Shown: piece after piece, positions 1-64,000 of the stretch | Numbering within the stretch: the first letter of the stretch is position 1 | How the letters are laid out: each line of letters begins with the position of its first letter | Virus record (IMG/VR): IMGVR_UViG_3300037313_001148 | Span: 26,670 to 90,669 of that record | Strand: one strand, 5' to 3' | Length of the DNA: 64,000 nucleotides | Origin: a virus | Lineage: Duplodnaviria; Caudoviricetes | The notes under the pieces: generated by a model | Databases searched by the model: none | Told to the model about the DNA's origin: nothing | Seen by the model: only the letters and a program-made list of their open reading frames with translations | Program-made: the position numbers and the translations under genes

Positions 1-39
1 AACATCACATCATTCTACGATGTCGCAATCCGGAGCCTC

Positions 40-453
40 GTGCTTCGGATGGACGCCAATTTCTACTGTTCCGAGCCGAAACGCCGCGTTGTCAAAACTC
101 AAAACATTCCAAAATATGAACATGAAAAAGTCTCGGTCCCTCAAACCCCCTGGGACGGCGTAAAGCTCTGGGCAAAAGAAATTCTTGCAAAATTCTACTA
201 TAAACATATCTCTAACATCCGGAACCCATTGTGGGGAGAGCAAACGGAACGCGACAGCCTTGTCCTGGATTGGATCTTCAATAGAATCATGTCAATTAAA
301 TCAAATGTCCGTACCGTCACACATTCCAGGATTATCAAAACAGATACAATTAACGTGGTGACTAATGAATACCGTATCTGCCCTCATCTGGAATGCCAGC
401 AAAGCGAGCTTCATTATCGTTTCCTTGCTGATGCTCCCGGCTTGCGGCCCTGA
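40..453 (+). CDS. hypothetical phage protein (may begin before the window)
   Basis: Open frame of 137 aa at the window edge, same strand as the downstream operon; no motif recognised. Confidence 0.4.
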   Translation: MLRMDANFYCSEPKRRVVKTQNIPKYEHEKVSVPQTPWDGVKLWAKEILAKFYYKHISNIRNPLWGEQTERDSLVLDWIFNRIMSIKSNVRTVTHSRIIKTDTINVVTNEYRICPHLECQQSELHYRFLADAPGLRP

Positions 454-583
454 GCCGTGCCGATGCGGGGCCACGTCTTGCGGCTGCAAGCCTGGCTCCG
501 GCTCTTGCATGGTTGTTCCGTCCGGTCCTCGGAAGACGATCTGTATTCCGATGAACATGGATCAGAGATCAAAGATTCGTTAA
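365..583 (+). CDS. small Cys-rich putative lipoprotein
   Basis: Hydrophobic stretch ending LPAC (lipobox-like), then CRCGATSCGCKPGSGSC; resembles ORFs at 15808, 16013 and 62829; overlaps the previous ORF. Confidence 0.4.
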   Translation: MNTVSALIWNASKASFIIVSLLMLPACGPEPCRCGATSCGCKPGSGSCMVVPSGPRKTICIPMNMDQRSKIR

Positions 584-629
584 TTTATTGCCGCAATTTC
601 CCGCCTCGAGCGAATTTTCTTGAAAACTC

Positions 630-658
630 TTGAAAATTCCGCCGGCTCCTGCTATGAT
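630..658 (+). promoter_or_regulatory. sigma70-like promoter
   Basis: TTGAAA (630-635), 17 nt, TATGAT (653-658); upstream of ATG 696 with a GAGGGA SD. Confidence 0.6.
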
Positions 659-695
659 AGCGAAGGCTGGACAATCAAACCCCGAGGGACGGCCA

Positions 696-902
696 ATGCG
701 GCTCAAATTTTTCCGTATCAGAGGCCTCGGAGGCACTATCATCGATGCCGACGAAATCCTCATGGCAGAAGAACGAAAAAATAAATCAAAAGACAATGTA
801 TATGTTGTAGCTTATATGAGAAACGGAGAGTCATTCTTCCTCAAAACCTCAATGGCCGACTTCATCGAAGATATAAAGAAAGAAGGAATCACTGAATCAT
901 GA
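696..902 (+). CDS. hypothetical protein
   Basis: ATG 696 after promoter and SD; translationally coupled to the next ORF (ATGA overlap). Confidence 0.65.
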   Translation: MRLKFFRIRGLGGTIIDADEILMAEERKNKSKDNVYVVAYMRNGESFFLKTSMADFIEDIKKEGITES

Positions 903-1165
903 GCAAATCAAAACAAGATCAACCTTCAACAATCACGCCGCCGCCGCTGTTTCAGGCAGGCGACTCGATCTCTTGCGTGATCCTGACGGACGGACTTGCG
1001 GAGCGGGACATTTTCCGTGTCGAGTCTGTGCGGGGGGACGGCGACGACATGGAGTTGGCGATCCGGCTCAAGCCCGACATGGAACCCGTGTTCCATCCGG
1101 CCTGGCGGTTCCGCAAGCTGGAAGACGAGCCGCCGAAGCTTCCCGTCAAGAAACCTGCAAGTTAA
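899..1165 (+). CDS. hypothetical protein
   Basis: ATGA overlap with the previous gene; 88 aa. Confidence 0.6.
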   Translation: MSKSKQDQPSTITPPPLFQAGDSISCVILTDGLAERDIFRVESVRGDGDDMELAIRLKPDMEPVFHPAWRFRKLEDEPPKLPVKKPAS

Positions 1166-1453
1166 CATACCAAGAGAAGATCAGGTTGTCTGTTTGGCGG
1201 GCAATCGGTCTAAGGTCTGTAGGACCGCCTCAAGTGTCCTATGCCGACTCTCGGCAATGAGGGGGTTCTCGGCACCAGGCCGAGCGGTCCAACCCGGACT
1301 TTAAACGGGGGTCTAGCGGACGACCATAAACTTCCGCCGGCGCTTCCCAGGCTAAAAGCGACCGAGAAACTACACGACTAGTCAAGTGTTGATGTTTCAA
1401 GGAAAAGGCATGCCTATCCCGGATGACCTTGACGCATCTACACAAGATAAACC

Positions 1454-2212
1454 GTGGAAATCTTTGCGTGCCGCAAGCATGCTTCAAACACACCTGGGCG
1501 CGTTTTTCTCCATCTCAGGCTCAGTTTTCTGCTGGAGCTTTGCATGGGCGAAGACGAACACGACTACTGGTATCCGGGAGACAACCGCGACAAAGAACCC
1601 TCAACTCCCGATCGGATAAAAAAATTACAGGAACATCTCAGCAAGCTCAACAAAATCTTTTTCAGGCTCGGACTGATCTTTCAGCGGCTCGCCCCTCAAA
1701 TTGACGACAGGTGGACAGGATTGGCCGTCGTCAATCCTGTGCTCGAATGTCTAGATCCCATGGATCCTGATGATCTCGTGCGGTTATACGCCGACGTAAT
1801 GGATACGGCACGGTCCAAGGTCAGGACCATGAATTCCTTGGAGTCCAAGCTTCGCGAGACACACCGGCTCGCAAAACTTGCGGGCGGTGAAAACGTTTGG
1901 ATGTTGAAGGATCCCGGCCTCTCCCGTTCTCAGCCATCTCCTAAAAACGAAAACACATCTCCATCTCTCGATTACGTGGAGATATTACCGATCGACACCC
2001 CTCCTTCTCCGTCGTCCCTTTCGTCGGCGCAGCCGACGACTCAGCCAAGCTCCGATCGCCCTGGGATAGCCCTGGCCGAGATCGCCGCAATGCTTCGCGT
2101 AAATCCAGAGTCATTTAATTTCTCATTCGAGGATGTAAATAAGATGCATCACTCGATCTGGCCTCTGCTTCGTGAAGATATGTGCAAATTTCTAAATCAG
2201 CCGAGCCATTGA
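1454..2212 (+). CDS. hypothetical protein carrying an in-frame hairpin element
   Basis: 252 aa ORF (start uncertain, possibly ATG 1544); contains TPPSPSS encoded by the repeat at 1993-2039. Confidence 0.6.
   Translation: MEIFACRKHASNTPGRVFLHLRLSFLLELCMGEDEHDYWYPGDNRDKEPSTPDRIKKLQEHLSKLNKIFFRLGLIFQRLAPQIDDRWTGLAVVNPVLECLDPMDPDDLVRLYADVMDTARSKVRTMNSLESKLRETHRLAKLAGGENVWMLKDPGLSRSQPSPKNENTSPSLDYVEILPIDTPPSPSSLSSAQPTTQPSSDRPGIALAEIAAMLRVNPESFNFSFEDVNKMHHSIWPLLREDMCKFLNQPSH
1993..2039 (+). repeat. dispersed pyrimidine-tract + cGNAg hairpin element, copy 1
   Basis: cgacacccctccttctccgtcgtccctt followed by tcgtcggc-GCA-gccgacga. Confidence 0.9.
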
Positions 2213-2213
2213 A

Positions 2214-2606
2214 ATGGACGCTCGAGAGCAGGCGATTTTCGATCATTTTGAACAGCTTCGGCGGGAGGAGATTCCTGTCGTGGTGCATGCGGCCCACAAT
2301 TCAGGGAATCTTCGGGCGAAACAAGTCGGCTGGGTCTGGAAAGTTCATGATACGTCCAAGCCCGACGCGAAGGATAACGTCGTGCGGCGATCCTGTGAAG
2401 AGCCGGCGGTAATTATCCAATTCCCTGATGGCGTCACTCAATTTTTCTGGGCTTCTGAGGTACGCCGCGCCAATCTCCGCAACCCTCTGGTTCGTGTGCC
2501 GCGATACCACACCGAGCATTCGGGATTCCAGCAATACTCTGCCGACGACCGCCTTGCTGTTGACCGGGAAGTTCCCAAGAAAGCCTCGAGACGGAGGAAG
2601 AAATGA
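2214..2606 (+). CDS. hypothetical protein
   Basis: 130 aa, tightly packed in the operon. Confidence 0.65.
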   Translation: MDAREQAIFDHFEQLRREEIPVVVHAAHNSGNLRAKQVGWVWKVHDTSKPDAKDNVVRRSCEEPAVIIQFPDGVTQFFWASEVRRANLRNPLVRVPRYHTEHSGFQQYSADDRLAVDREVPKKASRRRKK

Positions 2607-3136
2607 AGGGCACGTCTCGTCCACCGAGTGAATCCGAAGTCTCGAAAGCATTAGTTCATGATTTCATTGACGGAATCATTGTCAGATCAGTCAATGATTT
2701 CCCTGGAGCCTCAGAACAATCGCTTCTCGGCACGGCATTCAGTGATTTCACGGCGGCTCTCAGTGCGGGCAATGTGACATCCGCCACGGCTCTTGACGGC
2801 GTTCAGACGGTCAATCTCTTGAAGGAGCGGATCGCCTGGCTTTGCGAAAACGCCAGGGTCATGGCTGTAGAGATTCGTGCTCCTGGACAGTTGATCGGCG
2901 TTTCGCGCTACTATCCTTCTGGGTATACCCTTACAACAACGCCCAAGCAAATGTTGTGGTCGAAAGACGAGCCTCCTCCCGGCCTTTCCGAGCCGATCAG
3001 CGAGAAGGAACAAAGCCTTACGAATCACATCATCGGCATTCTCAATGAATGCCCTGACTCGGTTCGGCTCCGCGTGGCCAACACTTACTGCGTTCGGTGC
3101 GGCTCCGAAGTGAAAGGCCATTTCTGCAATGCCTAA
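2603..3136 (+). CDS. hypothetical protein with C-terminal CxxC...HxC motif
   Basis: ATGA overlap; ends CVRCGSEVKGHFC. Confidence 0.65.
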   Translation: MKGTSRPPSESEVSKALVHDFIDGIIVRSVNDFPGASEQSLLGTAFSDFTAALSAGNVTSATALDGVQTVNLLKERIAWLCENARVMAVEIRAPGQLIGVSRYYPSGYTLTTTPKQMLWSKDEPPPGLSEPISEKEQSLTNHIIGILNECPDSVRLRVANTYCVRCGSEVKGHFCNA

Positions 3137-3383
3137 GATTAAGCCTATCGTTAAAAAATTATTCATGTTTTCAATCACGTCCATCGCTATCTCATTCTCT
3201 TTTGCTTATTCGACATCCCCTGACGACAAAATCCTCATGTTTATCAGGGCGTTTTGCTTGTGCTCCTGGATCTTTATTGCATTCAGGAACGGCGTAAACG
3301 TGGGCATGCAATCGCTTGCTGAAAATCTCCTTGGAAGAGCGGAAGAACTCATCGAAAATTTGGAATCAATCGAAGACGAATGA
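3129..3383 (+). CDS. small membrane protein
   Basis: Two hydrophobic segments; overlapping start and stop with neighbours. Confidence 0.6.
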   Translation: MPKIKPIVKKLFMFSITSIAISFSFAYSTSPDDKILMFIRAFCLCSWIFIAFRNGVNVGMQSLAENLLGRAEELIENLESIEDE

Positions 3384-3709
3384 AGTTATTTCAATGGCGA
3401 GAAATTGAGGCTGCCGTCGATTACGCTGCTCAAGGTGGCCAAGCACTACATATTCACAATTTCATAATTGATCGCGACAAGGCTCCCGCCTGTTTCAAGC
3501 GGGATGTTGACGCCGGAAAGCAGATTGCTCACCTGTTCGACCAGGACAAGAATCGGCTCATCGCCACGGCTCGACGATTAGGCGTGCGGGTAATCCTGGT
3601 GGAACGCGAAGGCACCGATGGTATGCACATCGATCTTTGCGGCAAGCCACTCGAGCGTGCCGTCAAGGAATGCGAAATTCCTGGAACTAAACAAGGGAGC
3701 TTATTCTGA
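3380..3709 (+). CDS. conserved phage protein, DUF4031-like
   Basis: HLFDQD...ARRLG...HIDLC pattern recalled for DUF4031-type proteins. Confidence 0.5.
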   Translation: MKLFQWREIEAAVDYAAQGGQALHIHNFIIDRDKAPACFKRDVDAGKQIAHLFDQDKNRLIATARRLGVRVILVEREGTDGMHIDLCGKPLERAVKECEIPGTKQGSLF

Positions 3710-4146
3710 TGGGACTTCCGGAATCCACTGACGATCTGACCCCGGACAATCCTCGCCGCCACATTCCCAATTGGACTGTCACTGATCCTCACGAGTGGGC
3801 TAAGAAATTTGCCGCCTGGATTTCGTATTGTCTTGGCGAGTTCACTTCTCATCGTTTCTGGGAAAATGATTACGCCGAGTGGTTTGAGATGGCGATCTTT
3901 TCCGGGAAGGAATCTTATCGGCTGGAGAAGTACCCGTTAAAAACAGGAACACTTGAAGAAGTTATCAAGGGACGACGTTTCGCGGTCCTGCAACGTAAGT
4001 CATGGACGGACAAAAGAATCTTTGTTATCTATTTTGATGGAAACTGGAACGTCAAAATGGGAAGCGACGGAAGTCAAATCACCACTCTGACCAAAATTGA
4101 AGATATCTTGGCGGATGACTGGGAGCACGTTACCCTGCCGGCCTGA
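3709..4146 (+). CDS. protein with C-terminal DUF2829/Tad2-like domain
   Basis: C-terminus ...LQRKSW...IEDILADDWEHV resembles the DUF2829 RxxW...DxLAxDW signature. Confidence 0.5.
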   Translation: MGLPESTDDLTPDNPRRHIPNWTVTDPHEWAKKFAAWISYCLGEFTSHRFWENDYAEWFEMAIFSGKESYRLEKYPLKTGTLEEVIKGRRFAVLQRKSWTDKRIFVIYFDGNWNVKMGSDGSQITTLTKIEDILADDWEHVTLPA

Positions 4147-4378
4147 TTTTCAGGATTTCTCTTGCCTTCCCCTGCTTTCCCTGCTAGGATCTGGCGACCC
4201 GGAGGCTCCACGATGCTTTTTGCCCTCCTTTTTCTGCCACCCCTGATCGTTCTTGGGGTAATGGTAGAAATCGTCTGCCGCATCCAAGACACAGAAACAA
4301 AAGCATCCGAATATATAAACAGCAACCTCCGGATCGACCAACCTCATTCCCGGAACGTCCAACCAGAAGGAATTCGGC

Positions 4379-5119
4379 ATGTCTTTGAACGATGAGAACG
4401 TTATCTGCGTATCCACGCAAGTTCTCGAGACGGCCCTTAAGAGCTTGACTGGCTGGGGGCGATTCAAGGACCAGCGTGATTCGTCCTTTTACCCATCCGA
4501 TCAGATTCCGCTCTATCAAGTCCTGAACATCTTTAACTACACCGAGTCTCGTTCTCCGATTGTCCTGCCTCGATCGGAAGCCGAGACTCACAAGTATTTC
4601 CGTCACCTGATCGCCTACAATGTTCTATCAGTAAATGGACAGATCTTCAACTATCGACGTGGCAAGGCTGGCTCTGAAGGCCGGCTTCATGATCTCCGTT
4701 CTCTGGGGATTGGGGGTCACGTCAACGACGAGGATTGTGAAGGGCCGCTCACGGCTGACAAGCTGTTTAATGCGGTCCTGCGTGAAATTCAAGAAGAGAT
4801 GTTGATTCTTGGATACAATCATTGCGGGCCTGAAAACCTGCGATACTCTCATACGGTCAACTATCGCGGCCTGATCGTGGATTCATCCAACGAGGTTGGC
4901 AAAGTTCACGTCGGAGTTGTCTACGAATTCTCATACTTCTTCCCATTGCAGACCATTTTTAGCGCCTCCAATTTGTTTGGTTCGCGGGACCACGGGCTAG
5001 AAGACGGCAAGTTCTCCGATTTCCCTTCACTGTCCTCTCCAGAGAACAAAGAAACATATGAATCCTGGTCAAAAATCCTTATTAATGCAATGAGGGTGCC
5101 GGTGCCAACCCTCTTCTGA
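4379..5119 (+). CDS. NUDIX-family phosphoesterase (COG4112/YmaB-like)
   Basis: RHLIAY...YRRGKAGSEGRLHDLRSLGIGGHVND...LREIQEE. Confidence 0.8.
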   Translation: MSLNDENVICVSTQVLETALKSLTGWGRFKDQRDSSFYPSDQIPLYQVLNIFNYTESRSPIVLPRSEAETHKYFRHLIAYNVLSVNGQIFNYRRGKAGSEGRLHDLRSLGIGGHVNDEDCEGPLTADKLFNAVLREIQEEMLILGYNHCGPENLRYSHTVNYRGLIVDSSNEVGKVHVGVVYEFSYFFPLQTIFSASNLFGSRDHGLEDGKFSDFPSLSSPENKETYESWSKILINAMRVPVPTLF

Positions 5120-5155
5120 GAGACACCAGTGTCATCCCGATCACCTGGAGACGTA

Positions 5156-5422
5156 ATGAGGTTCCGTAAAAAGCCAGTCGTGATTGAGGCGATACAGTGG
5201 ACTGGATACAACATTATGGACGTGATGACGTTCATGGCTCCAGTTGAACCAGTCCACATGTCTGGCTTCGCAAATTCTGATGAGATCATCGGCATCGACA
5301 CGCTGGAAGGCCGCATGACTGCGAAGCGTGGCGACTGGATTATCAAGGGCGTGAAGGGCGAGTTCTACCCGTGCAAAGACGATATTTTCAGGGCGACATA
5401 CGATCCAGTTGATTATGAATAA
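5156..5422 (+). CDS. widespread conserved phage protein (RKKPVVIEA...TLEG...GDWIIKGVKGEFYPC family)
   Basis: Recognisable conserved phage sequence; ATG 5156 with GGAG SD. Confidence 0.8.
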   Translation: MRFRKKPVVIEAIQWTGYNIMDVMTFMAPVEPVHMSGFANSDEIIGIDTLEGRMTAKRGDWIIKGVKGEFYPCKDDIFRATYDPVDYE

Positions 5423-5435
5423 GTTCAAAGCGAAC

Positions 5436-5512
5436 ACGCTTTGTAAGCCGTGAGTGGAAGCGTGAACCTGGCTACTGTTTGTTCTCCTTTCAGTGGCCAG
5501 GGTTAACCACGG
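5436..5512 (+). ncRNA. putative pseudoknotted RNA motif, copy A
   Basis: Stem cacgctt/aagcgtg enclosing gtaagccgtgagtg, then a long hairpin, then ggttaaccacgg; same architecture as 6021-6102 with different stem sequences. Confidence 0.6.
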
Positions 5513-5531
5513 TGGGTTTGAGCTTGATTTG

Positions 5532-5565
5532 AAGGCCGGGGAGTTTCTTCGGCTCCCCGGCCTTC
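5532..5565 (+). terminator. GC-rich terminator-like hairpin
   Basis: aaggccggggag-loop-ctccccggcctt; weak U tract. Confidence 0.6.
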
Positions 5566-5604
5566 CTTAAGACATCCAACGTAAACACAATTCAGGAGAT
5601 AATC

Positions 5605-5973
5605 ATGGGACGAGAATTAACCTCACATAAAGTGGGCGACCTGAATGATGTGCTCAAGATCGAAGTTCTGGACAAACCTGGCCCCGGCGGCGCAAATCAT
5701 AGCTATATGATTACGCCAACCATCGGAAACGCGGTGGGTCTAAAGATCGATTTTCAGAATGGGCCTCTAAAGGAAACGATCTACCCAAACGGGTTGACCA
5801 TCGAATCTCTTCTGGCTATCGCTGAGGATCGACTCAAGGGCTTTCAGTCTGGACCTTTCGCCTGTCGGGAAAATGCCTTAGCATTGACTCATATTCAGAA
5901 ATCAATGAATTGGCTTCACCATAGGACACGCGACAGATTGCAGCGTGGTGTCGAAGGCACGAATCAAGCCTAG
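5605..5973 (+). CDS. tad1: Thoeris anti-defence sponge protein Tad1 homolog
   Basis: GPGGANHSY, FQNGP, DRLKGFQSGPFACRENALALTH, RGVEGT match the Tad1 sequence pattern along the full length; AGGAG SD. Confidence 0.85.
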   Translation: MGRELTSHKVGDLNDVLKIEVLDKPGPGGANHSYMITPTIGNAVGLKIDFQNGPLKETIYPNGLTIESLLAIAEDRLKGFQSGPFACRENALALTHIQKSMNWLHHRTRDRLQRGVEGTNQA

Positions 5974-6020
5974 GATATCCAAGCACATTAATGTATAAGC
6001 AATCGTAAATATTTAGATAC

Positions 6021-6102
6021 ACACAGGGTAAGCCGTGAGTGCCTGTGTTTACTTGGCTTCAGGATTCTCCGCTCATCACCTGGAGTTCAAGGTTAACCAC
6101 GG
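6021..6102 (+). ncRNA. putative pseudoknotted RNA motif, copy B
   Basis: Stem acacagg/cctgtgt enclosing gtaagccgtgagtg, hairpin cttggcttcagg/cctggagttcaag, then ggttaaccacgg. Confidence 0.6.
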
Positions 6103-6134
6103 CCGATCACTCGGAGTTGTCTCCAGTCGGAGTA

Positions 6135-6168
6135 GGGCCGGAAGGCATCACACTTCCGGCCTTACTCT
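6135..6168 (+). terminator. terminator-like hairpin
   Basis: ggccggaag-loop-cttccggcc followed by ttactcttt. Confidence 0.6.
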
Positions 6169-6184
6169 TTGCCAAGGATCCATC

Positions 6185-6874
6185 ATGATTACTCGAGTTC
6201 TTGCTGTCCCCGTGATTGTCTCTGAGGGTCGGATCACATTTCACACCGCTTACATTGAAACAGGTGTAAATAATTGCGTCTTATCTTTGGTTCCCGGTGA
6301 ACCTGTCATCATCTACCTTGATCCATCAAAAGAACCACAATTCTCCAAGCATCCGCAAGGAGGCTGGGTTTCTCCTGTCTGGGACCGCCTGGCGGAAGCT
6401 GAAGCGGCGGAAACAGAGATTGATTATATTCACATTCATTGCCGTTGCCACAAGCGGGAAACTCTGACCGGGGACGACCTATATTCCCTCGAGCAGACCG
6501 GCCACACGGCGGATTGCCGCCATGGCATGCCTGTCTCCGGCTCACCCATCAACAAATTATTTCCCAGTGCTGCGAATGTTCTGACACAAGCCCGCAACAC
6601 TCCCCTTCCTCCGTCGTCCCCTTCGTCGGCGAAGCCGACGACAGACGCACAGAACCCGATGAACGCGATCGCCAAGTGGCTGAACGGAACATGTGGAAGT
6701 ATTCAGGATGCGTGTAAAGAGCTTGGTCTGGCCGTCGAAACTGATTCGACAAGAGATATTCTCAAATCAGAATACCATTTCATGCCTTGTACTGGTTGCG
6801 CGACGTGGGGATTCTTCCAGAACTCAACCAATCCCATGTGTCGCGCCTGTGCTGCGGAAGTAGAATCAGCTTGA
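6185..6874 (+). CDS. hypothetical protein with Cys/His motifs and an in-frame hairpin element
   Basis: Probable ATG 6185; HCRCH, CTGC...CRAC; contains repeat copy 2. Confidence 0.65.
   Translation: MITRVLAVPVIVSEGRITFHTAYIETGVNNCVLSLVPGEPVIIYLDPSKEPQFSKHPQGGWVSPVWDRLAEAEAAETEIDYIHIHCRCHKRETLTGDDLYSLEQTGHTADCRHGMPVSGSPINKLFPSAANVLTQARNTPLPPSSPSSAKPTTDAQNPMNAIAKWLNGTCGSIQDACKELGLAVETDSTRDILKSEYHFMPCTGCATWGFFQNSTNPMCRACAAEVESA
6595..6641 (+). repeat. hairpin element copy 2
   Basis: caacactccccttcctccgtcgtcccct followed by tcgtcggc-GAA-gccgacga. Confidence 0.9.
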
Positions 6875-6953
6875 CATCTTTACCTCCTTATTAACAAACA
6901 TTAACCAGACAGTTACGCTTGTCTTGACGCAGTATCACGATTTCCCATAAAAT
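6872..6953 (+). promoter_or_regulatory. putative promoter(s) for the terminase/late operon
   Basis: TTGACA near 6872; TTGACG (6924) with TAAAAT (6948). Confidence 0.45.
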
Positions 6954-6958
6954 CTCTC

Positions 6959-8635
6959 TTGAGAAATCAAGGGGGTTTTTCTTTGAGCGTTGCAACTTTT
7001 CCGATCCCTGGCTCCTCTTACCATGATCTCGCCATCAAGGCTGAGCGGTGTCGGCGATCGCTCGCCTACTTCACGCGAACCTTCTGGGATGAGATTGTCC
7101 CCGAGAAACTAACCTGGAATTGGCACATGGATGCCGTGTGCGATCATCTCCAGGCTGTTTCCCAAGGATCAATACAACGACTTATAATCAATATTCCCCC
7201 TGGATCCGCGAAGTCTACGTTAGTAAGTGTGATGTGGCCTGCATGGGAATGGATCGACCGGCCGGGTGAGCAATCTCTTTTTGGTTCATATGACGAGAAG
7301 CTTGCCCTTCGTGACTCGGTGCGCTGCCGCAAGGTCTTCGATTCTGAGCGATACCGGACGATCTTCCAGCCGGACTGGAAGATGGCAAAAGACCAAAATG
7401 CGAAAGGTTTCTACACTAACACGGCCAACGGGAATCGTTACACGTTCGGTCTGAACTCCTCCGGCAAGATGGGCTGGCGCGGAAACAAGGTTGTCCTGGA
7501 CGATCCTAACGATATCAAGGCTCGGTTTGACACGCGGATCAAGGCGGATGCCTGGGACGTGTTCGCCAGCGTGCTTCAGACCCGCGTCAACGACCTGCCG
7601 ACCGCGAAATTTCTGATTGTCCAGCAGAGAACATCTTTTGATGATTTCACTGGCCGAATTCATGACATGGAATCCGACCCCGAAGTCATGGCGGTAATGG
7701 AGAAGATCGGCAAATGGGAAACGGTCGTGATTCCGGCCGAGTTCGACCCTTCCCGGCGGTTCTTCACGAGCATTGGTTGGACTGACCCTCGCAAGGAAGC
7801 GGGGGAGAACTTCTTCCCCAAAAAGTACCCCGACGAATCTCTCGAGGGAATGAGGCTAGTCCTTGGAGACGAAGGGTACGAGGGTCAGTTCAACCAATCC
7901 CCGGCTCCCGCCGGAGGGCAAAGATTATCGCGTGATCTCTTCTGCAAGTATAAGCGAGTTTCCGGCGACATCATCGAGCTTACCAACAAATTCGGCAACA
8001 AATCTATCATCAAGCTTGGATTATGCTGGTCGTTCGTCTCGGTAGATCTCGCCGCCTCTGAGAAGCAAACAGCCGACTACACCGCATTTTCGGTCTGGGC
8101 CGTCACGCCTACCTATGATATGATCCTTCTCAATGTTGTTAATGAAAGAATGGGAGAACCTAAGATCATTGAGAAGGCTATTGCACTACACGCCTTTACT
8201 GGATATAACGGGCGGAAGCATCTTGCCTTTGTCGTTGAAGACAACGGTTTAGGACTGCCGATTGCTCAGAGCATGGCCAAACATGGACTTCCGGTCATGC
8301 AAGTCCATATTCATAGGACTGACAAGCTTGTGCGGTCGGCAACCGCCGTGATTCGCGCCAATGCCGGCGGGATCTACCTTCCCGAAGACGGACCAGAGTA
8401 TCCCTGGAAAGAACCCTGGCTTCGTCAACACGAGCGATTCCCTGGAGACGAGCACGACGACATGGTGGATGCGACATCGCTAGCCGCATCGGCTCTCTTC
8501 GACATGGGAATCGCTGGTTTGCATGGCGGGGAGTTCCTGAAGCATTCAAAGAAGAGTGCTCACGAGGTAATGGAGCCTCAGAAACAGGAACTCCCCGCCG
8601 CGACCAAACAAAACAAAAGATTATTTGGCACATGA
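6959..8635 (+). CDS. terL: terminase large subunit
   Basis: RLIINIPPGSAKS Walker A, VVLDDP Walker B, C-terminal nuclease HDDMVDATS; start may be TTG 6983. Confidence 0.95.
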   Translation: MRNQGGFSLSVATFPIPGSSYHDLAIKAERCRRSLAYFTRTFWDEIVPEKLTWNWHMDAVCDHLQAVSQGSIQRLIINIPPGSAKSTLVSVMWPAWEWIDRPGEQSLFGSYDEKLALRDSVRCRKVFDSERYRTIFQPDWKMAKDQNAKGFYTNTANGNRYTFGLNSSGKMGWRGNKVVLDDPNDIKARFDTRIKADAWDVFASVLQTRVNDLPTAKFLIVQQRTSFDDFTGRIHDMESDPEVMAVMEKIGKWETVVIPAEFDPSRRFFTSIGWTDPRKEAGENFFPKKYPDESLEGMRLVLGDEGYEGQFNQSPAPAGGQRLSRDLFCKYKRVSGDIIELTNKFGNKSIIKLGLCWSFVSVDLAASEKQTADYTAFSVWAVTPTYDMILLNVVNERMGEPKIIEKAIALHAFTGYNGRKHLAFVVEDNGLGLPIAQSMAKHGLPVMQVHIHRTDKLVRSATAVIRANAGGIYLPEDGPEYPWKEPWLRQHERFPGDEHDDMVDATSLAASALFDMGIAGLHGGEFLKHSKKSAHEVMEPQKQELPAATKQNKRLFGT

Positions 8636-8982
8636 TTACTCATCCATACTGTTCCACCTGCCCGTGCTACGTGGAGAAGCCGAAGGCTTCGTGTGCCCTG
8701 GAACCTACCTGGCTGCCGATCTCGAATCCAAAAATCCATTTCTGTTCACATCATCCTAATTGGATTCTTTACATCGACTCTCTCAAACGCGGCTCCGAGA
8801 GCCGAGTCGATTCATTTCAGATTCCCAATTGCGAATGTGTAAAAATCGGCATGTCATTTCACATGCCTCCCCTCTCTGTTCTGCACACCGACAACAGTGG
8901 CACCCCTTACGTGGCGATGACGGACTGCGAGCATTGCCACGGCTCGGGCCGAATCCCCGGCAAACCTGCACGGAAATTCTAA
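8632..8982 (+). CDS. Cys-rich hypothetical protein
   Basis: ATGA overlap; CSTC, CSHH, CEHCHGSG motifs. Confidence 0.6.
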   Translation: MITHPYCSTCPCYVEKPKASCALEPTWLPISNPKIHFCSHHPNWILYIDSLKRGSESRVDSFQIPNCECVKIGMSFHMPPLSVLHTDNSGTPYVAMTDCEHCHGSGRIPGKPARKF

Positions 8983-9242
8983 TGGGACACGGATTAGGAG
9001 ATCTTCATACTTTCTGGTTTGATTTCTCCGTACTCGGCCTCGGTCAGACCGAGTATGAAATCCGCGATCGCCGGTTTCAGAATTTCATGCGCTGCGCCCG
9101 ACTTCAAGACGGATCTCAGATTTGGCTCTCCGATCAGGTTGACCGCATCCTCTCCACGATCCGTCTCGAGTCTAATCGTTTCCCCGTCCTTACTGTCCAC
9201 TGGGGCACGATTCAGCCGGTTGTTGTCAGCGGAAGGAGGTAA
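8982..9242 (+). CDS. hypothetical protein
   Basis: TAATG coupling with the previous stop. Confidence 0.55.
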   Translation: MGHGLGDLHTFWFDFSVLGLGQTEYEIRDRRFQNFMRCARLQDGSQIWLSDQVDRILSTIRLESNRFPVLTVHWGTIQPVVVSGRR

Positions 9243-9243
9243 A

Positions 9244-9549
9244 ATGTTTGAGTTCTTTCATAAGCTAATTCACAAGGGGTACACCCCCAAGGATCCTCCC
9301 CGGTACACCAAGAATTCCAACGGTGGATTGACACCCTCCGCGAAATTCGATCTCAGTAGATCAGAGTATGCTGATCTAATCTCTCTTCCAAAGGATGTGC
9401 CTGGAACCAACTGTTCAAATTGTCTTTACATCAACAACGGTATCTGTCATAATTCGCGGCTCTATGGAATTCAAGTAAACGAACGTATGTGTTGTATTTA
9501 TTGGGACCACGAAGGATCGATTCGTCCCTGGGAGGACATCGATGGCTGA
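9244..9549 (+). CDS. small four-Cys protein (HiPIP-like spacing)
   Basis: GGAAGGAGG SD; CSNCLY...C...CCIYW. Confidence 0.55.
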   Translation: MFEFFHKLIHKGYTPKDPPRYTKNSNGGLTPSAKFDLSRSEYADLISLPKDVPGTNCSNCLYINNGICHNSRLYGIQVNERMCCIYWDHEGSIRPWEDIDG

Positions 9550-9925
9550 CGCTCCATTGAAAGCGGCTTCTGGAGTCGATCTCTTTGACAAGACGGAGGC
9601 TGCCCCTGGACTGGTGAACGTGGATGCACATGTTCATTCCGCCGGGATGGGGCCTCCCAACGTTACGCCTCACACCTTCCGGTTTGCCTGTCCGTCGTGC
9701 GGCAAGGTCAATGTTCTCGAGGTTACGGCAGACATTCTAATTGTCGCATATATCATCGGAACAAAACTTCTCCATATTGATTCCCTCAGCCTTCTCAAGC
9801 CGATCATTACGACGTGTTGCGGCTGGAAGGGCATGCTGACCGCCGGCCAGTTCATTGCGGAGCCACAAGCCGCCCCTGTTGTTGTTTCTGAGTCGTCTCC
9901 TCCCCAAGAACCTTCTCAAGTATAG
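9542..9925 (+). CDS. Zn-ribbon hypothetical protein
   Basis: CPSC...CCGW; overlaps the previous stop. Confidence 0.6.
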   Translation: MADAPLKAASGVDLFDKTEAAPGLVNVDAHVHSAGMGPPNVTPHTFRFACPSCGKVNVLEVTADILIVAYIIGTKLLHIDSLSLLKPIITTCCGWKGMLTAGQFIAEPQAAPVVVSESSPPQEPSQV

Positions 9926-9935
9926 GAGTTTAACC

Positions 9936-10220
9936 ATGTCTGTCAGAGCGAAGTTTAGTGTTTCTTCTATCACATGGAGAATGGGCACCGGAAAAACTGG
10001 CCAAAAAGACGATCATGGCCGAGATATCTATGGTCCATGCAGGATGGCTACAATTGAGATGCATCCGGTTTACGGCAATGGCGACCCCAGCCACGAGAAC
10101 ACGAAGCTCTGGAATGCTTCCCCTGGAGGCAAACTTGAACTGAACTGCGTCAATGTGGCGACTGTCGAGCAATTCGAGCTTGACCGAGAATACTACATCG
10201 ACTTCACGCCTGCACCTTGA
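9936..10220 (+). CDS. conserved small phage protein
   Basis: AGGAG SD; MSVRAKF...ENTKLWNASPGG...EYYIDF pattern. Confidence 0.75.
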   Translation: MSVRAKFSVSSITWRMGTGKTGQKDDHGRDIYGPCRMATIEMHPVYGNGDPSHENTKLWNASPGGKLELNCVNVATVEQFELDREYYIDFTPAP

Positions 10221-10256
10221 GCATTCACTAACAAATTGAGAGATTGAGAATTTCTT

Positions 10257-10757
10257 ATGTCGTCCCACCGTCCGATCATCTTGGGGCTGGACGGCCAGCC
10301 TCTTTTCAAGTCCTTCGCCCAAGTCTCGGCCGCAAAGAATCCGGACGGATCGGTGACGATCCCACGTCCCAAGCTTCCACAAATCCAGAAGAAAGTCATG
10401 GAAGACTTCTTCACTTTTATGAAGGAAGGCGCGACTTCGCCTCGCGATCAAGAAGAGAGGTTGACCAGTGACAATCCTCTCCTGTTCTTCCTTCGCGATC
10501 AGATTTTCGAGGGAATTAATCAGGCTTCACGGATGCGCCAGGCAGCAGGCAAGACGCCAGATATTCCACGAGGACAAGCGATGTTGATGGTATGGGAGGC
10601 GATGCTAGCCACCTACACGGTCCTTGACCTTCAGCTTTCCTTTGACGCTTACACATTAACACAACAGGAGATGAACAAAAATGCCTTACAAGATCAAGAG
10701 GCTGGGGAACGGGAAGTTCAAGGTGATAAACAAGGAAACAGGCAAGGAATACTCTAA
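10257..10757 (+). CDS. hypothetical protein
   Basis: 166 aa ORF in the operon. Confidence 0.65.
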   Translation: MSSHRPIILGLDGQPLFKSFAQVSAAKNPDGSVTIPRPKLPQIQKKVMEDFFTFMKEGATSPRDQEERLTSDNPLLFFLRDQIFEGINQASRMRQAAGKTPDIPRGQAMLMVWEAMLATYTVLDLQLSFDAYTLTQQEMNKNALQDQEAGEREVQGDKQGNRQGIL

Positions 10758-10829
10758 GAAACCTCAGACTCTTGAGATGGCGAAGAAACAACTCGCGGCC
10801 CTGGAAATCCACGCACCAGATAAATAATC

Positions 10830-11213
10830 ATGAAAATCTTCATGTGTGCAAATTACGGGGAAAACTCCCATTTCCTCGATCTCATGATCTATACCCGGCT
10901 GGCCCGAACGGTGCCAGCCGGTTGCACGTCCCTGGAAGACGTTGGTCGCTCGCTCAATGGCGCCCAGTTAACGCTTCAGAACCGGGCGAAGCTGATGGGC
11001 GAAACAAAAAGAAATCCAAATCTCTCAATATTAGTCGATTATAATGCATTATGCCTTCTCGCTTCCATTCCCGGAGTCGGACGGGACGGCCTCATTCTCG
11101 GATTCCCCGTCCATGACATCCGAGATCTTCCCGAGATGACTTCCAGCCACAACTTTCAGATGATCGCTGCCACTCTCTCGGAAGCCCTTGCCAAAAATCC
11201 CGCGACAAGCTAG
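10830..11213 (+). CDS. hypothetical protein
   Basis: 127 aa ORF directly before the portal. Confidence 0.6.
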   Translation: MKIFMCANYGENSHFLDLMIYTRLARTVPAGCTSLEDVGRSLNGAQLTLQNRAKLMGETKRNPNLSILVDYNALCLLASIPGVGRDGLILGFPVHDIRDLPEMTSSHNFQMIAATLSEALAKNPATS

Positions 11214-11266
11214 CCTTGAAGTTTAACCATTCAATCCTGAAAATACTTGAAAAAAGCACATAAAAC

Positions 11267-14200
11267 ATGGACGCGATCACATCAAGTGTTGTAGATACAA
11301 ATTCGCTCCATGAACAGCCTCAATCGCGGGCCGTAGCCGAAAGCGCCTTACTTGCGGCGGCGCAAGCCCTGCGCAATATCGCCGAGAACAAGAATCAAGA
11401 CCCTTACGGCCAAATCCTCTCCCAGCAAAAAGATTACTTGGTCCCACACCAATTCACTTACGCATCCGTTTGGAATTGGTATCAAAAATATTATTATAAT
11501 TACTTCGACGAATCTTTAATTAACTCTCAACAAAACTCTCTGGCCATGTGGAGGGATGGACTTACTTGTGAACTTCACTGGCATCGAACGCTGCCTACCA
11601 TGTCCCTGCCGTCCACGGTCGAAGTAGACGATGAGGACGATCAGGATCAGGTCAAGATCAAGAAACAAGCCCAGCAAATCATCGACAGACTTCCATATTT
11701 TCAAAATCTGAAACAACAACTCCTCCAGGCGATTTTCTTCGGCAAGAGCGGGTCACAGTTCCTCTACCACCACAAGAAGATTGCCGGCAAGGATCGGTTT
11801 ACCGTCCGGTCGCACATTCCCATCCAGGGCGATAAAATCGTTTATGGGTGGTCCGAAGGGAATGACGAGATCCCCGGAGTCTTTGTATATCGCACGTCGC
11901 CGATGTTCAAAGATCCGGAGATGAAAAAACATCTTCGATTTCTTGATAAAGGGCCGGCGTTCTTCCTGGAGAATCCGTATCACCGCGACCAGTTCATCAT
12001 CCACAATTTCAACCCGACCGATTCTGATTATTTATTTGAGTCTGAGAAAGCCCTGATGATCCACGGCCGGGGCATGCGTGATGCCCTGTACTGGACGTGG
12101 AACATGCGGGCCGAACTTCTCGGCTGGGATCTCAATGCCCTTCAGCGGGTCGGCGCGAATGGGATGTTGTATGCGTTCTTCCAATCAGGGGACGACGCCT
12201 CGAAAAATGCAGTTCTGGATGCATTGATGTCTCTAATTCAATATAACGTTGCCGCTTTTCCCAAGAATTTCGGCGACGGCTCCGGCGACATCATTCAGAG
12301 GATTGATCCGTCTCAAGTCGGCTACGACGTTCTCTATCAACTTATCACGCATCTAGAAGAGATCATGCGTAGGTGCTACCTGGGACAAAACCTCTCATCC
12401 CAGTCAGCACCGACCGGCCTCGGTAGCGGCGTGGCCGATCTTCAGGCTGGCACATTTCAGAACATCGTTCTGTTCGACGCCGGCTGTCTCTCTGAATGCA
12501 TCGACGACCAGTTATTTCAGAATATTATCAAATACAATCTATGGGAATACCACGGCAAGGTCTATCGAGGCTCGGACCTGCCATTCTCGATGCGGTACAA
12601 GATCCAAGTTGAGCGAGAGAATGTTAAAGAGTTGATTGATGCCGCCGCCACCCTGATTCAGATGGGCGTTCCGCTTGACGTTGAAGATCTTCGAGACAAG
12701 GCCGGCTTTGTGGCTCCGAAGACCAAGGCAACCACGGTAGCCATGCCTGGAGGGCAGTCAGGCGGCGTGGATAATCAACACGTTCTCACGTCAGAACACA
12801 AATCGGCACCCGGAAGCGGCGGTCAATCTCAGTCGCGGCCCGACACTCCCCTTTCTCCGTCGTCCTCTTTGCCCGCGAAGCGGGCAACTCAACCTGAGCA
12901 ATTTGCCGCCAACGAAACAACAGGCTATTATAACTTCACTCCATCCGAGCGGATCGGCTACGAGTTGGCGAACATGGGCGGGGATCTCGCTCTTGGCGGC
13001 TGGTATCACTCTTCGACCCGGCGGGCCTGGGTGTCGATTTCGCCTCACACGCCGATCGACAAGATTCGCCAGCTTGGCAACGCGCTCGAGCAAATCGTCG
13101 GCCCTGACAAGTGGAAGATCGTCGTCGAAACTCCGCCCTCCGGGCCTGGATGGCAAAAGGTTTCAACAGATGAATTTATCATCGAACCAGAATGGTTCTC
13201 AAAGGAGAACTGCGGGACTGGAGCGGGAGGATTCCAGTCAGGGAACACCTGCGCGAAGACGAGAAGCAACGAAGAAAATCGCTCGAGACTAAAGGACTTC
13301 TCCGGATGGCTTTCTCCCGAAGGGAAGCTCCTGATTCACGCTGGTTCTCACGGAAAGACCCTTCGTGATTACGGGGTGAACGTTTCGCCAAACCGCGCGT
13401 TGAACGAGGGTTATACATGGATGAATCAAAGTGGGAGCACGCTCTACGTCGAAGTTCATCATTCCAGGGTCAGCAAGGTCAAATCTTCTCTTGAAGACCT
13501 GCTTAACGAAAACGTCAAATCTGTAATCATCGAAGTTTTCGGAGATTCTGGAAAGAAAACTAAAGAATTTAACTTCTCGTTTAAAAATGGATTCTTGCAT
13601 GACGATCTGGAAAAGTTTGCCAAGGATCGCGGCGAGGATCCTGGAGTAATGATCGCCCTGACTCTTCATCCCGACCTTGCCCGCCAGCTTGCTCTGAAGG
13701 ACGGCGAAGACCCCTCAGATTTCCACATCACCCTAGCTTACCTAGGTCGCGTATCTTCGATCGGCCAAGAGGCGGTTGAGATGGTGCACAAAGTTTGCGA
13801 GCTTCTGGCATTAAATTCTGAGCCTCTACGCGGCTCCGTGGGGGGCGTTGGACGTTTTCCGGCCTCAGATTCGTCGGACGGCAAGGATGTCGTATACGCG
13901 GGCGTGGACGTTCCTCGATTGACCGATTTTCGGGCCGAACTGACCCATGTTCTCGGCCTGGCCAAAGTCCCCTACAAGGCCAACCACGGATTTACGCCTC
14001 ACATCACGCTTAAATACATCGACAAACAAGAAGACATGCCAGTCTCCCGGATCGGCTCGTTCCCGGCTGAGTTCCTTTCCCTTGATCTTTACGTGGGGGA
14101 CGAGGTTACTTCCTACTCTTTCTCGGAGTATAGCGGTCCTGGCCGGGAGAATTTCGAGCCTAATCCTTGCGGGGATACGAAGGGCGGTTTTCAGCCTCAC

Positions 14201-14827
14201 AACACCTGTGCTAAGAGTGGTGGCGATTCTCGCAAAAACCCCCCAAAGCTTGACCCTCAGCATCCGTCGTTCAACGAAGAAGACGAGTCTGTGTTCGCTT
14301 TGGAAGAAAAGTCCGAAGCGTGGTTTAACGATCTCGGTAAAGATGAAAAACATGCAATAAGAGAATATATTCATTCAATGGATTATAAGGAGGTTGGCAA
14401 GAGGTTTCGATCCGGGGACACGACCAAAGAGGACATAGCTTTGGTCGATGCGATCAAATCGGCTCCGATCACAGACAAGATTGCGTGGCGTGGCCTGGAC
14501 AGCGAATTCGGAGGAACCCGGAATGAACTAAAAGACAAGATGAGGAATTCCATTGGACAGGTTCTCGAGTGGAAAGCCCCGACTTCCGCCTCTCTGTCCG
14601 AAAGAATTGCCGGGACATTCGGTGACGTACTATTTAAGATTGTAAGCAATAATGGAAGATATATAAACCAGGCAAGCCCGACATTATACAAAGAAGAGAA
14701 AGAGGTAATGTTCCTCCCCGGTTCCAAGTTTAAGGTGACTGACGTTAGAGAGGATGTAGTTTTTGACAATGATATGTTTGGTTCTAAAAATTTTGTTGTT
14801 TTACTGAAGGATGTTACCGATGAATGA
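11267..14827 (+). CDS. portal protein (Mu gp29/DUF935-like) fused to unknown domains, a 2H phosphoesterase and an ADP-ribosyltransferase
   Basis: N-terminal ~490 aa portal-like (GQNLSS...GLGSGVADLQ) placed after terL; two HITL motifs (13724, 13999); C-terminal WRG...PTSAS...EEKEV R-S-E ART motif. Confidence 0.85.
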   Translation: MDAITSSVVDTNSLHEQPQSRAVAESALLAAAQALRNIAENKNQDPYGQILSQQKDYLVPHQFTYASVWNWYQKYYYNYFDESLINSQQNSLAMWRDGLTCELHWHRTLPTMSLPSTVEVDDEDDQDQVKIKKQAQQIIDRLPYFQNLKQQLLQAIFFGKSGSQFLYHHKKIAGKDRFTVRSHIPIQGDKIVYGWSEGNDEIPGVFVYRTSPMFKDPEMKKHLRFLDKGPAFFLENPYHRDQFIIHNFNPTDSDYLFESEKALMIHGRGMRDALYWTWNMRAELLGWDLNALQRVGANGMLYAFFQSGDDASKNAVLDALMSLIQYNVAAFPKNFGDGSGDIIQRIDPSQVGYDVLYQLITHLEEIMRRCYLGQNLSSQSAPTGLGSGVADLQAGTFQNIVLFDAGCLSECIDDQLFQNIIKYNLWEYHGKVYRGSDLPFSMRYKIQVERENVKELIDAAATLIQMGVPLDVEDLRDKAGFVAPKTKATTVAMPGGQSGGVDNQHVLTSEHKSAPGSGGQSQSRPDTPLSPSSSLPAKRATQPEQFAANETTGYYNFTPSERIGYELANMGGDLALGGWYHSSTRRAWVSISPHTPIDKIRQLGNALEQIVGPDKWKIVVETPPSGPGWQKVSTDEFIIEPEWFSKENCGTGAGGFQSGNTCAKTRSNEENRSRLKDFSGWLSPEGKLLIHAGSHGKTLRDYGVNVSPNRALNEGYTWMNQSGSTLYVEVHHSRVSKVKSSLEDLLNENVKSVIIEVFGDSGKKTKEFNFSFKNGFLHDDLEKFAKDRGEDPGVMIALTLHPDLARQLALKDGEDPSDFHITLAYLGRVSSIGQEAVEMVHKVCELLALNSEPLRGSVGGVGRFPASDSSDGKDVVYAGVDVPRLTDFRAELTHVLGLAKVPYKANHGFTPHITLKYIDKQEDMPVSRIGSFPAEFLSLDLYVGDEVTSYSFSEYSGPGRENFEPNPCGDTKGGFQPHNTCAKSGGDSRKNPPKLDPQHPSFNEEDESVFALEEKSEAWFNDLGKDEKHAIREYIHSMDYKEVGKRFRSGDTTKEDIALVDAIKSAPITDKIAWRGLDSEFGGTRNELKDKMRNSIGQVLEWKAPTSASLSERIAGTFGDVLFKIVSNNGRYINQASPTLYKEEKEVMFLPGSKFKVTDVREDVVFDNDMFGSKNFVVLLKDVTDE
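12840..12887 (+). repeat. hairpin element copy 3
   Basis: ccgacactcccctttctccgtcgtcctct followed by ttgcccgc-GAA-gcgggcaa; in the portal linker. Confidence 0.9.
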
Positions 14828-15587
14828 TAACAGGCCTAGTGCCCGGCTGTTCTTTGGATCATGGGAAGAGTTTGGATTTGTCGGAACCGGGAAGGCTGAC
14901 AGCGAGGGTCCGGAGAAATTCGAGCCTGATCCATGCGGAGACGCTTCAGGCGGATTCCAAAAAGGGAACACCTGTGCCAAGGGCGGCAATCCGTCTGGCA
15001 AGCCTGCAAAGTCTCCTGCCGGCTGGGGTGACGTAGGCGGCGACGACGACCACGCCGAATCTCTCGCAAAGCGAATGAAAAATATCGACAAATTCTCACT
15101 AATCGCCGCCAAGAACGGCTTTTACTTCATGAAGAAGGGAAGCGGGTTCTACGAAGCCTACGACGCCGCACAGGGAACCGGCAAAGCGGCGACCGCCATT
15201 GCATCGTTCTACGCCAATAAAAATGCGATCATATTTAATGAAAAGAATGAATTCTACTCCGATCCCAAGGGGTACATGGAGAGAATGGGAGATACCGGCT
15301 GGTTCAGTACGAACCATGAAGATCATGTCATTGTTCACGAAATTGGACACGGCAAGCACTACAACACGGTTGGCGAGAAGCGATATCGCGAGATTAAGGC
15401 GTCGGTCATTCCCGACGACGTGCTTCCCCTGGTAAAATCGGAAGTGAGCCGTTATGCCGGCGGTAAACAGGGAAACCCGCTCGAGGTTGTGGCGGAAATG
15501 TACACGGCCATGAACCTGACCGGCAAGAAATTCAGCAATACTCTCATGAATTACTATAAATCACTAGGTGGCCCTGAATCCGATTGA
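14820..15587 (+). CDS. zincin metallopeptidase-like head-associated toxin domain protein
   Basis: HEIGH plus SRYA...NPLEVVAE; preceded by the C-x12-C motif; ATG 14820 overlaps the portal stop. Confidence 0.75.
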   Translation: MNDNRPSARLFFGSWEEFGFVGTGKADSEGPEKFEPDPCGDASGGFQKGNTCAKGGNPSGKPAKSPAGWGDVGGDDDHAESLAKRMKNIDKFSLIAAKNGFYFMKKGSGFYEAYDAAQGTGKAATAIASFYANKNAIIFNEKNEFYSDPKGYMERMGDTGWFSTNHEDHVIVHEIGHGKHYNTVGEKRYREIKASVIPDDVLPLVKSEVSRYAGGKQGNPLEVVAEMYTAMNLTGKKFSNTLMNYYKSLGGPESD

Positions 15588-15611
15588 CGATCAATCCCAG
15601 GACATGAACCT

Positions 15612-15848
15612 ATGACAATCTTTCCTCAATGCATGGTTTGCCGGCACCTTGAAAAAGGCAAGCCAATGCATTGCAAAGCGTTCCCGCGAGAAATTCCTGA
15701 CGAGATCGTTTTCAACGAATTCGATCACAGAAAGGAATTCCCTGGCGATCATGGGATTCAGTTTGAGCCGTTGCCTGGCAAACATTCTCCATTCGAGGAA
15801 TCTTCTAATGAAAAACCTTCTCGCCCTTATTCTTCTGATCGTGGCTAG
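15612..15848 (+). CDS. small Cys/His protein, probable immunity partner of the metallopeptidase
   Basis: CxxCxH...CKAFP...IP...H...GDHGIQFE pattern recalled as typically following phage head-associated peptidase domains. Confidence 0.65.
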   Translation: MTIFPQCMVCRHLEKGKPMHCKAFPREIPDEIVFNEFDHRKEFPGDHGIQFEPLPGKHSPFEESSNEKPSRPYSSDRG

Positions 15849-16008
15849 CGGCTGTTTCGTCGAAGAAACGAAGATCGAACCGCCCAAGCTTCCTGCACCT
15901 GACCAGCCGCGCCGGCGTTGCCCTGGGCCTCGCTGTCCCAAGGAACTCGGAAAGTGTCCAGTTCATGACGAAAAGGGAAACCTCCGGTCTTCCGGCGAAA
16001 TCAGTTAA
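15808..16008 (+). CDS. small Pro/Cys-rich lipoprotein
   Basis: MKNLLALILLIVASG-C signal with lipobox. Confidence 0.6.
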   Translation: MKNLLALILLIVASGCFVEETKIEPPKLPAPDQPRRRCPGPRCPKELGKCPVHDEKGNLRSSGEIS

Positions 16009-16012
16009 TCGC

Positions 16013-16294
16013 ATGTTAAAGACTTTAATCCTTCTATTGTTCCTCTCGGTTACGGGATGCACTCAGGATCAACCGGCCATTCCTCCGGTTGATCCTGTTC
16101 GCGTTCCCCATCCCTATTCATCGCCAAATCCCCGCCCTTTCCGTTGCCTCTGCGGTGATGGCTGGTGCACTGGAAACCCCTCTGTTTGGTGCCGGTGCCA
16201 GAATCGAATCTGTGTTTGCCCCGGATCTCACTATCCCTCTCCCGCTCCGCGCCCATACCGTCCCTGTCCCTCTCCGCTTCCCCGACGAAAATAA
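16013..16294 (+). CDS. small Pro/Cys-rich lipoprotein
   Basis: MLKTLILLLFLSVTG-C lipobox; CLC, CRC, CVC motifs. Confidence 0.6.
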   Translation: MLKTLILLLFLSVTGCTQDQPAIPPVDPVRVPHPYSSPNPRPFRCLCGDGWCTGNPSVWCRCQNRICVCPGSHYPSPAPRPYRPCPSPLPRRK

Positions 16295-16309
16295 TTGGGA
16301 TATTTAAAA

Positions 16310-19045
16310 ATGAAATTATCTCAACTCTTCAACTATCTATCTACGGAACCCATTCAATGCAAGACGACGGCAAGCCGAAAGACCCAGAGAAGCCTCGAGA
16401 CGTACTCCAGGGCGGCGAACAGCCCGACCCATATCCGGACGATGAGGAGATCCTTGATCGCGTCTGGAAGCGGATTGCCGAATCCAGAAACGTTCGCCAA
16501 CCAAAAGGATCCTGACAACTGCGGAACCGGCGCGGGCGGTTTCAAGCCCGGTAACACCTGCGCCAAAGGCAAAGGTTCCAAGCGGTCATTTGGTAAAACC
16601 CAACGCCCCTTCGGTGTCGCCCGCGATTACCAAAAAGAAGAAACATTCCTAAATAACACCAAACGTATCTTCGGTAAGCCGTTACCCGAAGAAGACGCAA
16701 TGTCTCTGGCCGGCATCCTTGACGGGATGTCGGTCAGATTCAGTATGTATGACGAATATTCAGGTAAAAAGTTTCTCAAACACATCGAAGTTGAAGGAAC
16801 TGATCTAGATACCCAGACATATACGCATCGAAAAATCGGTATCGATCATCGTGGTAAAAAATACATTTACAACGCAGTATTCGTTATCGATGACCCGAAC
16901 GCGCGAGGCAAAGGAATCGGCATCGAAGTTCTCGGCCGGCAAATCGAGAACGCGATCGAGCAGGGTTTCGTCTACATGGAGACGGATGCCGCCCGGCTCG
17001 ACCACGAAGATCCTAAACGTCAAATGATCGGTTACAAGGTATGGCCCAAATACGGATACGACGGAGAAATTCCCTGGGAAGAGATCGAAGACTGGAATCC
17101 TGACCTAGAAATCCCAGAAAAGTTCAGAGACATGAAAATGATCTCTGAACTTTATATGTCCAAGGAAGGCCGTGACTGGTGGGAGAAGTACGGAGGGACG
17201 GTCACTCTTCGATTCGACCTGACGGAAGGCAGTTTAAGCCGTCAAATCTGGGATGCGTACCTGGAAGAGCGTCAGAATCGGGCGCCCAAAGAGACAAGCC
17301 CCGCCATCTCCTCAGAAGAACGCCGCAAAGACGAGGAAAAAGTTCTCCAGGCACGCGCCGATATGCTCATGTATAACATGAGAAGCCCAAACTTCCTGAA
17401 ATCGATCCGCTCCGACCCTCGGACCCTCAAATCAGTTGTCCGAGAATTCCAGACCGTAAGCCACCTGATCCCGGCTGACATTGCCGACGATATTGAAGAC
17501 ATCCTAGGTCTCAAGAATTACCCCGACTCCTACTCTCGTAATCCTTGCGGCGACAGCGAAGGCGGATTCGAGAAGGGTAACACCTGCGCCGCCTCAAACT
17601 CCGGTGCGGCCGGAGGCCGCACGGTGACGACGGAGGAAAGGGCAGTGCGGGAGGGCGAACATATTAAAAGACAAGCGGATCTAATTAGAAAACTCGCGCC
17701 CAATCTCGGGGTGGGCATGAAAGGTGGCAAGTTCTTTCAGGCGGTTTTCGATCGCGAAGCCGACGACGTGATTGCCGCCTTTTACCCCGAGAAACGGACG
17801 ATCTTTTTCAATGATCTTCATCCGACATTTTGGAGTGATCCGGCCTCGGAGATGGCGCGGATTCACGACACGGGATTTCTCGGCTCGCCCGACCCCAACC
17901 ACATCGTTTATCACGAAATCGGCCACGCCAAACATTACGAGAGTGCCGGCCACGAATTCTACAACGAGATGCGGACAGAGCCGGTCGATCCAAAATATCG
18001 CGATATTATTAAAGAGCATGTATCACAATACGCAACCATGAACCCCCTGGAATTTGTTGCGGAAGTTTACGCGGGCATGATTTCAGGCATCGATTACAAT
18101 GAACGTGACCCGATGATTATGATTTACTACGACATGCTTGACGGGCCTTCCGCCGAATTTCAAGATCAAGAATCATACATCAAAACATTCAATTTCCTTC
18201 TTGAACAATTCGCCAAGTCGGCCGACAATTGCGGTGACGGCGCCGGCGGATTTAAACCAGGCAATACCTGTCAGCGCGGCAATGGCCGATTCAAACCGCC
18301 GGCCGGATCGTCAAAATCAGCCGCCAACACCCCTCCTTCTCCGTCGTCCCATTCGCGGCCGAAGGCCGCGACTTCATCCAAGTCGATTACTAAACTGCTT
18401 TCCTCTCCTCACGTCAAATCTCAAGCCAAAACTCTGGCGGGGGGAGCGGAACCTTCAATGCAGACCGAGCTTTCCTCTCGCGCGGTGACAGCCTTGAAGT
18501 TTTACAAGCCGGTAACAGGCGACAAGCGAAAATCGGCCAACGAAAAAGAACAGGAAGTGGCCTCAGCCTTGGGTGGCGAATGGCTACCAAACCACGAGCC
18601 GGCTGACGCCTTGATTCCTGTGGGGAAGCGTAAGATCGGCCTCGAGATCAAGACGATGTTCGAGAACGAGAAGGGAGAGATCCGGATCGACGATGGCGCC
18701 ATGAAGAACAAGGTCAACTGGGTTCGTCAAAAGATGTGTGATCGTTTTGACATGGTTGTCATCAATCATCAGACCGGAGAGATGTGGTATCGTCGTGGAA
18801 TCGGCAATTTCTCAATCAATTCTATGTACAAAGTTAAAGACTATAACGAACTCAAGAAATTGATCGAAGCGAAGCCGAGTAGCCTTCCTGCATCCGCCCA
18901 GTACAAGGAAGATACCGAGTATCATCGCGCGTTGACTCACGGTCCCTCTTACGCCCGCCTTCTCGAGCGTGCCGCCGCCGCCGACGCTGCCAAAAAGGCT
19001 CGTCGGGACAAGTCTCGAGCTAAAGCTAAGGAAGCAATCGTATGA
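16310..19045 (+). CDS. multidomain toxin-like polyprotein: GNAT-fold domain, zincin, PD-(D/E)XK nuclease
   Basis: RGKGIG...GYKVWPKYGY (GNAT); HEIGH...NPLEFVAE (paralog of 14820); E...EPADA...GLEIKT (REase fold); three C-x12-C motifs. Confidence 0.8.
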   Translation: MKLSQLFNYLSTEPIQCKTTASRKTQRSLETYSRAANSPTHIRTMRRSLIASGSGLPNPETFANQKDPDNCGTGAGGFKPGNTCAKGKGSKRSFGKTQRPFGVARDYQKEETFLNNTKRIFGKPLPEEDAMSLAGILDGMSVRFSMYDEYSGKKFLKHIEVEGTDLDTQTYTHRKIGIDHRGKKYIYNAVFVIDDPNARGKGIGIEVLGRQIENAIEQGFVYMETDAARLDHEDPKRQMIGYKVWPKYGYDGEIPWEEIEDWNPDLEIPEKFRDMKMISELYMSKEGRDWWEKYGGTVTLRFDLTEGSLSRQIWDAYLEERQNRAPKETSPAISSEERRKDEEKVLQARADMLMYNMRSPNFLKSIRSDPRTLKSVVREFQTVSHLIPADIADDIEDILGLKNYPDSYSRNPCGDSEGGFEKGNTCAASNSGAAGGRTVTTEERAVREGEHIKRQADLIRKLAPNLGVGMKGGKFFQAVFDREADDVIAAFYPEKRTIFFNDLHPTFWSDPASEMARIHDTGFLGSPDPNHIVYHEIGHAKHYESAGHEFYNEMRTEPVDPKYRDIIKEHVSQYATMNPLEFVAEVYAGMISGIDYNERDPMIMIYYDMLDGPSAEFQDQESYIKTFNFLLEQFAKSADNCGDGAGGFKPGNTCQRGNGRFKPPAGSSKSAANTPPSPSSHSRPKAATSSKSITKLLSSPHVKSQAKTLAGGAEPSMQTELSSRAVTALKFYKPVTGDKRKSANEKEQEVASALGGEWLPNHEPADALIPVGKRKIGLEIKTMFENEKGEIRIDDGAMKNKVNWVRQKMCDRFDMVVINHQTGEMWYRRGIGNFSINSMYKVKDYNELKKLIEAKPSSLPASAQYKEDTEYHRALTHGPSYARLLERAAAADAAKKARRDKSRAKAKEAIV
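17604..17650 (-). repeat. hairpin element, minus-strand copy
   Basis: Reverse complement ccgcactgccctttcctccgtcgtcacc followed by gtgcggcc-TCC-ggccgcac (atypical loop). Confidence 0.7.
18324..18371 (+). repeat. hairpin element copy 4
   Basis: ccaacacccctccttctccgtcgtcccat followed by tcgcggcc-GAA-ggccgcga. Confidence 0.9.
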
Positions 19046-19353
19046 GCACAAATATTGTATTTGATAATCACTACAACGTGGCTGTTGCTTCGTCAGGCGG
19101 CTGGATGGATTTCACGGATTGGATTAGTTCGCTGCCTGTCCATGAATTTCCCAATCTTTGTCACTTAATCAAGTATGGATGGACCGGAAACCTCCGTTCG
19201 CTCGCGACAGAGATTGACCACGCTCTCCGCAATTATCCTCCGAGGAAGATTGGAGTACGATCGACAACTCAGGGAATTCTCCAACAGATCAAATCTCAAG
19301 AACATAAAGCTCAACTAGTAATGGTCGGAGGGGGAATTGTTCCTCCGCGTTGA
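19042..19353 (+). CDS. probable immunity protein for the nuclease domain
   Basis: Small ORF coupled (ATGA) to the toxin-like C-terminus. Confidence 0.5.
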   Translation: MSTNIVFDNHYNVAVASSGGWMDFTDWISSLPVHEFPNLCHLIKYGWTGNLRSLATEIDHALRNYPPRKIGVRSTTQGILQQIKSQEHKAQLVMVGGGIVPPR

Positions 19354-19374
19354 GAAAAATTTTTCCGATCGGCA

Positions 19375-19403
19375 TTGACATTGCAACCCTGCTAACGTTA
19401 ACT
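19375..19403 (+). promoter_or_regulatory. putative promoter for head genes
   Basis: TTGACA, 17 nt, TTAACT. Confidence 0.45.
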
Positions 19404-19483
19404 TGAAATTGTCCGTGGAAGATGCTCAATTAAAGCTAAGTCTGAATTGATCCTGAAAAAACATTTAAAAGTTCATAAATAAG

Positions 19484-20986
19484 ATGGCAACGGACACACT
19501 TCCCGCCTCTCGCGTCACACCGCCGCGCCTCGAAGATCCACGTCATTACGTGCGGGTTCCGCGCGTGCCGATCCTCGACCGCCATCTCCGTCAAATCACT
19601 AATCCGGAGACTGGAGAAACTCGGGTCACGGCTGTCGATAAAGACCAATTGCAAGTTATCTGCAATAATTCAAATAATCGTGCCAATCGAGGCGATCTCG
19701 CCCTGATTACGATCGGGCACACCGACCGCAGAAAGCCCGAGCACGAACAACCACCATTGGTCGGCTATCTCAAGGATTTCATTGTCGGCCAGCACAACGG
19801 CGAGCCGACAATTCTTGCCGATCTCTACATTAAAGCAGAAGAGAATCAGAGAGAAGTTCTGGCCAACTTCCCTCGCCGTTCGGTCGAAGTCTGGAATAAG
19901 ACGCTTCCAAATGCATATATCGATATTCTTGCACTTCTTCGACGCGCGCCCGAACGTGACCTTGGACTGGTCACTCATCACTCGAAGCCATATGATCTAG
20001 AATACTTTGAGTGTTCATGTGATAAACAGGAGAAAACCACGATGCCGTTGCCTCCCTCGCCTGATTCCGACGTTGATCCGACCGAAGGGAAGCCGGCCTC
20101 TCCTTCCGATCCTGATCCGAATCCGGATCCGGCCAACCCGCCGCAAGACAACCCGGCAGAGCCTAACGAATCGGAGCCGAGCGAAGAGGCTGTGACTCGG
20201 TTTGCGGACGCCATCGCCGATCGGATGGTGGGCCGACTAATCGAACATGATGATTTCCATCAAAAGATTGCCCAGGCGGCTGCCAAGTTTCACGCCAGCA
20301 ATCAAGAAATGATTGATGCGATCATCATGCGAATTTCTGAACTCCTAGAAACGGCGTCCGAGCAGTCCGAAGGATCGCCGCCGAAAAACGAACCGGAAAA
20401 ACTAGAAGGCGGAACGCCGATGGCTTCGCCTCCTTCTGGAACGAATACTTATGTCCCTTCGTCTGGAAATGAAGAGGTTGAAAAAATGAGCAAGGAAACA
20501 GACAATCAGATTGCTGTTCTGACCAAGCAGGTTGAGGATCAGCAGAAGCTAATCAATCAACTCCTTGATGCAAATAAGGCCCAGCAAGAGCAGTTCTCGA
20601 AGAATTCTCGTCGGATCCGGCTCGAGGGGATTCGTCGAAGCGGTGTCGATGTGGATGTGGACGGCCAGCTTGAGCTTATGGAAAAGCTCGATGACTCCAC
20701 CTTTGAGGCGTTCGCGAAGAACATCGAAACCAATTTCCCGAAGATCCCTGTCAACAACGCTCGCCTTGAGACGGCGTATTTCTCCATGATTCCGGAGAAT
20801 CCGGCGGCAGAAACATTGGACAGCGAACTGACCAAGCAGGAGTTCCTTGACGGTGCGGTGGAGAAGTTCCGCAAGGAAAACAATATCCCTATCGCCAATT
20901 CGACTGACGGTGGAACGGAACTCCTGAATCAGTATTTCGAGAAGGCCGACCGGAGCAAGTACGGCGTCAAGAAGAAGACCGCCTAA
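19484..20986 (+). CDS. prohead protease/scaffold fusion (Mu gpI-like)
   Basis: IGHT and RRSVE putative catalytic motifs; Pro/Asp linker; coiled-coil C-terminus; precedes the capsid genes. Confidence 0.8.
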   Translation: MATDTLPASRVTPPRLEDPRHYVRVPRVPILDRHLRQITNPETGETRVTAVDKDQLQVICNNSNNRANRGDLALITIGHTDRRKPEHEQPPLVGYLKDFIVGQHNGEPTILADLYIKAEENQREVLANFPRRSVEVWNKTLPNAYIDILALLRRAPERDLGLVTHHSKPYDLEYFECSCDKQEKTTMPLPPSPDSDVDPTEGKPASPSDPDPNPDPANPPQDNPAEPNESEPSEEAVTRFADAIADRMVGRLIEHDDFHQKIAQAAAKFHASNQEMIDAIIMRISELLETASEQSEGSPPKNEPEKLEGGTPMASPPSGTNTYVPSSGNEEVEKMSKETDNQIAVLTKQVEDQQKLINQLLDANKAQQEQFSKNSRRIRLEGIRRSGVDVDVDGQLELMEKLDDSTFEAFAKNIETNFPKIPVNNARLETAYFSMIPENPAAETLDSELTKQEFLDGAVEKFRKENNIPIANSTDGGTELLNQYFEKADRSKYGVKKKTA

Positions 20987-21027
20987 AATTATCAACCTAT
21001 AAACATTCTTAAAACAGGAGAAGATAA

Positions 21028-21450
21028 GTGAATTTTCTAAATGGCCTTAAGCTCGTTGCGACAACAACTATTTATCCGTCCACGTTCTGCACGATCGATT
21101 CCGCGTCCAACTTTGGCGTGAAGCCGGCGACCCTTGCCACGGATTTCCCGATCGCCGTGAGCCAGCCGGGTACAGCGCAGTTCCCTGGTGCGGCCAATGC
21201 GATCGACGGAAGCACGAGCGCTCAACCGGCTGCACAGTCAGGCCAAGAGCTTGGTCTGTTCGGCGTGGGAGACATTTGTGACATCACGGTCGGGTCGGCT
21301 GCCGTGACCGCCGGGCAACGGCTCACGAACGACGGCAACGCCAATGCGATCCCAGCCACTTCGGGTAAGTATTACGGCGCGATCGCGCTTCAGTCGGGTG
21401 CTGTCGGCGAGTTGATTCAAGTTCTCGTGATCTACAATTACAACACCTAA
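21028..21450 (+). CDS. capsid decoration/cement protein (DUF2190-like)
   Basis: AAVTAGQRLTNDGNANAI...GAIALQSGAVGELIQV; sits between scaffold and capsid; GTG start with AGGAG SD. Confidence 0.75.
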   Translation: MNFLNGLKLVATTTIYPSTFCTIDSASNFGVKPATLATDFPIAVSQPGTAQFPGAANAIDGSTSAQPAAQSGQELGLFGVGDICDITVGSAAVTAGQRLTNDGNANAIPATSGKYYGAIALQSGAVGELIQVLVIYNYNT

Positions 21451-21500
21451 TTTTTCCACCTATCGGCGGATAACTACCGCCCATGTAGGAGTATATTAGA

Positions 21501-22574
21501 ATGGCTTATCAGCCTTACGCGGGTTATCCGTCTGGAACTAACACATATGTTCCTAATTTTGCCGCTTCTCAATCGCTAGTTGTCGGCTATAGTCGCCAGC
21601 CGAACACATTTCAGCTTCCTCGCTATACTCAATATGTGATGGCGAAGAACAATACCGGATGGTATTTCGTCTGGACTTCGCGTCAAGCCGCGAGAATCCT
21701 TACGTCGGACGACCGAGAGCATGTCTGGTCTGACGGGGACGCCGCGCCGACCGGGATCAACAACGTGGATTCCGGACAGTGGTATTTGTTCGGAACCACA
21801 CGGCGAGCTTATCCGTTTATGCTTGGCCAGATGGCTGTTGAGCAGGCGGAATACCCCCTGATCGCGGCCGTCGCGGGTGATGCGGCTCAACAGTGCATGA
21901 CCGCGCGAACGTTGCTCACCTACAATGCTCTTTCAGGCGCGTCGTGGGGGAGTAATACTGCCGCCGTCAACGGCACGATCCTTGGCGCCGGCCAGGGCTG
22001 GAACACGGGACAGGACGGCCTCGGAACCAATCCCGGACCCAATATCAAGAAATCATTCCAGTATGCCGATAAGATTATCAATCTTCAGACTATCGGCGTT
22101 GTTCAGCCTCGCGACACAACTGTCGTGGTTAATCCCACCACGGCTATGGCGATGGCGGCGTCCGGGGAAATCCAGGATTATATCAAGCAGTCTCCATTTG
22201 CTCTTGCCCAGCTTCGGGGTGACGTGCCGAACCAGAACGGCAGATGGAACCTGCCGGATACACTCTACGGCCACCCGATCGCCGTTGAAGACGCGGTGCG
22301 AGTATCAACGAACAAGGGTGCGTCCTCCACGACGATTGGATACGTCGTTCCTGACGGCGAAGCCTACATGCTGGCCCGCCAAGGCGAGCTTGAAGGTCTC
22401 CAGGGAACTCGGTCGTATTCAACTGTTCAAATCTTCTTCTATCAAGATGAAATGACAGTTGAAACGATGTACGACGCGAACAATCGTCGGTATTCGGGCC
22501 GGGTCGTTTCCAACTTCTCGCCGGTCGTTGTCTCGACGATTAGCGGGTTCAAGTTCACGAGTTGCCTGGTCTGA
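21501..22574 (+). CDS. major capsid protein
   Basis: 357 aa, canonical position, AGGAG SD, followed by a hairpin. Confidence 0.8.
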   Translation: MAYQPYAGYPSGTNTYVPNFAASQSLVVGYSRQPNTFQLPRYTQYVMAKNNTGWYFVWTSRQAARILTSDDREHVWSDGDAAPTGINNVDSGQWYLFGTTRRAYPFMLGQMAVEQAEYPLIAAVAGDAAQQCMTARTLLTYNALSGASWGSNTAAVNGTILGAGQGWNTGQDGLGTNPGPNIKKSFQYADKIINLQTIGVVQPRDTTVVVNPTTAMAMAASGEIQDYIKQSPFALAQLRGDVPNQNGRWNLPDTLYGHPIAVEDAVRVSTNKGASSTTIGYVVPDGEAYMLARQGELEGLQGTRSYSTVQIFFYQDEMTVETMYDANNRRYSGRVVSNFSPVVVSTISGFKFTSCLV

Positions 22575-22603
22575 TAGCGGGTTCGCCGTCGTTCCGTTCG
22601 CCG

Positions 22604-22654
22604 CCGACACTCCTCCTTCTCCGTAGTCCATCGTGGCCGGCGCAAGCCGGCCAC
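22604..22654 (+). repeat. hairpin element copy 5 (GCAA tetraloop variant; may also act as terminator)
   Basis: ccgacactcctccttctccgtagtccatc followed by gtggccggc-GCAA-gccggccac; intergenic after the capsid gene. Confidence 0.8.
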
Positions 22655-22676
22655 CTGTTTATGAAGGGCTAGACAT

Positions 22677-23219
22677 ATGACACAGACTCCAAATTCAAGT
22701 CTGACTCCATATGTCACGGTCAATGATGTCATTGACCGAAAGGACGTTCGTACTCTCGGGCAACTAGCAACGGACAACGGAACCCAGCTTACCTCTGCCC
22801 AACTTCAAACCAATCCTCGGATGCTGGCGGCGATCAATGATGCTTCTGGATATGTAGAATCATATCTGGTCGCATCAGAGCGATACCTTCCTGATGATCT
22901 CCAGGCGATCATCTCTCAAGGTGGAATGTCTGGCGATTTCCTCAAACGGATCATTTCAAATATTGCTTTCTATTTCATGTTTGGTGGGCGTGACGCTCCG
23001 AATCCGCCTGAGACAGTGACTACCGACTATAACATGGCGATGAAGGATCTGGAGTCGCTTGGAAACGGCTCTTTGGTCCTGTCCTTTCAGCAGGCAGAAG
23101 CGGCCGGAGTTGCGTCAAACTTCAACATGACTCAATCTCAGATTCTCGCGCTGAATCAGTTCACCGACCGATGCCAGCGCGTGATGGGAATCCGCAATTA
23201 TCTGAGACGAGGATTTTGA
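22677..23219 (+). CDS. head-tail adaptor (Mu gp36/DUF1320-like)
   Basis: YVTVNDVI...AINDASGYVESYL...RY...YNMAMKDLESLGNG. Confidence 0.8.
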   Translation: MTQTPNSSLTPYVTVNDVIDRKDVRTLGQLATDNGTQLTSAQLQTNPRMLAAINDASGYVESYLVASERYLPDDLQAIISQGGMSGDFLKRIISNIAFYFMFGGRDAPNPPETVTTDYNMAMKDLESLGNGSLVLSFQQAEAAGVASNFNMTQSQILALNQFTDRCQRVMGIRNYLRRGF

Positions 23220-23878
23220 ATAAACTCATTGAATGGAGTAGAATGTTCTCCAAACAGTTCTTTTGCTTTTTCATTATAAGCTTTTGCTGCATCTTCTTCA
23301 TTGCCAAATGAACCAATATGAATTCTTTTGTCTTTGTATTTTATAGCAGCTACCCATTTCCTTTGTCTTTTATGAAAGCAAACGCCAATATATTTGCTAG
23401 TTTTCTTGATATGTTTTCTTCTGTATGTATTATTTTGTCTTGTAGTGCAAATTTCAAGATTGGCGAGAGTGTTGTCAAGAGTGTCAAAGTTTTTATGATT
23501 AACAACTTCTCCGGATTTTGCGTTGACAATTACTCTGCTCATATTTATACTTGTATTTTTATAGTGCCTATGAGCGTAGTAGCTCCTGGTTCCTTTGGAC
23601 CACCTGGCGCTCCAACATTTATCTCGAAGCTCAGGAATAGCATCCCAAGATTCTCGGCTGACTTTCGCCCATTGGCCAAGAGACAGAGGAATCAGAACGG
23701 TATCACCTTCAAAGATAGGGTCGGTAGGAGTTCCAGATTTCAGCCTTTTTCTCCTTCCTTTATCCGAGCATGAACGAGAACAAAAAACGACCCCTCCGTT
23801 TTTTTTGAATTCGTACATGGACAGATTGGAACGATTCTTAATTTCTTCTTTACAGAAATTACAGAAGAAAACGCTCAT
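23198..23878 (-). mobile_element. free-standing HNH-AP2 homing endonuclease
   Basis: VVNHKNFDTLDNTLANL (HNH) plus SKYIGVCFHKRQRKWVAAI...HIGSFGNEEDAAKAYN (AP2); antisense and AT-rich insertion. Confidence 0.9.
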
Positions 23879-23986
23879 TGACGCAGTGTCCTGTTTTCGA
23901 GGAAACGACTAAACCAAGACCAAGTTTACCTTGTACTGAGAAAATTTTCAATAGCCCTGAAGCTTTAATGAAAGGATGGACATAAA

Positions 23987-24547
23987 ATGTCACAAGGATA
24001 TGTTCCTGGACCCTGCGCAATCTTTACGGGAACAGGAACTTCGGCAGCCTGGGAATTCCTGGGATGGTCCGAGGACGGTGTTCAACTTCAGATCATTGCC
24101 ACATACGAAGATATTGTCAGTGATTTTGGTGGTCCTAGCGTACCTGTTGACGCTCAGTTCATGGGCGAGCAAGCTTACGCTTCGATGACTCTCAACAAGT
24201 ACAATCAAACAGTTCTTGATAAGATCGCTAAACGTCGTGTCGGCGCGGGGGTCACGGCTGGAGCAGTCGAAGCGAACGGCCTCGGATCACTAATGATCGC
24301 ACAGGGATATTATTTCCCTATGCTATATCTGAATCCGTACCGTGCCCTCACATTCCAAAACACGACAGTCACCCCCTGTTATCAGTTTGGCGTGTCGTGG
24401 CTCCATGACGACTATACGGTGCCTCAGAGCGTTCGCTTGAAGAGGCCCCGTATCGTGATCCGCCACATTCCTCTCTGGAATTCCATCAACCTGACCGCCA
24501 CGCTCTACTCTAACACCGTTCCTTCTCCTGTTCCCAGTACGGACTAA
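23987..24547 (+). CDS. tail tube (major tail) protein
   Basis: FLGWSEDGVQL...; position before the chaperone and tape measure. Confidence 0.7.
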   Translation: MSQGYVPGPCAIFTGTGTSAAWEFLGWSEDGVQLQIIATYEDIVSDFGGPSVPVDAQFMGEQAYASMTLNKYNQTVLDKIAKRRVGAGVTAGAVEANGLGSLMIAQGYYFPMLYLNPYRALTFQNTTVTPCYQFGVSWLHDDYTVPQSVRLKRPRIVIRHIPLWNSINLTATLYSNTVPSPVPSTD

Positions 24548-24548
24548 C

Positions 24549-25064
24549 ATGAGCACGCGAAAGATTTTTAAGTATTTCAATGGCGAAAAAGAAGTTTTCG
24601 CCGATCCGATGGTGATTGAACGACGATTCCAGAAGGCGTGCGAATCTGTTGATATCAACACCATTATCGGTATGGTTGCTGGCCCCGAATGGCTTGGACA
24701 GATTGCCAGGACAGACGAAGAAGGCAAGTCCTACGATTCGGCTGGAAACTTCCTCCCGGAAGTGACTGCTGCCAGCGTCAAGATTGCCATCGATCGCCAG
24801 AACGAGGGGATTGAAGAACTCCTCCCTGTCCTTTACGAAACGTTCGGACTCAAACCTCTCCAGGGAGACGGCACCGGAACTACAACCGAAGAGATCTTGG
24901 ACGCATACTCATCTTACAATGAGTTCGTTGCTTCGTTAAAAAAAAATACCGAGAACGAGCCGAGCTTGCCGCCATCTTCGGGCACCGGCCCCGCTCCTAC
25001 CGAGAATGGCTCGGCTTCTGGTACAATCGAGAGCGCGCCGTTGCCGTCAATGCCGTCAGTGTGA
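24549..25064 (+). CDS. tail assembly chaperone G
   Basis: Between tail tube and tape measure; contains the slippery site TTA AAA AAA AAT. Confidence 0.75.
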   Translation: MSTRKIFKYFNGEKEVFADPMVIERRFQKACESVDINTIIGMVAGPEWLGQIARTDEEGKSYDSAGNFLPEVTAASVKIAIDRQNEGIEELLPVLYETFGLKPLQGDGTGTTTEEILDAYSSYNEFVASLKKNTENEPSLPPSSGTGPAPTENGSASGTIESAPLPSMPSV

Positions 25065-25219
25065 TGAAAGGCATCCAAGCGGCCTTCGTCAAACCAGACA
25101 AGGCAATGTTCGACGCGATGGCTCCGAACAAGGAATGGGCGCAAGTTCTCGAGCAGGCTCACGACGTAGCCGCCGCCGAACAGGAGTCGATTGCGACCGG
25201 ACATGGTAAACGGTACTAA
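24938..25219 (+). CDS. -1 frameshift extension (GT product) of the tail chaperone
   Basis: A AAA AAA at 24938-24944; the -1 frame stays open for 91 codons (KYRERAELAAIFG...GKRY) to TAA 25217-25219. Confidence 0.75.
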   Translation, partial: KKKYRERAELAAIFGHRPRSYREWLGFWYNRERAVAVNAVSVMKGIQAAFVKPDKAMFDAMAPNKEWAQVLEQAHDVAAAEQESIATGHGKRY

Positions 25220-26993
25220 CCAGAACGAAAACGCGCTCCTCCAGGCCATCGAGCGACTTCGCCAGTCGATCGCTGGCCTGGCGGGCAATTTCCTTGGCGG
25301 AATTGGGGGAACCCAGTCTCAGTCTGGTACTCAGCAATTCTCTGTAACCCAGACAATCACTAAAGCATTCTCTGATGCATTAAAAAAAGCATTTTCTCAA
25401 CTCTCATCTCAAAACCAAAATCAGCAACAAACATATCAAAACAACAACTACTCTCCAGGATTTTTCAGCCGGCTTTTTGGGAAGAATTCCGGCAGCCCAT
25501 CCGGAACCCCCTTTGCTCCTGGACAGAATTCCAATCAGTCAACTCTCCCGTCTCTGAGATCCCAGGCAGGGTCAATCACGGGAAATATTTTCGGAAAACT
25601 ATCCTCACATATCATTGAGTCTCTTCCTGCCTTCGGAAAGCTCCGCAACGAAGTCTTATCTACCACGGAGTTTTTCCGCAAATTCCGTCAATCCAAGGCA
25701 ACAGCGGCTCAACTTGCAACAACGTCGCCACTTGGAGAAGTCGGCCTCCAGAAACTCCGCGAGTTCGCCAAGAATCCCTTTCTTCGGCCATCTCAGCGTC
25801 ATCAGATTGAGACTCAGGTTGATCTCGCCACCTTTCAGGCTCGTCAGGCAGCCAAGCTCCAAAAAATTGCCGTGCGTGCCCAGGCCGACACGGCTCAGGC
25901 CGGCGAAGAATACCGCGAATCTCTTACCGCAGAATCAACAGCTTCAAATATTCTGAAAAGAAGGCAGGTTCAACAGGCCCGCGCATTCAGGGCCAGAGAT
26001 TCTATTTATCAACAGTATCGCCATATGTTAAATCAGCATATGGGATATACGGCCGGAACCTCCCCTTACGGTCCTCATCTTGCGGCTCTCAGGGCGCGTC
26101 ACAGGCAAGCCAGTCGGGTAGCCAATCGGACGGCAACGCAGTACCGGAAGGCAGCTCAAACATTCCGTGCGGCTCAAGCGAACGTTGCGACCAGATACCA
26201 GAACTTTCGATCCGTTGCGAATCGCGGAGCAGCCGCGAAGGTTGCGGCTCGAGGGGCAGCCCAGGCCGCACGCAGCACAGCACAAACTGCCCAGTCCACC
26301 GCCGCAGCAGCAGCCGGATCGGTTGCCGTGCGTGCCCTTGGTGCCGCCGCCGGATCGGCTGTTGCTGGTCTCTCACTGATGGTTTCTTCTATTTCGGCTG
26401 CCCGGTCTTCTCTCCTGTCTTTCGCGGAATCGACCAACGAAAATAATCGAGAATTCCAGGCATATTCAGGTAAACTTTCTCAGGCATTTGCACGTCTTGA
26501 ATTTGGTAACATTCGTCGGAACTTCGCTATTGCCGGTGGGACAGAAAATACGTCAACCGCCCTGGTTGATGCAATTAATCGAATGAGAGATAATCAAGTT
26601 GAATTAAATATAAGTATCAGGAATATTGCTAATACATCTGCAATTTTAACAGCAGGCGCTGTCGGAGGATTCGATAAGTCTCTCGGGAAGCTGACAAGTC
26701 AGATTAACCGGATCATTCAAGGCTCTGGGATTGGCGGCGCAGGTGGCGTGATCGAATCGCTTACCGAAAAATTTACTGACCAATTATTGTTACCACTTCA
26801 GGCTCTCGTTGACTTGGTTGCCTGGTTCTTTCCGGCAGTCAAAGGCGATCCCGGAAAGATGCTTCCTGCTGATGCCCTTGCAAACCAATGGGCCAAAAAT
26901 GCGGCTGACCGTGGCGCCGGGATTCGTGATCCTCGCGGCCCTCTGCCTGGTTTTGGAGAGATCGGAAAGGGACCGCGAAGGCACGGACCTTGA
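25203..26993 (+). CDS. tape measure protein
   Basis: Ala/Gln/Arg-rich helical protein of ~597 aa directly after G/GT. Confidence 0.8.
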   Translation: MVNGTNQNENALLQAIERLRQSIAGLAGNFLGGIGGTQSQSGTQQFSVTQTITKAFSDALKKAFSQLSSQNQNQQQTYQNNNYSPGFFSRLFGKNSGSPSGTPFAPGQNSNQSTLPSLRSQAGSITGNIFGKLSSHIIESLPAFGKLRNEVLSTTEFFRKFRQSKATAAQLATTSPLGEVGLQKLREFAKNPFLRPSQRHQIETQVDLATFQARQAAKLQKIAVRAQADTAQAGEEYRESLTAESTASNILKRRQVQQARAFRARDSIYQQYRHMLNQHMGYTAGTSPYGPHLAALRARHRQASRVANRTATQYRKAAQTFRAAQANVATRYQNFRSVANRGAAAKVAARGAAQAARSTAQTAQSTAAAAAGSVAVRALGAAAGSAVAGLSLMVSSISAARSSLLSFAESTNENNREFQAYSGKLSQAFARLEFGNIRRNFAIAGGTENTSTALVDAINRMRDNQVELNISIRNIANTSAILTAGAVGGFDKSLGKLTSQINRIIQGSGIGGAGGVIESLTEKFTDQLLLPLQALVDLVAWFFPAVKGDPGKMLPADALANQWAKNAADRGAGIRDPRGPLPGFGEIGKGPRRHGP

Positions 26994-27020
26994 TCGAAAT
27001 ATTTGTTTTGGGATAACCAT

Positions 27021-28793
27021 ATGAGAGGCGCATATTTAATCTATAACGGAATCAAGATCGCTCTTACCAAGACCAATCAAATTTCCGTTGAGCCTCAGTA
27101 CACTCCTGACGGCGTGGATTATCTGTGGTCTAAGGTAACAATTAATGTAGATGGGATTATTAATCCTTTAGAGATGGCTTATGCCGGTTCCCCTCCCGTA
27201 GAATCTCCGGGATCGTTGCCGTCTACTACATTTGTTGCTGTTCGCGGCTCTCTTATGGCACCCAAAGGGAATCTTACGTTTGATTCATGGAATCAAAATG
27301 TACTTACTTCTCCTTTACCAAACACTCCTGTAGATGCAAATAACGGTCCAGTTCCCCAGTCTTGCACGATCACTCGTCTCGCCGGAGATCAGACCTGGCA
27401 TGTCAATTACGTAATCACTACTTATATTTATGAATGTTTAGAATCGGCTCCGGTCCTGATTTCTAACCGATTTTCTCAGTCTCAGGATATCGATTGGCAA
27501 CAGAAAACCGTGCTTACAACAACCGGAGTTGCTTACTTCCGGATCGATCTTCTCGCCCAACAAAAAGCCGTTGCTGATTCGTTTCGGGATTCAGTGCTTC
27601 CTCCTGTCCCTTTTGGATATCACAGAAAACGTGTTCGGGTCGGTGTCAATACTGAAGGAAATGCGCTTCAATATGAAGCTATAGACGAAGAAGTTCTCCT
27701 TAATCTAGGCGACACCAGCGAAACAGGCTCGGGAAGCTATATCGTAAAAATTGATGGAACATTCAATGTATCAACCGTAAAGGCTCCAAAATCTGATTTT
27801 CCAGGGGGATGGACCGCCCAAACAATGAACGTCAAGCTCTGGGGTTCCCTTCGTGCCTCGAATTGGGTTCTTACTCAGCTTGCCTTCCAAGTTCTTCAGT
27901 CCAAGCTCACTTTCGGTAATCCAAATGTTGCAAATATTATGCATATGAGCATTACTCAGGGAATCGCCGATCGATATGTTGATGTGACCGTCGTTCAACG
28001 AGTCTACCAAACCAACGGCACTGACGAGATGGGAACCATCAACACAAACGGACTTAAACAAGATAATATTCTTGGATCAGATTTTGGCGGAAGAAATCCA
28101 GGCCCTCCGCGAGATCAGGGAACACGGGGATATAACGCCCTTCTCCTTCTTTCATCATCTATCAAGTCGTCAATCTGTGACAACTTTCCTGATCCCGGTT
28201 GCGTTAAGGAGGGTGGAGCAGTCTACCCTGTTCCTTATTGCGGTCCCCCGCCTGTCGTTCAAGTTTTCCCGGCGAACATTCTTCCTTCGTCATCCAACCG
28301 ATATTCAAGCAAAAGCAACGAAGGAATGTACACTCAGGTTAAAATTGACTCATACATCGAAACTCACCACGGAAACTATCAAGCCCCTCTAGCGGACCAG
28401 GGCGATTCCAACGAAACATGCTCAATCGTATCACTTCATCAGCCCTACACTCGCCGTGTGGTCGAATGGGAAGCGGAACGAATCGGCAGTGTTCCCAAGA
28501 TCCCCTCATTTGTTTCCAGCGATCCAAATCAAGTGTTGATGGAATCATTAATCAATCCTGCCGAACTTCTCATCATCGAAGATGGTCAAACGCCCACATT
28601 TAAAGTTACGGGAAGATATCTGTATGCAATGAGAACTGCAATGCCTGACCTTGAACAGATTGCCTTTGACGTTCCTCAATGGATTAATTATCCTTATGGG
28701 GGCACCGGAGCGACCCTGACGCTCCCCTCATCTGGTAGCAGTGACGGCGGCAGCTTTACCCACGGAATCATCGATCCGGGGAATCAAAGTTAA
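27021..28793 (+). CDS. tail tip/distal tail protein
   Basis: Beta-rich, ~590 aa, follows the tape measure. Confidence 0.6.
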   Translation: MRGAYLIYNGIKIALTKTNQISVEPQYTPDGVDYLWSKVTINVDGIINPLEMAYAGSPPVESPGSLPSTTFVAVRGSLMAPKGNLTFDSWNQNVLTSPLPNTPVDANNGPVPQSCTITRLAGDQTWHVNYVITTYIYECLESAPVLISNRFSQSQDIDWQQKTVLTTTGVAYFRIDLLAQQKAVADSFRDSVLPPVPFGYHRKRVRVGVNTEGNALQYEAIDEEVLLNLGDTSETGSGSYIVKIDGTFNVSTVKAPKSDFPGGWTAQTMNVKLWGSLRASNWVLTQLAFQVLQSKLTFGNPNVANIMHMSITQGIADRYVDVTVVQRVYQTNGTDEMGTINTNGLKQDNILGSDFGGRNPGPPRDQGTRGYNALLLLSSSIKSSICDNFPDPGCVKEGGAVYPVPYCGPPPVVQVFPANILPSSSNRYSSKSNEGMYTQVKIDSYIETHHGNYQAPLADQGDSNETCSIVSLHQPYTRRVVEWEAERIGSVPKIPSFVSSDPNQVLMESLINPAELLIIEDGQTPTFKVTGRYLYAMRTAMPDLEQIAFDVPQWINYPYGGTGATLTLPSSGSSDGGSFTHGIIDPGNQS

Positions 28794-28796
28794 ATT

Positions 28797-30182
28797 ATGA
28801 GCATTCCATTAACCGGCACCGAAGGCTTGTTCACCCGCCTCGGTAAGATCTTCGGGCTTACAAACCTGCTCAACACGCAACGGGGAACCGACGTTCCTCC
28901 GCACGTTGATTCTATCAATGCTCAGTACGAAAATACCGATCAAAATTTAGTTACTAATCTTTACAGTAATCTTCTTTCATATCAAAATTCAAACGGTGGA
29001 TTCCCGTCCAATCTTCAGCAGCTTGCCCAGGGCACAATTACTCAGATGGCGAATGACGCCATCCCGCAAACCTCCCTATCTTCTCTTCAAGTATGCATGA
29101 ATGCGGTTATCAATCAGATGCTTACATCTGGTTCGACCGTCCAGGCATGCACTGTCTCCGGGTCCGTGGCTGCCGGGGCCAGCAACTCCGGCAATGCCGT
29201 TGTTGCCGTGAGTCTCTGGAACGGACTGGGATATATCCAGGAGAATTCCTTCGCCGAACTGATCCGGGGAACGGTCACAAATGATGCTCAGTCAGGCTCG
29301 GCGACCGCCGGTCGCGAGCAAATCACGTTTCTTGGCCAGTATCCCGTCAGTGATCCTCTTTCGTGGTTGTACCCAGTTGGCTCCGGTGCGTCTCAGTCTG
29401 TAACCTGCATCGACGCGACTCAAAGCCAGGGAAGGGGGATTCAAAATAATCTCAACAACAGTAATTTTGAATCTTGGACATCGACCAATATTCCGTCGTC
29501 CTGGAATATCCTTGTCGGTACAGCCGGATCCACGGTTTTCCAGTCGTCCGGACAAGTCTACGATGGAACGTGGTCTCTGGAATACGCGGGAGACGGATCT
29601 GAACTCACATCTTTATATCAGCAATTTGCAACCAAAACGGCCTCTGGCGACACGTCCGCGATCATCGCCCCTCTGACCCAATATGCCATTAACGCATTCG
29701 TTTCTGTAAACTCAGCTCCGTCTCAAGGTGTCATTGAATTTTCACTTACTGATAACAGCAACGCCATCATCAACAGTGAAACCGGAGTTCCAAACCTTGT
29801 TTCGGCAGACCTAACTTCCCTTTCTTCGGCGTTTGTTCCGGTTACAGGGTTCTTTCAGACGCCGCGTGTCCTGCCGACCGCCATTCGTCTTCGGGTTCGC
29901 CTTTCGACCGCTTTACAGGCCGGTCACAACGTTTTCATCGATCATCTGGCGATGGCGCAGCCGGCCATTTTCTATCCCGGTGGACCGTCGATTGCCGCGT
30001 TCTCGGCCTCCAAAAATCTTATTAACGGCGATACATATAATATCACAATCAGCAACAACTATTCCGGTCAATTCCAAAGACTCTTTGATAGATTCTTTAA
30101 CATGAAGAGCCTATCTCAGTCTTACGGACTTTTGCTCCCCTCGAGCCAGTCTCCAACAATCCCTGATTCATTGATCTCTTAA
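28797..30182 (+). CDS. structural tail protein with carbohydrate-binding-like domain
   Basis: Helical N-terminus, then NNSNFESWT...W beta-sandwich-like region. Confidence 0.55.
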   Translation: MSIPLTGTEGLFTRLGKIFGLTNLLNTQRGTDVPPHVDSINAQYENTDQNLVTNLYSNLLSYQNSNGGFPSNLQQLAQGTITQMANDAIPQTSLSSLQVCMNAVINQMLTSGSTVQACTVSGSVAAGASNSGNAVVAVSLWNGLGYIQENSFAELIRGTVTNDAQSGSATAGREQITFLGQYPVSDPLSWLYPVGSGASQSVTCIDATQSQGRGIQNNLNNSNFESWTSTNIPSSWNILVGTAGSTVFQSSGQVYDGTWSLEYAGDGSELTSLYQQFATKTASGDTSAIIAPLTQYAINAFVSVNSAPSQGVIEFSLTDNSNAIINSETGVPNLVSADLTSLSSAFVPVTGFFQTPRVLPTAIRLRVRLSTALQAGHNVFIDHLAMAQPAIFYPGGPSIAAFSASKNLINGDTYNITISNNYSGQFQRLFDRFFNMKSLSQSYGLLLPSSQSPTIPDSLIS

Positions 30183-30217
30183 TATATTAAAAAATAAAGA
30201 AATTATCGGGGATTACG

Positions 30218-32395
30218 ATGCCCACCACTACACGGGTTCCACTCCTGGATACCGCCCTGGCCACGAGCGCGGTCAGCACACTTATCGTATCCGCCGGGCC
30301 TGGCCAGGTGCCGACTACACCAAGCACGCTGACCTACAATGCCTCAACGCAGACCCTTTCGGTCGGCGCGGTGGCGGCGGTGCCGAAAATCAACACGGGG
30401 ACCGAGACCGGAACACTCGCCAATCCTAACCCACAAACCCTACTTAAACATCAGACAATTGATCCAGCGCGGGGACGATGGGATATTTGTGCATACGGCG
30501 ATTTTTTTTCCAACGGCTCTTCGCAGGTATGGGATCCAGGTCTGTTTATTGGTTATAATCCAAACCGTGATTTTACAGACCCCGGTCTAAACAGTGAGCC
30601 GTCTTTTACCTACAGTCTCGAAGCTTATTATTACGAAGCTTCGTCAGGAAAAACGACCGCCGAAGCCTACGTCGAGTTTCTCTCGCCTGCAAACGATGGG
30701 GTCAACCGTTTTCAGCGGAGGCCCTGGAGTTTCACCCTTGACCGGGCATCGGGAGCGACACGGTTCGGCATCGAACTCGGCCCAGTAGTGGCTGGATTCG
30801 CCTCATCGTTCACGATCGCCGCAGGCCCGGCAACCGGAGGTTCCTTCTCGATCGTGAATGTCGTTGCCGGAGCAACCGCAGCAGCCTCGGTGATTCAGTT
30901 GCTCTCCCCGACCGTCTCAATCGGATCGCACACGCTCAGCGATGTGGACGGCGGCTCCTCCGGAACGCTGATCTTCGGCAACGACAACCAGCCAACCCGC
31001 TCGCTCAAAGGCAATAACACAACGCTAGAGGTTGGCAGTTGGTTTACCTCGCTGCGTTACAAGACTCCTGCCGGAGTTGTTATTCAGTCAGACACAATCG
31101 ACGAAATCGATGTATTTACATTCAATGCAAATGTTCTCCACACAAACCATAAAATTTTCCAGATTCAGCACGTTGGCAGCACTCTAGCATACGTTGATAT
31201 TGCTGGCCTGACGGCAACGAACCTAACCAGCAGTGGCACACTAACTGTCGCAGGTGGTTCGACATTTTCGGGACTGATTAATGCGGCCAACTCAGGTTCG
31301 GACGGATCTTATAACGAGGTTTTTCGCGCCCAAATCGCGGGCAATCTCGGAGTAGGTAGTTGGCGAAATTCAATCGAGTCGTCACTTTCGTCAACGCCAT
31401 CCCTTTCGGGCGTGCAAATCAAAATTGCGACCAGCCAGACCACGCAAGAGGTTGTCGCCGCATTCAAGGGCGATCTCTCGACATCTCTTGAAGGATCGCT
31501 CCTGGTAAGTGGCCCGACAACGGTAGTCGGAGGCAGCCTCACTGTCTCGGCTGCCGATGGCACAAGTGTAGGAACGCTGATCTTCGGAAACGACAGCCAG
31601 CCAACCCGATCGCTCACGGGCAACAACACGACGCTGGAAGTTGGCAGTTGGTTCACTTCGCTGCGATACAAGACCCCTGCCGGAGTTACGGTCCAGGCGG
31701 ATACAATTGACGAAATCGACGTATTTACATTCAATGCAAATGTTCTCCACACAAACCATAAAATTTTCCAGATTCAGCACGTTGGCAGCACTCTAGCATA
31801 CGTTGATATTATTGGACTGACAGCGGCGAACCTGACCAGTAGTGGCACGCTAACTGTCGCGGGTAGTTCTACGTTTTCCGGCCTGATCGATACCGACACG
31901 TCGGGCGCGGACGGAGCCTATAACGAAGTCTTTCGCGCCCAAATCGCGGGCAACCTCGGAACAGGAAACTGGCGGAATTCGATCGAGTCGTCATGCTCTT
32001 CGACGGCAGTCAACTCGGGCATGCGGATCAAGATCGCGACCAGCCAGACGACTCAGGATATCGTTGCCACGTTCAAGGGCGATCTCTCGACGACGCTGGC
32101 CGGGTCGCTTTCGGTGGGCGGCGGGGCGAGCTTGAGCAAAATCCTCCCGGCCTCGGCGATCCTCGATTTCCCCTCGATCGCGGCGGGAGGACAGCAGGAA
32201 CTTACCATCTCCGTCACCGGCGCGGCCGCCGGTGCGATGGTATCGCTCGGTCCCCCTTCCGTCCTGGAGGCGGGTGTGATCGTGGGGGCCCGCGTTTCCG
32301 CCTCGGGCGTCGTGACGGTGTGCGCCGCCAATATCACCGGATCGCCGATCGACCCCGCCTCGGCCACCTACAAGGTCGTGGTATTCAACCCGTGA
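30218..32395 (+). CDS. tail fibre with internal 203-aa duplication
   Basis: Ser/Thr/Gly-rich; repeats start at 30962 and 31571. Confidence 0.75.
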   Translation: MPTTTRVPLLDTALATSAVSTLIVSAGPGQVPTTPSTLTYNASTQTLSVGAVAAVPKINTGTETGTLANPNPQTLLKHQTIDPARGRWDICAYGDFFSNGSSQVWDPGLFIGYNPNRDFTDPGLNSEPSFTYSLEAYYYEASSGKTTAEAYVEFLSPANDGVNRFQRRPWSFTLDRASGATRFGIELGPVVAGFASSFTIAAGPATGGSFSIVNVVAGATAAASVIQLLSPTVSIGSHTLSDVDGGSSGTLIFGNDNQPTRSLKGNNTTLEVGSWFTSLRYKTPAGVVIQSDTIDEIDVFTFNANVLHTNHKIFQIQHVGSTLAYVDIAGLTATNLTSSGTLTVAGGSTFSGLINAANSGSDGSYNEVFRAQIAGNLGVGSWRNSIESSLSSTPSLSGVQIKIATSQTTQEVVAAFKGDLSTSLEGSLLVSGPTTVVGGSLTVSAADGTSVGTLIFGNDSQPTRSLTGNNTTLEVGSWFTSLRYKTPAGVTVQADTIDEIDVFTFNANVLHTNHKIFQIQHVGSTLAYVDIIGLTAANLTSSGTLTVAGSSTFSGLIDTDTSGADGAYNEVFRAQIAGNLGTGNWRNSIESSCSSTAVNSGMRIKIATSQTTQDIVATFKGDLSTTLAGSLSVGGGASLSKILPASAILDFPSIAAGGQQELTISVTGAAAGAMVSLGPPSVLEAGVIVGARVSASGVVTVCAANITGSPIDPASATYKVVVFNP
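30940..32110 (+). repeat. 609-bp tandem duplication within the tail fibre
   Basis: ggaacgctgatcttcgg at 30962 and 31571; long near-identical runs (e.g. ...gcaaatgttctcca...cacaaaccataaaattttccagattcagcacgttggcagcactctagcatacgttgatatt). Confidence 0.9.
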
Positions 32396-32402
32396 GGTTT
32401 TC

Positions 32403-32684
32403 ATGAGCGAATTCGCATTTTATCTCGGAATCCTCGTTGGTCTTTGCCTCGGATTGGCCTACAAGGTTAGACGATCCGTCGCGTCCCATCTCTGGCCGCG
32501 GAGCACATTGCAAGGCCGCTGGTCGCACACGCTGGACTCGTCTTACGCTACGCCAGTTTTCACGTACACCACCGACGAACACTATATCAAGTCGGGCGAT
32601 GGAGGCTTCAGTTCGTCCCCCTACGTCGAGTTCCTCTCGCCGCCGCTCGACCGGCGTGTTTCTGGTGACGTATTCAACCCGTGA
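32403..32684 (+). pseudogene. small chimeric ORF made of tail-fibre fragments
   Basis: cctacgtcgagtt(t/c)ctctcgcc shared with ~30666; ends gtattcaacccgtgagg like the fibre 3' end. Confidence 0.55.
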
Positions 32685-32691
32685 GGCGGAA

Positions 32692-33459
32692 ATGCCCGAA
32701 GTCAAAGTAATCGATCTTGCCCACGTCAATGTAGACGGCGTGGTCGCCGGCAGCGTGGTGGACGTGCTCGACAACTATCGCCCGATCGAGGGCATCAAAG
32801 ATCTCCTGTTCGCGGCGGTCCAGCGATGGTCCGACGATCGCGAGCAAGCCCACGAGACGGCCGTCGCTTCACTCCGCGAGTGTCACTGCAAGGAATGCGA
32901 CGACCTGAAGGCCACACACGCGACGGCCTTGCAAGATACCTACGGCAAACATAGGGCGGAACTCGACGAAGCGGCACAGGCCCACGCCTCGAACCTCCAG
33001 GCGGCGACTGATAGCCATGCGAAGGCGATGGCCTCACTGAAGGAGCAACTCCAGGCTGACCGCCGTGCCGAAACGGACGAACTACAGGCTCAGATCACTG
33101 AACTCCACAAGGTGATTGACGAACAAAAGGCTGTGACGGGCAAGCATCAGACGGCACTCGACGAAGCGGCGCAGGCTCACACCGAAGCGATCCAAGCGAT
33201 CGCCGATAGCCACTCAGTCGCCCTTGCCACGCTCAAGGAGCAACTCCAGGCCGACCACCGCGCTGAAACTGACGGACTGCGTTCGCAAATCGCCGAACTC
33301 CTTAAAGTGATCGACGAGCAGAAGACCCTGATCGAGACGCTTGGCGGCACCGAGCTTGGGCAACAGATGGCCCGCGAGAAGCGATGCCGGGAACTGCGTG
33401 AGACGATCGCCCGGCTCCAGGCGGAACATGACGCGATGGCCGAACCGCAAGGAGCATAA
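32692..33459 (+). CDS. coiled-coil protein with a 65-aa internal repeat
   Basis: ctcgacgaagcggc(a/g)caggc at ~32962 and ~33157; probable ATG 32692. Confidence 0.7.
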   Translation: MPEVKVIDLAHVNVDGVVAGSVVDVLDNYRPIEGIKDLLFAAVQRWSDDREQAHETAVASLRECHCKECDDLKATHATALQDTYGKHRAELDEAAQAHASNLQAATDSHAKAMASLKEQLQADRRAETDELQAQITELHKVIDEQKAVTGKHQTALDEAAQAHTEAIQAIADSHSVALATLKEQLQADHRAETDGLRSQIAELLKVIDEQKTLIETLGGTELGQQMAREKRCRELRETIARLQAEHDAMAEPQGA

Positions 33460-33462
33460 TCG

Positions 33463-34047
33463 ATGGCCGACACCACCCTCGTCATTGTGTATCCCACGGG
33501 CGTGAACCTCTACACTCAGATCGTGGCGCCGGACAACACGGTCTGGAACGGGTTGAATTACGTCGCTCTCTCGGTGGCATCATGGGCGACATTTGCGACT
33601 TCGACGCTCGAGACGCCAGCCTCGAGCGGAGTGTACGTGTGTCAGTTCCCCGTCAGTTCTCCGGCCGGTAACTATAAGTGGAGAACATATCTACGTGCGG
33701 GCGGATCTCCAGTTTCAAGCGACGTTTGTGTAGGAACAGGAAGTGGATTCTGGGACGGAACAACGTTTGGCTCCGTGAACTCAATTACCGATAAAGCTGG
33801 ATTCGCTTTATCATCAACCGGAATCGACTCGATCGTTATTGAGGCTGCCGCCGGAAGCCAACCTAATATCAATGCACGCCAGGGGATCGCCCTGGTTTTT
33901 AATGCGGCGTGCTACGGACTTCTCAATGGAGTCGGCAGCCCTTCGCCAGTCCAGATTCTCAATCCGGCCGGCACGGTCGTCAGAGCGACAGTAACAACTG
34001 ACTCAGAGAACAATCGAACAAACGTAGAATTCAATAATCTTCCTTGA
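33463..34047 (+). CDS. virion structural protein
   Basis: GGAG SD; Thr/Ser/Gly-rich beta-type sequence. Confidence 0.6.
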   Translation: MADTTLVIVYPTGVNLYTQIVAPDNTVWNGLNYVALSVASWATFATSTLETPASSGVYVCQFPVSSPAGNYKWRTYLRAGGSPVSSDVCVGTGSGFWDGTTFGSVNSITDKAGFALSSTGIDSIVIEAAAGSQPNINARQGIALVFNAACYGLLNGVGSPSPVQILNPAGTVVRATVTTDSENNRTNVEFNNLP

Positions 34048-34048
34048 A

Positions 34049-35248
34049 ATGTATCCATCAAAATTATTTCAAGAATTCCCATTCCCATCACGGCTGTTCC
34101 CGCAGAGCGCAGGCTTTGGGGGAACAGTTTCCGATTACGCCCTCATTCTTCTCTCTGTCCAGGCAGCCCTTCAGAACGCCGCAAATCAGTTCGGCCTTTT
34201 TCCTGGCCGGCTAATTCCGCTTCAGCCGTATCCTAATCAGCTTTTCCCAAAGTCTTCCCCACGATTCGGCAGCGTCCGGGCGCCAATCACACTCTACAAA
34301 AATCCGCCACCTCTCTCAGAAGGCCCGATCGCCTTCATCATGCCTGGTCCATCGAAATGGCTAAGCGGAGAGATCATGGGCGACGGCCGCTATTATTCCG
34401 GCTACGACGGAAGATTTACGATTAGAGTTGTCGATAAATCTATTCTAGACTACACAGGAAACGATACAATCCGGCTCACAGACGCCAGTACCGGACTGAT
34501 GCGGACAGCCGATTTCATCGTGGATGTACTGGACATTGAATTCCCGATTGACTCCAACGGCAATCCGCTAACACAAGAACCTATTGTTCTAGAAACATAT
34601 TCAAGTCCGCAAATTTTTGAAGGAGCCGGAGAATGGTGCGGAATTGATCTCACCTTCAAATTCCCCTGGACTCATTCAATATCTGTTCCTGAAGCGAACA
34701 ACACCACGATCACGTCATCCCGGCCCTCTCCGACCGGAATGGCCGATCTTCTCTTGTCTGTCCAGGACGCTATCCTTCAGCAAGGATATATCAATAACGT
34801 TCAATCATCAATCGTTATTAGAAACGAACGAAGTTTCCCGCTAGCCGGCGGTCCCTACGTCAACATTAAGCCAGGTACATTTAGATCTATAGACCTAGAC
34901 AAGTATGGAGCCGGCCGCAATTACGCCACAATGGAAGGAAACTTCACAGTTTCTCCATACGTCCATAACTCTATGGATATTACGGGTCGCGCCGACCTGG
35001 CCCTGACCGTAAACAATCCGGCGATTTCCCTTTACTCTCTCTCTCAATATCTAGTCGAAAATCTACAACTCTTCTTCCTTGGATTTGGCGGCCAATTCCT
35101 CGCTGAGAATCCGCTTGCTCTGGAAGGAATCTCCGAGCCACGTTACTATAAGGGGAATTCGTCCTACGTCGGCTTGGATCTCAATTTCATCGTAAGATAT
35201 CAGGAATTGCTCAGTCAAAATACCGACACTATTTCCCCTATAATCTAG
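34049..35248 (+). CDS. tail completion/terminator-like protein with two tandem homologous domains
   Basis: LLSVQAAL / LLSVQDAI, PIVLE / PLALE, GIDLTF / GLDLNF. Confidence 0.55.
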   Translation: MYPSKLFQEFPFPSRLFPQSAGFGGTVSDYALILLSVQAALQNAANQFGLFPGRLIPLQPYPNQLFPKSSPRFGSVRAPITLYKNPPPLSEGPIAFIMPGPSKWLSGEIMGDGRYYSGYDGRFTIRVVDKSILDYTGNDTIRLTDASTGLMRTADFIVDVLDIEFPIDSNGNPLTQEPIVLETYSSPQIFEGAGEWCGIDLTFKFPWTHSISVPEANNTTITSSRPSPTGMADLLLSVQDAILQQGYINNVQSSIVIRNERSFPLAGGPYVNIKPGTFRSIDLDKYGAGRNYATMEGNFTVSPYVHNSMDITGRADLALTVNNPAISLYSLSQYLVENLQLFFLGFGGQFLAENPLALEGISEPRYYKGNSSYVGLDLNFIVRYQELLSQNTDTISPII

Positions 35249-35254
35249 CTGCCG

Positions 35255-35300
35255 CCGACACTCCTCCTTCTCCGTCGTCCCTTGTGCCGCGAAGCGGCAC
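35255..35300 (+). repeat. hairpin element copy 6
   Basis: ccgacactcctccttctccgtcgtccctt followed by gtgccgc-GAA-gcggcac; intergenic. Confidence 0.9.
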
Positions 35301-35313
35301 CGGATCAGGCAAA

Positions 35314-36144
35314 ATGTCACTCACATTAGCAAATTATCCGTTAACCGTCGAAGATCTTCCGGGGGAAGTGTACGGGTTTGTCGAAAAAAATATCAACCCA
35401 GAAGCATATTTTCCATGGCTACGACGGGCGTTTCCTGGTTGGGGTTATGCCTCGTTGACGTGGCCGACCGGGTATCGGCGCGAGCGGGATTTCGTCATCA
35501 ATAAGTTTTACTGGCCGACAGGGGCTTGCCGGTGGGCTTACGGACATTTCCTGGCCGATGCCTACTGGACAGACAAGATCCGAGACGCGGCGTTCACGTC
35601 CACGGGGGCGGGTCCATCGGTGCCGATCCGGCTCAAGATGGACTCGCCCGGTGCGGAGAATGACGAAACTCTCGACACGAAGGTCTATCTTCTCCCGCCT
35701 TCACCGCTCTCGGCGGTTCCCGTCGATGAAGAAAATCATACAGTCAACAATCTATACCTTCTCACGGTTGTTGACGAGCGTTATTACTGGTGGTACAAGG
35801 CGACTCCGCTCCTCCAGTTCGATCAGACGAACGGCGAAACCTGGATCAACGCCTTTCAGAAAGTCAGCGATTCGCTTGGGACCACGGTCCAGGTAGATAC
35901 AATCAGTTCTTCATATCTAAGAGCATCGCCGCAACTTAATATGTCCTATGAAGTCTTGCCGCCGTGGTTTGACGCCCTGGCGTTCAATGTAGGGCAGAAG
36001 GTCGTCAGACTATACGACGGAACGGTCAAGACTCAAAACTTCTCGACCGCCTACACAGCCTTACTTAACGACGTAAACAGCATCCCTCATCTGACGCGAA
36101 CCCTGATTGCGGGCGGCGATCGTTTTACTGACACAATCATATGA
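35314..36144 (+). CDS. tail/baseplate-associated protein
   Basis: ATG 35314 (MSLTLANYP); coupled to the next gene. Confidence 0.6.
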   Translation: MSLTLANYPLTVEDLPGEVYGFVEKNINPEAYFPWLRRAFPGWGYASLTWPTGYRRERDFVINKFYWPTGACRWAYGHFLADAYWTDKIRDAAFTSTGAGPSVPIRLKMDSPGAENDETLDTKVYLLPPSPLSAVPVDEENHTVNNLYLLTVVDERYYWWYKATPLLQFDQTNGETWINAFQKVSDSLGTTVQVDTISSSYLRASPQLNMSYEVLPPWFDALAFNVGQKVVRLYDGTVKTQNFSTAYTALLNDVNSIPHLTRTLIAGGDRFTDTII

Positions 36145-36785
36145 GCTTTGATTTTGGTAAAACCGCCGTATTCCCCTCGTCGGGCGGTGTCCGGTTCCTG
36201 GGCAGGCGTTGCACCGGGCAGGCGTCCGGTACGGCGGTGCCTCAATTTTACACCAAGATTGTCGCGTTTCCTTCGGCTGGCGTTCCTAATGCCCCTGCCT
36301 CGATTCAGGGTGTTCAGAGCACAATCAAATGGTTCCACGACAGCGCCATCGCCCTGTTCAATCAGGGATCGTCCACACCGACCAACCAGGCCGACCTTGA
36401 CGCCCTGGCGAATCGGATTCTCAAGGATTACTGGGGTTGGCTCACGGAATCCTTCGATGAGGTTTACCCCGAAGTCATCGCCCCCGTTCCCAATGCCCTC
36501 CTGGACACGATCGAATGGACGTACCGGCCTCGCGGCGAACTTTTTACACGTCTATTCACGAAAGAATATAATTCTGACCCAGAAGAGCTTTTTCACTGGT
36601 ATCCAACCTCGGGATGCGTTGACGTATCGTCAGCTAATCTTGTAGTTGGACCAGAGCCATGTATAATTTTTTATGGGCCTCCTGCTCAATGCTCAGGCGT
36701 AAACCTGACCATGACGAGATACAAGGTGTGCCTAACTGACGGCCTCCTTATCCAGACCTACATCTCAACAGACGTAGTTCAATAA
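36141..36785 (+). CDS. tail accessory protein, short paralog
   Basis: N-terminal ~160 aa homologous to the next ORF. Confidence 0.7.
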   Translation: MSFDFGKTAVFPSSGGVRFLGRRCTGQASGTAVPQFYTKIVAFPSAGVPNAPASIQGVQSTIKWFHDSAIALFNQGSSTPTNQADLDALANRILKDYWGWLTESFDEVYPEVIAPVPNALLDTIEWTYRPRGELFTRLFTKEYNSDPEELFHWYPTSGCVDVSSANLVVGPEPCIIFYGPPAQCSGVNLTMTRYKVCLTDGLLIQTYISTDVVQ

Positions 36786-36787
36786 AA

Positions 36788-38707
36788 ATGTTTGGACAAT
36801 CTTCAATAATTCCCGCTTCTGGAGCCGTGAGATTTCAGACCCGGAGGTGCAACGGGCAGGCATCGGCCTCTGTTCCGGCGTTTTACACGCACGTTGCCCC
36901 TCTATCTTCACTTGGAATTACGCAAATTTCTGGCCCTGGGTTCGTCGGCGCGACGAAATGGTTCCATGATCGGGTAATCGCCCAGTTCAATGCCGGGGGA
37001 ACCACGCCAACGAATCAGTCGATTCTTGATACACTAGCAGAACAGATAATTAAAGATTATTTTATCTGGAAATCACAATCCTTCGATGAAGTTTACCCTG
37101 AAGTCATCGCTCCCACTCCCAACGCCCTCCTGGACACGATCGAATGGACATATCGACCAAAAAAACTATTTACAAGACTGTTTACCTCTGATTACAACAG
37201 TGAACCAGAAGAGCTTTTCCACTGGGATTCCACAATCGGCGGATGCAACACAGCATCAGCATCCAAAACGCCCTGCTTTGAATCCTACGGACCCCCAACA
37301 AAACAAGGTGGACTTGCGGTTGTAGAAGTATTCCTCAACTGCCTAACCGATGGAAAGCTATTCCAAACTTATATAAGAAAAGACACACTTCCATGTGACT
37401 GCGGAACATCAAGCTGTTCGGGCCAGGTTTGCGCGACTGTAAGGGGATGCGGGATTCTTGTTGATGGCACCAGTATTGACCTGATTAACGATTTAGGTGT
37501 CGCGGTCAATTCTTGCGTTACGTCAAGCGGAATCTGTTGCATGAGCTTCAAGCCGGCCGGAACCTACACCCTGGTTGCGCACGGGGATTGCGGCCTGGCT
37601 TCCGCTAGCTTCTTTGGAATCTGCGGCCAAACAGCAAATGCAAGCCTAAACGTTCCATCAATTAATGTAACTGTCAACTATTCAATCTTAGGAGGAACCT
37701 GCGTTACTCTTGGTGGATGCCATGTTCATGTCACAGGAAATGGAATGAACTTATCGGCTTCTCTTCCTGACTCTGGAGTGCTTTCTTTCTGTGTCCCGAA
37801 ATTTGGAACATACGCATTAGAATTCACTTGCAGTCCATGTTTCAACTCCCAGACAGATACAGTAACAGTCTCATCATGCAGTACAACTAAAAATATCACT
37901 GTAACTGCTGTTCAATACACCTGGACAGGAGAAGTTGATGGATGCGACGGGGGCCCCCTGGGTGGAATTGGCTGGACTATCAGCGGCGACGTAGGTACGT
38001 TTAGCGGAACTACGACAGCGGACGGGATCATAGGTCCGCTCAACTTCAGATCCGGCTGCAACGGAACTCTTACTCTATCGAAGCCTCCTAGGTGGTTAAA
38101 CACAAGCTGGCCAATTGGTATCGGATGTGAAAATTCTGTACCAGACCACTCCACCGGGTCAAACATCTATGGGTTGAATGTAAACGGAAATTGGCCATCC
38201 CTTCCACCTACAGGATATCTCTGTTTTTGTTGCGATGAACCAATTACCTACCCGCCGACCCTGACTGATTCGTCAGGGACGTATTCGATGGTCCCCAACG
38301 GAAGCATCGGATTCGGAACAAACTGTCTCACGACGGCTCTTCCTATCACCGTAAGTTGCGTAGATCCTTCGCCCCTCGGAGGGCTAGGATGTGGAGGGGG
38401 AACATATTCAAGCACTGTAGCGTATACATATTTTCTTCAATGCACACACGACGGACAATGGACGCTTACAAGATATATTACTGTCTGCAATGACGGATCA
38501 GGGGGGACGGCTCCTGTAGGTTCATACTGCAATTTCTCCGGAGCGGTTACGCCGTCCGGGAATCCGGCATCATGTGCTACTCCAGGATTAAATCCTCCCC
38601 TGATAACTTTGGCAGAAACAGTTACCGCTACTGTTGACTGCGTAAACCTTAGAGCAACATTCAATTTCACTTACGGATTCAGCGATACAGTTGTCGTCCA
38701 GGGTTAA
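36788..38707 (+). CDS. Cys-rich tail fibre/adhesin, long paralog
   Basis: Shares SFDEVYPEVIAPxPNALLDTIEWTYRP with the previous ORF; C-terminus very rich in Cys, Gly, Thr and Ser. Confidence 0.7.
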   Translation: MFGQSSIIPASGAVRFQTRRCNGQASASVPAFYTHVAPLSSLGITQISGPGFVGATKWFHDRVIAQFNAGGTTPTNQSILDTLAEQIIKDYFIWKSQSFDEVYPEVIAPTPNALLDTIEWTYRPKKLFTRLFTSDYNSEPEELFHWDSTIGGCNTASASKTPCFESYGPPTKQGGLAVVEVFLNCLTDGKLFQTYIRKDTLPCDCGTSSCSGQVCATVRGCGILVDGTSIDLINDLGVAVNSCVTSSGICCMSFKPAGTYTLVAHGDCGLASASFFGICGQTANASLNVPSINVTVNYSILGGTCVTLGGCHVHVTGNGMNLSASLPDSGVLSFCVPKFGTYALEFTCSPCFNSQTDTVTVSSCSTTKNITVTAVQYTWTGEVDGCDGGPLGGIGWTISGDVGTFSGTTTADGIIGPLNFRSGCNGTLTLSKPPRWLNTSWPIGIGCENSVPDHSTGSNIYGLNVNGNWPSLPPTGYLCFCCDEPITYPPTLTDSSGTYSMVPNGSIGFGTNCLTTALPITVSCVDPSPLGGLGCGGGTYSSTVAYTYFLQCTHDGQWTLTRYITVCNDGSGGTAPVGSYCNFSGAVTPSGNPASCATPGLNPPLITLAETVTATVDCVNLRATFNFTYGFSDTVVVQG

Positions 38708-38709
38708 CA

Positions 38710-39624
38710 ATGACAGGAAAGATCGTATCAAGGCACGAAGACGGAACCCCTCATGTCGCGATTTACGATTCCATGTCAATTGAAGATATTATCAAAACTA
38801 CATCATCTATAACAAATAAAAAAGTAGATATCTCTCGAGACCATTTTTATCACGACACAACCAAAATTGTCCAGGAAAAACCTAATATCCCTCCCACGGG
38901 ACAACAGGAATTTCCAACAAATTCACAAATAAAGTCATTCATACAAAAATGCGAATACAGAAGCAAAATCAACGACACTACGTGGAATTGTTCGATTGGC
39001 CAAGGATTATTCCCTCAGTTTCCAAACAGTGTCACTTATGATCGATGTTTCCATTGCGTTCTCGGGCATCTCCCCGTAAAACATCCTCGCGCTCACAACG
39101 CAATCCTGGAACCAGATATCCCCAAAGAAAACTTGCTAGAATCAAGCTACGCAAATATTTCATCAAATCTCAACTCTTTGATCGCCGCCTGCCCCGAGCG
39201 AGGCGAAGTCACCCGTCCGTCGTCGTGCGGTTCGTGCGAGTTACGTCATTGCAAGGCTGGAAAATCGTCTGATGATGCGCCGCCCGGTCAGGTCAATCTC
39301 CGCGCTTGTTCCATCTGCATGATCGAAGCTCACTCCCTCCAGGATCAATTCCCTGACTACAAAGATTCCCCCAGTCTCTTCCGGAAAGCCGCCAACTTCG
39401 TCAAGGCTGCCGCCGGCCACGTCTCCAACGGCATGATCCGCGTCACTCCGGAACAAAAACAGGCACGACTCGACGTATGTCGATCGTGCCTGTATCTCAA
39501 AACCGATATGTCCTGTTCGGCTTGTGGCTGCCCTGTCCTCACGAAAACTGAATGGGCCTCAGAGTCCTGCCCTCAGAACCTATGGACTTCCGTCAATCCA
39601 GCCGAGCCTTCGCAAAGCTCGTAA
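38710..39624 (+). CDS. Cys-rich protein (possible fibre chaperone or metal-binding protein)
   Basis: Several CxxC motifs; terminal CRSC...CSACGC...ASESCP...W. Confidence 0.65.
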   Translation: MTGKIVSRHEDGTPHVAIYDSMSIEDIIKTTSSITNKKVDISRDHFYHDTTKIVQEKPNIPPTGQQEFPTNSQIKSFIQKCEYRSKINDTTWNCSIGQGLFPQFPNSVTYDRCFHCVLGHLPVKHPRAHNAILEPDIPKENLLESSYANISSNLNSLIAACPERGEVTRPSSCGSCELRHCKAGKSSDDAPPGQVNLRACSICMIEAHSLQDQFPDYKDSPSLFRKAANFVKAAAGHVSNGMIRVTPEQKQARLDVCRSCLYLKTDMSCSACGCPVLTKTEWASESCPQNLWTSVNPAEPSQSS

Positions 39625-40702
39625 CATTATCGCGTTCTCGGTTCCTAATCATATTACTAAATGTTTGCCCGGTGATTACCGAGTTCGCCTGTGCCCAGAA
39701 CGGCAACGGGTCAGCCGCTTCCTTCTTCCATTGACCCCCAATCCCGTACAACCCGTCAAGCCCCGCCGAAATCAATTGAAACTTACTTTCATCGTAATAA
39801 ACCCGATGTCTCGGATCGTTTACGATCTTCCCATTCGCATCTGTAGGTAAAGGCGTGTCAATCGTGTAGGGATTCGGGGCGGGAGAGGACACCGCACCGT
39901 TAACCAACGTCGGCGTTGCCGCATTGGCTGTCGCGAAGGCGCCCAGGAGATAAGCAGGAGTCCCCGCTTCATCTTCTTCCTGTACATTAACGTCATCCGG
40001 ATCGTAGCCGGCACCTTCGTACGCCGAGAAGTACACAAGAAAACTTCCCAGGACATCCCTGTAGGCCAAGAGCGGCCCGTCGCCCGTGGAAAGAGTCGGA
40101 TTGCCAGACGCGGCAAGACGACCAGCGTCGAAAGTGTGTAGCGGTTCATCGCGATTTGTCCCATAAGGCCACGTCTTCCCGATCGGCGGCGCAACCGCGC
40201 TCGTGAACGGATTCGCCGGGTTCCTGTCTAGCCCGCTCATCGTCCAACCATCTCCGGCTGGATACAACACTCCTCCCAGGAACACCACCAAACACTCTCT
40301 ACCATCCACAACATACGGCTTATTCTTGATATGATCGCCATTCACATCATACCAGCCTCCGGGGATCGCTGGCTTGCTCCCATCTGTACTCAGCTTCATC
40401 CGGGGCCAGAACCGCCTCAGATATCCCAGGCTTCGCGGGGCCAGCTTCACCATCGTCGGCCCCAAGTTCGCCACCGAATAGTCCCCGTCCTCTGCAATCA
40501 CGACCCGGCTCGGCGGATACGCCCCATACCTGTTCTTGAACGCCGCCAGGGCGATTTCAATTGAATTCATCTCGGCTGCTACTGCTGCTTCTTCCGCTCT
40601 GTTGTACGCCCTCTTGACCGCCGGCAGAAGCATTCCCACCAACAGCGTCAGGACAACAATGACAATCAGCAACTCGATCATCGTGAACGCACGCCTCATC
40701 AT
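39593..40702 (-). CDS. prepilin-type N-terminal methylation domain protein (GspG/pseudopilin-like)
   Basis: MMRRA-FTMIELLIVIVVLTLLVGMLLPAV...EIALAAFKNRYGAYPPS; C-terminal FQLISAGLDGLYG...DNVTSF. Confidence 0.9.
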   Translation of the reverse strand: MMRRAFTMIELLIVIVVLTLLVGMLLPAVKRAYNRAEEAAVAAEMNSIEIALAAFKNRYGAYPPSRVVIAEDGDYSVANLGPTMVKLAPRSLGYLRRFWPRMKLSTDGSKPAIPGGWYDVNGDHIKNKPYVVDGRECLVVFLGGVLYPAGDGWTMSGLDRNPANPFTSAVAPPIGKTWPYGTNRDEPLHTFDAGRLAASGNPTLSTGDGPLLAYRDVLGSFLVYFSAYEGAGYDPDDVNVQEEDEAGTPAYLLGAFATANAATPTLVNGAVSSPAPNPYTIDTPLPTDANGKIVNDPRHRVYYDESKFQLISAGLDGLYGIGGQWKKEAADPLPFWAQANSVITGQTFSNMIRNRERDNVTSFAKARLD

Positions 40703-41277
40703 CCACCCCCTCGTAACGACTCGCCCCGGTTGCCCGCCCAATCTCCACATCAGCCGCCCGCCTCACTTCTCCCACCCCGAAGATCATCACAATCATAACC
40801 GCTATCCACATAAAAGCAAGTATTCTCGTTAAATCCACCACCTGCCCATCTTCCTCTCTCGCCCACCTAATTCTTTCCATGACCATCCCTTCTTTTTAAA
40901 TCGCCCATTTTGCCTACCATATCATAAGAAAGATCCTGAAAAAGACAATCCCCAAATTCTGAAAAATCCTGAAAATTAGGATTGAAGCCGGGACAATCTT
41001 CTGGCATAATCATCCACGCCTGGCCAGCACACGGCAACGTGAGGCTTAACACCGGCTGGACGAGCGGGATTCTCTCTGGTTGCAAGCCAGGAGAGTTGCG
41101 AGACGATCTCAGGTTAGCCTGACTATCTGATCGCCTGAACTGGTTCTTCCGTCCTTGTAAAAGGGTGCGAATTGAAACCACTATCCCCTTGAGAGTGCAT
41201 AGCTTGCAATGACTCTCCTGCAAGCCGTCTCAGGAAACTGAGGCGGCTTGGCTCGTTTACCTGGCCACTCAAAGAAG

Positions 41278-41327
41278 TTGCCCCGCTTCGCGGGGCAAAA
41301 GAGACGACGGAGAGAGGGCAGTGGCGG
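41278..41327 (-). repeat. hairpin element, minus-strand copy
   Basis: Reverse complement ccgccactgccctctctccgtcgtctctt followed by ttgccccgc-GAA-gcggggcaa. Confidence 0.85.
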
Positions 41328-41332
41328 GGCGG

Positions 41333-41638
41333 CTACTCGGAACGCGGCACGTCTGCCTCGGTCATCCTTTGCGCCACATTAGATCTGGCAGAATTAGCAT
41401 ATCTGTCGGTAATTTCCTCGATAACAAACATCATAAGATCCGCCCAAGCCCACCAAGCCAATCCTGATCCCAAACCATACACAAGGGCAACAGCCGCGCC
41501 TTTTTCTATATTTGACATAATGCTCCACCCGGCCATAAAAACCCCAACATTCATCTGGATACACATCTTGCTCGTGACATCCATGATAGGCGCACACCTG
41601 TCAATAAATCTCATAATCTTAGCCTTGTAGTCAAACAT
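41333..41638 (-). CDS. small membrane protein
   Basis: AGGAGG SD; two hydrophobic segments. Confidence 0.7.
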   Translation of the reverse strand: MFDYKAKIMRFIDRCAPIMDVTSKMCIQMNVGVFMAGWSIMSNIEKGAAVALVYGLGSGLAWWAWADLMMFVIEEITDRYANSARSNVAQRMTEADVPRSE

Positions 41639-41689
41639 ATGGCCTCCTGTTCAAGTCCTCGCTCTTTCCGCCGCGTGACACAGTGCCCG

Positions 41690-41734
41690 CGACACTCCCC
41701 TTCCTCCGTCGTAACCCGTGCCGCGAAGCGGCAC
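41690..41734 (+). repeat. hairpin element copy 7
   Basis: cgacactccccttcctccgtcgtaaccc followed by gtgccgc-GAA-gcggcac. Confidence 0.9.
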
Positions 41735-41742
41735 CAGAGTTA

Positions 41743-42339
41743 TCAATACGCCGGCTCTTCTCGCATCTCTTCCACGTCAGAACCTTGAAGCTCGCAATGA
41801 ATCTTCATAATCTTGAACGTTGTCACGAGAAACTTCGTAACCCACTCCTCAATTCCCCTGGACTTGGACTCCCGACTTCCCGCAACGTTCAAGATCCTGT
41901 AATCTTTTAAATATAGTTTCATTGCAAGCTGGTCCGGAGACTCCGATCCCCAGAAATTTTCCCTGATTGACCAGAACGGTTTATAGTGTATATTTGCAAA
42001 CTTCTGAGTGCAGTAGAAACCCGATGAATTATCGCCTCCCTTTCCTATAAAATAAACTGTAATATCAGAATTAATAACATTTTGTTCCGTTCTCGCCGGA
42101 TAGTCGGGCGAACTATGCTCGACAAGTCCGAATGCCGACCCGAGAATCCTGTAGTTCCCCCTCTCGGTGCGAAATCCTTTGGGCGCAGTGCCGCCCGTAG
42201 GGATTCCGCACGCCTTCGCGGCGATCAGCCCGCCAAGATCCGCGCCGAACTGACCACCAGAAATCACTCGTTCGATCACCTGAAAATCTCCTGATAGATT
42301 CACTAGAACGCACGCCGTGTCCGCAGGAATCGGCCTCAT
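41743..42339 (-). CDS. SLOG-superfamily protein (putative molybdenum carrier-like)
   Basis: ISGGQFGADLGGL...GGTAPKG...RTEQNVINSD...LNVAGSRES. Confidence 0.85.
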   Translation of the reverse strand: MRPIPADTACVLVNLSGDFQVIERVISGGQFGADLGGLIAAKACGIPTGGTAPKGFRTERGNYRILGSAFGLVEHSSPDYPARTEQNVINSDITVYFIGKGGDNSSGFYCTQKFANIHYKPFWSIRENFWGSESPDQLAMKLYLKDYRILNVAGSRESKSRGIEEWVTKFLVTTFKIMKIHCELQGSDVEEMREEPAY

Positions 42340-42345
42340 TTTTCG

Positions 42346-43131
42346 TCACAATATTCTATAACAGGATGACTCCACCTTTCTCGCTTTGACATAATCCTTG
42401 AAAAGATCTGTCCAATAAGTATACGTTTCTGTTGTCTTCAAGTAGTACCAATCCTCCGATGTAAGATCTTCAACACCTTTATACCAAGGCAAATGTTTAA
42501 CTGAGAATGGCCTACCAATTCTCAGCCCATTACCCATCGCGCGCGGCCCGATCTCGGGAATATCCTTGACCCGATACATGGCCATTGTTGTATCGATGTT
42601 CGCATTGTAATACAAAACATTTCTTCTGCCGTTTCCGTCATAAACGGAATCGGCAATCTCCTGCCAATGTTTCTCCTGGTCAGCAACCACGGCGTTTTTC
42701 AACGGGTACTTGCGCGGCAAATCCAGGTATTCCAGGGCCGGGCCTACCTTGATGACTTTTGGATTTCGGTCCAGGCCCCGCTTCATCCATTCAATCAGGT
42801 TTCCGGCCGCGAGCGCTCCCGACAAATCAAGATCATCATCTGTGACGATATAATTACTTGTTCTCCATAGCTCCGGATAAGCCCAGTCCATAATGGTTCG
42901 CTTCTTATCAAACGGATGCCACGGCGCGTAACCTCCAATGTTGTCACCGAGATAGGCCACCTTACGAATCAGCGGATCGCTCTCAAGTTCCTGGAGATAC
43001 CTCACCATCGGGGGCCAGTCCGACCCGTTATCCAGGATGATCGGATGAAGTCCGTCAAGCCTCCGAACTTGATTCACCAGGCCGCGAAGCATAGAGACGC
43101 GATTACGTGTAACAATGAACAATGGAATCAT
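42346..43131 (-). CDS. glycosyltransferase family 2
   Basis: IILDNGS, YIVTDDD, NIDTTMAMY...KHLPWY. Confidence 0.85.
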   Translation of the reverse strand: MIPLFIVTRNRVSMLRGLVNQVRRLDGLHPIILDNGSDWPPMVRYLQELESDPLIRKVAYLGDNIGGYAPWHPFDKKRTIMDWAYPELWRTSNYIVTDDDLDLSGALAAGNLIEWMKRGLDRNPKVIKVGPALEYLDLPRKYPLKNAVVADQEKHWQEIADSVYDGNGRRNVLYYNANIDTTMAMYRVKDIPEIGPRAMGNGLRIGRPFSVKHLPWYKGVEDLTSEDWYYLKTTETYTYWTDLFKDYVKARKVESSCYRIL

Positions 43132-43330
43132 TCATCTTCCTTTTTAATAACTGACGAGCCGTAGACGATCCGGCTCACCGAACCAAGCACAATCAGGAAC
43201 CCAAGCGGAGCCAGGTTTCCGAGAACGGCGGATCCAACGGAAAACAAGATAAACGAAAAAGCACATAACCCCTCAAATTCAACAATCCAGTCTTTTTCAC
43301 GCATACCTTGAATTCTCCGGCGCAAGTTCG
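43128..43330 (-). CDS. small membrane protein
   Basis: GTG start about 7 nt after the GAAGGAGG supplied by the reverse strand of hairpin copy 8; two hydrophobic segments. Confidence 0.5.
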
Positions 43331-43333
43331 CCA

Positions 43334-43379
43334 CCGACACCCCTCCTTCTCCGTCGTCCCTCGTGCGGCGCAGCCGCAC
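43334..43379 (+). repeat. hairpin element copy 8
   Basis: ccgacacccctccttctccgtcgtccctc followed by gtgcggc-GCA-gccgcac. Confidence 0.9.
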
Positions 43380-43616
43380 CAGAGCTATCAGTGCCGCACT
43401 GCCATTCGTCTCCTGAATTTTGGTAATCCAGCCGCCCTCTCTATCATCGCATTCCCTTGCCTGGAAGTCAAATAGAATTTTCAGCTTTTTTCAACATTCG
43501 GCCTTCGTCACGAAATCTTCGCTTTTCGGACTTGCTATTTCCCGGTACAATTTCCCTGGAAAACAGTCAACGCCGAGATTCGGAGAACTAATTCCCCAAA
43601 ACAGGAGGCAGCGATC

Positions 43617-43841
43617 ATGTCTACGGAACAGCGAGTCACAATTGCCCTCTTGCGAGGCCAGCCGTCCTATAAAAAGGCTCTCAAGAGAAGACTAAAGAAT
43701 ATACAAATCATCCACGGTGTAAAGATCCCTCTTGAACAGCTTTTGGAACAGGGTATCAATCTCGCCCTGGCCACCTACGGCGAACAGCCGATTTCAGGCC
43801 GTTTGCGGCGTAATCCTGAAAAACCGTCTAAGCCTACTTGA
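43617..43841 (+). CDS. small putative DNA-binding protein (RHH-like)
   Basis: AGGAGG SD; 74 aa, basic and helical. Confidence 0.5.
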   Translation: MSTEQRVTIALLRGQPSYKKALKRRLKNIQIIHGVKIPLEQLLEQGINLALATYGEQPISGRLRRNPEKPSKPT

Positions 43842-43866
43842 CTTCACACGAGCAATCAGGGATATT
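43838..43866 (+). promoter_or_regulatory. promoter overlapped by a PAM and protospacer
   Basis: TTGACT (43838-43843), 17 nt, GATATT (43861-43866); predicted +1 near 43873. Confidence 0.6.
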
Positions 43867-43872
43867 CCAAAA

Positions 43873-43974
43873 GTCGTTCCCTTTGCAGGGGACGTGGATT
43901 GAAACACGCGAGCAATCAGGGATATTCAGAATTCTCCCGGCACCACCGTCTCGGTGTTCGGCCCCCTACGAAAC
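43873..43974 (+). CRISPR. solitary type I-C repeat + self-targeting spacer + degenerate second repeat (crRNA-like unit)
   Basis: gtcgttccctttgcaggggacgtggattgaaac (33 nt, hairpin, GGATTGAAAC end); the spacer start matches 43846-43867 at 21/22; a hairpin-containing ...gaaac ends at 43974. Confidence 0.8.
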
Positions 43975-43992
43975 AAGCAATCATAAGAAAGA

Positions 43993-44814
43993 ATGTCGAT
44001 GGTGACATTTGAAGAACTTTCCGAGGATATTCCCGATCATCTCAAGCCGTTTCTTGACCGCGAAGTTCCACCGCCGAATCTGACCCCGCTTCAACGGAAG
44101 TGGCGGAATGACGGCCTGGTTATCCTTCGTAAAATCATCGACCCAGCCCTCATTGATGCCTACTGTGAGCGATGGATCAAGGACAAGCCATTTCATAAGA
44201 AGTGGCGTCCGAACGTTCCATACATGGATGTTCATGAAATTCGGGATCTATGTCTAGCCGGGCACCTGATGGACACGCTCGGGCATCTGGTTGGCGAAGA
44301 GATGGGCCTTCACCTTAACCTGTGCAATTGGGTGAGCACGGAACGTGATTGGCACCAAGATTCATACCTTAACCCTACAGAAGTTTACAATCATTATCTC
44401 GCCGTATGGTTTGCGCTCGATGATATCGATCCGGATTCGGGGCCGTTCGAGTATATTCGCGGATCCCACAAATGGCCCCTCATGAGCCGTCAGAAAGTTT
44501 GGGACGCCGCGCCTTTCGATATGAAAAATTCTGCGGAATGGAATGACCACTGGCCTACCCTGACTCAAGGGTTTGTTTCCAGGGCGTGCGACGAGAAAAT
44601 TCTTCAAGAGAATGCCGTTGTCGATCGATTTATTCCGGCGAACAAGGGTGATGTCCTGGTCTGGAATGGCGCTCTCGTTCATCGCGGATCGGCTCCCAGG
44701 GTTCGCGGCCTCGAACGCCGTGCCCTGATTTCGCACTATAGCGGCTTGAATCATCGTCACGACATGCCTGTCCGTAAAAGGCATAACGATCAAGGCATGT
44801 ATTTTGTTCTCTAG
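43993..44814 (+). CDS. phytanoyl-CoA dioxygenase (PhyH)-family 2OG-Fe(II) dioxygenase
   Basis: WHQDSY...VWFALDDI...GPFEYIRGSH...GDVLVWNGALVHRGS. Confidence 0.9.
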   Translation: MSMVTFEELSEDIPDHLKPFLDREVPPPNLTPLQRKWRNDGLVILRKIIDPALIDAYCERWIKDKPFHKKWRPNVPYMDVHEIRDLCLAGHLMDTLGHLVGEEMGLHLNLCNWVSTERDWHQDSYLNPTEVYNHYLAVWFALDDIDPDSGPFEYIRGSHKWPLMSRQKVWDAAPFDMKNSAEWNDHWPTLTQGFVSRACDEKILQENAVVDRFIPANKGDVLVWNGALVHRGSAPRVRGLERRALISHYSGLNHRHDMPVRKRHNDQGMYFVL

Positions 44815-44841
44815 AAAACAATACATCAAAGTAACATTATA

Positions 44842-45516
44842 ATGCCAAAATTCCCAGAATCAAAGCTTGCTCATAAATGGCTCGACGGACTGCGTGGAAT
44901 CGAGATCGGCGGTTCAGCCCACAATCATTTTAATATCGCCGGATGTATCAATGTCGATTACACCGACGAGATGACCGCCCACAAGCAAGCCGAAGTCAGG
45001 TTTTGCGGCGAATTTCTCCCCGTTGATGTCATTGCGGAGGCGTGGCGCCTGCCGTTCCAAGACGGCGATTTTGATTATGTTATCAATTCGCACGTAATTG
45101 AACACTGTCCCGACACAATCTCAACGATCCTCGAATGGCACCGCGTTGTGAAGGATGGGGGCCTGATCTTCTTCAACGTCCCTAACAGAGACGACGGCCC
45201 CGAAGATAAACAGCACCCTTACACAGACCTTCACCATCATCTTGCCGATTGGAAGAGCAAGGCGACCATTGAGACGCATCCTTGCGTTTCCGGCCAGGGG
45301 CCGCGCGGGCACTACCATCATTATCGCCTCGAAACATTCCTTGAACTCCTGGACATGTGCTTCGGGGATTCCCTTCCCGTCCTTGAGCGTCTAGAGAAAG
45401 ACGACAAAGTTGGCAATGGTTTTATGATTGTATGCAGAGTCGTCAAAGATCAAAAGATCACAAAGTTCTATAGAGATATCGATGCCTTACCGAATCTTGA
45501 TGAACGTCTCGGATAA
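44842..45516 (+). CDS. SAM-dependent methyltransferase (type 11)
   Basis: GIEIGG...LPFQDGDFDYVINSHVIEH...RVVKDGG. Confidence 0.9.
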   Translation: MPKFPESKLAHKWLDGLRGIEIGGSAHNHFNIAGCINVDYTDEMTAHKQAEVRFCGEFLPVDVIAEAWRLPFQDGDFDYVINSHVIEHCPDTISTILEWHRVVKDGGLIFFNVPNRDDGPEDKQHPYTDLHHHLADWKSKATIETHPCVSGQGPRGHYHHYRLETFLELLDMCFGDSLPVLERLEKDDKVGNGFMIVCRVVKDQKITKFYRDIDALPNLDERLG

Positions 45517-46564
45517 CACCGCCTGCGCCCTGTACCGTGCCGTCCTCCCCTGGGCCATGTGTCACGCCGATCTCGCCAAAGAAGGTATCCAGCTAGATAT
45601 TTCAGAGAAGCTTAGCAATCAATATGAATATGATTGCTACATCTTCCATAGGCTTGTGATGCCTTATTTTGTGCCGACCTTGGCAGATATGCGGTTCTTC
45701 AATCGCCGCAAGATCGTCTGGGACACCGACGATGATCTCCTGGAAGTTCCAGCCTGGAATCCGGCTCGCGAGATGATCGGTCAGGGTAAGACTGACATGA
45801 TGAAGGCGTGCCTCAGCTACTCCGATCATGTCACTCTGACGACGGACATTTTTAAGAATGAATACGCGAAAGCGTATCCGACATTCTCAGATCGAATCAC
45901 GGTTCTTCCTAACCTCATCGACCTTGACGCCTGGAAATTCGAGCCGTGCCGCAAGCAATCCGGTCCTGTTCGTGTCATGTGGTCGGGATCAATGTCTCAC
46001 CAGGCAGACGTTGATCTGATCGGGGACGTTGTTTTCAAACTGGTAAAGAAATATAAGGATAAGGTTCATTTCATTTTTATGGGCCTGATCCCGTCCCAAC
46101 TTCGCATCAACAACGAAACTCTTCCCGACCTTCGCAATCGAGTCGTGCAGGTCGGCGTATGTGAACTGCCGTACTACCCGCACAACCTGACGCTGTTCTC
46201 GCCTGATATTTCCATGATTCCGGTGGTCGATTGCCGGTTCAATCGAGTCAAGTCCAATATTAAATACTTGGAAATGACTCTTGCCGGAGCGGCTTCTGTT
46301 GCCTCGGATCTTGGGCCTTACGCGGCCACAATCGAAGACAGTAGGGACGGCCTGTTATGTCAGGATGCCGAAGATTGGGAGGAATCGCTTTCCCTGCTGA
46401 TCGAAAATCCGTCGAAGGTCCGGGAGATGCACAAGGCGGCAAGACAAAAAGTTATCGATAACTATTCATGGCAGTCGCCATCCAAACAAAAGTGGATGGA
46501 TTTTTTCCGGCGGCTGGCAAACGAAAAGAGCACGGAACAAGTCCGTGCTCTGACCGCTTCTTAG
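45482..46564 (+). CDS. glycosyltransferase (GT-B, family 4-like)
   Basis: WDTDDDLL...VMWSGS..H..D...FNRVKSNIKYLE...ASDLGPY. Confidence 0.9.
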   Translation: MPYRILMNVSDNTACALYRAVLPWAMCHADLAKEGIQLDISEKLSNQYEYDCYIFHRLVMPYFVPTLADMRFFNRRKIVWDTDDDLLEVPAWNPAREMIGQGKTDMMKACLSYSDHVTLTTDIFKNEYAKAYPTFSDRITVLPNLIDLDAWKFEPCRKQSGPVRVMWSGSMSHQADVDLIGDVVFKLVKKYKDKVHFIFMGLIPSQLRINNETLPDLRNRVVQVGVCELPYYPHNLTLFSPDISMIPVVDCRFNRVKSNIKYLEMTLAGAASVASDLGPYAATIEDSRDGLLCQDAEDWEESLSLLIENPSKVREMHKAARQKVIDNYSWQSPSKQKWMDFFRRLANEKSTEQVRALTAS

Positions 46565-46579
46565 GATTCTCGTTCCCAA

Positions 46580-47110
46580 TCAGGAAGCCATGCCCGAGAC
46601 GACGTTGGCAAGCACTTCGCCGTCTTCGGTGAGGCTATAGAAATTGCTCTTGCCGTCGCGTCGGGGCGTAGCGATCCCGGCGTGACGGAGCAACGCGAGA
46701 TGATGGCTGACGGCAGGCTGAGAGGATCCCAGTCTGTCACAGATCGCGTTGACGTGCAGTTCCCCGCCCGACAGGATTCGGACGATCGACGCCCGAGTTC
46801 CGTCAGAGATCAACTTCAGCTTCTCGGCGATCTCCTTGTCACGGGCCAGGCGACCCCGTTCAGCCTGGCTGACATCCTTCGCCGACACCGGAGTCGGCTT
46901 CCTGACCGGGGCCTCCTTCTTGGGGGCGGCAGCCTTCTCGGCTGCCTTCTTCTTGGTCTTGGTAGCGGCCACCTTCTTCTTTTCCTTCTTCAAAGGGATA
47001 CCCAGGAGTTCCGGTCCTTCCGGCTCTCCGACAGCATCGGCAGTCTCTTGACCCTCGTAGGTTCCGAGCGTCCGCGCTTCATTGTCCAGCCCGACATCTT
47101 CGTTGGACAT
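46580..47110 (-). CDS. ArsR-family transcriptional regulator with Lys/Ala-rich N-extension
   Basis: SDGTRASIV...ELHVNAIC...SQPAVSHHLALLRHAG...RRDGK..FYSL. Confidence 0.9.
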   Translation of the reverse strand: MSNEDVGLDNEARTLGTYEGQETADAVGEPEGPELLGIPLKKEKKKVAATKTKKKAAEKAAAPKKEAPVRKPTPVSAKDVSQAERGRLARDKEIAEKLKLISDGTRASIVRILSGGELHVNAICDRLGSSQPAVSHHLALLRHAGIATPRRDGKSNFYSLTEDGEVLANVVSGMAS

Positions 47111-47168
47111 CGCTAATCTTCTCCGAACTAACAGAGGTGGGAATGGCGATCGGTTGTCGAACCTCCAA

Positions 47169-47324
47169 ATGTTAGAAAATCAGTCTATTCATGTCAAGCC
47201 TTATTAGGGTAATTTTTCCTTTGTCGATATCCCCGAGCTTTTATAGTGAACTCTAGTCCACTATCGAATTTTCATGAAAATTCGCGCGGTGGCCTATTGA
47301 CCTTAAAAACAAGGCTGTGATACT
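47169..47324. promoter_or_regulatory. divergent promoters between arsR and the replication operon
   Basis: Minus strand TTGACA (47197-47192), 17 nt, TAACAT; plus strand TTGACC (47297) with TGTGATACT extended -10. Confidence 0.6.
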
Positions 47325-47368
47325 GTAGGTGAGGCAATTGGATATCCAATCGAAAACGGGGAACGCCA

Positions 47369-48964
47369 ATGGGCAACATCATTTCTGCCGTCCAAGTCCA
47401 ATCACGGCTTCGGCTCTGTCTCGAGGCACTAGAAAAACGAGGAAAGACTTTCACGTCCCTGGCGATTGCAACCGGGATGATTCGTCGGCTGGAAGAAAAG
47501 GGCGGGATCGCCCGCAACGGGAAGATTTGCGTGGTTGACTCAGAGCAAATGTCCTCAACGAAGTACGCCAAGCGAATTCAGGACGATCGCAATAACAAAT
47601 TCATGTTTGACCTGTACCCTCTTAAAGACTATTCGCCAGAAGGGTATATCGCAGCTTTCCGGGAAGTCGATCAAGCAAATTACGAAATCATGATCGCTGA
47701 CCAGATTTCGCACGAATGGAACGCGATCATGGAAGACCACGCCAAACAAACGCTTGAGAAGGGTTCGCAATACTCTTTCCCCCTCTGGGGTCCAATCAAG
47801 CTTCGGCACCGCGCGTTCCTCGAAGGATACCTCAAGTCTCGCTGTCATGTCATTGCGTGTATGCGTCTTAAGTCCAAGCATCGCATGGACAAAGCGACCA
47901 AAGAGGTTGTAAAGCTCGGTACTCGCCCTATTCAGCAAGAGGAAACGCCATATGAATTTGATGGCGTTGGACGCCTCGAAATCGACCAGGCAACAAATCA
48001 ACATATCCTCAAGATCGGCCCGACCCGGTTTGAGGAGATCTCGCACAAGGTTTTTGTCAATCCCGGCCAGGAACTCGGCGCGATCCTGGCCGACCTGATG
48101 ATGGACGGTGAATCCGCGCTTGCGGCGCCGATGCCCGAGCTTGACGCCGAACTTGTCAAGACGATTCACAAGTATCTAGATATCCTCGATATTTCAGACG
48201 ATGATTTCCAGGCTGCCACTCTATCCATGCGGGGCGTGGCGCGGATTGAAGACCTTTCGGAGCATGCGGCCCGCGAAATCATCAACGGAATGCGATCCGA
48301 AGCGGCAGCACAAGACCGGCTCAAGAAGCAGCAGTCAAAGCGGGCAAGTGTTCAAACATCGGCTGCCTCGTCTGAACCGCCATCCGGATCCGAGGCAGAC
48401 ACGATCTCGTCAGGCCCCAACACTCCTCCTTCTCCGTCGTCCCCCGTGGCGGCGCAGCCGCCACCGTTGCCAAAGAACATGCAGCCGCAAGTCCTCACTC
48501 CCGATCAGATGAAGGATGAGCTTTTCGGGTCTGACGACGAACCGCCGTCGCCTCTCCGGTACGCGACCCGAGAAGGCCGGATCGCGGCAATCAAGGAAAA
48601 CCGCGAAGCCTCAATTGAGTACGCTAAAGACCTTGCCGAAGGCCTTGGTTACGGGGCTGATGAATGGTACACTCACGCGGATTTCGCGGCAAAATCTTCT
48701 GATGTCGCCGATGCGACAATCGAAGATTTTGAATTGATGATTGCTCAACTCCTGGATTTGACCGCCAAGAAAAACCAGGATCCCGAAAACTGGGATCTCG
48801 AGCACGCGCTTCTAGTTATGTTCGGTTTGACTCATAACACAAAGGAGGACTCTGAACCCGAGCCGTCCATCTCTCCTGGTCCGGCTCGTCCGACGAAAAA
48901 ATCGATCGCCGAGAAGGCTAAGGCGGCTTCGCCAAAGAAGTCTGCCACCACAAAAAAGCGTTGA
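47369..48964 (+). CDS. AAA_24/Sak4-like ATPase with long C-terminal extension
   Basis: RGKTFTSL Walker A; IADQISHEW; GTRPIQQEETPYEFD. Confidence 0.8.
   Translation: MGNIISAVQVQSRLRLCLEALEKRGKTFTSLAIATGMIRRLEEKGGIARNGKICVVDSEQMSSTKYAKRIQDDRNNKFMFDLYPLKDYSPEGYIAAFREVDQANYEIMIADQISHEWNAIMEDHAKQTLEKGSQYSFPLWGPIKLRHRAFLEGYLKSRCHVIACMRLKSKHRMDKATKEVVKLGTRPIQQEETPYEFDGVGRLEIDQATNQHILKIGPTRFEEISHKVFVNPGQELGAILADLMMDGESALAAPMPELDAELVKTIHKYLDILDISDDDFQAATLSMRGVARIEDLSEHAAREIINGMRSEAAAQDRLKKQQSKRASVQTSAASSEPPSGSEADTISSGPNTPPSPSSPVAAQPPPLPKNMQPQVLTPDQMKDELFGSDDEPPSPLRYATREGRIAAIKENREASIEYAKDLAEGLGYGADEWYTHADFAAKSSDVADATIEDFELMIAQLLDLTAKKNQDPENWDLEHALLVMFGLTHNTKEDSEPEPSISPGPARPTKKSIAEKAKAASPKKSATTKKR
48418..48464 (+). 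repeat. hairpin element copy 9
   Basis: caacactcctccttctccgtcgtccccc followed by gtggcggc-GCA-gccgccac. Confidence 0.9.
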
Positions 48965-49001
48965 TTTCATTTGATTTGATTTTGATTTGAGGAACCGAAA
49001 A

Positions 49002-49823
49002 ATGTCTGACGTTCCGTTTGATGATGAAAACGAATTCGATGATTACGAACTCGGATCGGGCGTTGCCGATGGCAAGACGACGGCCGAGATCGTCAAGGAG
49101 AACAGTTTTCCGCCGATTCCCAAAGGTCGCAACGACTTCTTCGTGAAAAAGATCGCCCTGAAGCGCGATCCGGACAAGGGGAATGCGATTACGCTGACTC
49201 GCTACCCGGCCTGGATTGCGGCGGATGAAGGCGGCGAGGCGACGATTCAACGTGCGATTACGTGCAAGGATCTCATCGTCACATGGGCGATGGTTGATGA
49301 TGATCGTCTCGCGCTGAATCAGTATCTTCGCGCGGTCCCTGATGATGTGGATGAGGCGGAAATTTTCGCGATCTCGGCCCGTAAGGAAAAGGGCAAGATC
49401 GGGATGGACTACGACATGCTCAGGCACGTCGTAGGCGCTCTCGGTTTTGAGATCGTGGACGGTTCGATTCCGGTGGAAGCTCAGCGTCTCGGGAATTGGA
49501 AGGCATGGGACGATGGCTCGCCGCGTATCGTCTCGCTTGACATCACCGAGCAACGGGACCAGGCCAAAAAGCCGGTGTTGTCCCCTAACGGACAGCCGTA
49601 TATGCAAATCAAGTTCTTCTCTCATCAAATGAGCGAAGACACCAAGGAACGGCTCGGTCTGTCCGAAGAAACTCAGTTGGACGTTGAACCGCCCCCGCCT
49701 CCGGCTCCGACTCCTGCTCGCCAGGCCCCGTCCAAGTCGGCCCAACCGTCCAAGCCGGCTCCGGCGGCAAGCAAGGCAACGTCTCCGTCTCAGTCGGCTG
49801 CGAATAAAAAGCGGGCGTTCTGA
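49002..49823 (+). CDS. putative single-stranded DNA-binding protein
   Basis: Follows the Sak4-like ATPase; GAGG SD; acidic N-terminus and Pro/Ala tail. Confidence 0.45.
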   Translation: MSDVPFDDENEFDDYELGSGVADGKTTAEIVKENSFPPIPKGRNDFFVKKIALKRDPDKGNAITLTRYPAWIAADEGGEATIQRAITCKDLIVTWAMVDDDRLALNQYLRAVPDDVDEAEIFAISARKEKGKIGMDYDMLRHVVGALGFEIVDGSIPVEAQRLGNWKAWDDGSPRIVSLDITEQRDQAKKPVLSPNGQPYMQIKFFSHQMSEDTKERLGLSEETQLDVEPPPPPAPTPARQAPSKSAQPSKPAPAASKATSPSQSAANKKRAF

Positions 49824-49845
49824 GTCCAGGCCAATCCGTTTCACA

Positions 49846-49874
49846 CAGAGGCGGGAGGATTTCTCCCGCCTCTG
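49846..49874 (+). terminator. hairpin after the SSB-like gene
   Basis: cagaggcgggag-gattt-ctcccgcctctg. Confidence 0.6.
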
Positions 49875-49897
49875 GTCCGCTACGCCTAGAGGTTTCT

Positions 49898-52300
49898 ATG
49901 CGACAGACGAAATTATCATTTAGTAGTGAGAATAAATTAGAATCTATTGAAATCTTTCTTAGAAAGATACGGTCACATTCTGTTTCATCGTGGTCCAAGT
50001 CTGGCGTGCCCTACTTGATTGGCACTGGGATGAAAACGGACGCCACGGGTGATATTGTGGTCGTCGGCGAGATGTACAAGCCGATCATTGGTGAACGGTA
50101 CACGCTTTATGGAAACTGGGAAAAGCACGAGAAATTCGGGCCTCAATTCAAATTCGTGTCATTCAAAATCGAACATACATTGACTCGTCAAGGAGTGATT
50201 GATTGGCTGTCTCGATATGTTCCGAGCATTGGCAAGGTTCGTGCCGCTCAAGTCGTTGATTACTTTGGTCCTGAAGAAACAATCACGGAACTTCGCAAGG
50301 ATCCGGAAAGGATCCTGGAAATCGATGGGATCGGGCGAATTACGGCCGAAGAAGTTCGCGAACACTTCGACAAAAACGAATGCGACGTTGACCCGATCGC
50401 CTATGCCTCGATTTTCGCCCTGTTTGACGGATTCCAAACCTCTCGCCGGATCGTCCTGGATATTCTCCGCGACTTCGGGACCAGTGCTCTTCAAGTTATT
50501 AGGGAAAATCCATATTTATTGATGAATTATTCCGGTCTAGGCTGGAAGACGGTTGACACGATTGCAGTTAAAAAACTCAAATATCCTCATGACGGAATGT
50601 TTCGAGAAAAAGCGGCAATCCTTGAAATGCTGACATTAAAGGCATCCGAAGGGGATACCTGCACGTCCCAGATTGATCTTGAGTGCCGGTGTTCCCAGGT
50701 TCTCAAAGTCAATTTTTCTCAATCTGCAATCGACGAACTCATTGATGAAGGAAAGATCAAGAGCGTTACCGAGCCGGGATGGAAGGGAAAGCCTCAGAAC
50801 GTCTACGCCCTGGCTCATCTCTTTGACGCGGAACAGGAGATTGCTTTTCGCCTTCGGTCGCTCACGGATTTTTCAGGACAAGAAATTATCATCGACTCAG
50901 AAGGACTTGAAGAGGAACAGGTTGAAGCGGCTGAGTTTATTGGCAGGAATCCGGTATGTTGTTTGGTCGGTCCTCCTGGAACGGGAAAAACTGTAACCAG
51001 TATGAAAGCAATTAAAACATTTGATTGCAATCTCATGTCTCAACACATTGCCTGTCCAACCGGAAAAGCTGCCAAGAGGGCACAGGAAGTTCTTAGCCAG
51101 TGGATCCCTGGAAACGAAATCCCGGTAACAACAATTCATCGTGCCTTGGCTCCGATTCCCGACCGTGGGGATATTGGGGTTCCTGAAGACCATGCCAAAT
51201 TCAACCGGGGACGCGACCAATTCGCTTTCACAAAAAACGAGGATAACCCTCTCGAGTCGCAGGTTATCACGATCGACGAATCGTCAATGATAGACGTTCC
51301 GCTCGCCCTGGACCTTCTCAGGGCCGTCCAGGACGGTAGCCGACTCCTGTTCGTGGGGGACGAGAATCAACTTCCCTCGGTTGGCCCTGGTTCTGTGCTC
51401 CGTGATATGATTGACGCCGGAATCCCGACATTCCGACTCACGAAGCCGCGCCGCAATTCCGGCCGCATCGTGACAGCGTGTCACGCGATTTATCACGGGG
51501 AACTTCCCTTGCCTTCCGAGGACTTCAACCTCGAGACTGGGGAAAACTGGCTTCACATTGAGGAAAGCGACCCGCACAAGATCGCTCAAATTATTGTCGA
51601 TATCCACGACAATACAACCCGAGATAAGATGTGGGATCTTCAAGTTATCTCGCCTCAGAACGACTCCGACATGGCGATTGCGTGCGAGAACCTGAATCAG
51701 CTTCTCTCTCGCAAGCTCAACCCGCTCCGCGCTAAGTGGGCCGGGCACAACGAAGAGCGGGTCAAAGGAAAATTTGGGCCTGGAGATAAGGTTGTCCGTC
51801 GCAAAAACGGGTTCGTTGAACTGATGACTCCCGTAGACAACGCCTCATATTCATTCGATGAATCGGATGAAAAAACATTCACATGGAGAGATCGAGACTA
51901 TTTTTTAAACAAAATCCACATCGTCAATGGAGATATCGGCCATATTCTCGATATGAACGAAGGGAAAGGCGGCTACATCATCGTTCATTTCAAGAATCCT
52001 GACCGGCTCTGCAAGCTCTCGATGGCCGAATCCCATCTCCAACTGGCGTACTGCATTACATGCCATATCGCGCAAGGATCAGGCTATCCAGTAGTCATAT
52101 TCCCGCTTCACGATTCGTTTTACTGGAGAGACGGGTCGGGCCTATGGAACAGAGAGCTAGTCTACACGATGTTTTCCCGAGTCATTGACGCGGGAATCAC
52201 CGTGGGGAACCTATCGGCACTCAAAACGGCGATCAGCCGCAAGACGGTCAACAAGCGGCGAACCCTTCTGGCCCGATTCCTGAAAGGTGCAACAAAGTGA
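49898..52300 (+). CDS. recD2: RecD2-like SF1B helicase
   Basis: GPPGTGKT, PTGKAAKR, IDESSM, VGDENQLPSVGPG, YCITCHIAQGS; N-terminal HhH region. Confidence 0.92.
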   Translation: MRQTKLSFSSENKLESIEIFLRKIRSHSVSSWSKSGVPYLIGTGMKTDATGDIVVVGEMYKPIIGERYTLYGNWEKHEKFGPQFKFVSFKIEHTLTRQGVIDWLSRYVPSIGKVRAAQVVDYFGPEETITELRKDPERILEIDGIGRITAEEVREHFDKNECDVDPIAYASIFALFDGFQTSRRIVLDILRDFGTSALQVIRENPYLLMNYSGLGWKTVDTIAVKKLKYPHDGMFREKAAILEMLTLKASEGDTCTSQIDLECRCSQVLKVNFSQSAIDELIDEGKIKSVTEPGWKGKPQNVYALAHLFDAEQEIAFRLRSLTDFSGQEIIIDSEGLEEEQVEAAEFIGRNPVCCLVGPPGTGKTVTSMKAIKTFDCNLMSQHIACPTGKAAKRAQEVLSQWIPGNEIPVTTIHRALAPIPDRGDIGVPEDHAKFNRGRDQFAFTKNEDNPLESQVITIDESSMIDVPLALDLLRAVQDGSRLLFVGDENQLPSVGPGSVLRDMIDAGIPTFRLTKPRRNSGRIVTACHAIYHGELPLPSEDFNLETGENWLHIEESDPHKIAQIIVDIHDNTTRDKMWDLQVISPQNDSDMAIACENLNQLLSRKLNPLRAKWAGHNEERVKGKFGPGDKVVRRKNGFVELMTPVDNASYSFDESDEKTFTWRDRDYFLNKIHIVNGDIGHILDMNEGKGGYIIVHFKNPDRLCKLSMAESHLQLAYCITCHIAQGSGYPVVIFPLHDSFYWRDGSGLWNRELVYTMFSRVIDAGITVGNLSALKTAISRKTVNKRRTLLARFLKGATK

Positions 52301-53136
52301 AATACTCGTCAAAGAAAATTCATTCGTTTGGCAAAGTGTTTGGTGGTAAGAATAGATATTCCCGCCAGTACATCAGTCTTTTCCCTGCCGTCGATCGATA
52401 CCCGACCTACGTTGAACCGTTTGCGGGCGGTGCTGGAATCCTGATGAACAAGGAAAGGTCGGGTTCCGAGATTATCTCTGACATTGACCCAATGATTTAC
52501 AATGTCCTGAAATGTCTAAAAGAAAAAGGGAGTCATATTATCAATGTGATTGAAAATAAATATTATGACTATTCTATGGAATCGTTTAAAAGTGCCAAGC
52601 TTGCTCTGGAATGTCTACCGAAAATAAACTCGTTCAATCGGGTCGAGTATGCCGCCGCGTACATCGCGGCCAACCGAATGAGTCGGTCGGGCCTGTTCAG
52701 GGATTTCGCCGAGTCGAACCGGCTTCGCGGTGGCCAGATGGGCGATAAGAACGCATGGGAAAATTACATCAACAGAGAAATCCATCTTACAATTGAGAGA
52801 CTCCAATGGGTTAAGATTCTAAACGAATGTGCATTCGTTACGATCGAAGAACTTTCAAACAAATCAACACTCTTTTACCTTGATCCACCTTATATGCACG
52901 AAACCCGCGTCACGAAAAGCGCGTACACTCACGAATTCTCCGACGAGGATCATTTCCGTCTTCTGAAACTCATCACGCGGGTTCCTGGCAAATTATTTAT
53001 CTCTGGATACGACACGGAGCTTTACCGACTCCTACTTAAAGGCTGGACGGTCCATTCCTTCAATCGTCCCTCAGACTCAGGACAAACCAAGGTGAAGGCC
53101 CGACGAAAGGAGCTTGTATGGGAATCTCCGGATTAA
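52297..53136 (+). CDS. dam: DNA adenine methyltransferase (Dam/D12 class)
   Basis: YVEPFAGGA, FYLDPPY. Confidence 0.92.
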   Translation: MKYSSKKIHSFGKVFGGKNRYSRQYISLFPAVDRYPTYVEPFAGGAGILMNKERSGSEIISDIDPMIYNVLKCLKEKGSHIINVIENKYYDYSMESFKSAKLALECLPKINSFNRVEYAAAYIAANRMSRSGLFRDFAESNRLRGGQMGDKNAWENYINREIHLTIERLQWVKILNECAFVTIEELSNKSTLFYLDPPYMHETRVTKSAYTHEFSDEDHFRLLKLITRVPGKLFISGYDTELYRLLLKGWTVHSFNRPSDSGQTKVKARRKELVWESPD

Positions 53137-53432
53137 AATACACTCTCTTATTGGTCCATAAAACCAAACTTGGGCACGAAATCGGCTTGCTGTCAACCGG
53201 ATACAAGGTCCATCGCGGCTGGGGAATGGATAAACCCTGGCTTCTCAAGTTTGACACCAGAGAACAGGCCGAACGTGAAGCCAAGGCGATCAACGAGGGT
53301 CGGAGAAATCAGGCTGTACACGTCAGCAAAGAATACCGAGCCTACGTCACGGAGTTTATCAATGGCGCGAAAAAAGACCGCTCCCCCCGAAAAGCCAACT
53401 CACATCAACTGCCCCTTTTCTATCATCGTTGA
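53118..53432 (+). CDS. hypothetical protein
   Basis: GGAG SD; overlaps both neighbours. Confidence 0.45.
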   Translation: MGISGLKYTLLLVHKTKLGHEIGLLSTGYKVHRGWGMDKPWLLKFDTREQAEREAKAINEGRRNQAVHVSKEYRAYVTEFINGAKKDRSPRKANSHQLPLFYHR

Positions 53433-54174
53433 TACTCAAGAGAAAAAATTCCACAGATACACATTTTCTGATATCAAGTCCAATGCTGACAATGGACACC
53501 TGCCGTTCAAGGTGGATATTGTCAGTAAATGGCTTGACCGGCTCGGGGATTACTCTCTGATCCTGCCCCCGCCATACGACAACGGACCCAAGCCGCGATG
53601 CATTGTCGAGCGGAAGTCCAAGGAGGACTTTTTCGGTTCAATGGCCAAGCGCGATAATTGGGAGGAACGGCTAGCCCGCATGTGCGAGGAAGTGGAATGC
53701 CCGGCCGTCATTGTCGAATCAGAATGGTCCGATATCTTTGACGTTCCGGCTGCCTATTCCCACATGAACCCCACCACTATGCACCGAACCGTCCAGTCAT
53801 GGACAATCGAATATGCAAAGGTGCATTGGTTCTTCTATCCTGGCCGCGAAGCCGCCGAGATTGCAACGTTCTGGTATCTCTATCGATTCTATGAGAAGGT
53901 TAAGAAATTTGAAACCGACAAGCTTCGCCAGTTAACCAACTATGAAGCCTACTTCGACGGCCTGAAGGCAAATCGAATGGGCGTTCCTGTAGACGAGAAC
54001 CCGCATCCCCGGACCCGTACTATCGGCGACCTAGCCGACTTCTGGAGTCGCGGTTGGATTGACGCCCAAGATATCCATTCAGCCAAGAACAAGGGCAACC
54101 GGAAATGCTCAGAGCCGCCTACTTTTCCGGATATCGTGTTCAGCCGAGACTACGCAAGGGAGAATGGAAAATGA
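53362..54174 (+). CDS. ERCC4/XPF-type nuclease (candidate resolvase)
   Basis: IIVDTQE...GDYS...VERKS..DF. Confidence 0.85.
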   Translation: MARKKTAPPEKPTHINCPFSIIVDTQEKKFHRYTFSDIKSNADNGHLPFKVDIVSKWLDRLGDYSLILPPPYDNGPKPRCIVERKSKEDFFGSMAKRDNWEERLARMCEEVECPAVIVESEWSDIFDVPAAYSHMNPTTMHRTVQSWTIEYAKVHWFFYPGREAAEIATFWYLYRFYEKVKKFETDKLRQLTNYEAYFDGLKANRMGVPVDENPHPRTRTIGDLADFWSRGWIDAQDIHSAKNKGNRKCSEPPTFPDIVFSRDYARENGK

Positions 54175-54440
54175 AACGCAAAAAGAATCGAATTATCAAG
54201 AAAATTCCATCACAGCTATTCTTTTATATCTTCGGATTTCTATTTCGAGAAAAAATCGAAAGGGACGATCAGTGCCCTTGGTGTTCCTATTCCGATTTCG
54301 ATCCTGGACATGGAGAATTCTATTGCGTCGAAGATTCCGGAACCTCGTTCAATGGAGACTATATGGTTTGGTGGTGCCAGGGAACGCAGACCTGTCCAAG
54401 ATGCCTTCACGAATTCACATATGACATGACGAGCGATTAA
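54171..54440 (+). CDS. Zn-finger protein
   Basis: CPWC...CPRC. Confidence 0.6.
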   Translation: MKRKKNRIIKKIPSQLFFYIFGFLFREKIERDDQCPWCSYSDFDPGHGEFYCVEDSGTSFNGDYMVWWCQGTQTCPRCLHEFTYDMTSD

Positions 54441-54442
54441 CC

Positions 54443-54664
54443 ATGAACATTGATGGCGACAGCCTGAACTCCGAAAACGATGGCGACCTGAATTACCTCA
54501 GAAGCCTTCCAATTCCTGATGAGGACCAGGACGGCCCGGAATACGATCCCAACTTTGACCAGGAGCCTCAGCGATGCCATTATTGCGGAAAAGAACTTGA
54601 AAACTTCGATGACACTGGATGTGAGCACTGCGATTCGCGTCATCCCGGTTTCGGACTCAGGTAA
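54443..54664 (+). CDS. acidic Zn-finger protein
   Basis: CHYC...CEHC. Confidence 0.6.
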   Translation: MNIDGDSLNSENDGDLNYLRSLPIPDEDQDGPEYDPNFDQEPQRCHYCGKELENFDDTGCEHCDSRHPGFGLR

Positions 54665-55392
54665 TGCACAGACTCAACGAAGAACATTTCAACAGATTCA
54701 TTGATTTCATTTACGATCCTTCGATCGGTTGCCTGGAGTTTGTGGCCTGGAAAGCCGATATCAGCCGATCCAACTTCATCGAGCCGGCTACACGATACCC
54801 CAAGACAATCGGCTCGTGGTACGATCGTCTCGATTCCCTCCGATGCGATATCAGCCGGCTCAATGGCGTCTCCGGTTACATCTGCGTCAACCCAGTCAAC
54901 CCGGATCTCCTGGCCCGGTCCCGTAACCAGGCCGCTCCGATCCGAAAAGGCCAGGGAACCAAGGAATCCGACATAGTTTCGTATCGCCATTTTCTAATCG
55001 ACATCGACACGGAACGCCGATCGGGAATCTCAGCCACCGACATTGAACTTAAACGCGCCTATAACCTTCGCGATTTGATCCTCGAGAGAGAGGAGCGGAT
55101 CCGCCAGGGGTCAATCTGGGGCTGTTCCGGGAACGGCTGCTACATCCTCGGCCGCATCGAAGAACCAAACGCCAGGGTCACGAAAGATATCGTCCAGAAC
55201 ACCCTCCGATCCCTGGCCTACACCTACGGCAAGCAAGGCCGTAACAAAGCCTTTATCGACACTCAAACCGTTGAGTCCAACCGGCACCTGGGAATCCCCG
55301 GAACCCTCAAATGTAAAGGTGCTCATACCGATGAACGTCCGCACCGCCTCATTACCGTAGACGGATGGGGCAACAACACCGGAATCTCCTGA
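54664..55392 (+). CDS. stand-alone AEP primase catalytic domain (RepB'-like)
   Basis: YICVNP, FLIDID (motif I), SGNG (motif II), NRHLGIPGTLKCK (R..R.PG-type motif III). Confidence 0.75.
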   Translation: MHRLNEEHFNRFIDFIYDPSIGCLEFVAWKADISRSNFIEPATRYPKTIGSWYDRLDSLRCDISRLNGVSGYICVNPVNPDLLARSRNQAAPIRKGQGTKESDIVSYRHFLIDIDTERRSGISATDIELKRAYNLRDLILEREERIRQGSIWGCSGNGCYILGRIEEPNARVTKDIVQNTLRSLAYTYGKQGRNKAFIDTQTVESNRHLGIPGTLKCKGAHTDERPHRLITVDGWGNNTGIS

Positions 55393-55479
55393 AGCCTCCC
55401 TAGACCCCGCTCGCTCCTCTGTGCGACAATCAAAATTTGCGACGACGCATCCCCTGCCCCATCGACGGGAATCATCAAA

Positions 55480-57705
55480 ATGTCCATCGATCTATATGCC
55501 TGGCTCAAGGACAATCCGCCCCCGCCCAAGTCCGACCAGCCGCCCGCTCGGGTGCCGGCTGCGCCGGCACGGGGACAGCGGAGGGAGGGCAAGGTTGGTG
55601 ATCTACAACCAAACGACCACGCGGACTCCAATTGCGGCCCCGGATCCGGTCCTACTGCCGGCCAAGAATCAGAGATTGACTGGACCATTTCATGTGCAAG
55701 AAATTATATCTCGAAGAAAGGGCCGGCGATTTCCGGTCAAGGGGGCCGCAAGCACACATTCGCGGTCGCTACGTCGCTCTGTATCGGGTTTGACTTGGAA
55801 GTCGGCGAGGCACTTCCCCTGTTCATTGAGTGGAATTACGGCTGTCAACCCCCCTGGGAACTGCCCGAGCTTCGCGAAAAGCTTGAAGACGCCCGCCAGC
55901 GAGCCGCCGCCGACCCCAAGCGAGGCAGCCTGAAACTTCCCCGAAAAGACAAATCATGTACATTTACTGATGAAGAGGCTCCGAAGATGCTGCCTCGAGA
56001 TGGCGACGAAGATCCCTATGAAGGGCTTCCTGAAATTATTGTTTCTCATCGCCGTGGAGAAGCTGTTCGAGTTGCGGTTGAGGTTCTTGCTGGACTTGGC
56101 AAAATCTATCAACGTTCCGATATGCTTGTGGAGATCTTGAGAAGCGAGAAAGACAAAGACGACTCCTACGGTCGCAAGCTGTTTTGTCCTGGCGGATCCC
56201 CTCATATATGTGAAGTAAAGAACGCAAAGATTGGTTCGATCCTATCAATCGTTTCCAATATCGTTACATGGAGGAAAGACAAGAACGAGGAATGGATTCT
56301 TTCGCCGGTTCACCCTCCTGATTGGCTGATTTCCGGAGTCGCCGCAGATAAAGAATGGGCCGGAATTCCCAAGATCAACGCTATTGTTGAGTCGCCGGTT
56401 ATCAGACCAGACGGAAGCATCCTCTCTGAGCCTGGATACGATCCGGCAACCAAGGTGCTTTTCGAGCCAAACCTTCCGCCGATCAATGTTCCAGAAACAT
56501 GCACAAAAGAAGATGCAATCGAGTCCCTGGTTAGGCTTGGAGAGCTTGTTGGAGAATTCCCCTTCAAAAACCAGGAGGAGAGCAGCATTCATAAATCAGC
56601 CTGGCTTGCCGCGCTTCTCACTCCATTCGCTCGCCTGGCAATCAATGGGCCATGCCCCCTTTTCCTTTTTGACGCGAATGCGGCAGGTTCAGGAAAATCA
56701 CTCCTATGCGATGTGATTGCGTGCATCTTCACCGGCCGAATCATGCCAAGAACAATTTACACAGACAATGATGAAGAAATGAGGAAGAGAATCACATCTC
56801 TTCTTCTTGTCGGAAAATCGATTGTACTTATGGACAATATTTCTCAGGGGATCATGTTCGGCGGGTCTTCGCTCGACGCCCTTCTTACGGCGATGACATG
56901 GCAAGACAGAATTCTCGGCCGGAATGAAATGACCCGAGAGATCCCAGCCGGAACCGTCTGGTACGCCACCGGAAACAACGTGACAATCCAAGGGGACGCC
57001 CAACGCCGAGTGATTCCCTGTTACCTGGATTGTGACGTTGAGAAGCCCCAAGAAAGGCAATTCAAGTATATGGATTTGATCTCCCATGTGCTTGAAAATA
57101 GACACGTTTACGTAAGAGATTGTCTTGTGATCCTCAAAGCGTTCTTTCAGGCTGGACGACCCGAAGGCGACGTTAAACCATTGGGATCATACGGAGCATG
57201 GTCGAAGACTGTCCGGTCGTGCGTCCTCTGGGTTTCAGGAGAAGACTGCGTCATGGTACAAGACGAGCTTAGAGAGTTTGACAATCATGCAAACCAGAAA
57301 CTTACGTTCATTCGCGGACTATACGAACTCCCTGGAGTCAGGTCAGCAAAAGGTCAAACTGCGGTAGAAATTCTCTCCACCATCAAATCATCGCCTGACA
57401 GTAAGTATGTTCTCCTTAAATGTGCATTTAACGATTACTTTGGAAAGGACTGCGAGAAACCGGGGGACCGAAAGGAATACCCTGATTCCAGAAAGCTCAG
57501 CGGCAAGCTCAGGTCGATGCGGAATTGCGTTGTCGGCGGCTTGAAACTTCTCGGCTCACACAATAAAACGAATGGACTGACCTTGTGGCGAGTCGTTGAA
57601 CTTGACAACCCTGGCAACAGCCAGGAGTTCGACGATAAGCCGGCCGCTCCTTTGGCTCAGGTTCATTTCACCGAAGACGGAGAACCCTATGACGATCCCG
57701 AGTAG
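55480..57705 (+). CDS. primase C-terminal (PriCT) domain + P-loop helicase
   Basis: PAISGQGG..HTF...EWN..CQPPW..EL (PriCT); AGSGKS, VLMDN, ATGNN, RRVI (SF3/VirE-like). Confidence 0.85.
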   Translation: MSIDLYAWLKDNPPPPKSDQPPARVPAAPARGQRREGKVGDLQPNDHADSNCGPGSGPTAGQESEIDWTISCARNYISKKGPAISGQGGRKHTFAVATSLCIGFDLEVGEALPLFIEWNYGCQPPWELPELREKLEDARQRAAADPKRGSLKLPRKDKSCTFTDEEAPKMLPRDGDEDPYEGLPEIIVSHRRGEAVRVAVEVLAGLGKIYQRSDMLVEILRSEKDKDDSYGRKLFCPGGSPHICEVKNAKIGSILSIVSNIVTWRKDKNEEWILSPVHPPDWLISGVAADKEWAGIPKINAIVESPVIRPDGSILSEPGYDPATKVLFEPNLPPINVPETCTKEDAIESLVRLGELVGEFPFKNQEESSIHKSAWLAALLTPFARLAINGPCPLFLFDANAAGSGKSLLCDVIACIFTGRIMPRTIYTDNDEEMRKRITSLLLVGKSIVLMDNISQGIMFGGSSLDALLTAMTWQDRILGRNEMTREIPAGTVWYATGNNVTIQGDAQRRVIPCYLDCDVEKPQERQFKYMDLISHVLENRHVYVRDCLVILKAFFQAGRPEGDVKPLGSYGAWSKTVRSCVLWVSGEDCVMVQDELREFDNHANQKLTFIRGLYELPGVRSAKGQTAVEILSTIKSSPDSKYVLLKCAFNDYFGKDCEKPGDRKEYPDSRKLSGKLRSMRNCVVGGLKLLGSHNKTNGLTLWRVVELDNPGNSQEFDDKPAAPLAQVHFTEDGEPYDDPE
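55552..55598 (-). repeat. hairpin element, minus-strand copy
   Basis: Reverse complement ccaaccttgccctccctccgctgtcccc followed by gtgccggc-GCA-gccggcac. Confidence 0.75.

Positions 57706-64000: not shown

Follow-up and report, generated by a model that had tools for sequence, protein, structure and literature searches.

Pseudoknot RNAs of phages and prophages form a broad, divergent branch of Proteo-phage-1

The closest described system to the RNA elements reported here is the Proteo-phage-1 motif, which is reportedly from the set of Weinberg et al. 2017. Rfam lists it as RF03044, with the type 'Gene; sRNA' and with unknown function. Its consensus comprises an optional upstream hairpin, the stem-loop cGcgG-AUaAGCCGGuuAGUG-CcgCg, a short linker, and the tail AAaAACaCCGGCAGCC. 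The model lines show no pseudoknot; the Rfam description may already contain a pseudoknot or a proposed role. The name Proteo-phage-1 was not found in the main texts of the literature searched. H-type pseudoknots with conserved loop bases and an embedded hairpin are also familiar from riboswitches of the preQ1-II and SAM-II types.

Phages and mobile elements are known to encode processive antiterminators that consist of RNA alone (PMC9378689, PMC11658703). One of them, the put RNA of phage HK022 (putL and putR), is about 70 nt long and is known from about ten sequences. It folds into two stem-loops in a V, has no pseudoknot, and is located just downstream of early promoters (PMC9378689). In the coremin element of RNA viruses (coremin/xrRNA-C), a hairpin loop of 4-6 nt (YGAD) pairs with a CUAC spacer, giving a pseudoknot of about 3 bp (PMC10321173). 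Phage hammerhead and HDV-like (theta) ribozymes are reported to sit between genes and in or near tRNA arrays (PMC10879173).

We analyzed a 64,000-nt stretch of viral DNA (Duplodnaviria; Caudoviricetes), positions 26,670 to 90,669 of the IMG/VR record IMGVR_UViG_3300037313_001148, which is called the window below. It contains two copies of a pseudoknot RNA among genes that all lie on the positive strand, in the order phrog_419, tad1, a Cys-rich ORF, and the large terminase. In the following list, P1 is the stem that closes the loop, S2 is the helix formed between the loop and the 3′ strand, and hairpins are those of the predicted folds.

5156..5422, positive strand: phrog_419 gene, function unknown, upstream of copy 1; 12 nt separate the end of its stop codon from P1
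5435..5512, positive strand: pseudoknot RNA copy 1, with the P1 5′ strand at 5435-5442, the loop at 5443-5456, the P1 3′ strand at 5457-5464, a hairpin at 5467-5501, and the 3′ pseudoknot strand at 5506-5512
5448..5455, positive strand: 5′ strand of S2 in copy 1 (CCGUG-A-GU), pairing with 5506-5512 (ACCACGG), with A5453 bulged
5467..5501, positive strand: embedded hairpin in pseudoknot loop 3 of copy 1, 11 bp
5531..5565, positive strand: strong G+C hairpin after copy 1, 13 bp, with no U-run
5605..5973, positive strand: tad1 (Thoeris anti-defence 1 homologue), between the copies; PDB 7UAV/8KBG, E 1.4e-22
6021..6102, positive strand: pseudoknot RNA copy 2, with the P1 5′ strand at 6021-6027, the loop at 6028-6041, the P1 3′ strand at 6042-6048, a hairpin at 6053-6090, and the 3′ pseudoknot strand at 6096-6102
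6103..6130, positive strand: small hairpin abutting the copy 2 pseudoknot (CCGA...UCGG)
6130..6167, positive strand: strong G+C hairpin after copy 2, 15 bp, followed by UUUG
6185..6874, positive strand: Cys-rich ORF without a family match
6959..8635, positive strand: large terminase subunit (phrog_38, E 1e-64), 857 nt downstream of copy 2

An exact search of the window found the 14-mer of the loop, GTAAGCCGTGAGTG, at exactly two sites on the positive strand (5443-5456 and 6028-6041). The 12-mer of the 3′ part, GGTTAACCACGG, was likewise found at exactly two positive-strand sites (5501-5512 and 6091-6102). Neither the window nor the complete virus record of 90.7 kb contained a third copy; a site with two mismatches on the negative strand (4746-4759) was rejected, having no 3′ partner. 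P1 was paired in both copies, as CACGCUUU/GAAGCGUG in copy 1 (5435-5442/5457-5464) and as ACACAGG/CCUGUGU in copy 2 (6021-6027/6042-6048), and the two stems were unlike in sequence. The embedded hairpins were also unrelated in sequence, the one in copy 1 carrying a pyrimidine run, CUCCUUU, in its loop (5484-5490). A covariance model built from relatives scored copy 1 at 48.3 bits (E 9e-14) and copy 2 at 52.5 bits (E 4e-15).

A preliminary description of this DNA, made from the sequence alone, had reported two copies with differing stems, a shared loop and 3′ part, and a variable hairpin between loop and tail. The exact matches, the pairing of both P1 stems, and the hairpins predicted at 5467-5501 and 6053-6090 bear this out. 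Its statement that the loop is invariant is true of the two copies, which are identical, but not of the family, across which the first three bases vary. The gene after copy 1 is indeed tad1 (PDB 7UAV, E 1.4e-22), as had been proposed; the Pfam Acb2/Tad1 hairpin match to the 5605-5973 protein was weak. From the end of the tad1 stop codon to P1 of copy 2 there are 47 nt. A terminator had been suggested after each copy as well. Strong G+C hairpins are present at both places, and the stretches that hold them fold far better than shuffled sequences (z -4.4 for 5430-5570 and z -3.7 for copy 2). However, a terminator scan called neither hairpin (5531-5565 and 6130-6167), and the canonical U-run is absent from both, so we regard them only as terminator-like. 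A promoter scan found no sigma-70-like promoter directly upstream of either copy.

The fold is a classical H-type pseudoknot, in which P1 closes the loop and the loop pairs back with the 3′ strand ACCACGG. In the window loop, GUAAG-CCGUG-A-GU-G, the segment CCGUG(A)GU forms seven pairs with ACCACGG and leaves one A bulged. This is longer than the CCGUG/CACGG helix of the preliminary description, whose loop-tail pseudoknot is otherwise upheld by compensatory changes in relatives. Across the family, P1 spans 2-8 bp, loop 1 has 3-5 nt, S2 has 7 bp plus the bulged A, and the junction is a single base (G). The loop has the general form N(0-3)-AG-CCGUG-A-GU-G. Loop 3 can be as short as about 5 nt or exceed 130 nt, often contains hairpins, and has an A at its end. 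Long forms possess an extra covarying helix around the 3′ strand (CUCUGAAU/AUUCAGAG, CUCUUU/AAAGAG, CUCUCC/GGAGAG). The minimal form of the family, about 30-35 nt, is now defined, and natural variants are on hand. The conserved unpaired bases are the AG of loop 1, the bulged A, the junction G, and the A-rich end of loop 3.

P1 covaried freely (CGCAUCCC/GGGAUGCG, GCGACU/AGUCGC, GGGGC/GCCCC, AAGG/CCUU, and others). Because an exact-match search biases the loop sequence, covariation in S2 was evaluated by scans that carried a single loop change and left the presumed partner base as N. All seven variants found at loop position G8 in this partner-free scan had G replaced by A, each time with the partner C replaced by U. 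At C7, 20 out of 20 variants were compensated: C became A where the partner G became U, and U where the partner became A. At U13, the partner-free scan returned three variants, and all three changed U to A together with the partner A to U. Thus, S2 extends by GU/AC across the bulged A. Position U9 was changed to C once, with the partner A changed to G (L155, from another scan), and a U-G pair is found there in six aligned sequences. No G10 variants were found in the partner-free scan, and the G10-C pair is therefore neither supported nor contradicted.

In a 37-sequence alignment, S2 was 99.6% paired, with three pairs changed on both sides, and all controls were lower. The preliminary description had named covariation in homologs as a check on its proposal, and such covariation is present both in P1 and in four of the seven S2 pairs. 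Since on the opposite strand the G-U pairs would turn into A-C mismatches, the element is read as an RNA of the positive strand. The conserved loop and tail are now joined as a pseudoknot, backed by independent compensatory changes. The element is a knotted, strand-specific RNA fold in which both P1 and S2 covary.

This layout is shared with Proteo-phage-1. In RF03044, a 5-bp stem closes a 14- to 15-nt loop, and the window family has likewise a stem, a loop, and then a tail. The counterparts of the RF03044 letters in the window family are (G)UAAGCCGUG-AGUG and AAACCACGG(CAG). The RF03044-type loop with UaAGCCG...AGUG is present in the window as CACGCUUU-GUAAGCCGUGAGUG-GAAGCGUG and ACACAGG-GUAAGCCGUGAGUG-CCUGUGU. 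Loop and tail are complementary in both families, through GCCGG/CCGGC plus GU/AC in RF03044 and through CCGUG/CACGG plus GU/AC in the window family; the sequence of the pseudoknot helix differs (CCGUG/CACGG in the window family versus CCGG/CCGG in RF03044). Most relatives have the tail AAACCACGGCAGC. The window tail, UUAACCACGG, is complementary to its own loop and is followed by UGG or CCG where RF03044 has CAGC. The window copies are further unlike RF03044 in carrying a 35- to 38-nt hairpin in loop 3 and in lacking CAG after the tail. An upstream hairpin of the RF03044 type was not seen 5′ of either window copy and was found in several relatives (L012, L014, L079, L082, L360, and L282).

Relatives with the shared loop and tail matched RF03044 at 38.6, 33.4, 31.6, 28.3, 27.7, and 24.9 bits. 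The gathering score of RF03044 is 42 bits, and no studied sequence reaches it. The window copies gave no RF03044 match at the gathering score, nor at E up to 10 over 5300-6300. The window elements are therefore filed as divergent relatives of Proteo-phage-1 that fall outside it by Rfam's criterion. The RNA had been described as unrecognised, which no longer applies given the RF03044 matches of its relatives and the shared layout and most conserved letters. No other Rfam family matched the window or 36 motif-bearing loci, tRNAs excepted. A search of 156 bacterial genomes with RF03044 returned just sub-threshold, coding-like matches. The window family extends beyond the Proteobacteria of Proteo-phage-1 to Actinomycetota and Bacillota. 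It is a divergent, much broader branch of this orphan family, and the Rfam entry captures only a small part of what is a far larger family in phages and prophages.

Two other RNA types were compared from the published papers, and neither the put and canT antiterminators nor the coremin pseudoknot showed any architectural likeness. Unlike coremin, the window family has a loop of 12-14 nt, a second helix of 7 bp, and other conserved letters. Neither window copy has the put-type architecture of two stem-loops, no pseudoknot, and an early promoter.

To estimate the size of the family, we searched IMG/VR for the exact 14-mer and found it at at least 118 loci. AACCRCG, which the scan did not demand, occurred 4-134 nt downstream at 75 of the 118 loci among the matches listed. 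A control 14-mer with one letter changed produced 79 matches, just one of which had P1 and the 3′ motif; about 80 matches is therefore the chance level. Chance matches without the 3′ motif mostly lacked flanking pairing. After removal of near-duplicates, about 38 classes with the exact loop were retained among the matches listed. A relaxed metagenome scan that fixed just CCGUGAGUG and AACCACGGCAG yielded many more members with other loop starts, again among the matches listed. Their loop 1 variants, among the matches listed, were AAG, CAAG, UAAG, GUAAG, GUUAG, GUCAG, and CUAG, so that the AG before the helix was the sole constant part of loop 1 in these matches. The metagenome scan contained at least 35 distinct P1 stem sequences.

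In a collection with one genome per prokaryote species, true copies were found in Collinsella, Acutalibacteraceae, Rhodocyclaceae, Thiodictyon, Solirubrobacterales, and a proteobacterium. Six to seven further matches in this collection were excluded, since they correspond to the aminoacyl-tRNA-synthetase motif GWDTHGLP on the other strand. Weak second matches of the model in other phages (L097, L011, and others) were rejected as coding sequence (MSTKRTDNHGS...). The number of motifs per phage was one or two. The family is present in contigs of many uncultivated phages and in some prophages, across at least three bacterial phyla (Pseudomonadota, Actinomycetota, and Bacillota), and Collinsella aerofaciens is a cultured host with a family member. 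Five representatives had no class-level DNA match among cultured phages. The motif was absent from the available sequence of distant terminase relatives of the window phage (29-33% identity), and a search of literature text for the loop sequence returned nothing relevant. The occurrence of the same RNA core in phages of distant hosts suggests a tie to basic phage gene expression.

Members lie at gene ends, often near the border of the DNA-packaging genes or tRNA arrays. Among the matches listed, 30 classes had a co-directional reading frame upstream, and in 24 of these its stop codon ended 3-34 nt ahead of the loop. The upstream genes differed by class and included an HNH nuclease, an SSB-like protein, and unknowns, in addition to phrog_419 and tad1 in the window. 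Downstream, most of the classes among the matches listed had a hairpin whose start was 0-4 nt from the end of the knot. A hairpin with a U-run was found within 112 nt after the motif in 20 of 38 classes (53%) versus 37% of control gene ends, which is a weak excess.

At least 16 of the 38 classes encoded a large terminase within about 4 kb of the motif, in either orientation. This gene was downstream and co-directional in this window, L007, L093, L019, L003, L055, and L086, upstream of the motif in L018 and L054, and convergent right behind the terminator of the RNA in L012, L014, L017, L038, L051, and L079. Among the matches listed from shorter metagenome loci, 9 of 73 had a terminase near the motif. 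The terminases belong to two different families (phrog_2 and phrog_38 types). An all-against-all comparison of the neighboring ORFs found no shared protein in the class neighborhoods besides the large terminase. As for tRNAs, the motif is located about 150 nt ahead of a tRNA array in the Collinsella-phage class, and a minimal form of it lies inside a tRNA array in L091.

From these positions we infer, tentatively, that the pseudoknot is the conserved core of a 3′-terminal RNA module or of a small RNA derived from a 3′ UTR. Such a module would form the end of the transcript of the upstream gene, beginning a few bases past the stop codon and ending at the following hairpin or terminator. Afterwards it would remain as a compact, nuclease-resistant 3′ domain or as a small RNA from the 3′ UTR. 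The window phage would have one module behind the phrog_419 gene and another behind tad1, both at the border between accessory or early genes and packaging genes. We favor a 3′ module over a leader because of the fixed site after a co-directional stop codon, the convergent arrangements, and the lack of a promoter-like site upstream. A leader role is excluded for the six classes whose next gene, the terminase, is convergent. The weak excess of terminators and the lack of a U-run in the window hairpins speak against the 3′-module reading. The conserved unpaired bases are hard to square with a simple 3′ cap and are more reminiscent of a site for binding or catalysis, and a generic role at 3′ ends leaves unexplained both the proximity to terminases and tRNA arrays and the presence of one to two motifs per phage. 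Because the unpaired bases, the copy number, and the packaging and tRNA context fit a passive cap poorly, we hold the 3′-module reading as a working view that may well be wrong.

It is unlikely, in our judgment, that the knot is an active RNA of a new class rather than a passive 3′ cap. In that case it could be a self-cleaving ribozyme, a binder of a universally conserved host machine, or a catcher of tRNA 3′ ends. The host machine would most plausibly be RNA polymerase or its elongation factors, and the RNA would then set the level of read-through at the packaging-gene border and at tRNA arrays. In the tRNA-catcher version, the loop sequence UG(A)GU would present, without its bulged A, UGGU, the complement of ACCA. 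Were the active-RNA reading true, phages of at least three phyla would share one RNA device, of which Rfam has a narrow proteobacterial sliver.

It is also unlikely, but worth weighing, that the nascent knot modifies elongation in cis by acting on RNA polymerase or a Nus factor and thereby alters the outcome at the downstream hairpin. The result could be read-through into packaging genes or a tRNA array, as with put of HK022 and canT of Tn916, or reinforced termination that would insulate the early unit from the late unit. A hairpin or terminator directly follows the knot in nearly all classes, as an elongation modifier would have it, but a canonical terminator is found in only about half of them. 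Terminase or packaging genes are co-directional downstream in the window and in at least seven other classes, and two classes have a downstream tRNA array, which is untranslated and would be exposed to Rho. However, six classes face a convergent terminase behind a good bidirectional terminator, where read-through would be useless. Since the knot immediately precedes the hairpin, all transcripts that reach the hairpin carry the knot, and there is no obvious regulation. RNA-only processive antiterminators provide a precedent (PMC9378689, PMC11658703), and unpaired bases conserved across phyla fit a contact with a universally conserved machine. Like put in HK022, the motif is present in two copies in the window phage and would be a candidate for nascent-RNA action upstream of terminators. 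Unlike put, the window motif is a pseudoknot behind stop codons, sometimes directed toward a convergent gene, and it has neither sequence similarity nor architectural likeness to put.

A new class of small self-cleaving ribozyme, which would cleave long transcripts of the phage where modules meet and within tRNA arrays, is improbable. In its favor, the core is compact and knotted, some purines are conserved although unpaired, the peripheral helices vary freely, and an insert is optional, all of which is typical of small ribozymes. The location of the motif between genes and in or beside tRNA arrays is also that of phage hammerhead and HDV-like ribozymes. Nonetheless, no Rfam ribozyme model matched at E up to 10; the hammerhead, twister, twister-sister, pistol, hatchet, and HDV-like models all lacked a window match at this E value. 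Nor did a search of 36 motif-bearing loci reveal any known ribozyme nearby. In topology the knot corresponds to HDV minus the P3/L3 hairpin. Because this hairpin is missing and a single G lies between the pseudoknot strand and the 3′ strand of P1, the fold is not HDV-like. Finally, a classical H-type knot with coaxial stems offers few candidate scissile sites.

We assign a still lower likelihood to a ligand-sensing aptamer, acting as a riboswitch or an RNA sponge, including the version in the preliminary description that senses an immune signaling nucleotide. Riboswitches of the preQ1-II and SAM-II types are built in this way, as H-type pseudoknots that enclose a hairpin and have conserved loop bases, and one window copy precedes tad1. 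The topology of the window RNA matches that of preQ1-II: after stem 1, loop 1 is short and lies in the deep groove of stem 2, the junction is 1 nt long, and loop 3 encloses a hairpin. The window RNA differs from preQ1-II in having no Rfam match, no consistently regulated gene, and a 3′ strand that overlaps neither a ribosome-binding site nor a terminator. No alternative pairing of the 3′ strand of the knot with the following hairpin was seen in the members inspected by reading. The hairpins after the knot overlapped it by at most one base in the members read, so that no riboswitch expression platform was found there. The convergent cases offer no gene to regulate. Apart from the terminase, there is no consistent gene association: the neighbors vary in the approximately 38 classes listed, and Tad1 is adjacent to the motif only in this window. 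The motif therefore shows no specific tie to tad1, and the result removes the unsupported idea that the RNA senses immune nucleotides on behalf of this gene.

A signal in the packaging region that acts as DNA, such as a cos or pac site or a terminase-binding site, can practically be discounted: terminase genes are near in either orientation and HNH nuclease genes are nearby in two classes, but the compensatory changes preserve two interlocked helices, including strand-specific G-U pairs, the nearby terminases are of different families (phrog_2 and phrog_38 types), and many members, those in tRNA arrays among them, have no terminase nearby in the available sequence. Part of the probability, about as much as we give to elongation control, is reserved for roles other than those considered here.

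One further feature was noted around the knots. TCCTTT and CCTTTC were the most enriched 6-mers, present in 10 and 9 of 39 classes, respectively, as opposed to 2% of flanks (p 4e-9). The corresponding UCCUUUC occupies a hairpin loop: that of the embedded hairpin in copy 1, and in many other classes that of the hairpin which follows the knot. Together with the sRNA typing of the related Rfam family, this enrichment was also counted for the 3′-module reading. Within a 3′-terminal module, the pyrimidine-rich hairpin loop that lies beside the knot in many members could contact other RNAs or a protein; the loop is found in only about one-quarter to one-third of classes, which speaks against this part of the proposal. 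Mimicry of helix 45 and the 3′ end of 16S rRNA, brought to mind by GGUAA.CCGU and the CUCCUUU loops, was rejected, as shuffled sequences equaled the local alignment score: with E. coli rrsH as the target, 456 of 500 and 478 of 500 shuffled queries reached it. UCCUUUC itself is the complement of the Shine-Dalgarno-like sequence GAAAGGA.

In many members of the family, the pseudoknot is followed directly on its 3' side by a second conserved domain, found among the collected loci in L038 (1780-1885, minus strand), L082, L079, L064, L230 and others. It runs, in order, through a CAG, the 5' strand of a lower stem, an upper stem closing a loop that contains UCCUUUC, a conserved GUGA(U/C) bulge and the returning strand of the lower stem, after which a canonical terminator is usually the next element. 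GGTGAT was enriched, being present in 8 of the 39 nonredundant classes (p = 4e-5). The Rfam model of Proteo-phage-1 (RF03044), of which the family is a divergent branch, ends ahead of this domain.

On the other side of the knot, a hairpin lies immediately 5' of the loop in L079 (4360-4420), L014 (3345-3400), L012 and L082, and its 3' strand is shared with a possible longer P1, the variable stem that closes the loop. GCGCCC in such classes can find its pairing partner either in an upstream GGGCGC or in a downstream GGGGGCG. The upstream hairpin and the longer P1 would be two mutually exclusive folds.

Some members lie near or within tRNA arrays, and one lies near a tmRNA fragment, as follows.

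L084:1135-2214, L099:9089-10025, L206:7405-7931 and L091:4295-11488, large phage tRNA arrays of 10 to 20 tRNAs
L363:1361-1478, minus strand, 3' fragment of a tmRNA (63.5 bits)

In Collinsella-type phages the array begins approximately 150 nt downstream of the pseudoknot, and in L091 the pseudoknot is within the array. The tmRNA fragment, approximately 400 nt from the member at L363:856-945, is what would be expected if a prophage had integrated at ssrA, and it places that member near a prophage end.

Read on the opposite strand, the 14-mer, the exact loop sequence used in pattern scans, encodes the class I aminoacyl-tRNA synthetase motif GWDTHGLP (L200, L208, L213, L215, L216 and L218). As a result, synthetase genes of Patescibacteria and other organisms appear as false positives when genomes are scanned for the RNA by pattern.

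The genes and sites flanking the two window copies include the following.

4379-5119, ORF matching phrog_8902, of unknown function
5156-5422, protein with a match to phrog_419 and a weak one to a nucleotide pyrophosphohydrolase phrog
6924-6953, promoter-like site, TTGACG-18-TAAAAT
6954-6975, terminator-like hairpin with a U-run

Among the genes at 3709-5973, an anti-defence identity was confirmed for Tad1 only (PDB 7UAV, E = 1.4e-22); no Pfam family was found at an E value of 0.01 for the ORFs at 3709-4146 and 4379-5119. A Cys/His-rich ORF of 229 amino acids (6185-6874), with no match in Pfam or PHROG, follows copy 2 and precedes the large terminase gene, in the position of a small terminase subunit. 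The promoter-like site and terminator-like hairpin (together 6924-6975) span the TTG at 6959 that is annotated as the start codon of the large terminase; the true start may be further downstream.

Follow-up and report, generated by a model that had tools for sequence, protein, structure and literature searches.

A two-cysteine motif precedes successive enzyme modules in a portal-fused head-gene array of an uncultured phage

To our knowledge, the selection, holding and ejection of protein cargo by tailed phages are understood in only a few models, that is, the targeting sequence of T4, the ejection proteins of P22 and T7, and the vRNAP of N4. In T4, Alt and the internal proteins carry a capsid-targeting sequence that is cut by gp21, and the injected enzymes include an ADP-ribosyltransferase (ART). 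Among polymorphic toxins, short markers are VENN in CdiA, DPxGL in Rhs, and MIX in T6SS effectors. The polyvalent proteins, for which packaging and injection were predicted, combine unrelated enzyme domains in one polypeptide of the head locus; 2H-portal and 2H-MuF fusions are explicitly described, and a zincin was proposed as the processing enzyme (Iyer 2017; PMC5512222). Effectors are also fused to portal, MuF and prohead protease, in proteins of 2–15 domains (Iyer 2017, PMC5512222; Iyer 2022, PMC9503650); in the MuF polymorphic toxins, a head protein serves as the anchor for variable enzyme or toxin domains (Jamet 2017, PMC5576092). The main text of Iyer 2017 (PMC5512222) mentions neither a cysteine motif, nor GGF, nor a punctuating header.

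We analyzed 64,000 nucleotides of DNA from an uncultured phage (IMGVR_UViG_3300037313_001148:26670-90669; 'the window', numbered from its first letter; Table 1) in which enzymes are fused to the portal protein and further ones are encoded alongside. The array follows the portal and precedes a Mu-like protease/scaffold gene, in a slot that corresponds to that of MuF in Mu. TerL comes first, followed in turn by the portal fusion, the cargo ORFs, protease/scaffold, a large ORF that is MCP-like but without a family match, and a Mu gp36-like adaptor. The portal domain of P0001 matches Portal_Mu with 98.8 bits (cut-off 23.9; E 5.2e-28), and because it ends at residue 480 of 1186, the portal does read through into ~700 extra residues, as a preliminary description of this DNA had stated. 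The small post-portal domain is shared only with P0135 and P0020, at the equivalent position (~530–640; local HMM). The ORF starts were corrected: for P0002, 14820 is kept as one of two likely ATGs (14811 or 14820), and P0003 starts at ATG 16310. A frameshift from P0001 into P0002 was rejected, because a stop at 14805–14807 terminates the P0002 frame and is not followed by a slippery site. P0007 falls in PF10123 clusters of the ESM Atlas (feature score 0.94; structure TM 0.62–0.63). The lipoprotein P0006, which matches the Rz-like spanin phrog_456 weakly, was absent from the preliminary description.

Table 1. Features of the array and its flanks in the window.
Feature	Position	Strand	Family or remark
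TerL	6959-8635		
P0001, portal-cargo fusion ORF, 1186 aa	11267..14827	+	
Mu-family portal domain, P0001 residues 94-480	11546..12706	+	PF06074
E-Q-F-A-A element after portal linker	12896..12910	+	no adjoining Cys motif
Small post-portal domain, P0001 residues 558-651	12938..13219	+	local HMM
E-W-F-S-K	13190-13204	+	2 aa upstream of motif copy 1
Motif copy 1 (CGTGAGGFQSGNTC)	13211..13252	+	
Orphan 'GWLSPEG' region	13253..13609	+	
E-K-F-A-K element before 2H domain	13610..13624	+	no Cys motif
2H phosphoesterase, P0001 residues 813-923	13703..14035	+	
E-N-F-E-P	14147-14161	+	before motif copy 2
Motif copy 2 (CGDTKGGFQPHNTC)	14168..14209	+	
ADP-ribosyltransferase-like module, P0001 residues 1014-1163	14306..14755	+	
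P0002: leader, motif copy 3, Gly/Pro spacer, zincin	14811..15587	+	
E-K-F-E-P	14913-14927	+	before motif copy 3
Motif copy 3, in P0002	14934-14975	+	
P0002 zincin	15219-15575	+	
P0004, small CxxC...HC protein	15612..15848	+	phrog_33375
P0006, Pro/Cys-rich lipoprotein	15965..16294	+	lipobox LSVTGC
P0003, three-module cargo polyprotein	16310..19045	+	ORF open from 16295
E-T-F-A-N	16487-16501	+	before motif copy 4
Motif copy 4 (CGTGAGGFKPGNTC)	16520..16561	+	
GNAT-fold module, P0003 residues 125-326	16667..17272	+	
D-S-Y-S-R	17525-17539	+	before motif copy 5
Motif copy 5 (CGDSEGGFEKGNTC)	17546..17587	+	
Second zincin, P0003 residues 500-618	17792..18148	+	
E-Q-F-A-K	18203-18217	+	before motif copy 6
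Motif copy 6 (CGDGAGGFKPGNTC)	18230..18271	+	
PD-(D/E)xK-type nuclease module, P0003 residues 726-893	18470..18973	+	
P0005, candidate inhibitor/immunity partner of nuclease	19042..19353	+	
P0007, Mu-like prohead protease (N-terminal half) fused to scaffold	19484..20986	+	
Four E-x-F-type elements in P0007	between 20588 and 20944	+	
Mu gp36-like adaptor	at 22677		

The motif CG-x3-GGF-x3-NTC occurs six times in three ORFs of the window (P0001 residues 649–662 and 968–981; P0002 42–55; P0003 76–89, 418–431 and 646–659). The copies were located with a degenerate DNA pattern, whose matches (13211, 14168, 14934, 16520, 17546 and 18230) are all in frame on the + strand; as a control, 100 shuffles gave zero matches. 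In order, the modules behind the copies are an orphan region and then a 2H domain, an ART, a zincin, a GNAT-fold module, a second zincin, and a PD-(D/E)xK nuclease; thus, the claim of six motifs that each precede a different module holds.

Two of the proposed modules carry the residues expected of their families. The 2H phosphoesterase is confirmed: it scores 40.1 bits with PF13563 (cut-off 27; E 5e-10), also matches PF02834, TIGR02258 and PDB 2fyh, and contains the H-I-T motif twice. In the nuclease, E53, P70, D72, E85 and K87 (E...PxD...ExK) are invariant in an alignment of six sequences (A6), as expected for the motif set that had been proposed, and 12 related modules were found (local HMM). 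The other identities are more tentative. The ART module is tied by a local HMM to 66 ART-type modules in motif proteins and matches phrog_595 and phrog_21789 (XopAI weakly); its score with PF03496 (ADPrib_exo_Tox) is 19.0 bits, below the cut-off of 23.4 (E 9e-4). Pfam-positive ARTs are found among the downstream modules of related motif loci. The two zincins are 36% identical to one another, and H176, E177 and H180 (HExxH) and the downstream E225 are invariant in 14 aligned sequences; the fold match, to the catalytic centre of anthrax lethal factor, is weak (Z 5.0; rmsd 4.2; 89 residues aligned), and Foldseek found no match at E≤0.001 for the AF2 model of P0002, which is confident only at residues 150–258. 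The GNAT-fold module has no Pfam match; its AF2 model (pLDDT 89.9) retrieved only GNAT or other acetyl-CoA-binding enzymes among the inspected Foldseek matches, which include the top ranks (best Naa50, E 3.5e-4; TM no higher than 0.3–0.45). The R/Q-x-x-G-x-G/A loop is R-G-K-G-I-G in the window and is missing from many relatives; 52 copies of this module occur in 36 proteins or loci, some of them upstream of the motif or motif-free. For the orphan 'GWLSPEG' region, the local sets contained no relative (local HMM), and neither Pfam nor PHROG gave a match.

Two small genes had been described as immunity-like, and the label has support only for the second. P0004 is probably not an immunity gene; its relatives form the N-terminal parts of larger ORFs located downstream (in L068 and L093). 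A homologue of P0005 (31% identical) is located directly after a nuclease-bearing portal fusion in Singulisphaera acidiphila, one independent case of conserved adjacency. Complex prediction weakly supports binding of P0005 to the nuclease, with a score of 0.56 (best of three controls, 0.00), at least 37% of contacts agreeing between runs and a partner pLDDT of at least 80. Of 80 solved complexes, 58 reach the mark applied, as do 2 of 110 mismatched pairs; at scores ≤0.60, it is reached by only 7 of the 80 and by both mismatches.

The motif is present in at least 119 IMG/VR stretches, nearly always in frame within long ORFs, and a motif profile run over 1.84 billion representatives matched 706 protein clusters (E≤1e-3), in which one protein may carry as many as 6–7 copies. 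Both cysteines, GGF and the asparagine are invariant in ~390 instances, some positions being partly fixed by the search pattern, a bias that HMM realignment removes only partly; Asn or Asp occupies −1 in 352 of the 390. Homologues also show a C-x15-C variant, CGANxxGGGGF. With a relaxed pattern, 32 ORFs matched on genome contigs; about 15 are true copies (mostly Planctomycetota and Verrucomicrobiota, some Pseudomonadota), and the rest were discarded as unrelated Cys/Gly-rich proteins of 70–100 aa, mostly from Bacillota. The genome of a cultured bacterium, S. acidiphila DSM 18658, carries the motif in a portal fusion. Nothing was found by megablast of the region, by tblastn of P0003 or by tblastn of a 30-aa motif peptide against 50,697 phage records (the low-complexity filter may mask the peptide query); a word-index search gave four matches for P0003 and, for P0002, only its own fragment. 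The motif profile matched no PDB sequence, and the motif strings were absent from the literature and family libraries as far as these are searchable. The two-cysteine motif seems to be undescribed; the polyvalent architecture is already known.

In the homologues the motif is located at module boundaries, an association that had been set beforehand as the test of a portable element. Of 106 related ORFs whose 3' end is closed, 105 extend for at least 95 aa beyond their last motif copy, this stretch almost always beginning with a Gly-rich spacer, and Pfam-recognized modules start 20–40 aa past the motif. Many proteins begin with Met and 2–15 residues, followed directly by the motif; at such N-terminal copies a short upstream strand is conserved. 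As had been anticipated, the profile listed a diverse, effector-like cargo: ART, GNAT, DddA-like deaminase, Zeta toxin, Fic, topoisomerase IB and 2H modules, ParB and PD-(D/E)xK nucleases, and many unannotated domains.

The segment upstream of the motif is a portal in at least 53 of 104 related ORFs, with three Pfam portal families represented (lambda-type, 31; HK97-type, 19; Mu-type, 3); S78 protease (7) and MuF (1) are also found. Fusion of cargo to the portal and the number of domains had both been called unusual; the former is common, and the latter claim is not borne out, given these counts and the fusions and 2–15-domain proteins already described (Iyer 2017, 2022). Some forms are split, in that the portal lacks the motif and the ORF directly behind it is cargo led by the motif, so the anchor is dispensable. 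The same motif is found in phages with S78, XkdF-type and Mu-like proteases; Pfam typing assigned no family to the proteases of the lambda-portal group. We sought and rejected a universal partner gene, the commonest non-cargo, non-shadow family being present in only 33 of 119 loci (the loci are fragments).

Modules have been shuffled between lineages, and at the DNA level the motif copies of the window have diverged: they are 62–79% identical, with flanks at the random level, and 47% of codon pairs for the same residue differ. Because codons vary freely while residues stay fixed, selection acts on the motif as protein, not as DNA, and a DNA-level recombination junction is rejected. This bears on the suggestion that the array is not injected, its modules being late toxins or enzymes for the producing cell or for release at lysis, a route proposed for the MuF polymorphic toxins, and the motif a shuffling-friendly junction. 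Such a role would suit the DddA-like deaminase, Zeta toxin, nucleases and likely immunity partner in the family, as well as the shuffling itself; however, the motif is under no DNA-level constraint, and the covalent fusions, to portals of three families as well as to prohead proteases, put the modules within the capsid, so we consider this explanation very improbable.

A second element, E-x-F-[A/S/E]-x, is located just upstream of five of the motif copies and is found again in the scaffold; it probably marks where the protease cuts. In window ORFs of at least 150 aa, E.F[AES][KRAPN] has nine matches, all in P0001, P0002, P0003 and P0007, and none in the ~75 other ORFs. Relatives conserve these sites, including those at two boundaries without a Cys motif: in P0135, the site after the portal linker is kept as E-H-F-A-A and that before the 2H domain, in the same place, as E-S-F-A-R. 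Cutting thus seems to be independent of the Cys motif.

We lean towards the interpretation that the array is head cargo of the polyvalent type and that the motif is a per-module header for loading or ejection, left at the N-terminus after cleavage at E-x-F. The cassette would consist of a lineage-specific cut site, the universal [N/D]-C-G-T-G-A-G-G-F-x-x-G-N-T-C, a Gly-rich spacer and an enzyme module, with one part of the array fused to the portal and two parts as separate ORFs. Cargo would enter the procapsid either attached to the portal or in free chains of cassettes; P0007, the Mu-like protease, would then cut the E-x-F sites, as it would its own scaffold, to leave each enzyme with motif and spacer at a new N-terminus. 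What the sequences show is the anatomy, the spread of the motif and its place at module boundaries; packaging in the virion and processing are inferred from context. The motif, probably not itself cut, may act as a tag by which each module is retained in the capsid or leaves via portal and tail, and its invariant cysteines probably close a small loop by a disulfide or a metal ion. The portal-proximal copy is conserved equally to the others; because portal-fused cargo needs no loading tag, a role in release/ejection or cleavage fits better than one in loading.

The same consideration, that such cargo requires release, would suit a motif that is itself the processing site, cut by a two-flank protease or by Asn/Asp-Cys self-cleavage, and that only separates modules and removes short propeptides. 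One copy per module boundary is as expected in that case; the prevalent Asn/Asp at −1 and the invariant Cys and Asn suit chemistry at that bond; and the propeptide-like strand upstream of N-terminal copies would also fit a two-flank site. We nevertheless regard this as rather unlikely, because E-x-F stands without a Cys motif at two conserved boundaries, behind the portal and in front of the 2H domain, the motif is unchanged across the three protease types, invariance over 14 residues is rare for protease sites, and the AF2 model of P0002 has no catalytic fold around the motif (pLDDT <40, no docking onto the zincin).

The cysteines could also form a reversible tether, in which chains, including twelve portal-borne copies, are linked by disulfides or a shared metal in the oxidising virion, so that cargo is held near the portal and freed in the reducing host cytoplasm. 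About half of all cysteines in motif proteins are inside motifs, with Cys at 0.45% elsewhere; this depletion, the invariance of the pair, the coexistence of portal-borne and free copies in this genome, and the fact that a motif has only two cysteines, not enough to form a metal site by itself, would all agree with a tether. Several phages, however, have a motif-free portal and the motif on free cargo only, and we consider a tether improbable.

The header that we favour can be compared with the described systems. As in the polyvalent proteins, 2H and nuclease domains and putative ART, zincin and GNAT domains are encoded among head genes, and disparate activities share one chain: portal, 2H and putative ART in P0001, and GNAT fold, putative zincin and nuclease in P0003. 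The zincin proposed as a processor (Iyer 2017) is present in only ~25 of ~270 motif proteins or loci, about a tenth, so we reject it as a dedicated processing enzyme here. The array shares with the MuF, portal and protease effector fusions (PMC9503650, PMC5576092) an anchor, variable domains and possible small immunity-like genes; however, PF04233 (MuF) has no match in P0001–P0003 at E≤0.1, and the MuF domains that do occur in relatives can sit downstream of the motif, like cargo.

T4 offers a parallel: there too, enzymes for packaging and injection are preceded by a short N-terminal element with a head-protease site (here presumed) next to it. The T4 peptide is lost at the cut, whereas the motif, being on the downstream side of the presumed site, would remain on the cargo; the two sequences are unrelated, and the motif recurs within polyproteins. 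The motif therefore resembles a T4-type capsid-targeting sequence in its working and is not a member. With the markers of polymorphic toxins it shares the character of a short conserved tag at the start of swappable modules that can be used to mine effectors; it differs in its presumed delivery by a phage capsid, in its presence before every module, and in the chemistry of a Cys pair and Gly-rich loop.

Tentatively, and with more doubt than we attach to the header itself, the motif may be a general address label for capsid-carried, injected proteins across unrelated portals and proteases, analogous to the markers of secretion effectors. If so, a single profile would list injected phage effectors, and foreign proteins could be loaded into capsids, for which the motif is a possible handle. 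A near-invariant motif of 14 residues at the N-terminal edge of a module is also a target for mutations that distinguish loading from release, and its occurrence in a portal fusion of S. acidiphila DSM 18658 makes such experiments conceivable.

With the degenerate DNA pattern for C-G-x3-G-G-F-x3-N-T-C, we recover the six copies of the two-cysteine motif (Cys motif) claimed in the preliminary description, all in frame in three large ORFs: two in P0001 (the portal-cargo fusion), one in P0002 (leader, motif and zincin) and three in P0003 (a three-module cargo polyprotein); the same pattern has no match in shuffled window sequence. The copies are 62-79% identical in DNA, their flanks are at the random level, and 47% of same-residue codon pairs use differing codons; this codon divergence between unrelated flanks indicates that selection acts on the peptide. 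The source of the window is a 90.7-kb IMG/VR virus record with an estimated completeness of 78%. In the ESM Atlas, the N-terminal half of P0007, the protein that follows the array, groups with Mu-like prohead proteases both by features (PF10123 clusters, score 0.94) and by structure (TM 0.62-0.63), and the remainder looks like a scaffold; with a portal before it and a protease/scaffold after it, the array occupies the slot of MuF in Mu. Elsewhere in the window, the GC content rises from ~0.50 to 0.60 over one short segment.

Features of the array and its surroundings (window coordinates)
Feature	Position
Large terminase	6959-8635
P0001, 1186-aa ORF, Mu-family portal at residues 94-480	11267-14827
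P0002, 258-aa ORF overlapping the stop of the P0001 ORF	14811-15587
Three small ORFs	between P0002 and P0003
P0006, lipoprotein ORF	15965-16294
P0003, ~910-aa ORF	16310-19045
GNAT-fold module	16667-17272
P0005, 103-aa ORF	19042-19353
P0007, 500-aa protein	19484-20986
MCP-like gene and Mu gp36-like adaptor	after P0007
PSGTNTYVP in P0007 (residues 317-325)	20432-20458
PSGTNTYVP in MCP-like protein (residues 10-18)	21528-21554
Segment of GC 0.60	32001-34000
ORF under this segment	32437-33459

The motif is widespread in phages. Its DNA pattern matches at least 119 IMG/VR stretches, nearly all in frame in ORFs several hundred residues long, and the consensus among the matches listed is [N/D]-C-G-T-G-[A/S]-G-G-F-[K/Q]-[P/E]-G-N-T-C-[A/G], followed by a Gly/Ser-rich stretch. 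A 30-column motif profile finds 706 proteins at E<=1e-3 (122 at E<=1e-10) among 1.84 billion representative proteins; motif proteins reach 4085 aa, with at most six or seven copies each. After realignment of ~390 distinct instances, either Cys, the Phe, the Asn and the Gly-Gly show zero substitutions; because the search pattern preset several positions, part of the invariance among its own matches is by construction, a bias that the HMM set removes only partly. Asn or Asp occupies position -1 in 352 instances, and a minority variant, C-x15-C, carries a three-residue insert. The motifs contain about half of the Cys residues of these proteins, and in 28 of 141 proteins they contain all of them. 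Pfam, PDB sequences and the literature searched did not return the motif.

Bacterial genomes hold ~15 true copies, mostly in Planctomycetota and Verrucomicrobiota with some in Pseudomonadota; Singulisphaera acidiphila DSM 18658 carries one of them, as a portal-motif-nuclease fusion. On the Singulisphaera sp. PoT chromosome (L133:6386-7519), a 378-aa ORF combines the motif, at residue 75, with a C-terminal DddA-like double-stranded-DNA deaminase toxin domain (PF14428, E 3e-9). Loci L136 and L157 belong to a single 23.7-kb contig from the bin of an archaeon MAG. It encodes an 1821-aa Mu-type portal fusion and a motif-led protein of 1907 aa that contains six ART-PolyVal stretches; because this contig looks like phage, its assignment to an archaeon may be an artefact of binning. 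The relaxed DNA pattern also matched small (70-100 aa) proteins that consist almost wholly of Cys and Gly, with a hydrophobic tail (e.g., CGGGFGGFGGGNCCC then IIWII) in Bacillota and Clostridia MAGs (L124, L126, L128, L130, L131, L135, L145, L149-L153); these are unrelated to the phage motif.

The expectation that the motif marks module boundaries is borne out in homologues: in 105 of the 106 related ORFs whose 3' end is closed, the last copy has 95 or more residues behind it. The distance from the upstream stop to the first copy can be 13-50 residues, and many database proteins start with Met, 2-15 residues and then the motif. Where Pfam recognizes the neighbors, it sits between two domains, the second of which starts 20-40 residues after the motif (e.g., motif 16, ART-PolyVal 38-161; motif 783, PARP 819-935; S78 protease 305-466, motif 492). 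Among the segments upstream of the first copy in 104 related ORFs are lambda-family (31), HK97-type (19) and Mu-type (3) portals, S78 prohead proteases (7) and MuF (1), so portal fusion, first thought unusual, is one common arrangement. The modules that follow include ART families, GNATs, MuF, Zeta toxin, Fic, topoisomerase IB, ParB, 2H, XkdF-type protease, DddA-like deaminase and many that are unannotated; the topoisomerase module, in three motif proteins of the database set, is a eukaryotic-type catalytic core (PF01028, best E 7e-20). In split forms (L103, L070, L077 and L063), the portal lacks the motif, and the cargo ORF directly behind it opens with a short leader and the motif. From its position, its varied neighbors and the split forms, we conclude that the motif behaves as the header of a portable motif-spacer-module cassette.

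The domains first proposed for the array fare differently. The 2H phosphoesterase in P0001 is a solid assignment, and the E, PxD and ExK of the PD-(D/E)xK nuclease are invariant in its module alignment. The ART module scores under the Pfam cut-off, but a local HMM groups it with 66 ART-type modules in related proteins. Both zincins share an HExxH and downstream Glu that do not vary across 14 sequences, but the fold match is weak (anthrax lethal factor catalytic centre, Z 5.0, rmsd 4.2, 89 residues). The proposed GNAT has no Pfam match; its model reaches pLDDT 89.9 with a 24-sequence alignment, and all Foldseek matches inspected, the top-ranked ones among them, represent GNAT or other acetyl-CoA-binding enzymes, at a best E of 3.5e-4 and TM of 0.3-0.45. 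The family of this module counts 52 copies, spread over 36 proteins or loci of our sets (e.g., L009, L016, L112, P0050 and P0130), up to four per protein, some upstream of a Cys motif or in motif-free ORFs; since many copies lack the R/Q-x-x-G-x-G loop, some members may be non-catalytic. The region after the first Cys motif of P0001 has no relatives in the local sequence sets.

The suggestion of immunity-like small genes holds in part. A 31%-identical homologue of P0005 immediately follows the nuclease-bearing portal fusion in S. acidiphila. Complex prediction gives weak support for nuclease-P0005 pairing (score 0.56, best of three controls 0.00). Of 80 solved complexes, 58 reached the mark, as did 2 of 110 mismatched pairs; with a score of 0.60 or under, only 7 of the 80 and both mismatched pairs did so. 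Agreement between the runs covers at least 37% of contacts, with partner pLDDT of at least 80. P0005 is a plausible candidate inhibitor or immunity partner. P0004, another small ORF, is without such support and is similar to the N-terminal parts of larger ORFs that lie downstream in other phages. P0006, inside the cargo array, is a Pro/Cys-rich lipoprotein (lipobox LSVTGC); it weakly matches Rz-like spanins (phrog_456, E 0.003).

A second element, E-x-F-[A/S/E]-x, accompanies the Cys motif. Among all window ORFs of at least 150 aa, E.F[AES][KRAPN] has nine matches, in P0001 (four), P0002 (one), P0003 (two) and P0007 (two), and none in the ~75 others. The site lies 2-8 residues before five of the six Cys motifs (the remaining copy has D-S-Y-S-R); two further sites, of which the first follows the portal linker and the second precedes the 2H domain, have no Cys motif. 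Relatives P0135, P0020 and P0046 retain the sites at equivalent places, including both solitary ones, and in other lineages different conserved residues precede the same Cys motif. The simplest reading of these sequences is that the E-x-F element would be this lineage's head-protease site, common to the scaffold, and that the Cys motif would be something else that remains on the product. P0007 and the N-terminus of the MCP-like protein also share the nonapeptide PSGTNTYVP (22 of 27 bases identical), which may be an N-terminal propeptide cut mark or a common docking peptide; the N-F-A-A-S that follows it in the MCP-like protein resembles the E-x-F-[A/S] sites.

Judged from sequence, the Cys motif fits better as a per-module handling tag than as a site for one protease, because it occurs once per module, stands at the extreme N-terminus of free cargo, and is independent of portal family, protease family and zincin. 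Cleavage at the Cys motif itself is a serious rival, since portal-fused cargo needs release, not loading, and the N-terminal copies retain an upstream strand, like a propeptide. The motif region is disordered and undocked in the AF2 model, which decides nothing on its role. With Cys scarce elsewhere in these proteins, the invariance of the pair suggests a loop closed by a disulfide or a metal, which may switch state on passage from the oxidising virion to the reducing cytoplasm.

The array belongs to the phage-type polyvalent proteins, and its architecture is known, because effectors fused to portal, MuF or prohead protease have been described before (Iyer 2017 PMC5512222; Iyer 2022 PMC9503650). 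Neither the conserved two-cysteine header nor its combination with a presumed lineage-specific cut site seems to have been described in the literature searched; the header is of interest because it is directly testable.

Follow-up and report, generated by a model that had tools for sequence, protein, structure and literature searches.

We analysed a window of 64,000 nt from a soil phage (the whole stretch of DNA considered here); it forms the right-hand part of an IMG/VR virus record of 90.7 kb, which is 78% complete. The window contains a solitary type I-C CRISPR repeat between a small ORF and an operon with dioxygenase, methyltransferase, and glycosyltransferase genes, which spans 43993..46564 on the + strand. 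The features of the locus, in window coordinates, are:

43617..43841, + strand: ORF of 74 aa (ORF list), with AGGAGG as a strong ribosome-binding site; its stop codon falls within the P1 -35
43838..43866, + strand: P1, a sigma-70-like predicted promoter (-35 TTGACT at 43838-43843, 17-nt spacer, -10 GATATT at 43861-43866; promoter scan 9/12)
43843..43845, + strand: TTC, the optimal PAM for type I-C, abutting the upstream copy on its 5' side (sequence)
43846..43867, + strand: protospacer-like upstream copy of 22 nt (repeat-finding), containing the P1 -10 and with A at 43848
43868..43872, + strand: CAAAA filler between the upstream copy and the repeat (sequence)
43873..43905, + strand: solitary type I-C CRISPR repeat of 33 nt, with a hairpin at 43875-43894 and an 11-nt 3' handle at 43895-43905 ending GGATTGAAAC
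43899..43926, + strand: P2, a second promoter-like site (-35 TTGAAA at 43899-43904, 16-nt spacer, copied -10 GATATT at 43921-43926; promoter scan 9/12)
43906..43940, + strand: pseudo-spacer of nominally 35 nt, whose first 22 nt (43906-43927) equal the upstream copy at 21/22 positions and whose remainder is native leader
43941..43974, + strand: claimed degenerate second repeat, which holds a GAAAC pentamer and a small unrelated hairpin and is not counted as a repeat
43993-44814, + strand: PhyH-type dioxygenase (Pfam)
44842-45516, + strand: SAM methyltransferase (Pfam)
45428-46564, + strand: GT1 glycosyltransferase (Pfam, with a PHROG glycosyltransferase match)

At the repeat level, a sequence search found the 33-nt repeat at 43873-43905 once in the window and nowhere else in the 90.7-kb phage record. 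Its fold is the canonical I-C hairpin (-11.3 kcal/mol), with an 8-bp stem at repeat positions 3-22 followed by the 11-nt handle. An Rfam scan of 43600-44100 returned no family at E <= 1. An earlier sequence-only reading of this DNA had described a 33-nt hairpin repeat of type I-C in a window without cas genes, and all three points were borne out. The hairpin repeat is confirmed by its sequence, its uniqueness, and its fold. The class assignment agrees with known arrays: a Cohnella genome (L037) has an array of 16 repeat copies with this very stem, and the array at a complete I-C locus of a Pirellulaceae MAG (G001) is built from a closely similar repeat. Finally, we searched for cas5d, csd1, and cas7 in the phage record (78% complete) and found none.

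The sequence that follows the repeat is a copy of the sequence that precedes it. The earlier reading had reported a match of 21/22 with a copy at 43846-43867 flanked by TTC, and direct reading and repeat-finding confirmed it. The direct repeat covers 43845-43867 and 43905-43927 with 22/23 identical positions; the copies lie 60 nt apart, and the 22-nt match begins exactly at the first base 3' of the repeat. The lone mismatch, which had been left out before, is 43848 A vs. 43908 G. It falls on seed position 3 and corresponds to a G.T wobble between guide RNA and target strand, and the pair has not drifted at positions 6, 12, and 18. The duplication exceeds chance, since just one other local 22-mer duplication with <= 1 mismatch exists in the 64-kb window (two in all, including the 43846/43906 pair). 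The frequency of TTC is 2.4%, and a genome-wide scan of the phage identified the upstream copy as the sole PAM-flanked match to the pseudo-spacer. When 43843-43867 is joined to 43928-43940, a TTC-flanked 35-nt full match is rebuilt. Native I-C spacers are 33-37 nt long, and TTC is the best I-C interference PAM (PMC5602111).

The upstream copy lies within a predicted promoter. The -10 of P1 ends 6 nt before the repeat, and its consensus-predicted start (~43873) is the first base of the repeat. The TTGACT/GATATT promoter with a start at the repeat had been proposed from the letters, and it stands as a prediction with a score of 9/12 in the promoter scan. P2 had not been noticed: its -35 comes from the repeat handle and its -10 from the copied sequence, which is flanked here by AAC and not by a PAM. 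Both sites are consensus predictions, and their scores in the promoter scan are equal (9/12 each). The terminator scan gave none between the repeat unit and the dioxygenase gene. Transcription of the dioxygenase-methyltransferase-glycosyltransferase genes would not be P1-dependent because the PAM-less P2 lies downstream of the target. Thus, the gating of these genes by the P1 target, as the earlier reading suggested, is unlikely.

That reading also took a degenerate hairpin ending in GAAAC (43974) for a second repeat. When the repeat was aligned locally with the 65 nt downstream, GAAAC alone was shared, and 1688/2000 shuffles scored as well. We rejected 43941-43974 as a degenerate second repeat since its alignment was not above that of the shuffles. 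On the other side of the unit, the 74-aa ORF (43617-43841) had no Pfam, PHROG, or NCBIfam match and no viral relatives in IMG/VR, and the AlphaFold model of its protein is helical and low-confidence.

The repeat at 43873-43905 is not the only one in this phage. A repeat scan located three further lone I-C repeats, absent from the earlier reading and kilobases away from the first:

genome 6058-6088, - strand: solitary I-C repeat
genome 15384-15415, + strand: solitary I-C repeat
window 59116-59148, + strand: solitary I-C repeat

The phage total is four solitary I-C repeats, with stems that differ and the CGTGGATTGAAAC handle common to all. The canonical fold is present in three of the four (two of the three besides 43873-43905). 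All four units are intact and point in the direction of the gene that follows, and a promoter-like site precedes three of them; this argues for selection on the RNA. We sought a self-match for the other three repeats of the phage and found none.

To survey lone repeats beyond this phage, we used at least 138 other distinct viral lone I-C repeats among the IMG/VR matches listed, with one handle variant. In each case, we asked if the first bases 3' of the repeat recurred <= 120 nt upstream, ignoring every sixth position; we call such an arrangement, when the copy has a PAM-like flank, a PAM-anchored bracket. It was present in nine of the 138 other viral repeats among the matches listed (~7%). 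In these nine cases, 9-17 nt were copied, always on the same strand; the copy began 9-35 nt before the repeat, and the filler between copy and repeat was of 0-21 nt. The controls gave 0 cases on the opposite strand, 0 downstream, and 1 with a shuffled pseudo-spacer.

Adding the pair at 43846-43867, the flanks of the ten upstream copies were TTC (4), TTT (3), CTT (1), CTC (1), and TCT (1). All ten were pyrimidine-only (P 2e-11 from local composition). Taking the I-C PAM ranks from PMC5602111, nine of the ten belong to the seven PAMs with >= 95% interference in Legionella I-C (P 2e-9, or P 1.5e-8 without the present case). The copy never exceeded 22 nt (P 0.0014). The right end of the insert was always the last base of the repeat, and its left end lay 0-21 nt before the repeat. 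Hairpin and handle were intact in all ten cases. The upstream copies sit at ribosome-binding sites, a stop/start junction, and leaders, and the promoter scan, in those bracket loci that it covered, found none nearby except in the present case and in L195, where a promoter-like site ends 41 nt 5' of the repeat.

As far as the sequences can tell, the bracket is a recurrent feature of the lone I-C repeat class, and its geometry is CRISPR-specific. Among viral lone I-F repeats, a CC-flanked bracket was found in 0/59; two matches were two-repeat mini-arrays, and controls behaved alike. A general type I repair scar is thus not supported. For type I-C, ~90% of acquired spacers have a TTC PAM (PMC5602111). 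Since TTC is found in just 4/10 of our flanks, a binding-competent PAM fits at least as well as an acquired spacer. The same-strand and rigid placement upstream, often without a promoter, points to an insertion footprint rather than to a designed switch.

Regarding the relatives of the repeat, no exact-stem match was found in viral and genome collections, and a single one was found in metagenomes (L002), which is a cellular cas-regulating unit. Cas5d is present in 55/401 Planctomycetota genomes, and I-C loci with closely similar repeats occur in the phylum. The pseudo-spacer had no PAM-flanked match in these 401 genomes: three matches with 3 mismatches were at control level, in coding DNA, and with non-PAM flanks. 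There was also no match in 30 planctomycete cas5 loci. The 19-mer of the pseudo-spacer was absent from other IMG/VR phages.

Dioxygenase homologues in IMG/VR reach at most 49% identity, and they have other neighbours and no I-C repeat. The exact dioxygenase protein is present on six contigs. We searched for close relatives of the phage through the dioxygenase and the 74-aa ORF and found none. A 59% homologue also exists, on a contig that IMG/VR does not include. Separately, the pseudopilin of the phage matches generic GspG and pilin models only.

The unit resembles several known systems. A lone I-C repeat, RacrIC1, can inhibit I-C immunity (Camara-Wilpert et al. 2023, PMC10651486). The unit shares with Racrs a solitary repeat that can be assigned to one subtype, a phage genome in which no cas genes were found, and a promoter predicted close by on the 5' side (<= 250 bp). 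The mode of action expected from Racrs would be an RNA that binds the repeat-recognising Cas proteins and competes with host crRNAs, and the repeat at 43873-43905 may act in this way. It differs in that the sequence after the repeat copies the adjoining PAM-flanked site upstream, a feature not described for any Racr, and in its location in an operon leader without a terminator.

The crRNA-like regulators CreR and CreA include type I-C units between cas3 and cas5 (bioRxiv 10.1101/2023.03.10.532045; PMC10120712). We found regulators of this kind. On L002, a metagenome contig with nearly the same repeat, cas5d is preceded by a lone repeat whose pseudo-spacer and the cas5 promoter region form a 19-nt pairing that is broken at positions 6, 12, and 18 only. 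Pairing of the same kind is seen in L039, L072, and the planctomycete G003 (PAMs TTC, TTC, and TTT, respectively), and the pairing length in the four is 17-22 nt. L072 is a verified locus with the order cas3, lone repeat, and cas5-csd1. There, one promoter drives the repeat, the pseudo-spacer, and the cas5 operon, and a target with a TTC flank is found immediately 5' of its -35; the phage unit shares this order of target and promoter, repeat, pseudo-spacer, and operon.

Like CreR and CreA, the phage unit has an intact handle and PAM-proximal pairing (21/22) with a TTC-flanked site at a predicted promoter, and binding without cleavage would be expected. On the other hand, it is not in a cas locus, and its target is its own promoter and not that of a cas or toxin gene. 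The mismatch is at seed position 3, without the drift at 6, 12, and 18. Moreover, CreR and CreA often have a second degenerate repeat after the pseudo-spacer, whereas the phage unit has none above chance; the second repeat of CreR-type units can be too degenerate to recognise (bioRxiv 10.1101/2023.03.10.532045). In cellular regulators, the distance to the target varies and either strand is used, whereas the phage brackets are same-strand and close upstream. As for the seed mismatch, a single one in Legionella I-C raised plasmid survival from ~1% to ~9% only (PMC5602111). Given this modest effect, the phage mismatch need not prevent binding.

Viruses also encode crRNA-like RNAs (Cracr) that repress host cas or creT promoters, I-C examples included, and both CreR and viral Cracr RNAs assemble full Cascade (bioRxiv 10.1101/2024.10.29.618823). 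In a similar way, the phage RNA could make the host Cas proteins a DNA-binding repressor and compete for them. However, Cracr RNAs are defined by similarity to host regulators and by a target in a host cas or creT promoter, with at least 9 PAM-proximal nt in common, and the only PAM-flanked match of the phage unit is in the phage itself. Virus-borne mini-CRISPR arrays, in which the spacer lies between two repeats and the second repeat may be truncated, reportedly act against related viruses (Medvedeva et al. 2019; review PMC11656645). The phage unit is alike in combining a repeat and a spacer that would rely on host Cas, and its 35-nt pseudo-spacer would fully match an insert-less relative. 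It differs in having one repeat only, and its 19-mer has no match in IMG/VR.

Recombination between phages and host arrays has a parallel as well. In the staphylococcal system of Varble et al. 2019 (Nat Microbiol; cited in PMC8616872), identity between spacer and protospacer reportedly joins phage DNA to the host array, with transduction of the CRISPR locus (type II/III). This is the kind of recombination that we invoke below for repeat capture, although no single-repeat insertion with a PAM-anchored duplication is described there.

Considering these results together, the reading that we tentatively favour, with somewhat less than even confidence, is that the unit is a Racr-type decoy or crRNA-like RNA gene and that the bracket is mainly the footprint of a repeat captured at an attacked protospacer. 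In such an event, a host I-C complex would have attacked a protospacer within the phage promoter. The break would have fallen ~22 nt from the PAM here, and at 9-22 nt across the ten cases. With the host array or pre-crRNA as template, synthesis from the PAM-distal end would then have copied the start of the spacer, the repeat, and the tail of the previous spacer before the ends were rejoined. The CAAAA filler would be the tail of the preceding host spacer. The outcome would be a truncated copy on the PAM side and a full copy without PAM, and the phage would escape that spacer.

Such a capture would account for the PAM, the exact register, the fixed right end, the ragged left end, and the filler. 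It would also explain the same-strand copy close upstream and the variety of features struck. The ceiling on copy length would follow because longer copies would still be cut. The pair has 21/22 identities and has not drifted at every sixth position, so that it resembles a recent duplication rather than a pairing maintained over a long time. Two other sources of the structure were rejected. Off-target integration by Cas1-Cas2 would not give a duplicated length of 9-22 nt, which is not the repeat length, and an assembly chimera would need a shared word linking the truncated copy to the filler, which does not exist. We found no description of the capture mechanism in the Racr paper (PMC10651486), the Cracr preprint (bioRxiv 10.1101/2024.10.29.618823), or the reviews that we searched.

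At present, transcription from P1 is predicted to begin at the repeat. Host Cas5d would trim the hairpin, cutting 11 nt before 43906, and leave an RNA with the handle and the pseudo-spacer. This RNA would tie up Cas5d, Cas7, and Cas8c. If the RNA assembles a full Cascade, each copy of the phage genome would offer this complex a TTC-flanked target of 22 nt. Cascade loaded with it could occupy P1 because the pseudo-spacer is the promoter core, with a 22-nt R-loop too short to license Cas3. Synthesis of the decoy would be self-limiting through the occupancy of P1, and the PAM-less P2 would keep the downstream genes on. The seed mismatch may weaken binding to P1, and it is hard to see what a phage would gain from negative feedback on a decoy. 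Feedback on P1 would most plausibly be a side effect and not a demonstrated design, and a measurable effect is possible but less likely than not.

The functional reading, in which the RNA guides Cascade against the phage's own upstream DNA, and the capture origin are not exclusive. The functional reading predicts binding-competent PAMs and short matches, both of which are observed, but not a rigid position of the target or the fillers. In its broadest form, viruses would carry a family of self-targeting guides (~7% of viral lone I-C repeats, 10 cases), in which a 9-22-nt guide, in every case short enough for binding without cutting, addresses a PAM-flanked site just upstream and turns host Cascade into a repressor of a phage promoter or leader, as a Cas-sensing switch. 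The unit at 43838-43940 would be its clearest member, and the linked possibility is that such guides arise from the repair of a Cascade-induced break with the host array or pre-crRNA as template. We regard this family as conceivable, with the chances clearly against it.

A narrower version was proposed by the sequence-only reading: a purpose-built feedback switch, whose self-match is a selected function and in which host Cascade with the phage RNA represses P1, tuning the decoy, reporting Cascade activity to the genes behind, or both. Part of that proposal holds, namely a genuine phage lone I-C repeat with its own predicted promoter, the geometry of a protospacer, and a wiring like that of the natural I-C locus L072. 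The PAM is the optimal TTC in exact register, the target covers the P1 -10 and the promoter spacer, and a match of 22 nt falls among the lengths used by natural I-C guides that do not cleave. Also in keeping with a switch are the PAM spectrum across the ten cases, which is interference-proficient and not that of acquisition, and the absence of any copy above 22 nt. What speaks against a designed switch is that P2 bypasses the target and leaves the downstream genes ungated, that the mismatch is in the seed, and that positions 6, 12, and 18 have not drifted as they have in L002. Moreover, the other three repeats of the phage lack a self-match, and nine other phages show a same-strand copy that begins 9-35 nt before the repeat in a rigid pattern that is often promoter-less. 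We think a purpose-built switch unlikely. The opposite view, that repeat and duplication are an inert scar left by host-array recombination or escape and have no present RNA function, is slightly less likely still. The young look of the pair (21/22) suits it, and the origin alone would explain the geometry of the bracket. However, neither hairpin nor handle is damaged in any of the ten cases, this phage has four intact units that each run in the direction of the following gene, three of them behind a promoter-like site, and lone I-C repeats are proven inhibitors elsewhere (PMC10651486).

The rebuilt TTC-flanked 35-nt full match also raises the idea of a one-guide weapon against insert-less relatives. 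The pseudo-spacer would equal their uninterrupted promoter-leader, so that host Cascade-Cas3 would cleave competing phages or cause the unit to be copied into their genomes, while the truncated PAM-side copy keeps the carrier safe. This is improbable: the 3' end would have no second repeat to mark it, IMG/VR contains no empty-site relative or other carrier of the 19-mer, and an empty site with A would retain the mismatch at position 3. Far less probable is a Cracr-type mimic aimed at a host cas or toxin promoter, with the phage copy being incidental. Viral RNAs of that type exist for I-C too, but the 401 Planctomycetota genomes and the 30 planctomycete cas5 loci gave no PAM-flanked target above control level, a result that extends to the sampled members of this phylum. 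Explanations outside CRISPR –an operator, an iteron, a plain promoter duplication flanking the repeat by chance, or misassembly– are very unlikely as well. Both copies do form promoter-like sites, and a small protein is encoded just upstream. Against this, the match is in exact register with the repeat end and has a TTC flank, nine unrelated phages have the bracket as well, again beside PAM-like sequences (P ~1e-8 without the present case), and a graph misjoin cannot yield a partial copy followed by unrelated filler.

Judged from sequence comparisons, the PAM-anchored bracket around lone I-C repeats is the main addition made here to the known kind of viral solitary repeats and crRNA-like RNAs. 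Its presence in ten phages ties lone-repeat units to a Cascade-recognised site in the phage itself. If the bracket is a record of capture, the origin of RNA anti-CRISPRs becomes testable in a simple escape experiment, and capture would be a natural, prime-editing-like route to anti-CRISPR RNAs. If Cascade instead switches off phage promoters or leaders through these guides, this would be the first virus wiring its own gene expression to the host CRISPR complex. Under either reading, the combination of a repeat, a PAM, and a short upstream copy offers a cheap search rule for viral data.

The metagenome contig L002 carries a lone type I-C repeat unit that is a textbook cas-regulating guide. Its pseudo-spacer has a 19-nt match in the cas5 promoter region with mismatches at positions 6, 12 and 18 only, and the PAM at this target is CTT. 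The unit is listed here with the other lone I-C repeats discussed.

Lone type I-C repeats in cellular loci, contigs and phages
L002:6594-6760: lone repeat plus terminator, upstream of cas5d, metagenome contig
L072:6036-6146: lone repeat unit between cas3 and cas5, Methylococcaceae I-C locus
L105:9920-9960: antisense lone repeat between cas7 and cas4, G001 contig 65
L106:10265-10305: antisense lone repeat between cas3 and cas5, G003
Phage genome 15384-15415, plus strand: lone repeat, left of the window
Phage genome 6058-6088, minus strand: lone repeat, left of the window
L166:2170-2230: lone repeat insertion plus duplication, another phage

In the Methylococcaceae locus, a consensus promoter (TTGACA-17-TACTAT) lies 14 nt upstream of the lone repeat, and the TTC-flanked pseudo-spacer target occupies the other strand at the end of cas3, preceding the promoter -35 by 8 nt. 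Two planctomycete I-C loci (G001 and G003) contain an antisense lone repeat within the cas operon; in G003, the pseudo-spacer partially matches a site with a TTT flank that lies shortly before cas5.

For the two phage repeats left of the window (15384-15415 and 6058-6088), a start codon follows the repeat end by 23 and 27 nt, and each pseudo-spacer contains a ribosome-binding site (RBS). Loading of Cas5d/Cas7 on such repeat-RBS-ATG leaders could block translation. The planctomycete I-C locus of G286 (L130:1452-1500) presents this order immediately before cas5.

The insertion point of the L166 repeat is precisely a stop/start gene junction, where a 10-nt duplication (position 6 mismatched, flank CTC) keeps the stop codon upstream of the repeat and the ribosome-binding site downstream of it intact. 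Besides that of the main unit, the window holds just one further local 22-mer duplication (33040-33062 and 33235-33257), an in-frame repeat within a coding region with a period of about 195 nt, which probably encodes a recurring coiled-coil stretch in a structural protein.

Viral I-F units and a promoter-like site of the window
L347:5340-5440: viral I-F unit
L358, around 2647-2750, minus strand: viral I-F unit
Window 44008-43980, minus strand: promoter-like site ATGTCA-17-TATGAT, 9/12

Both I-F units run from a degenerate first repeat through a spacer and an intact repeat to a second, similar spacer; both are two-spacer mini-arrays with near-duplicate spacers rather than repeats bracketed by a PAM-flanked duplication. 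The promoter-like site points leftward from the dioxygenase gene start. If active, this predicted promoter would produce RNA antisense to the pseudo-spacer and repeat of the main unit.
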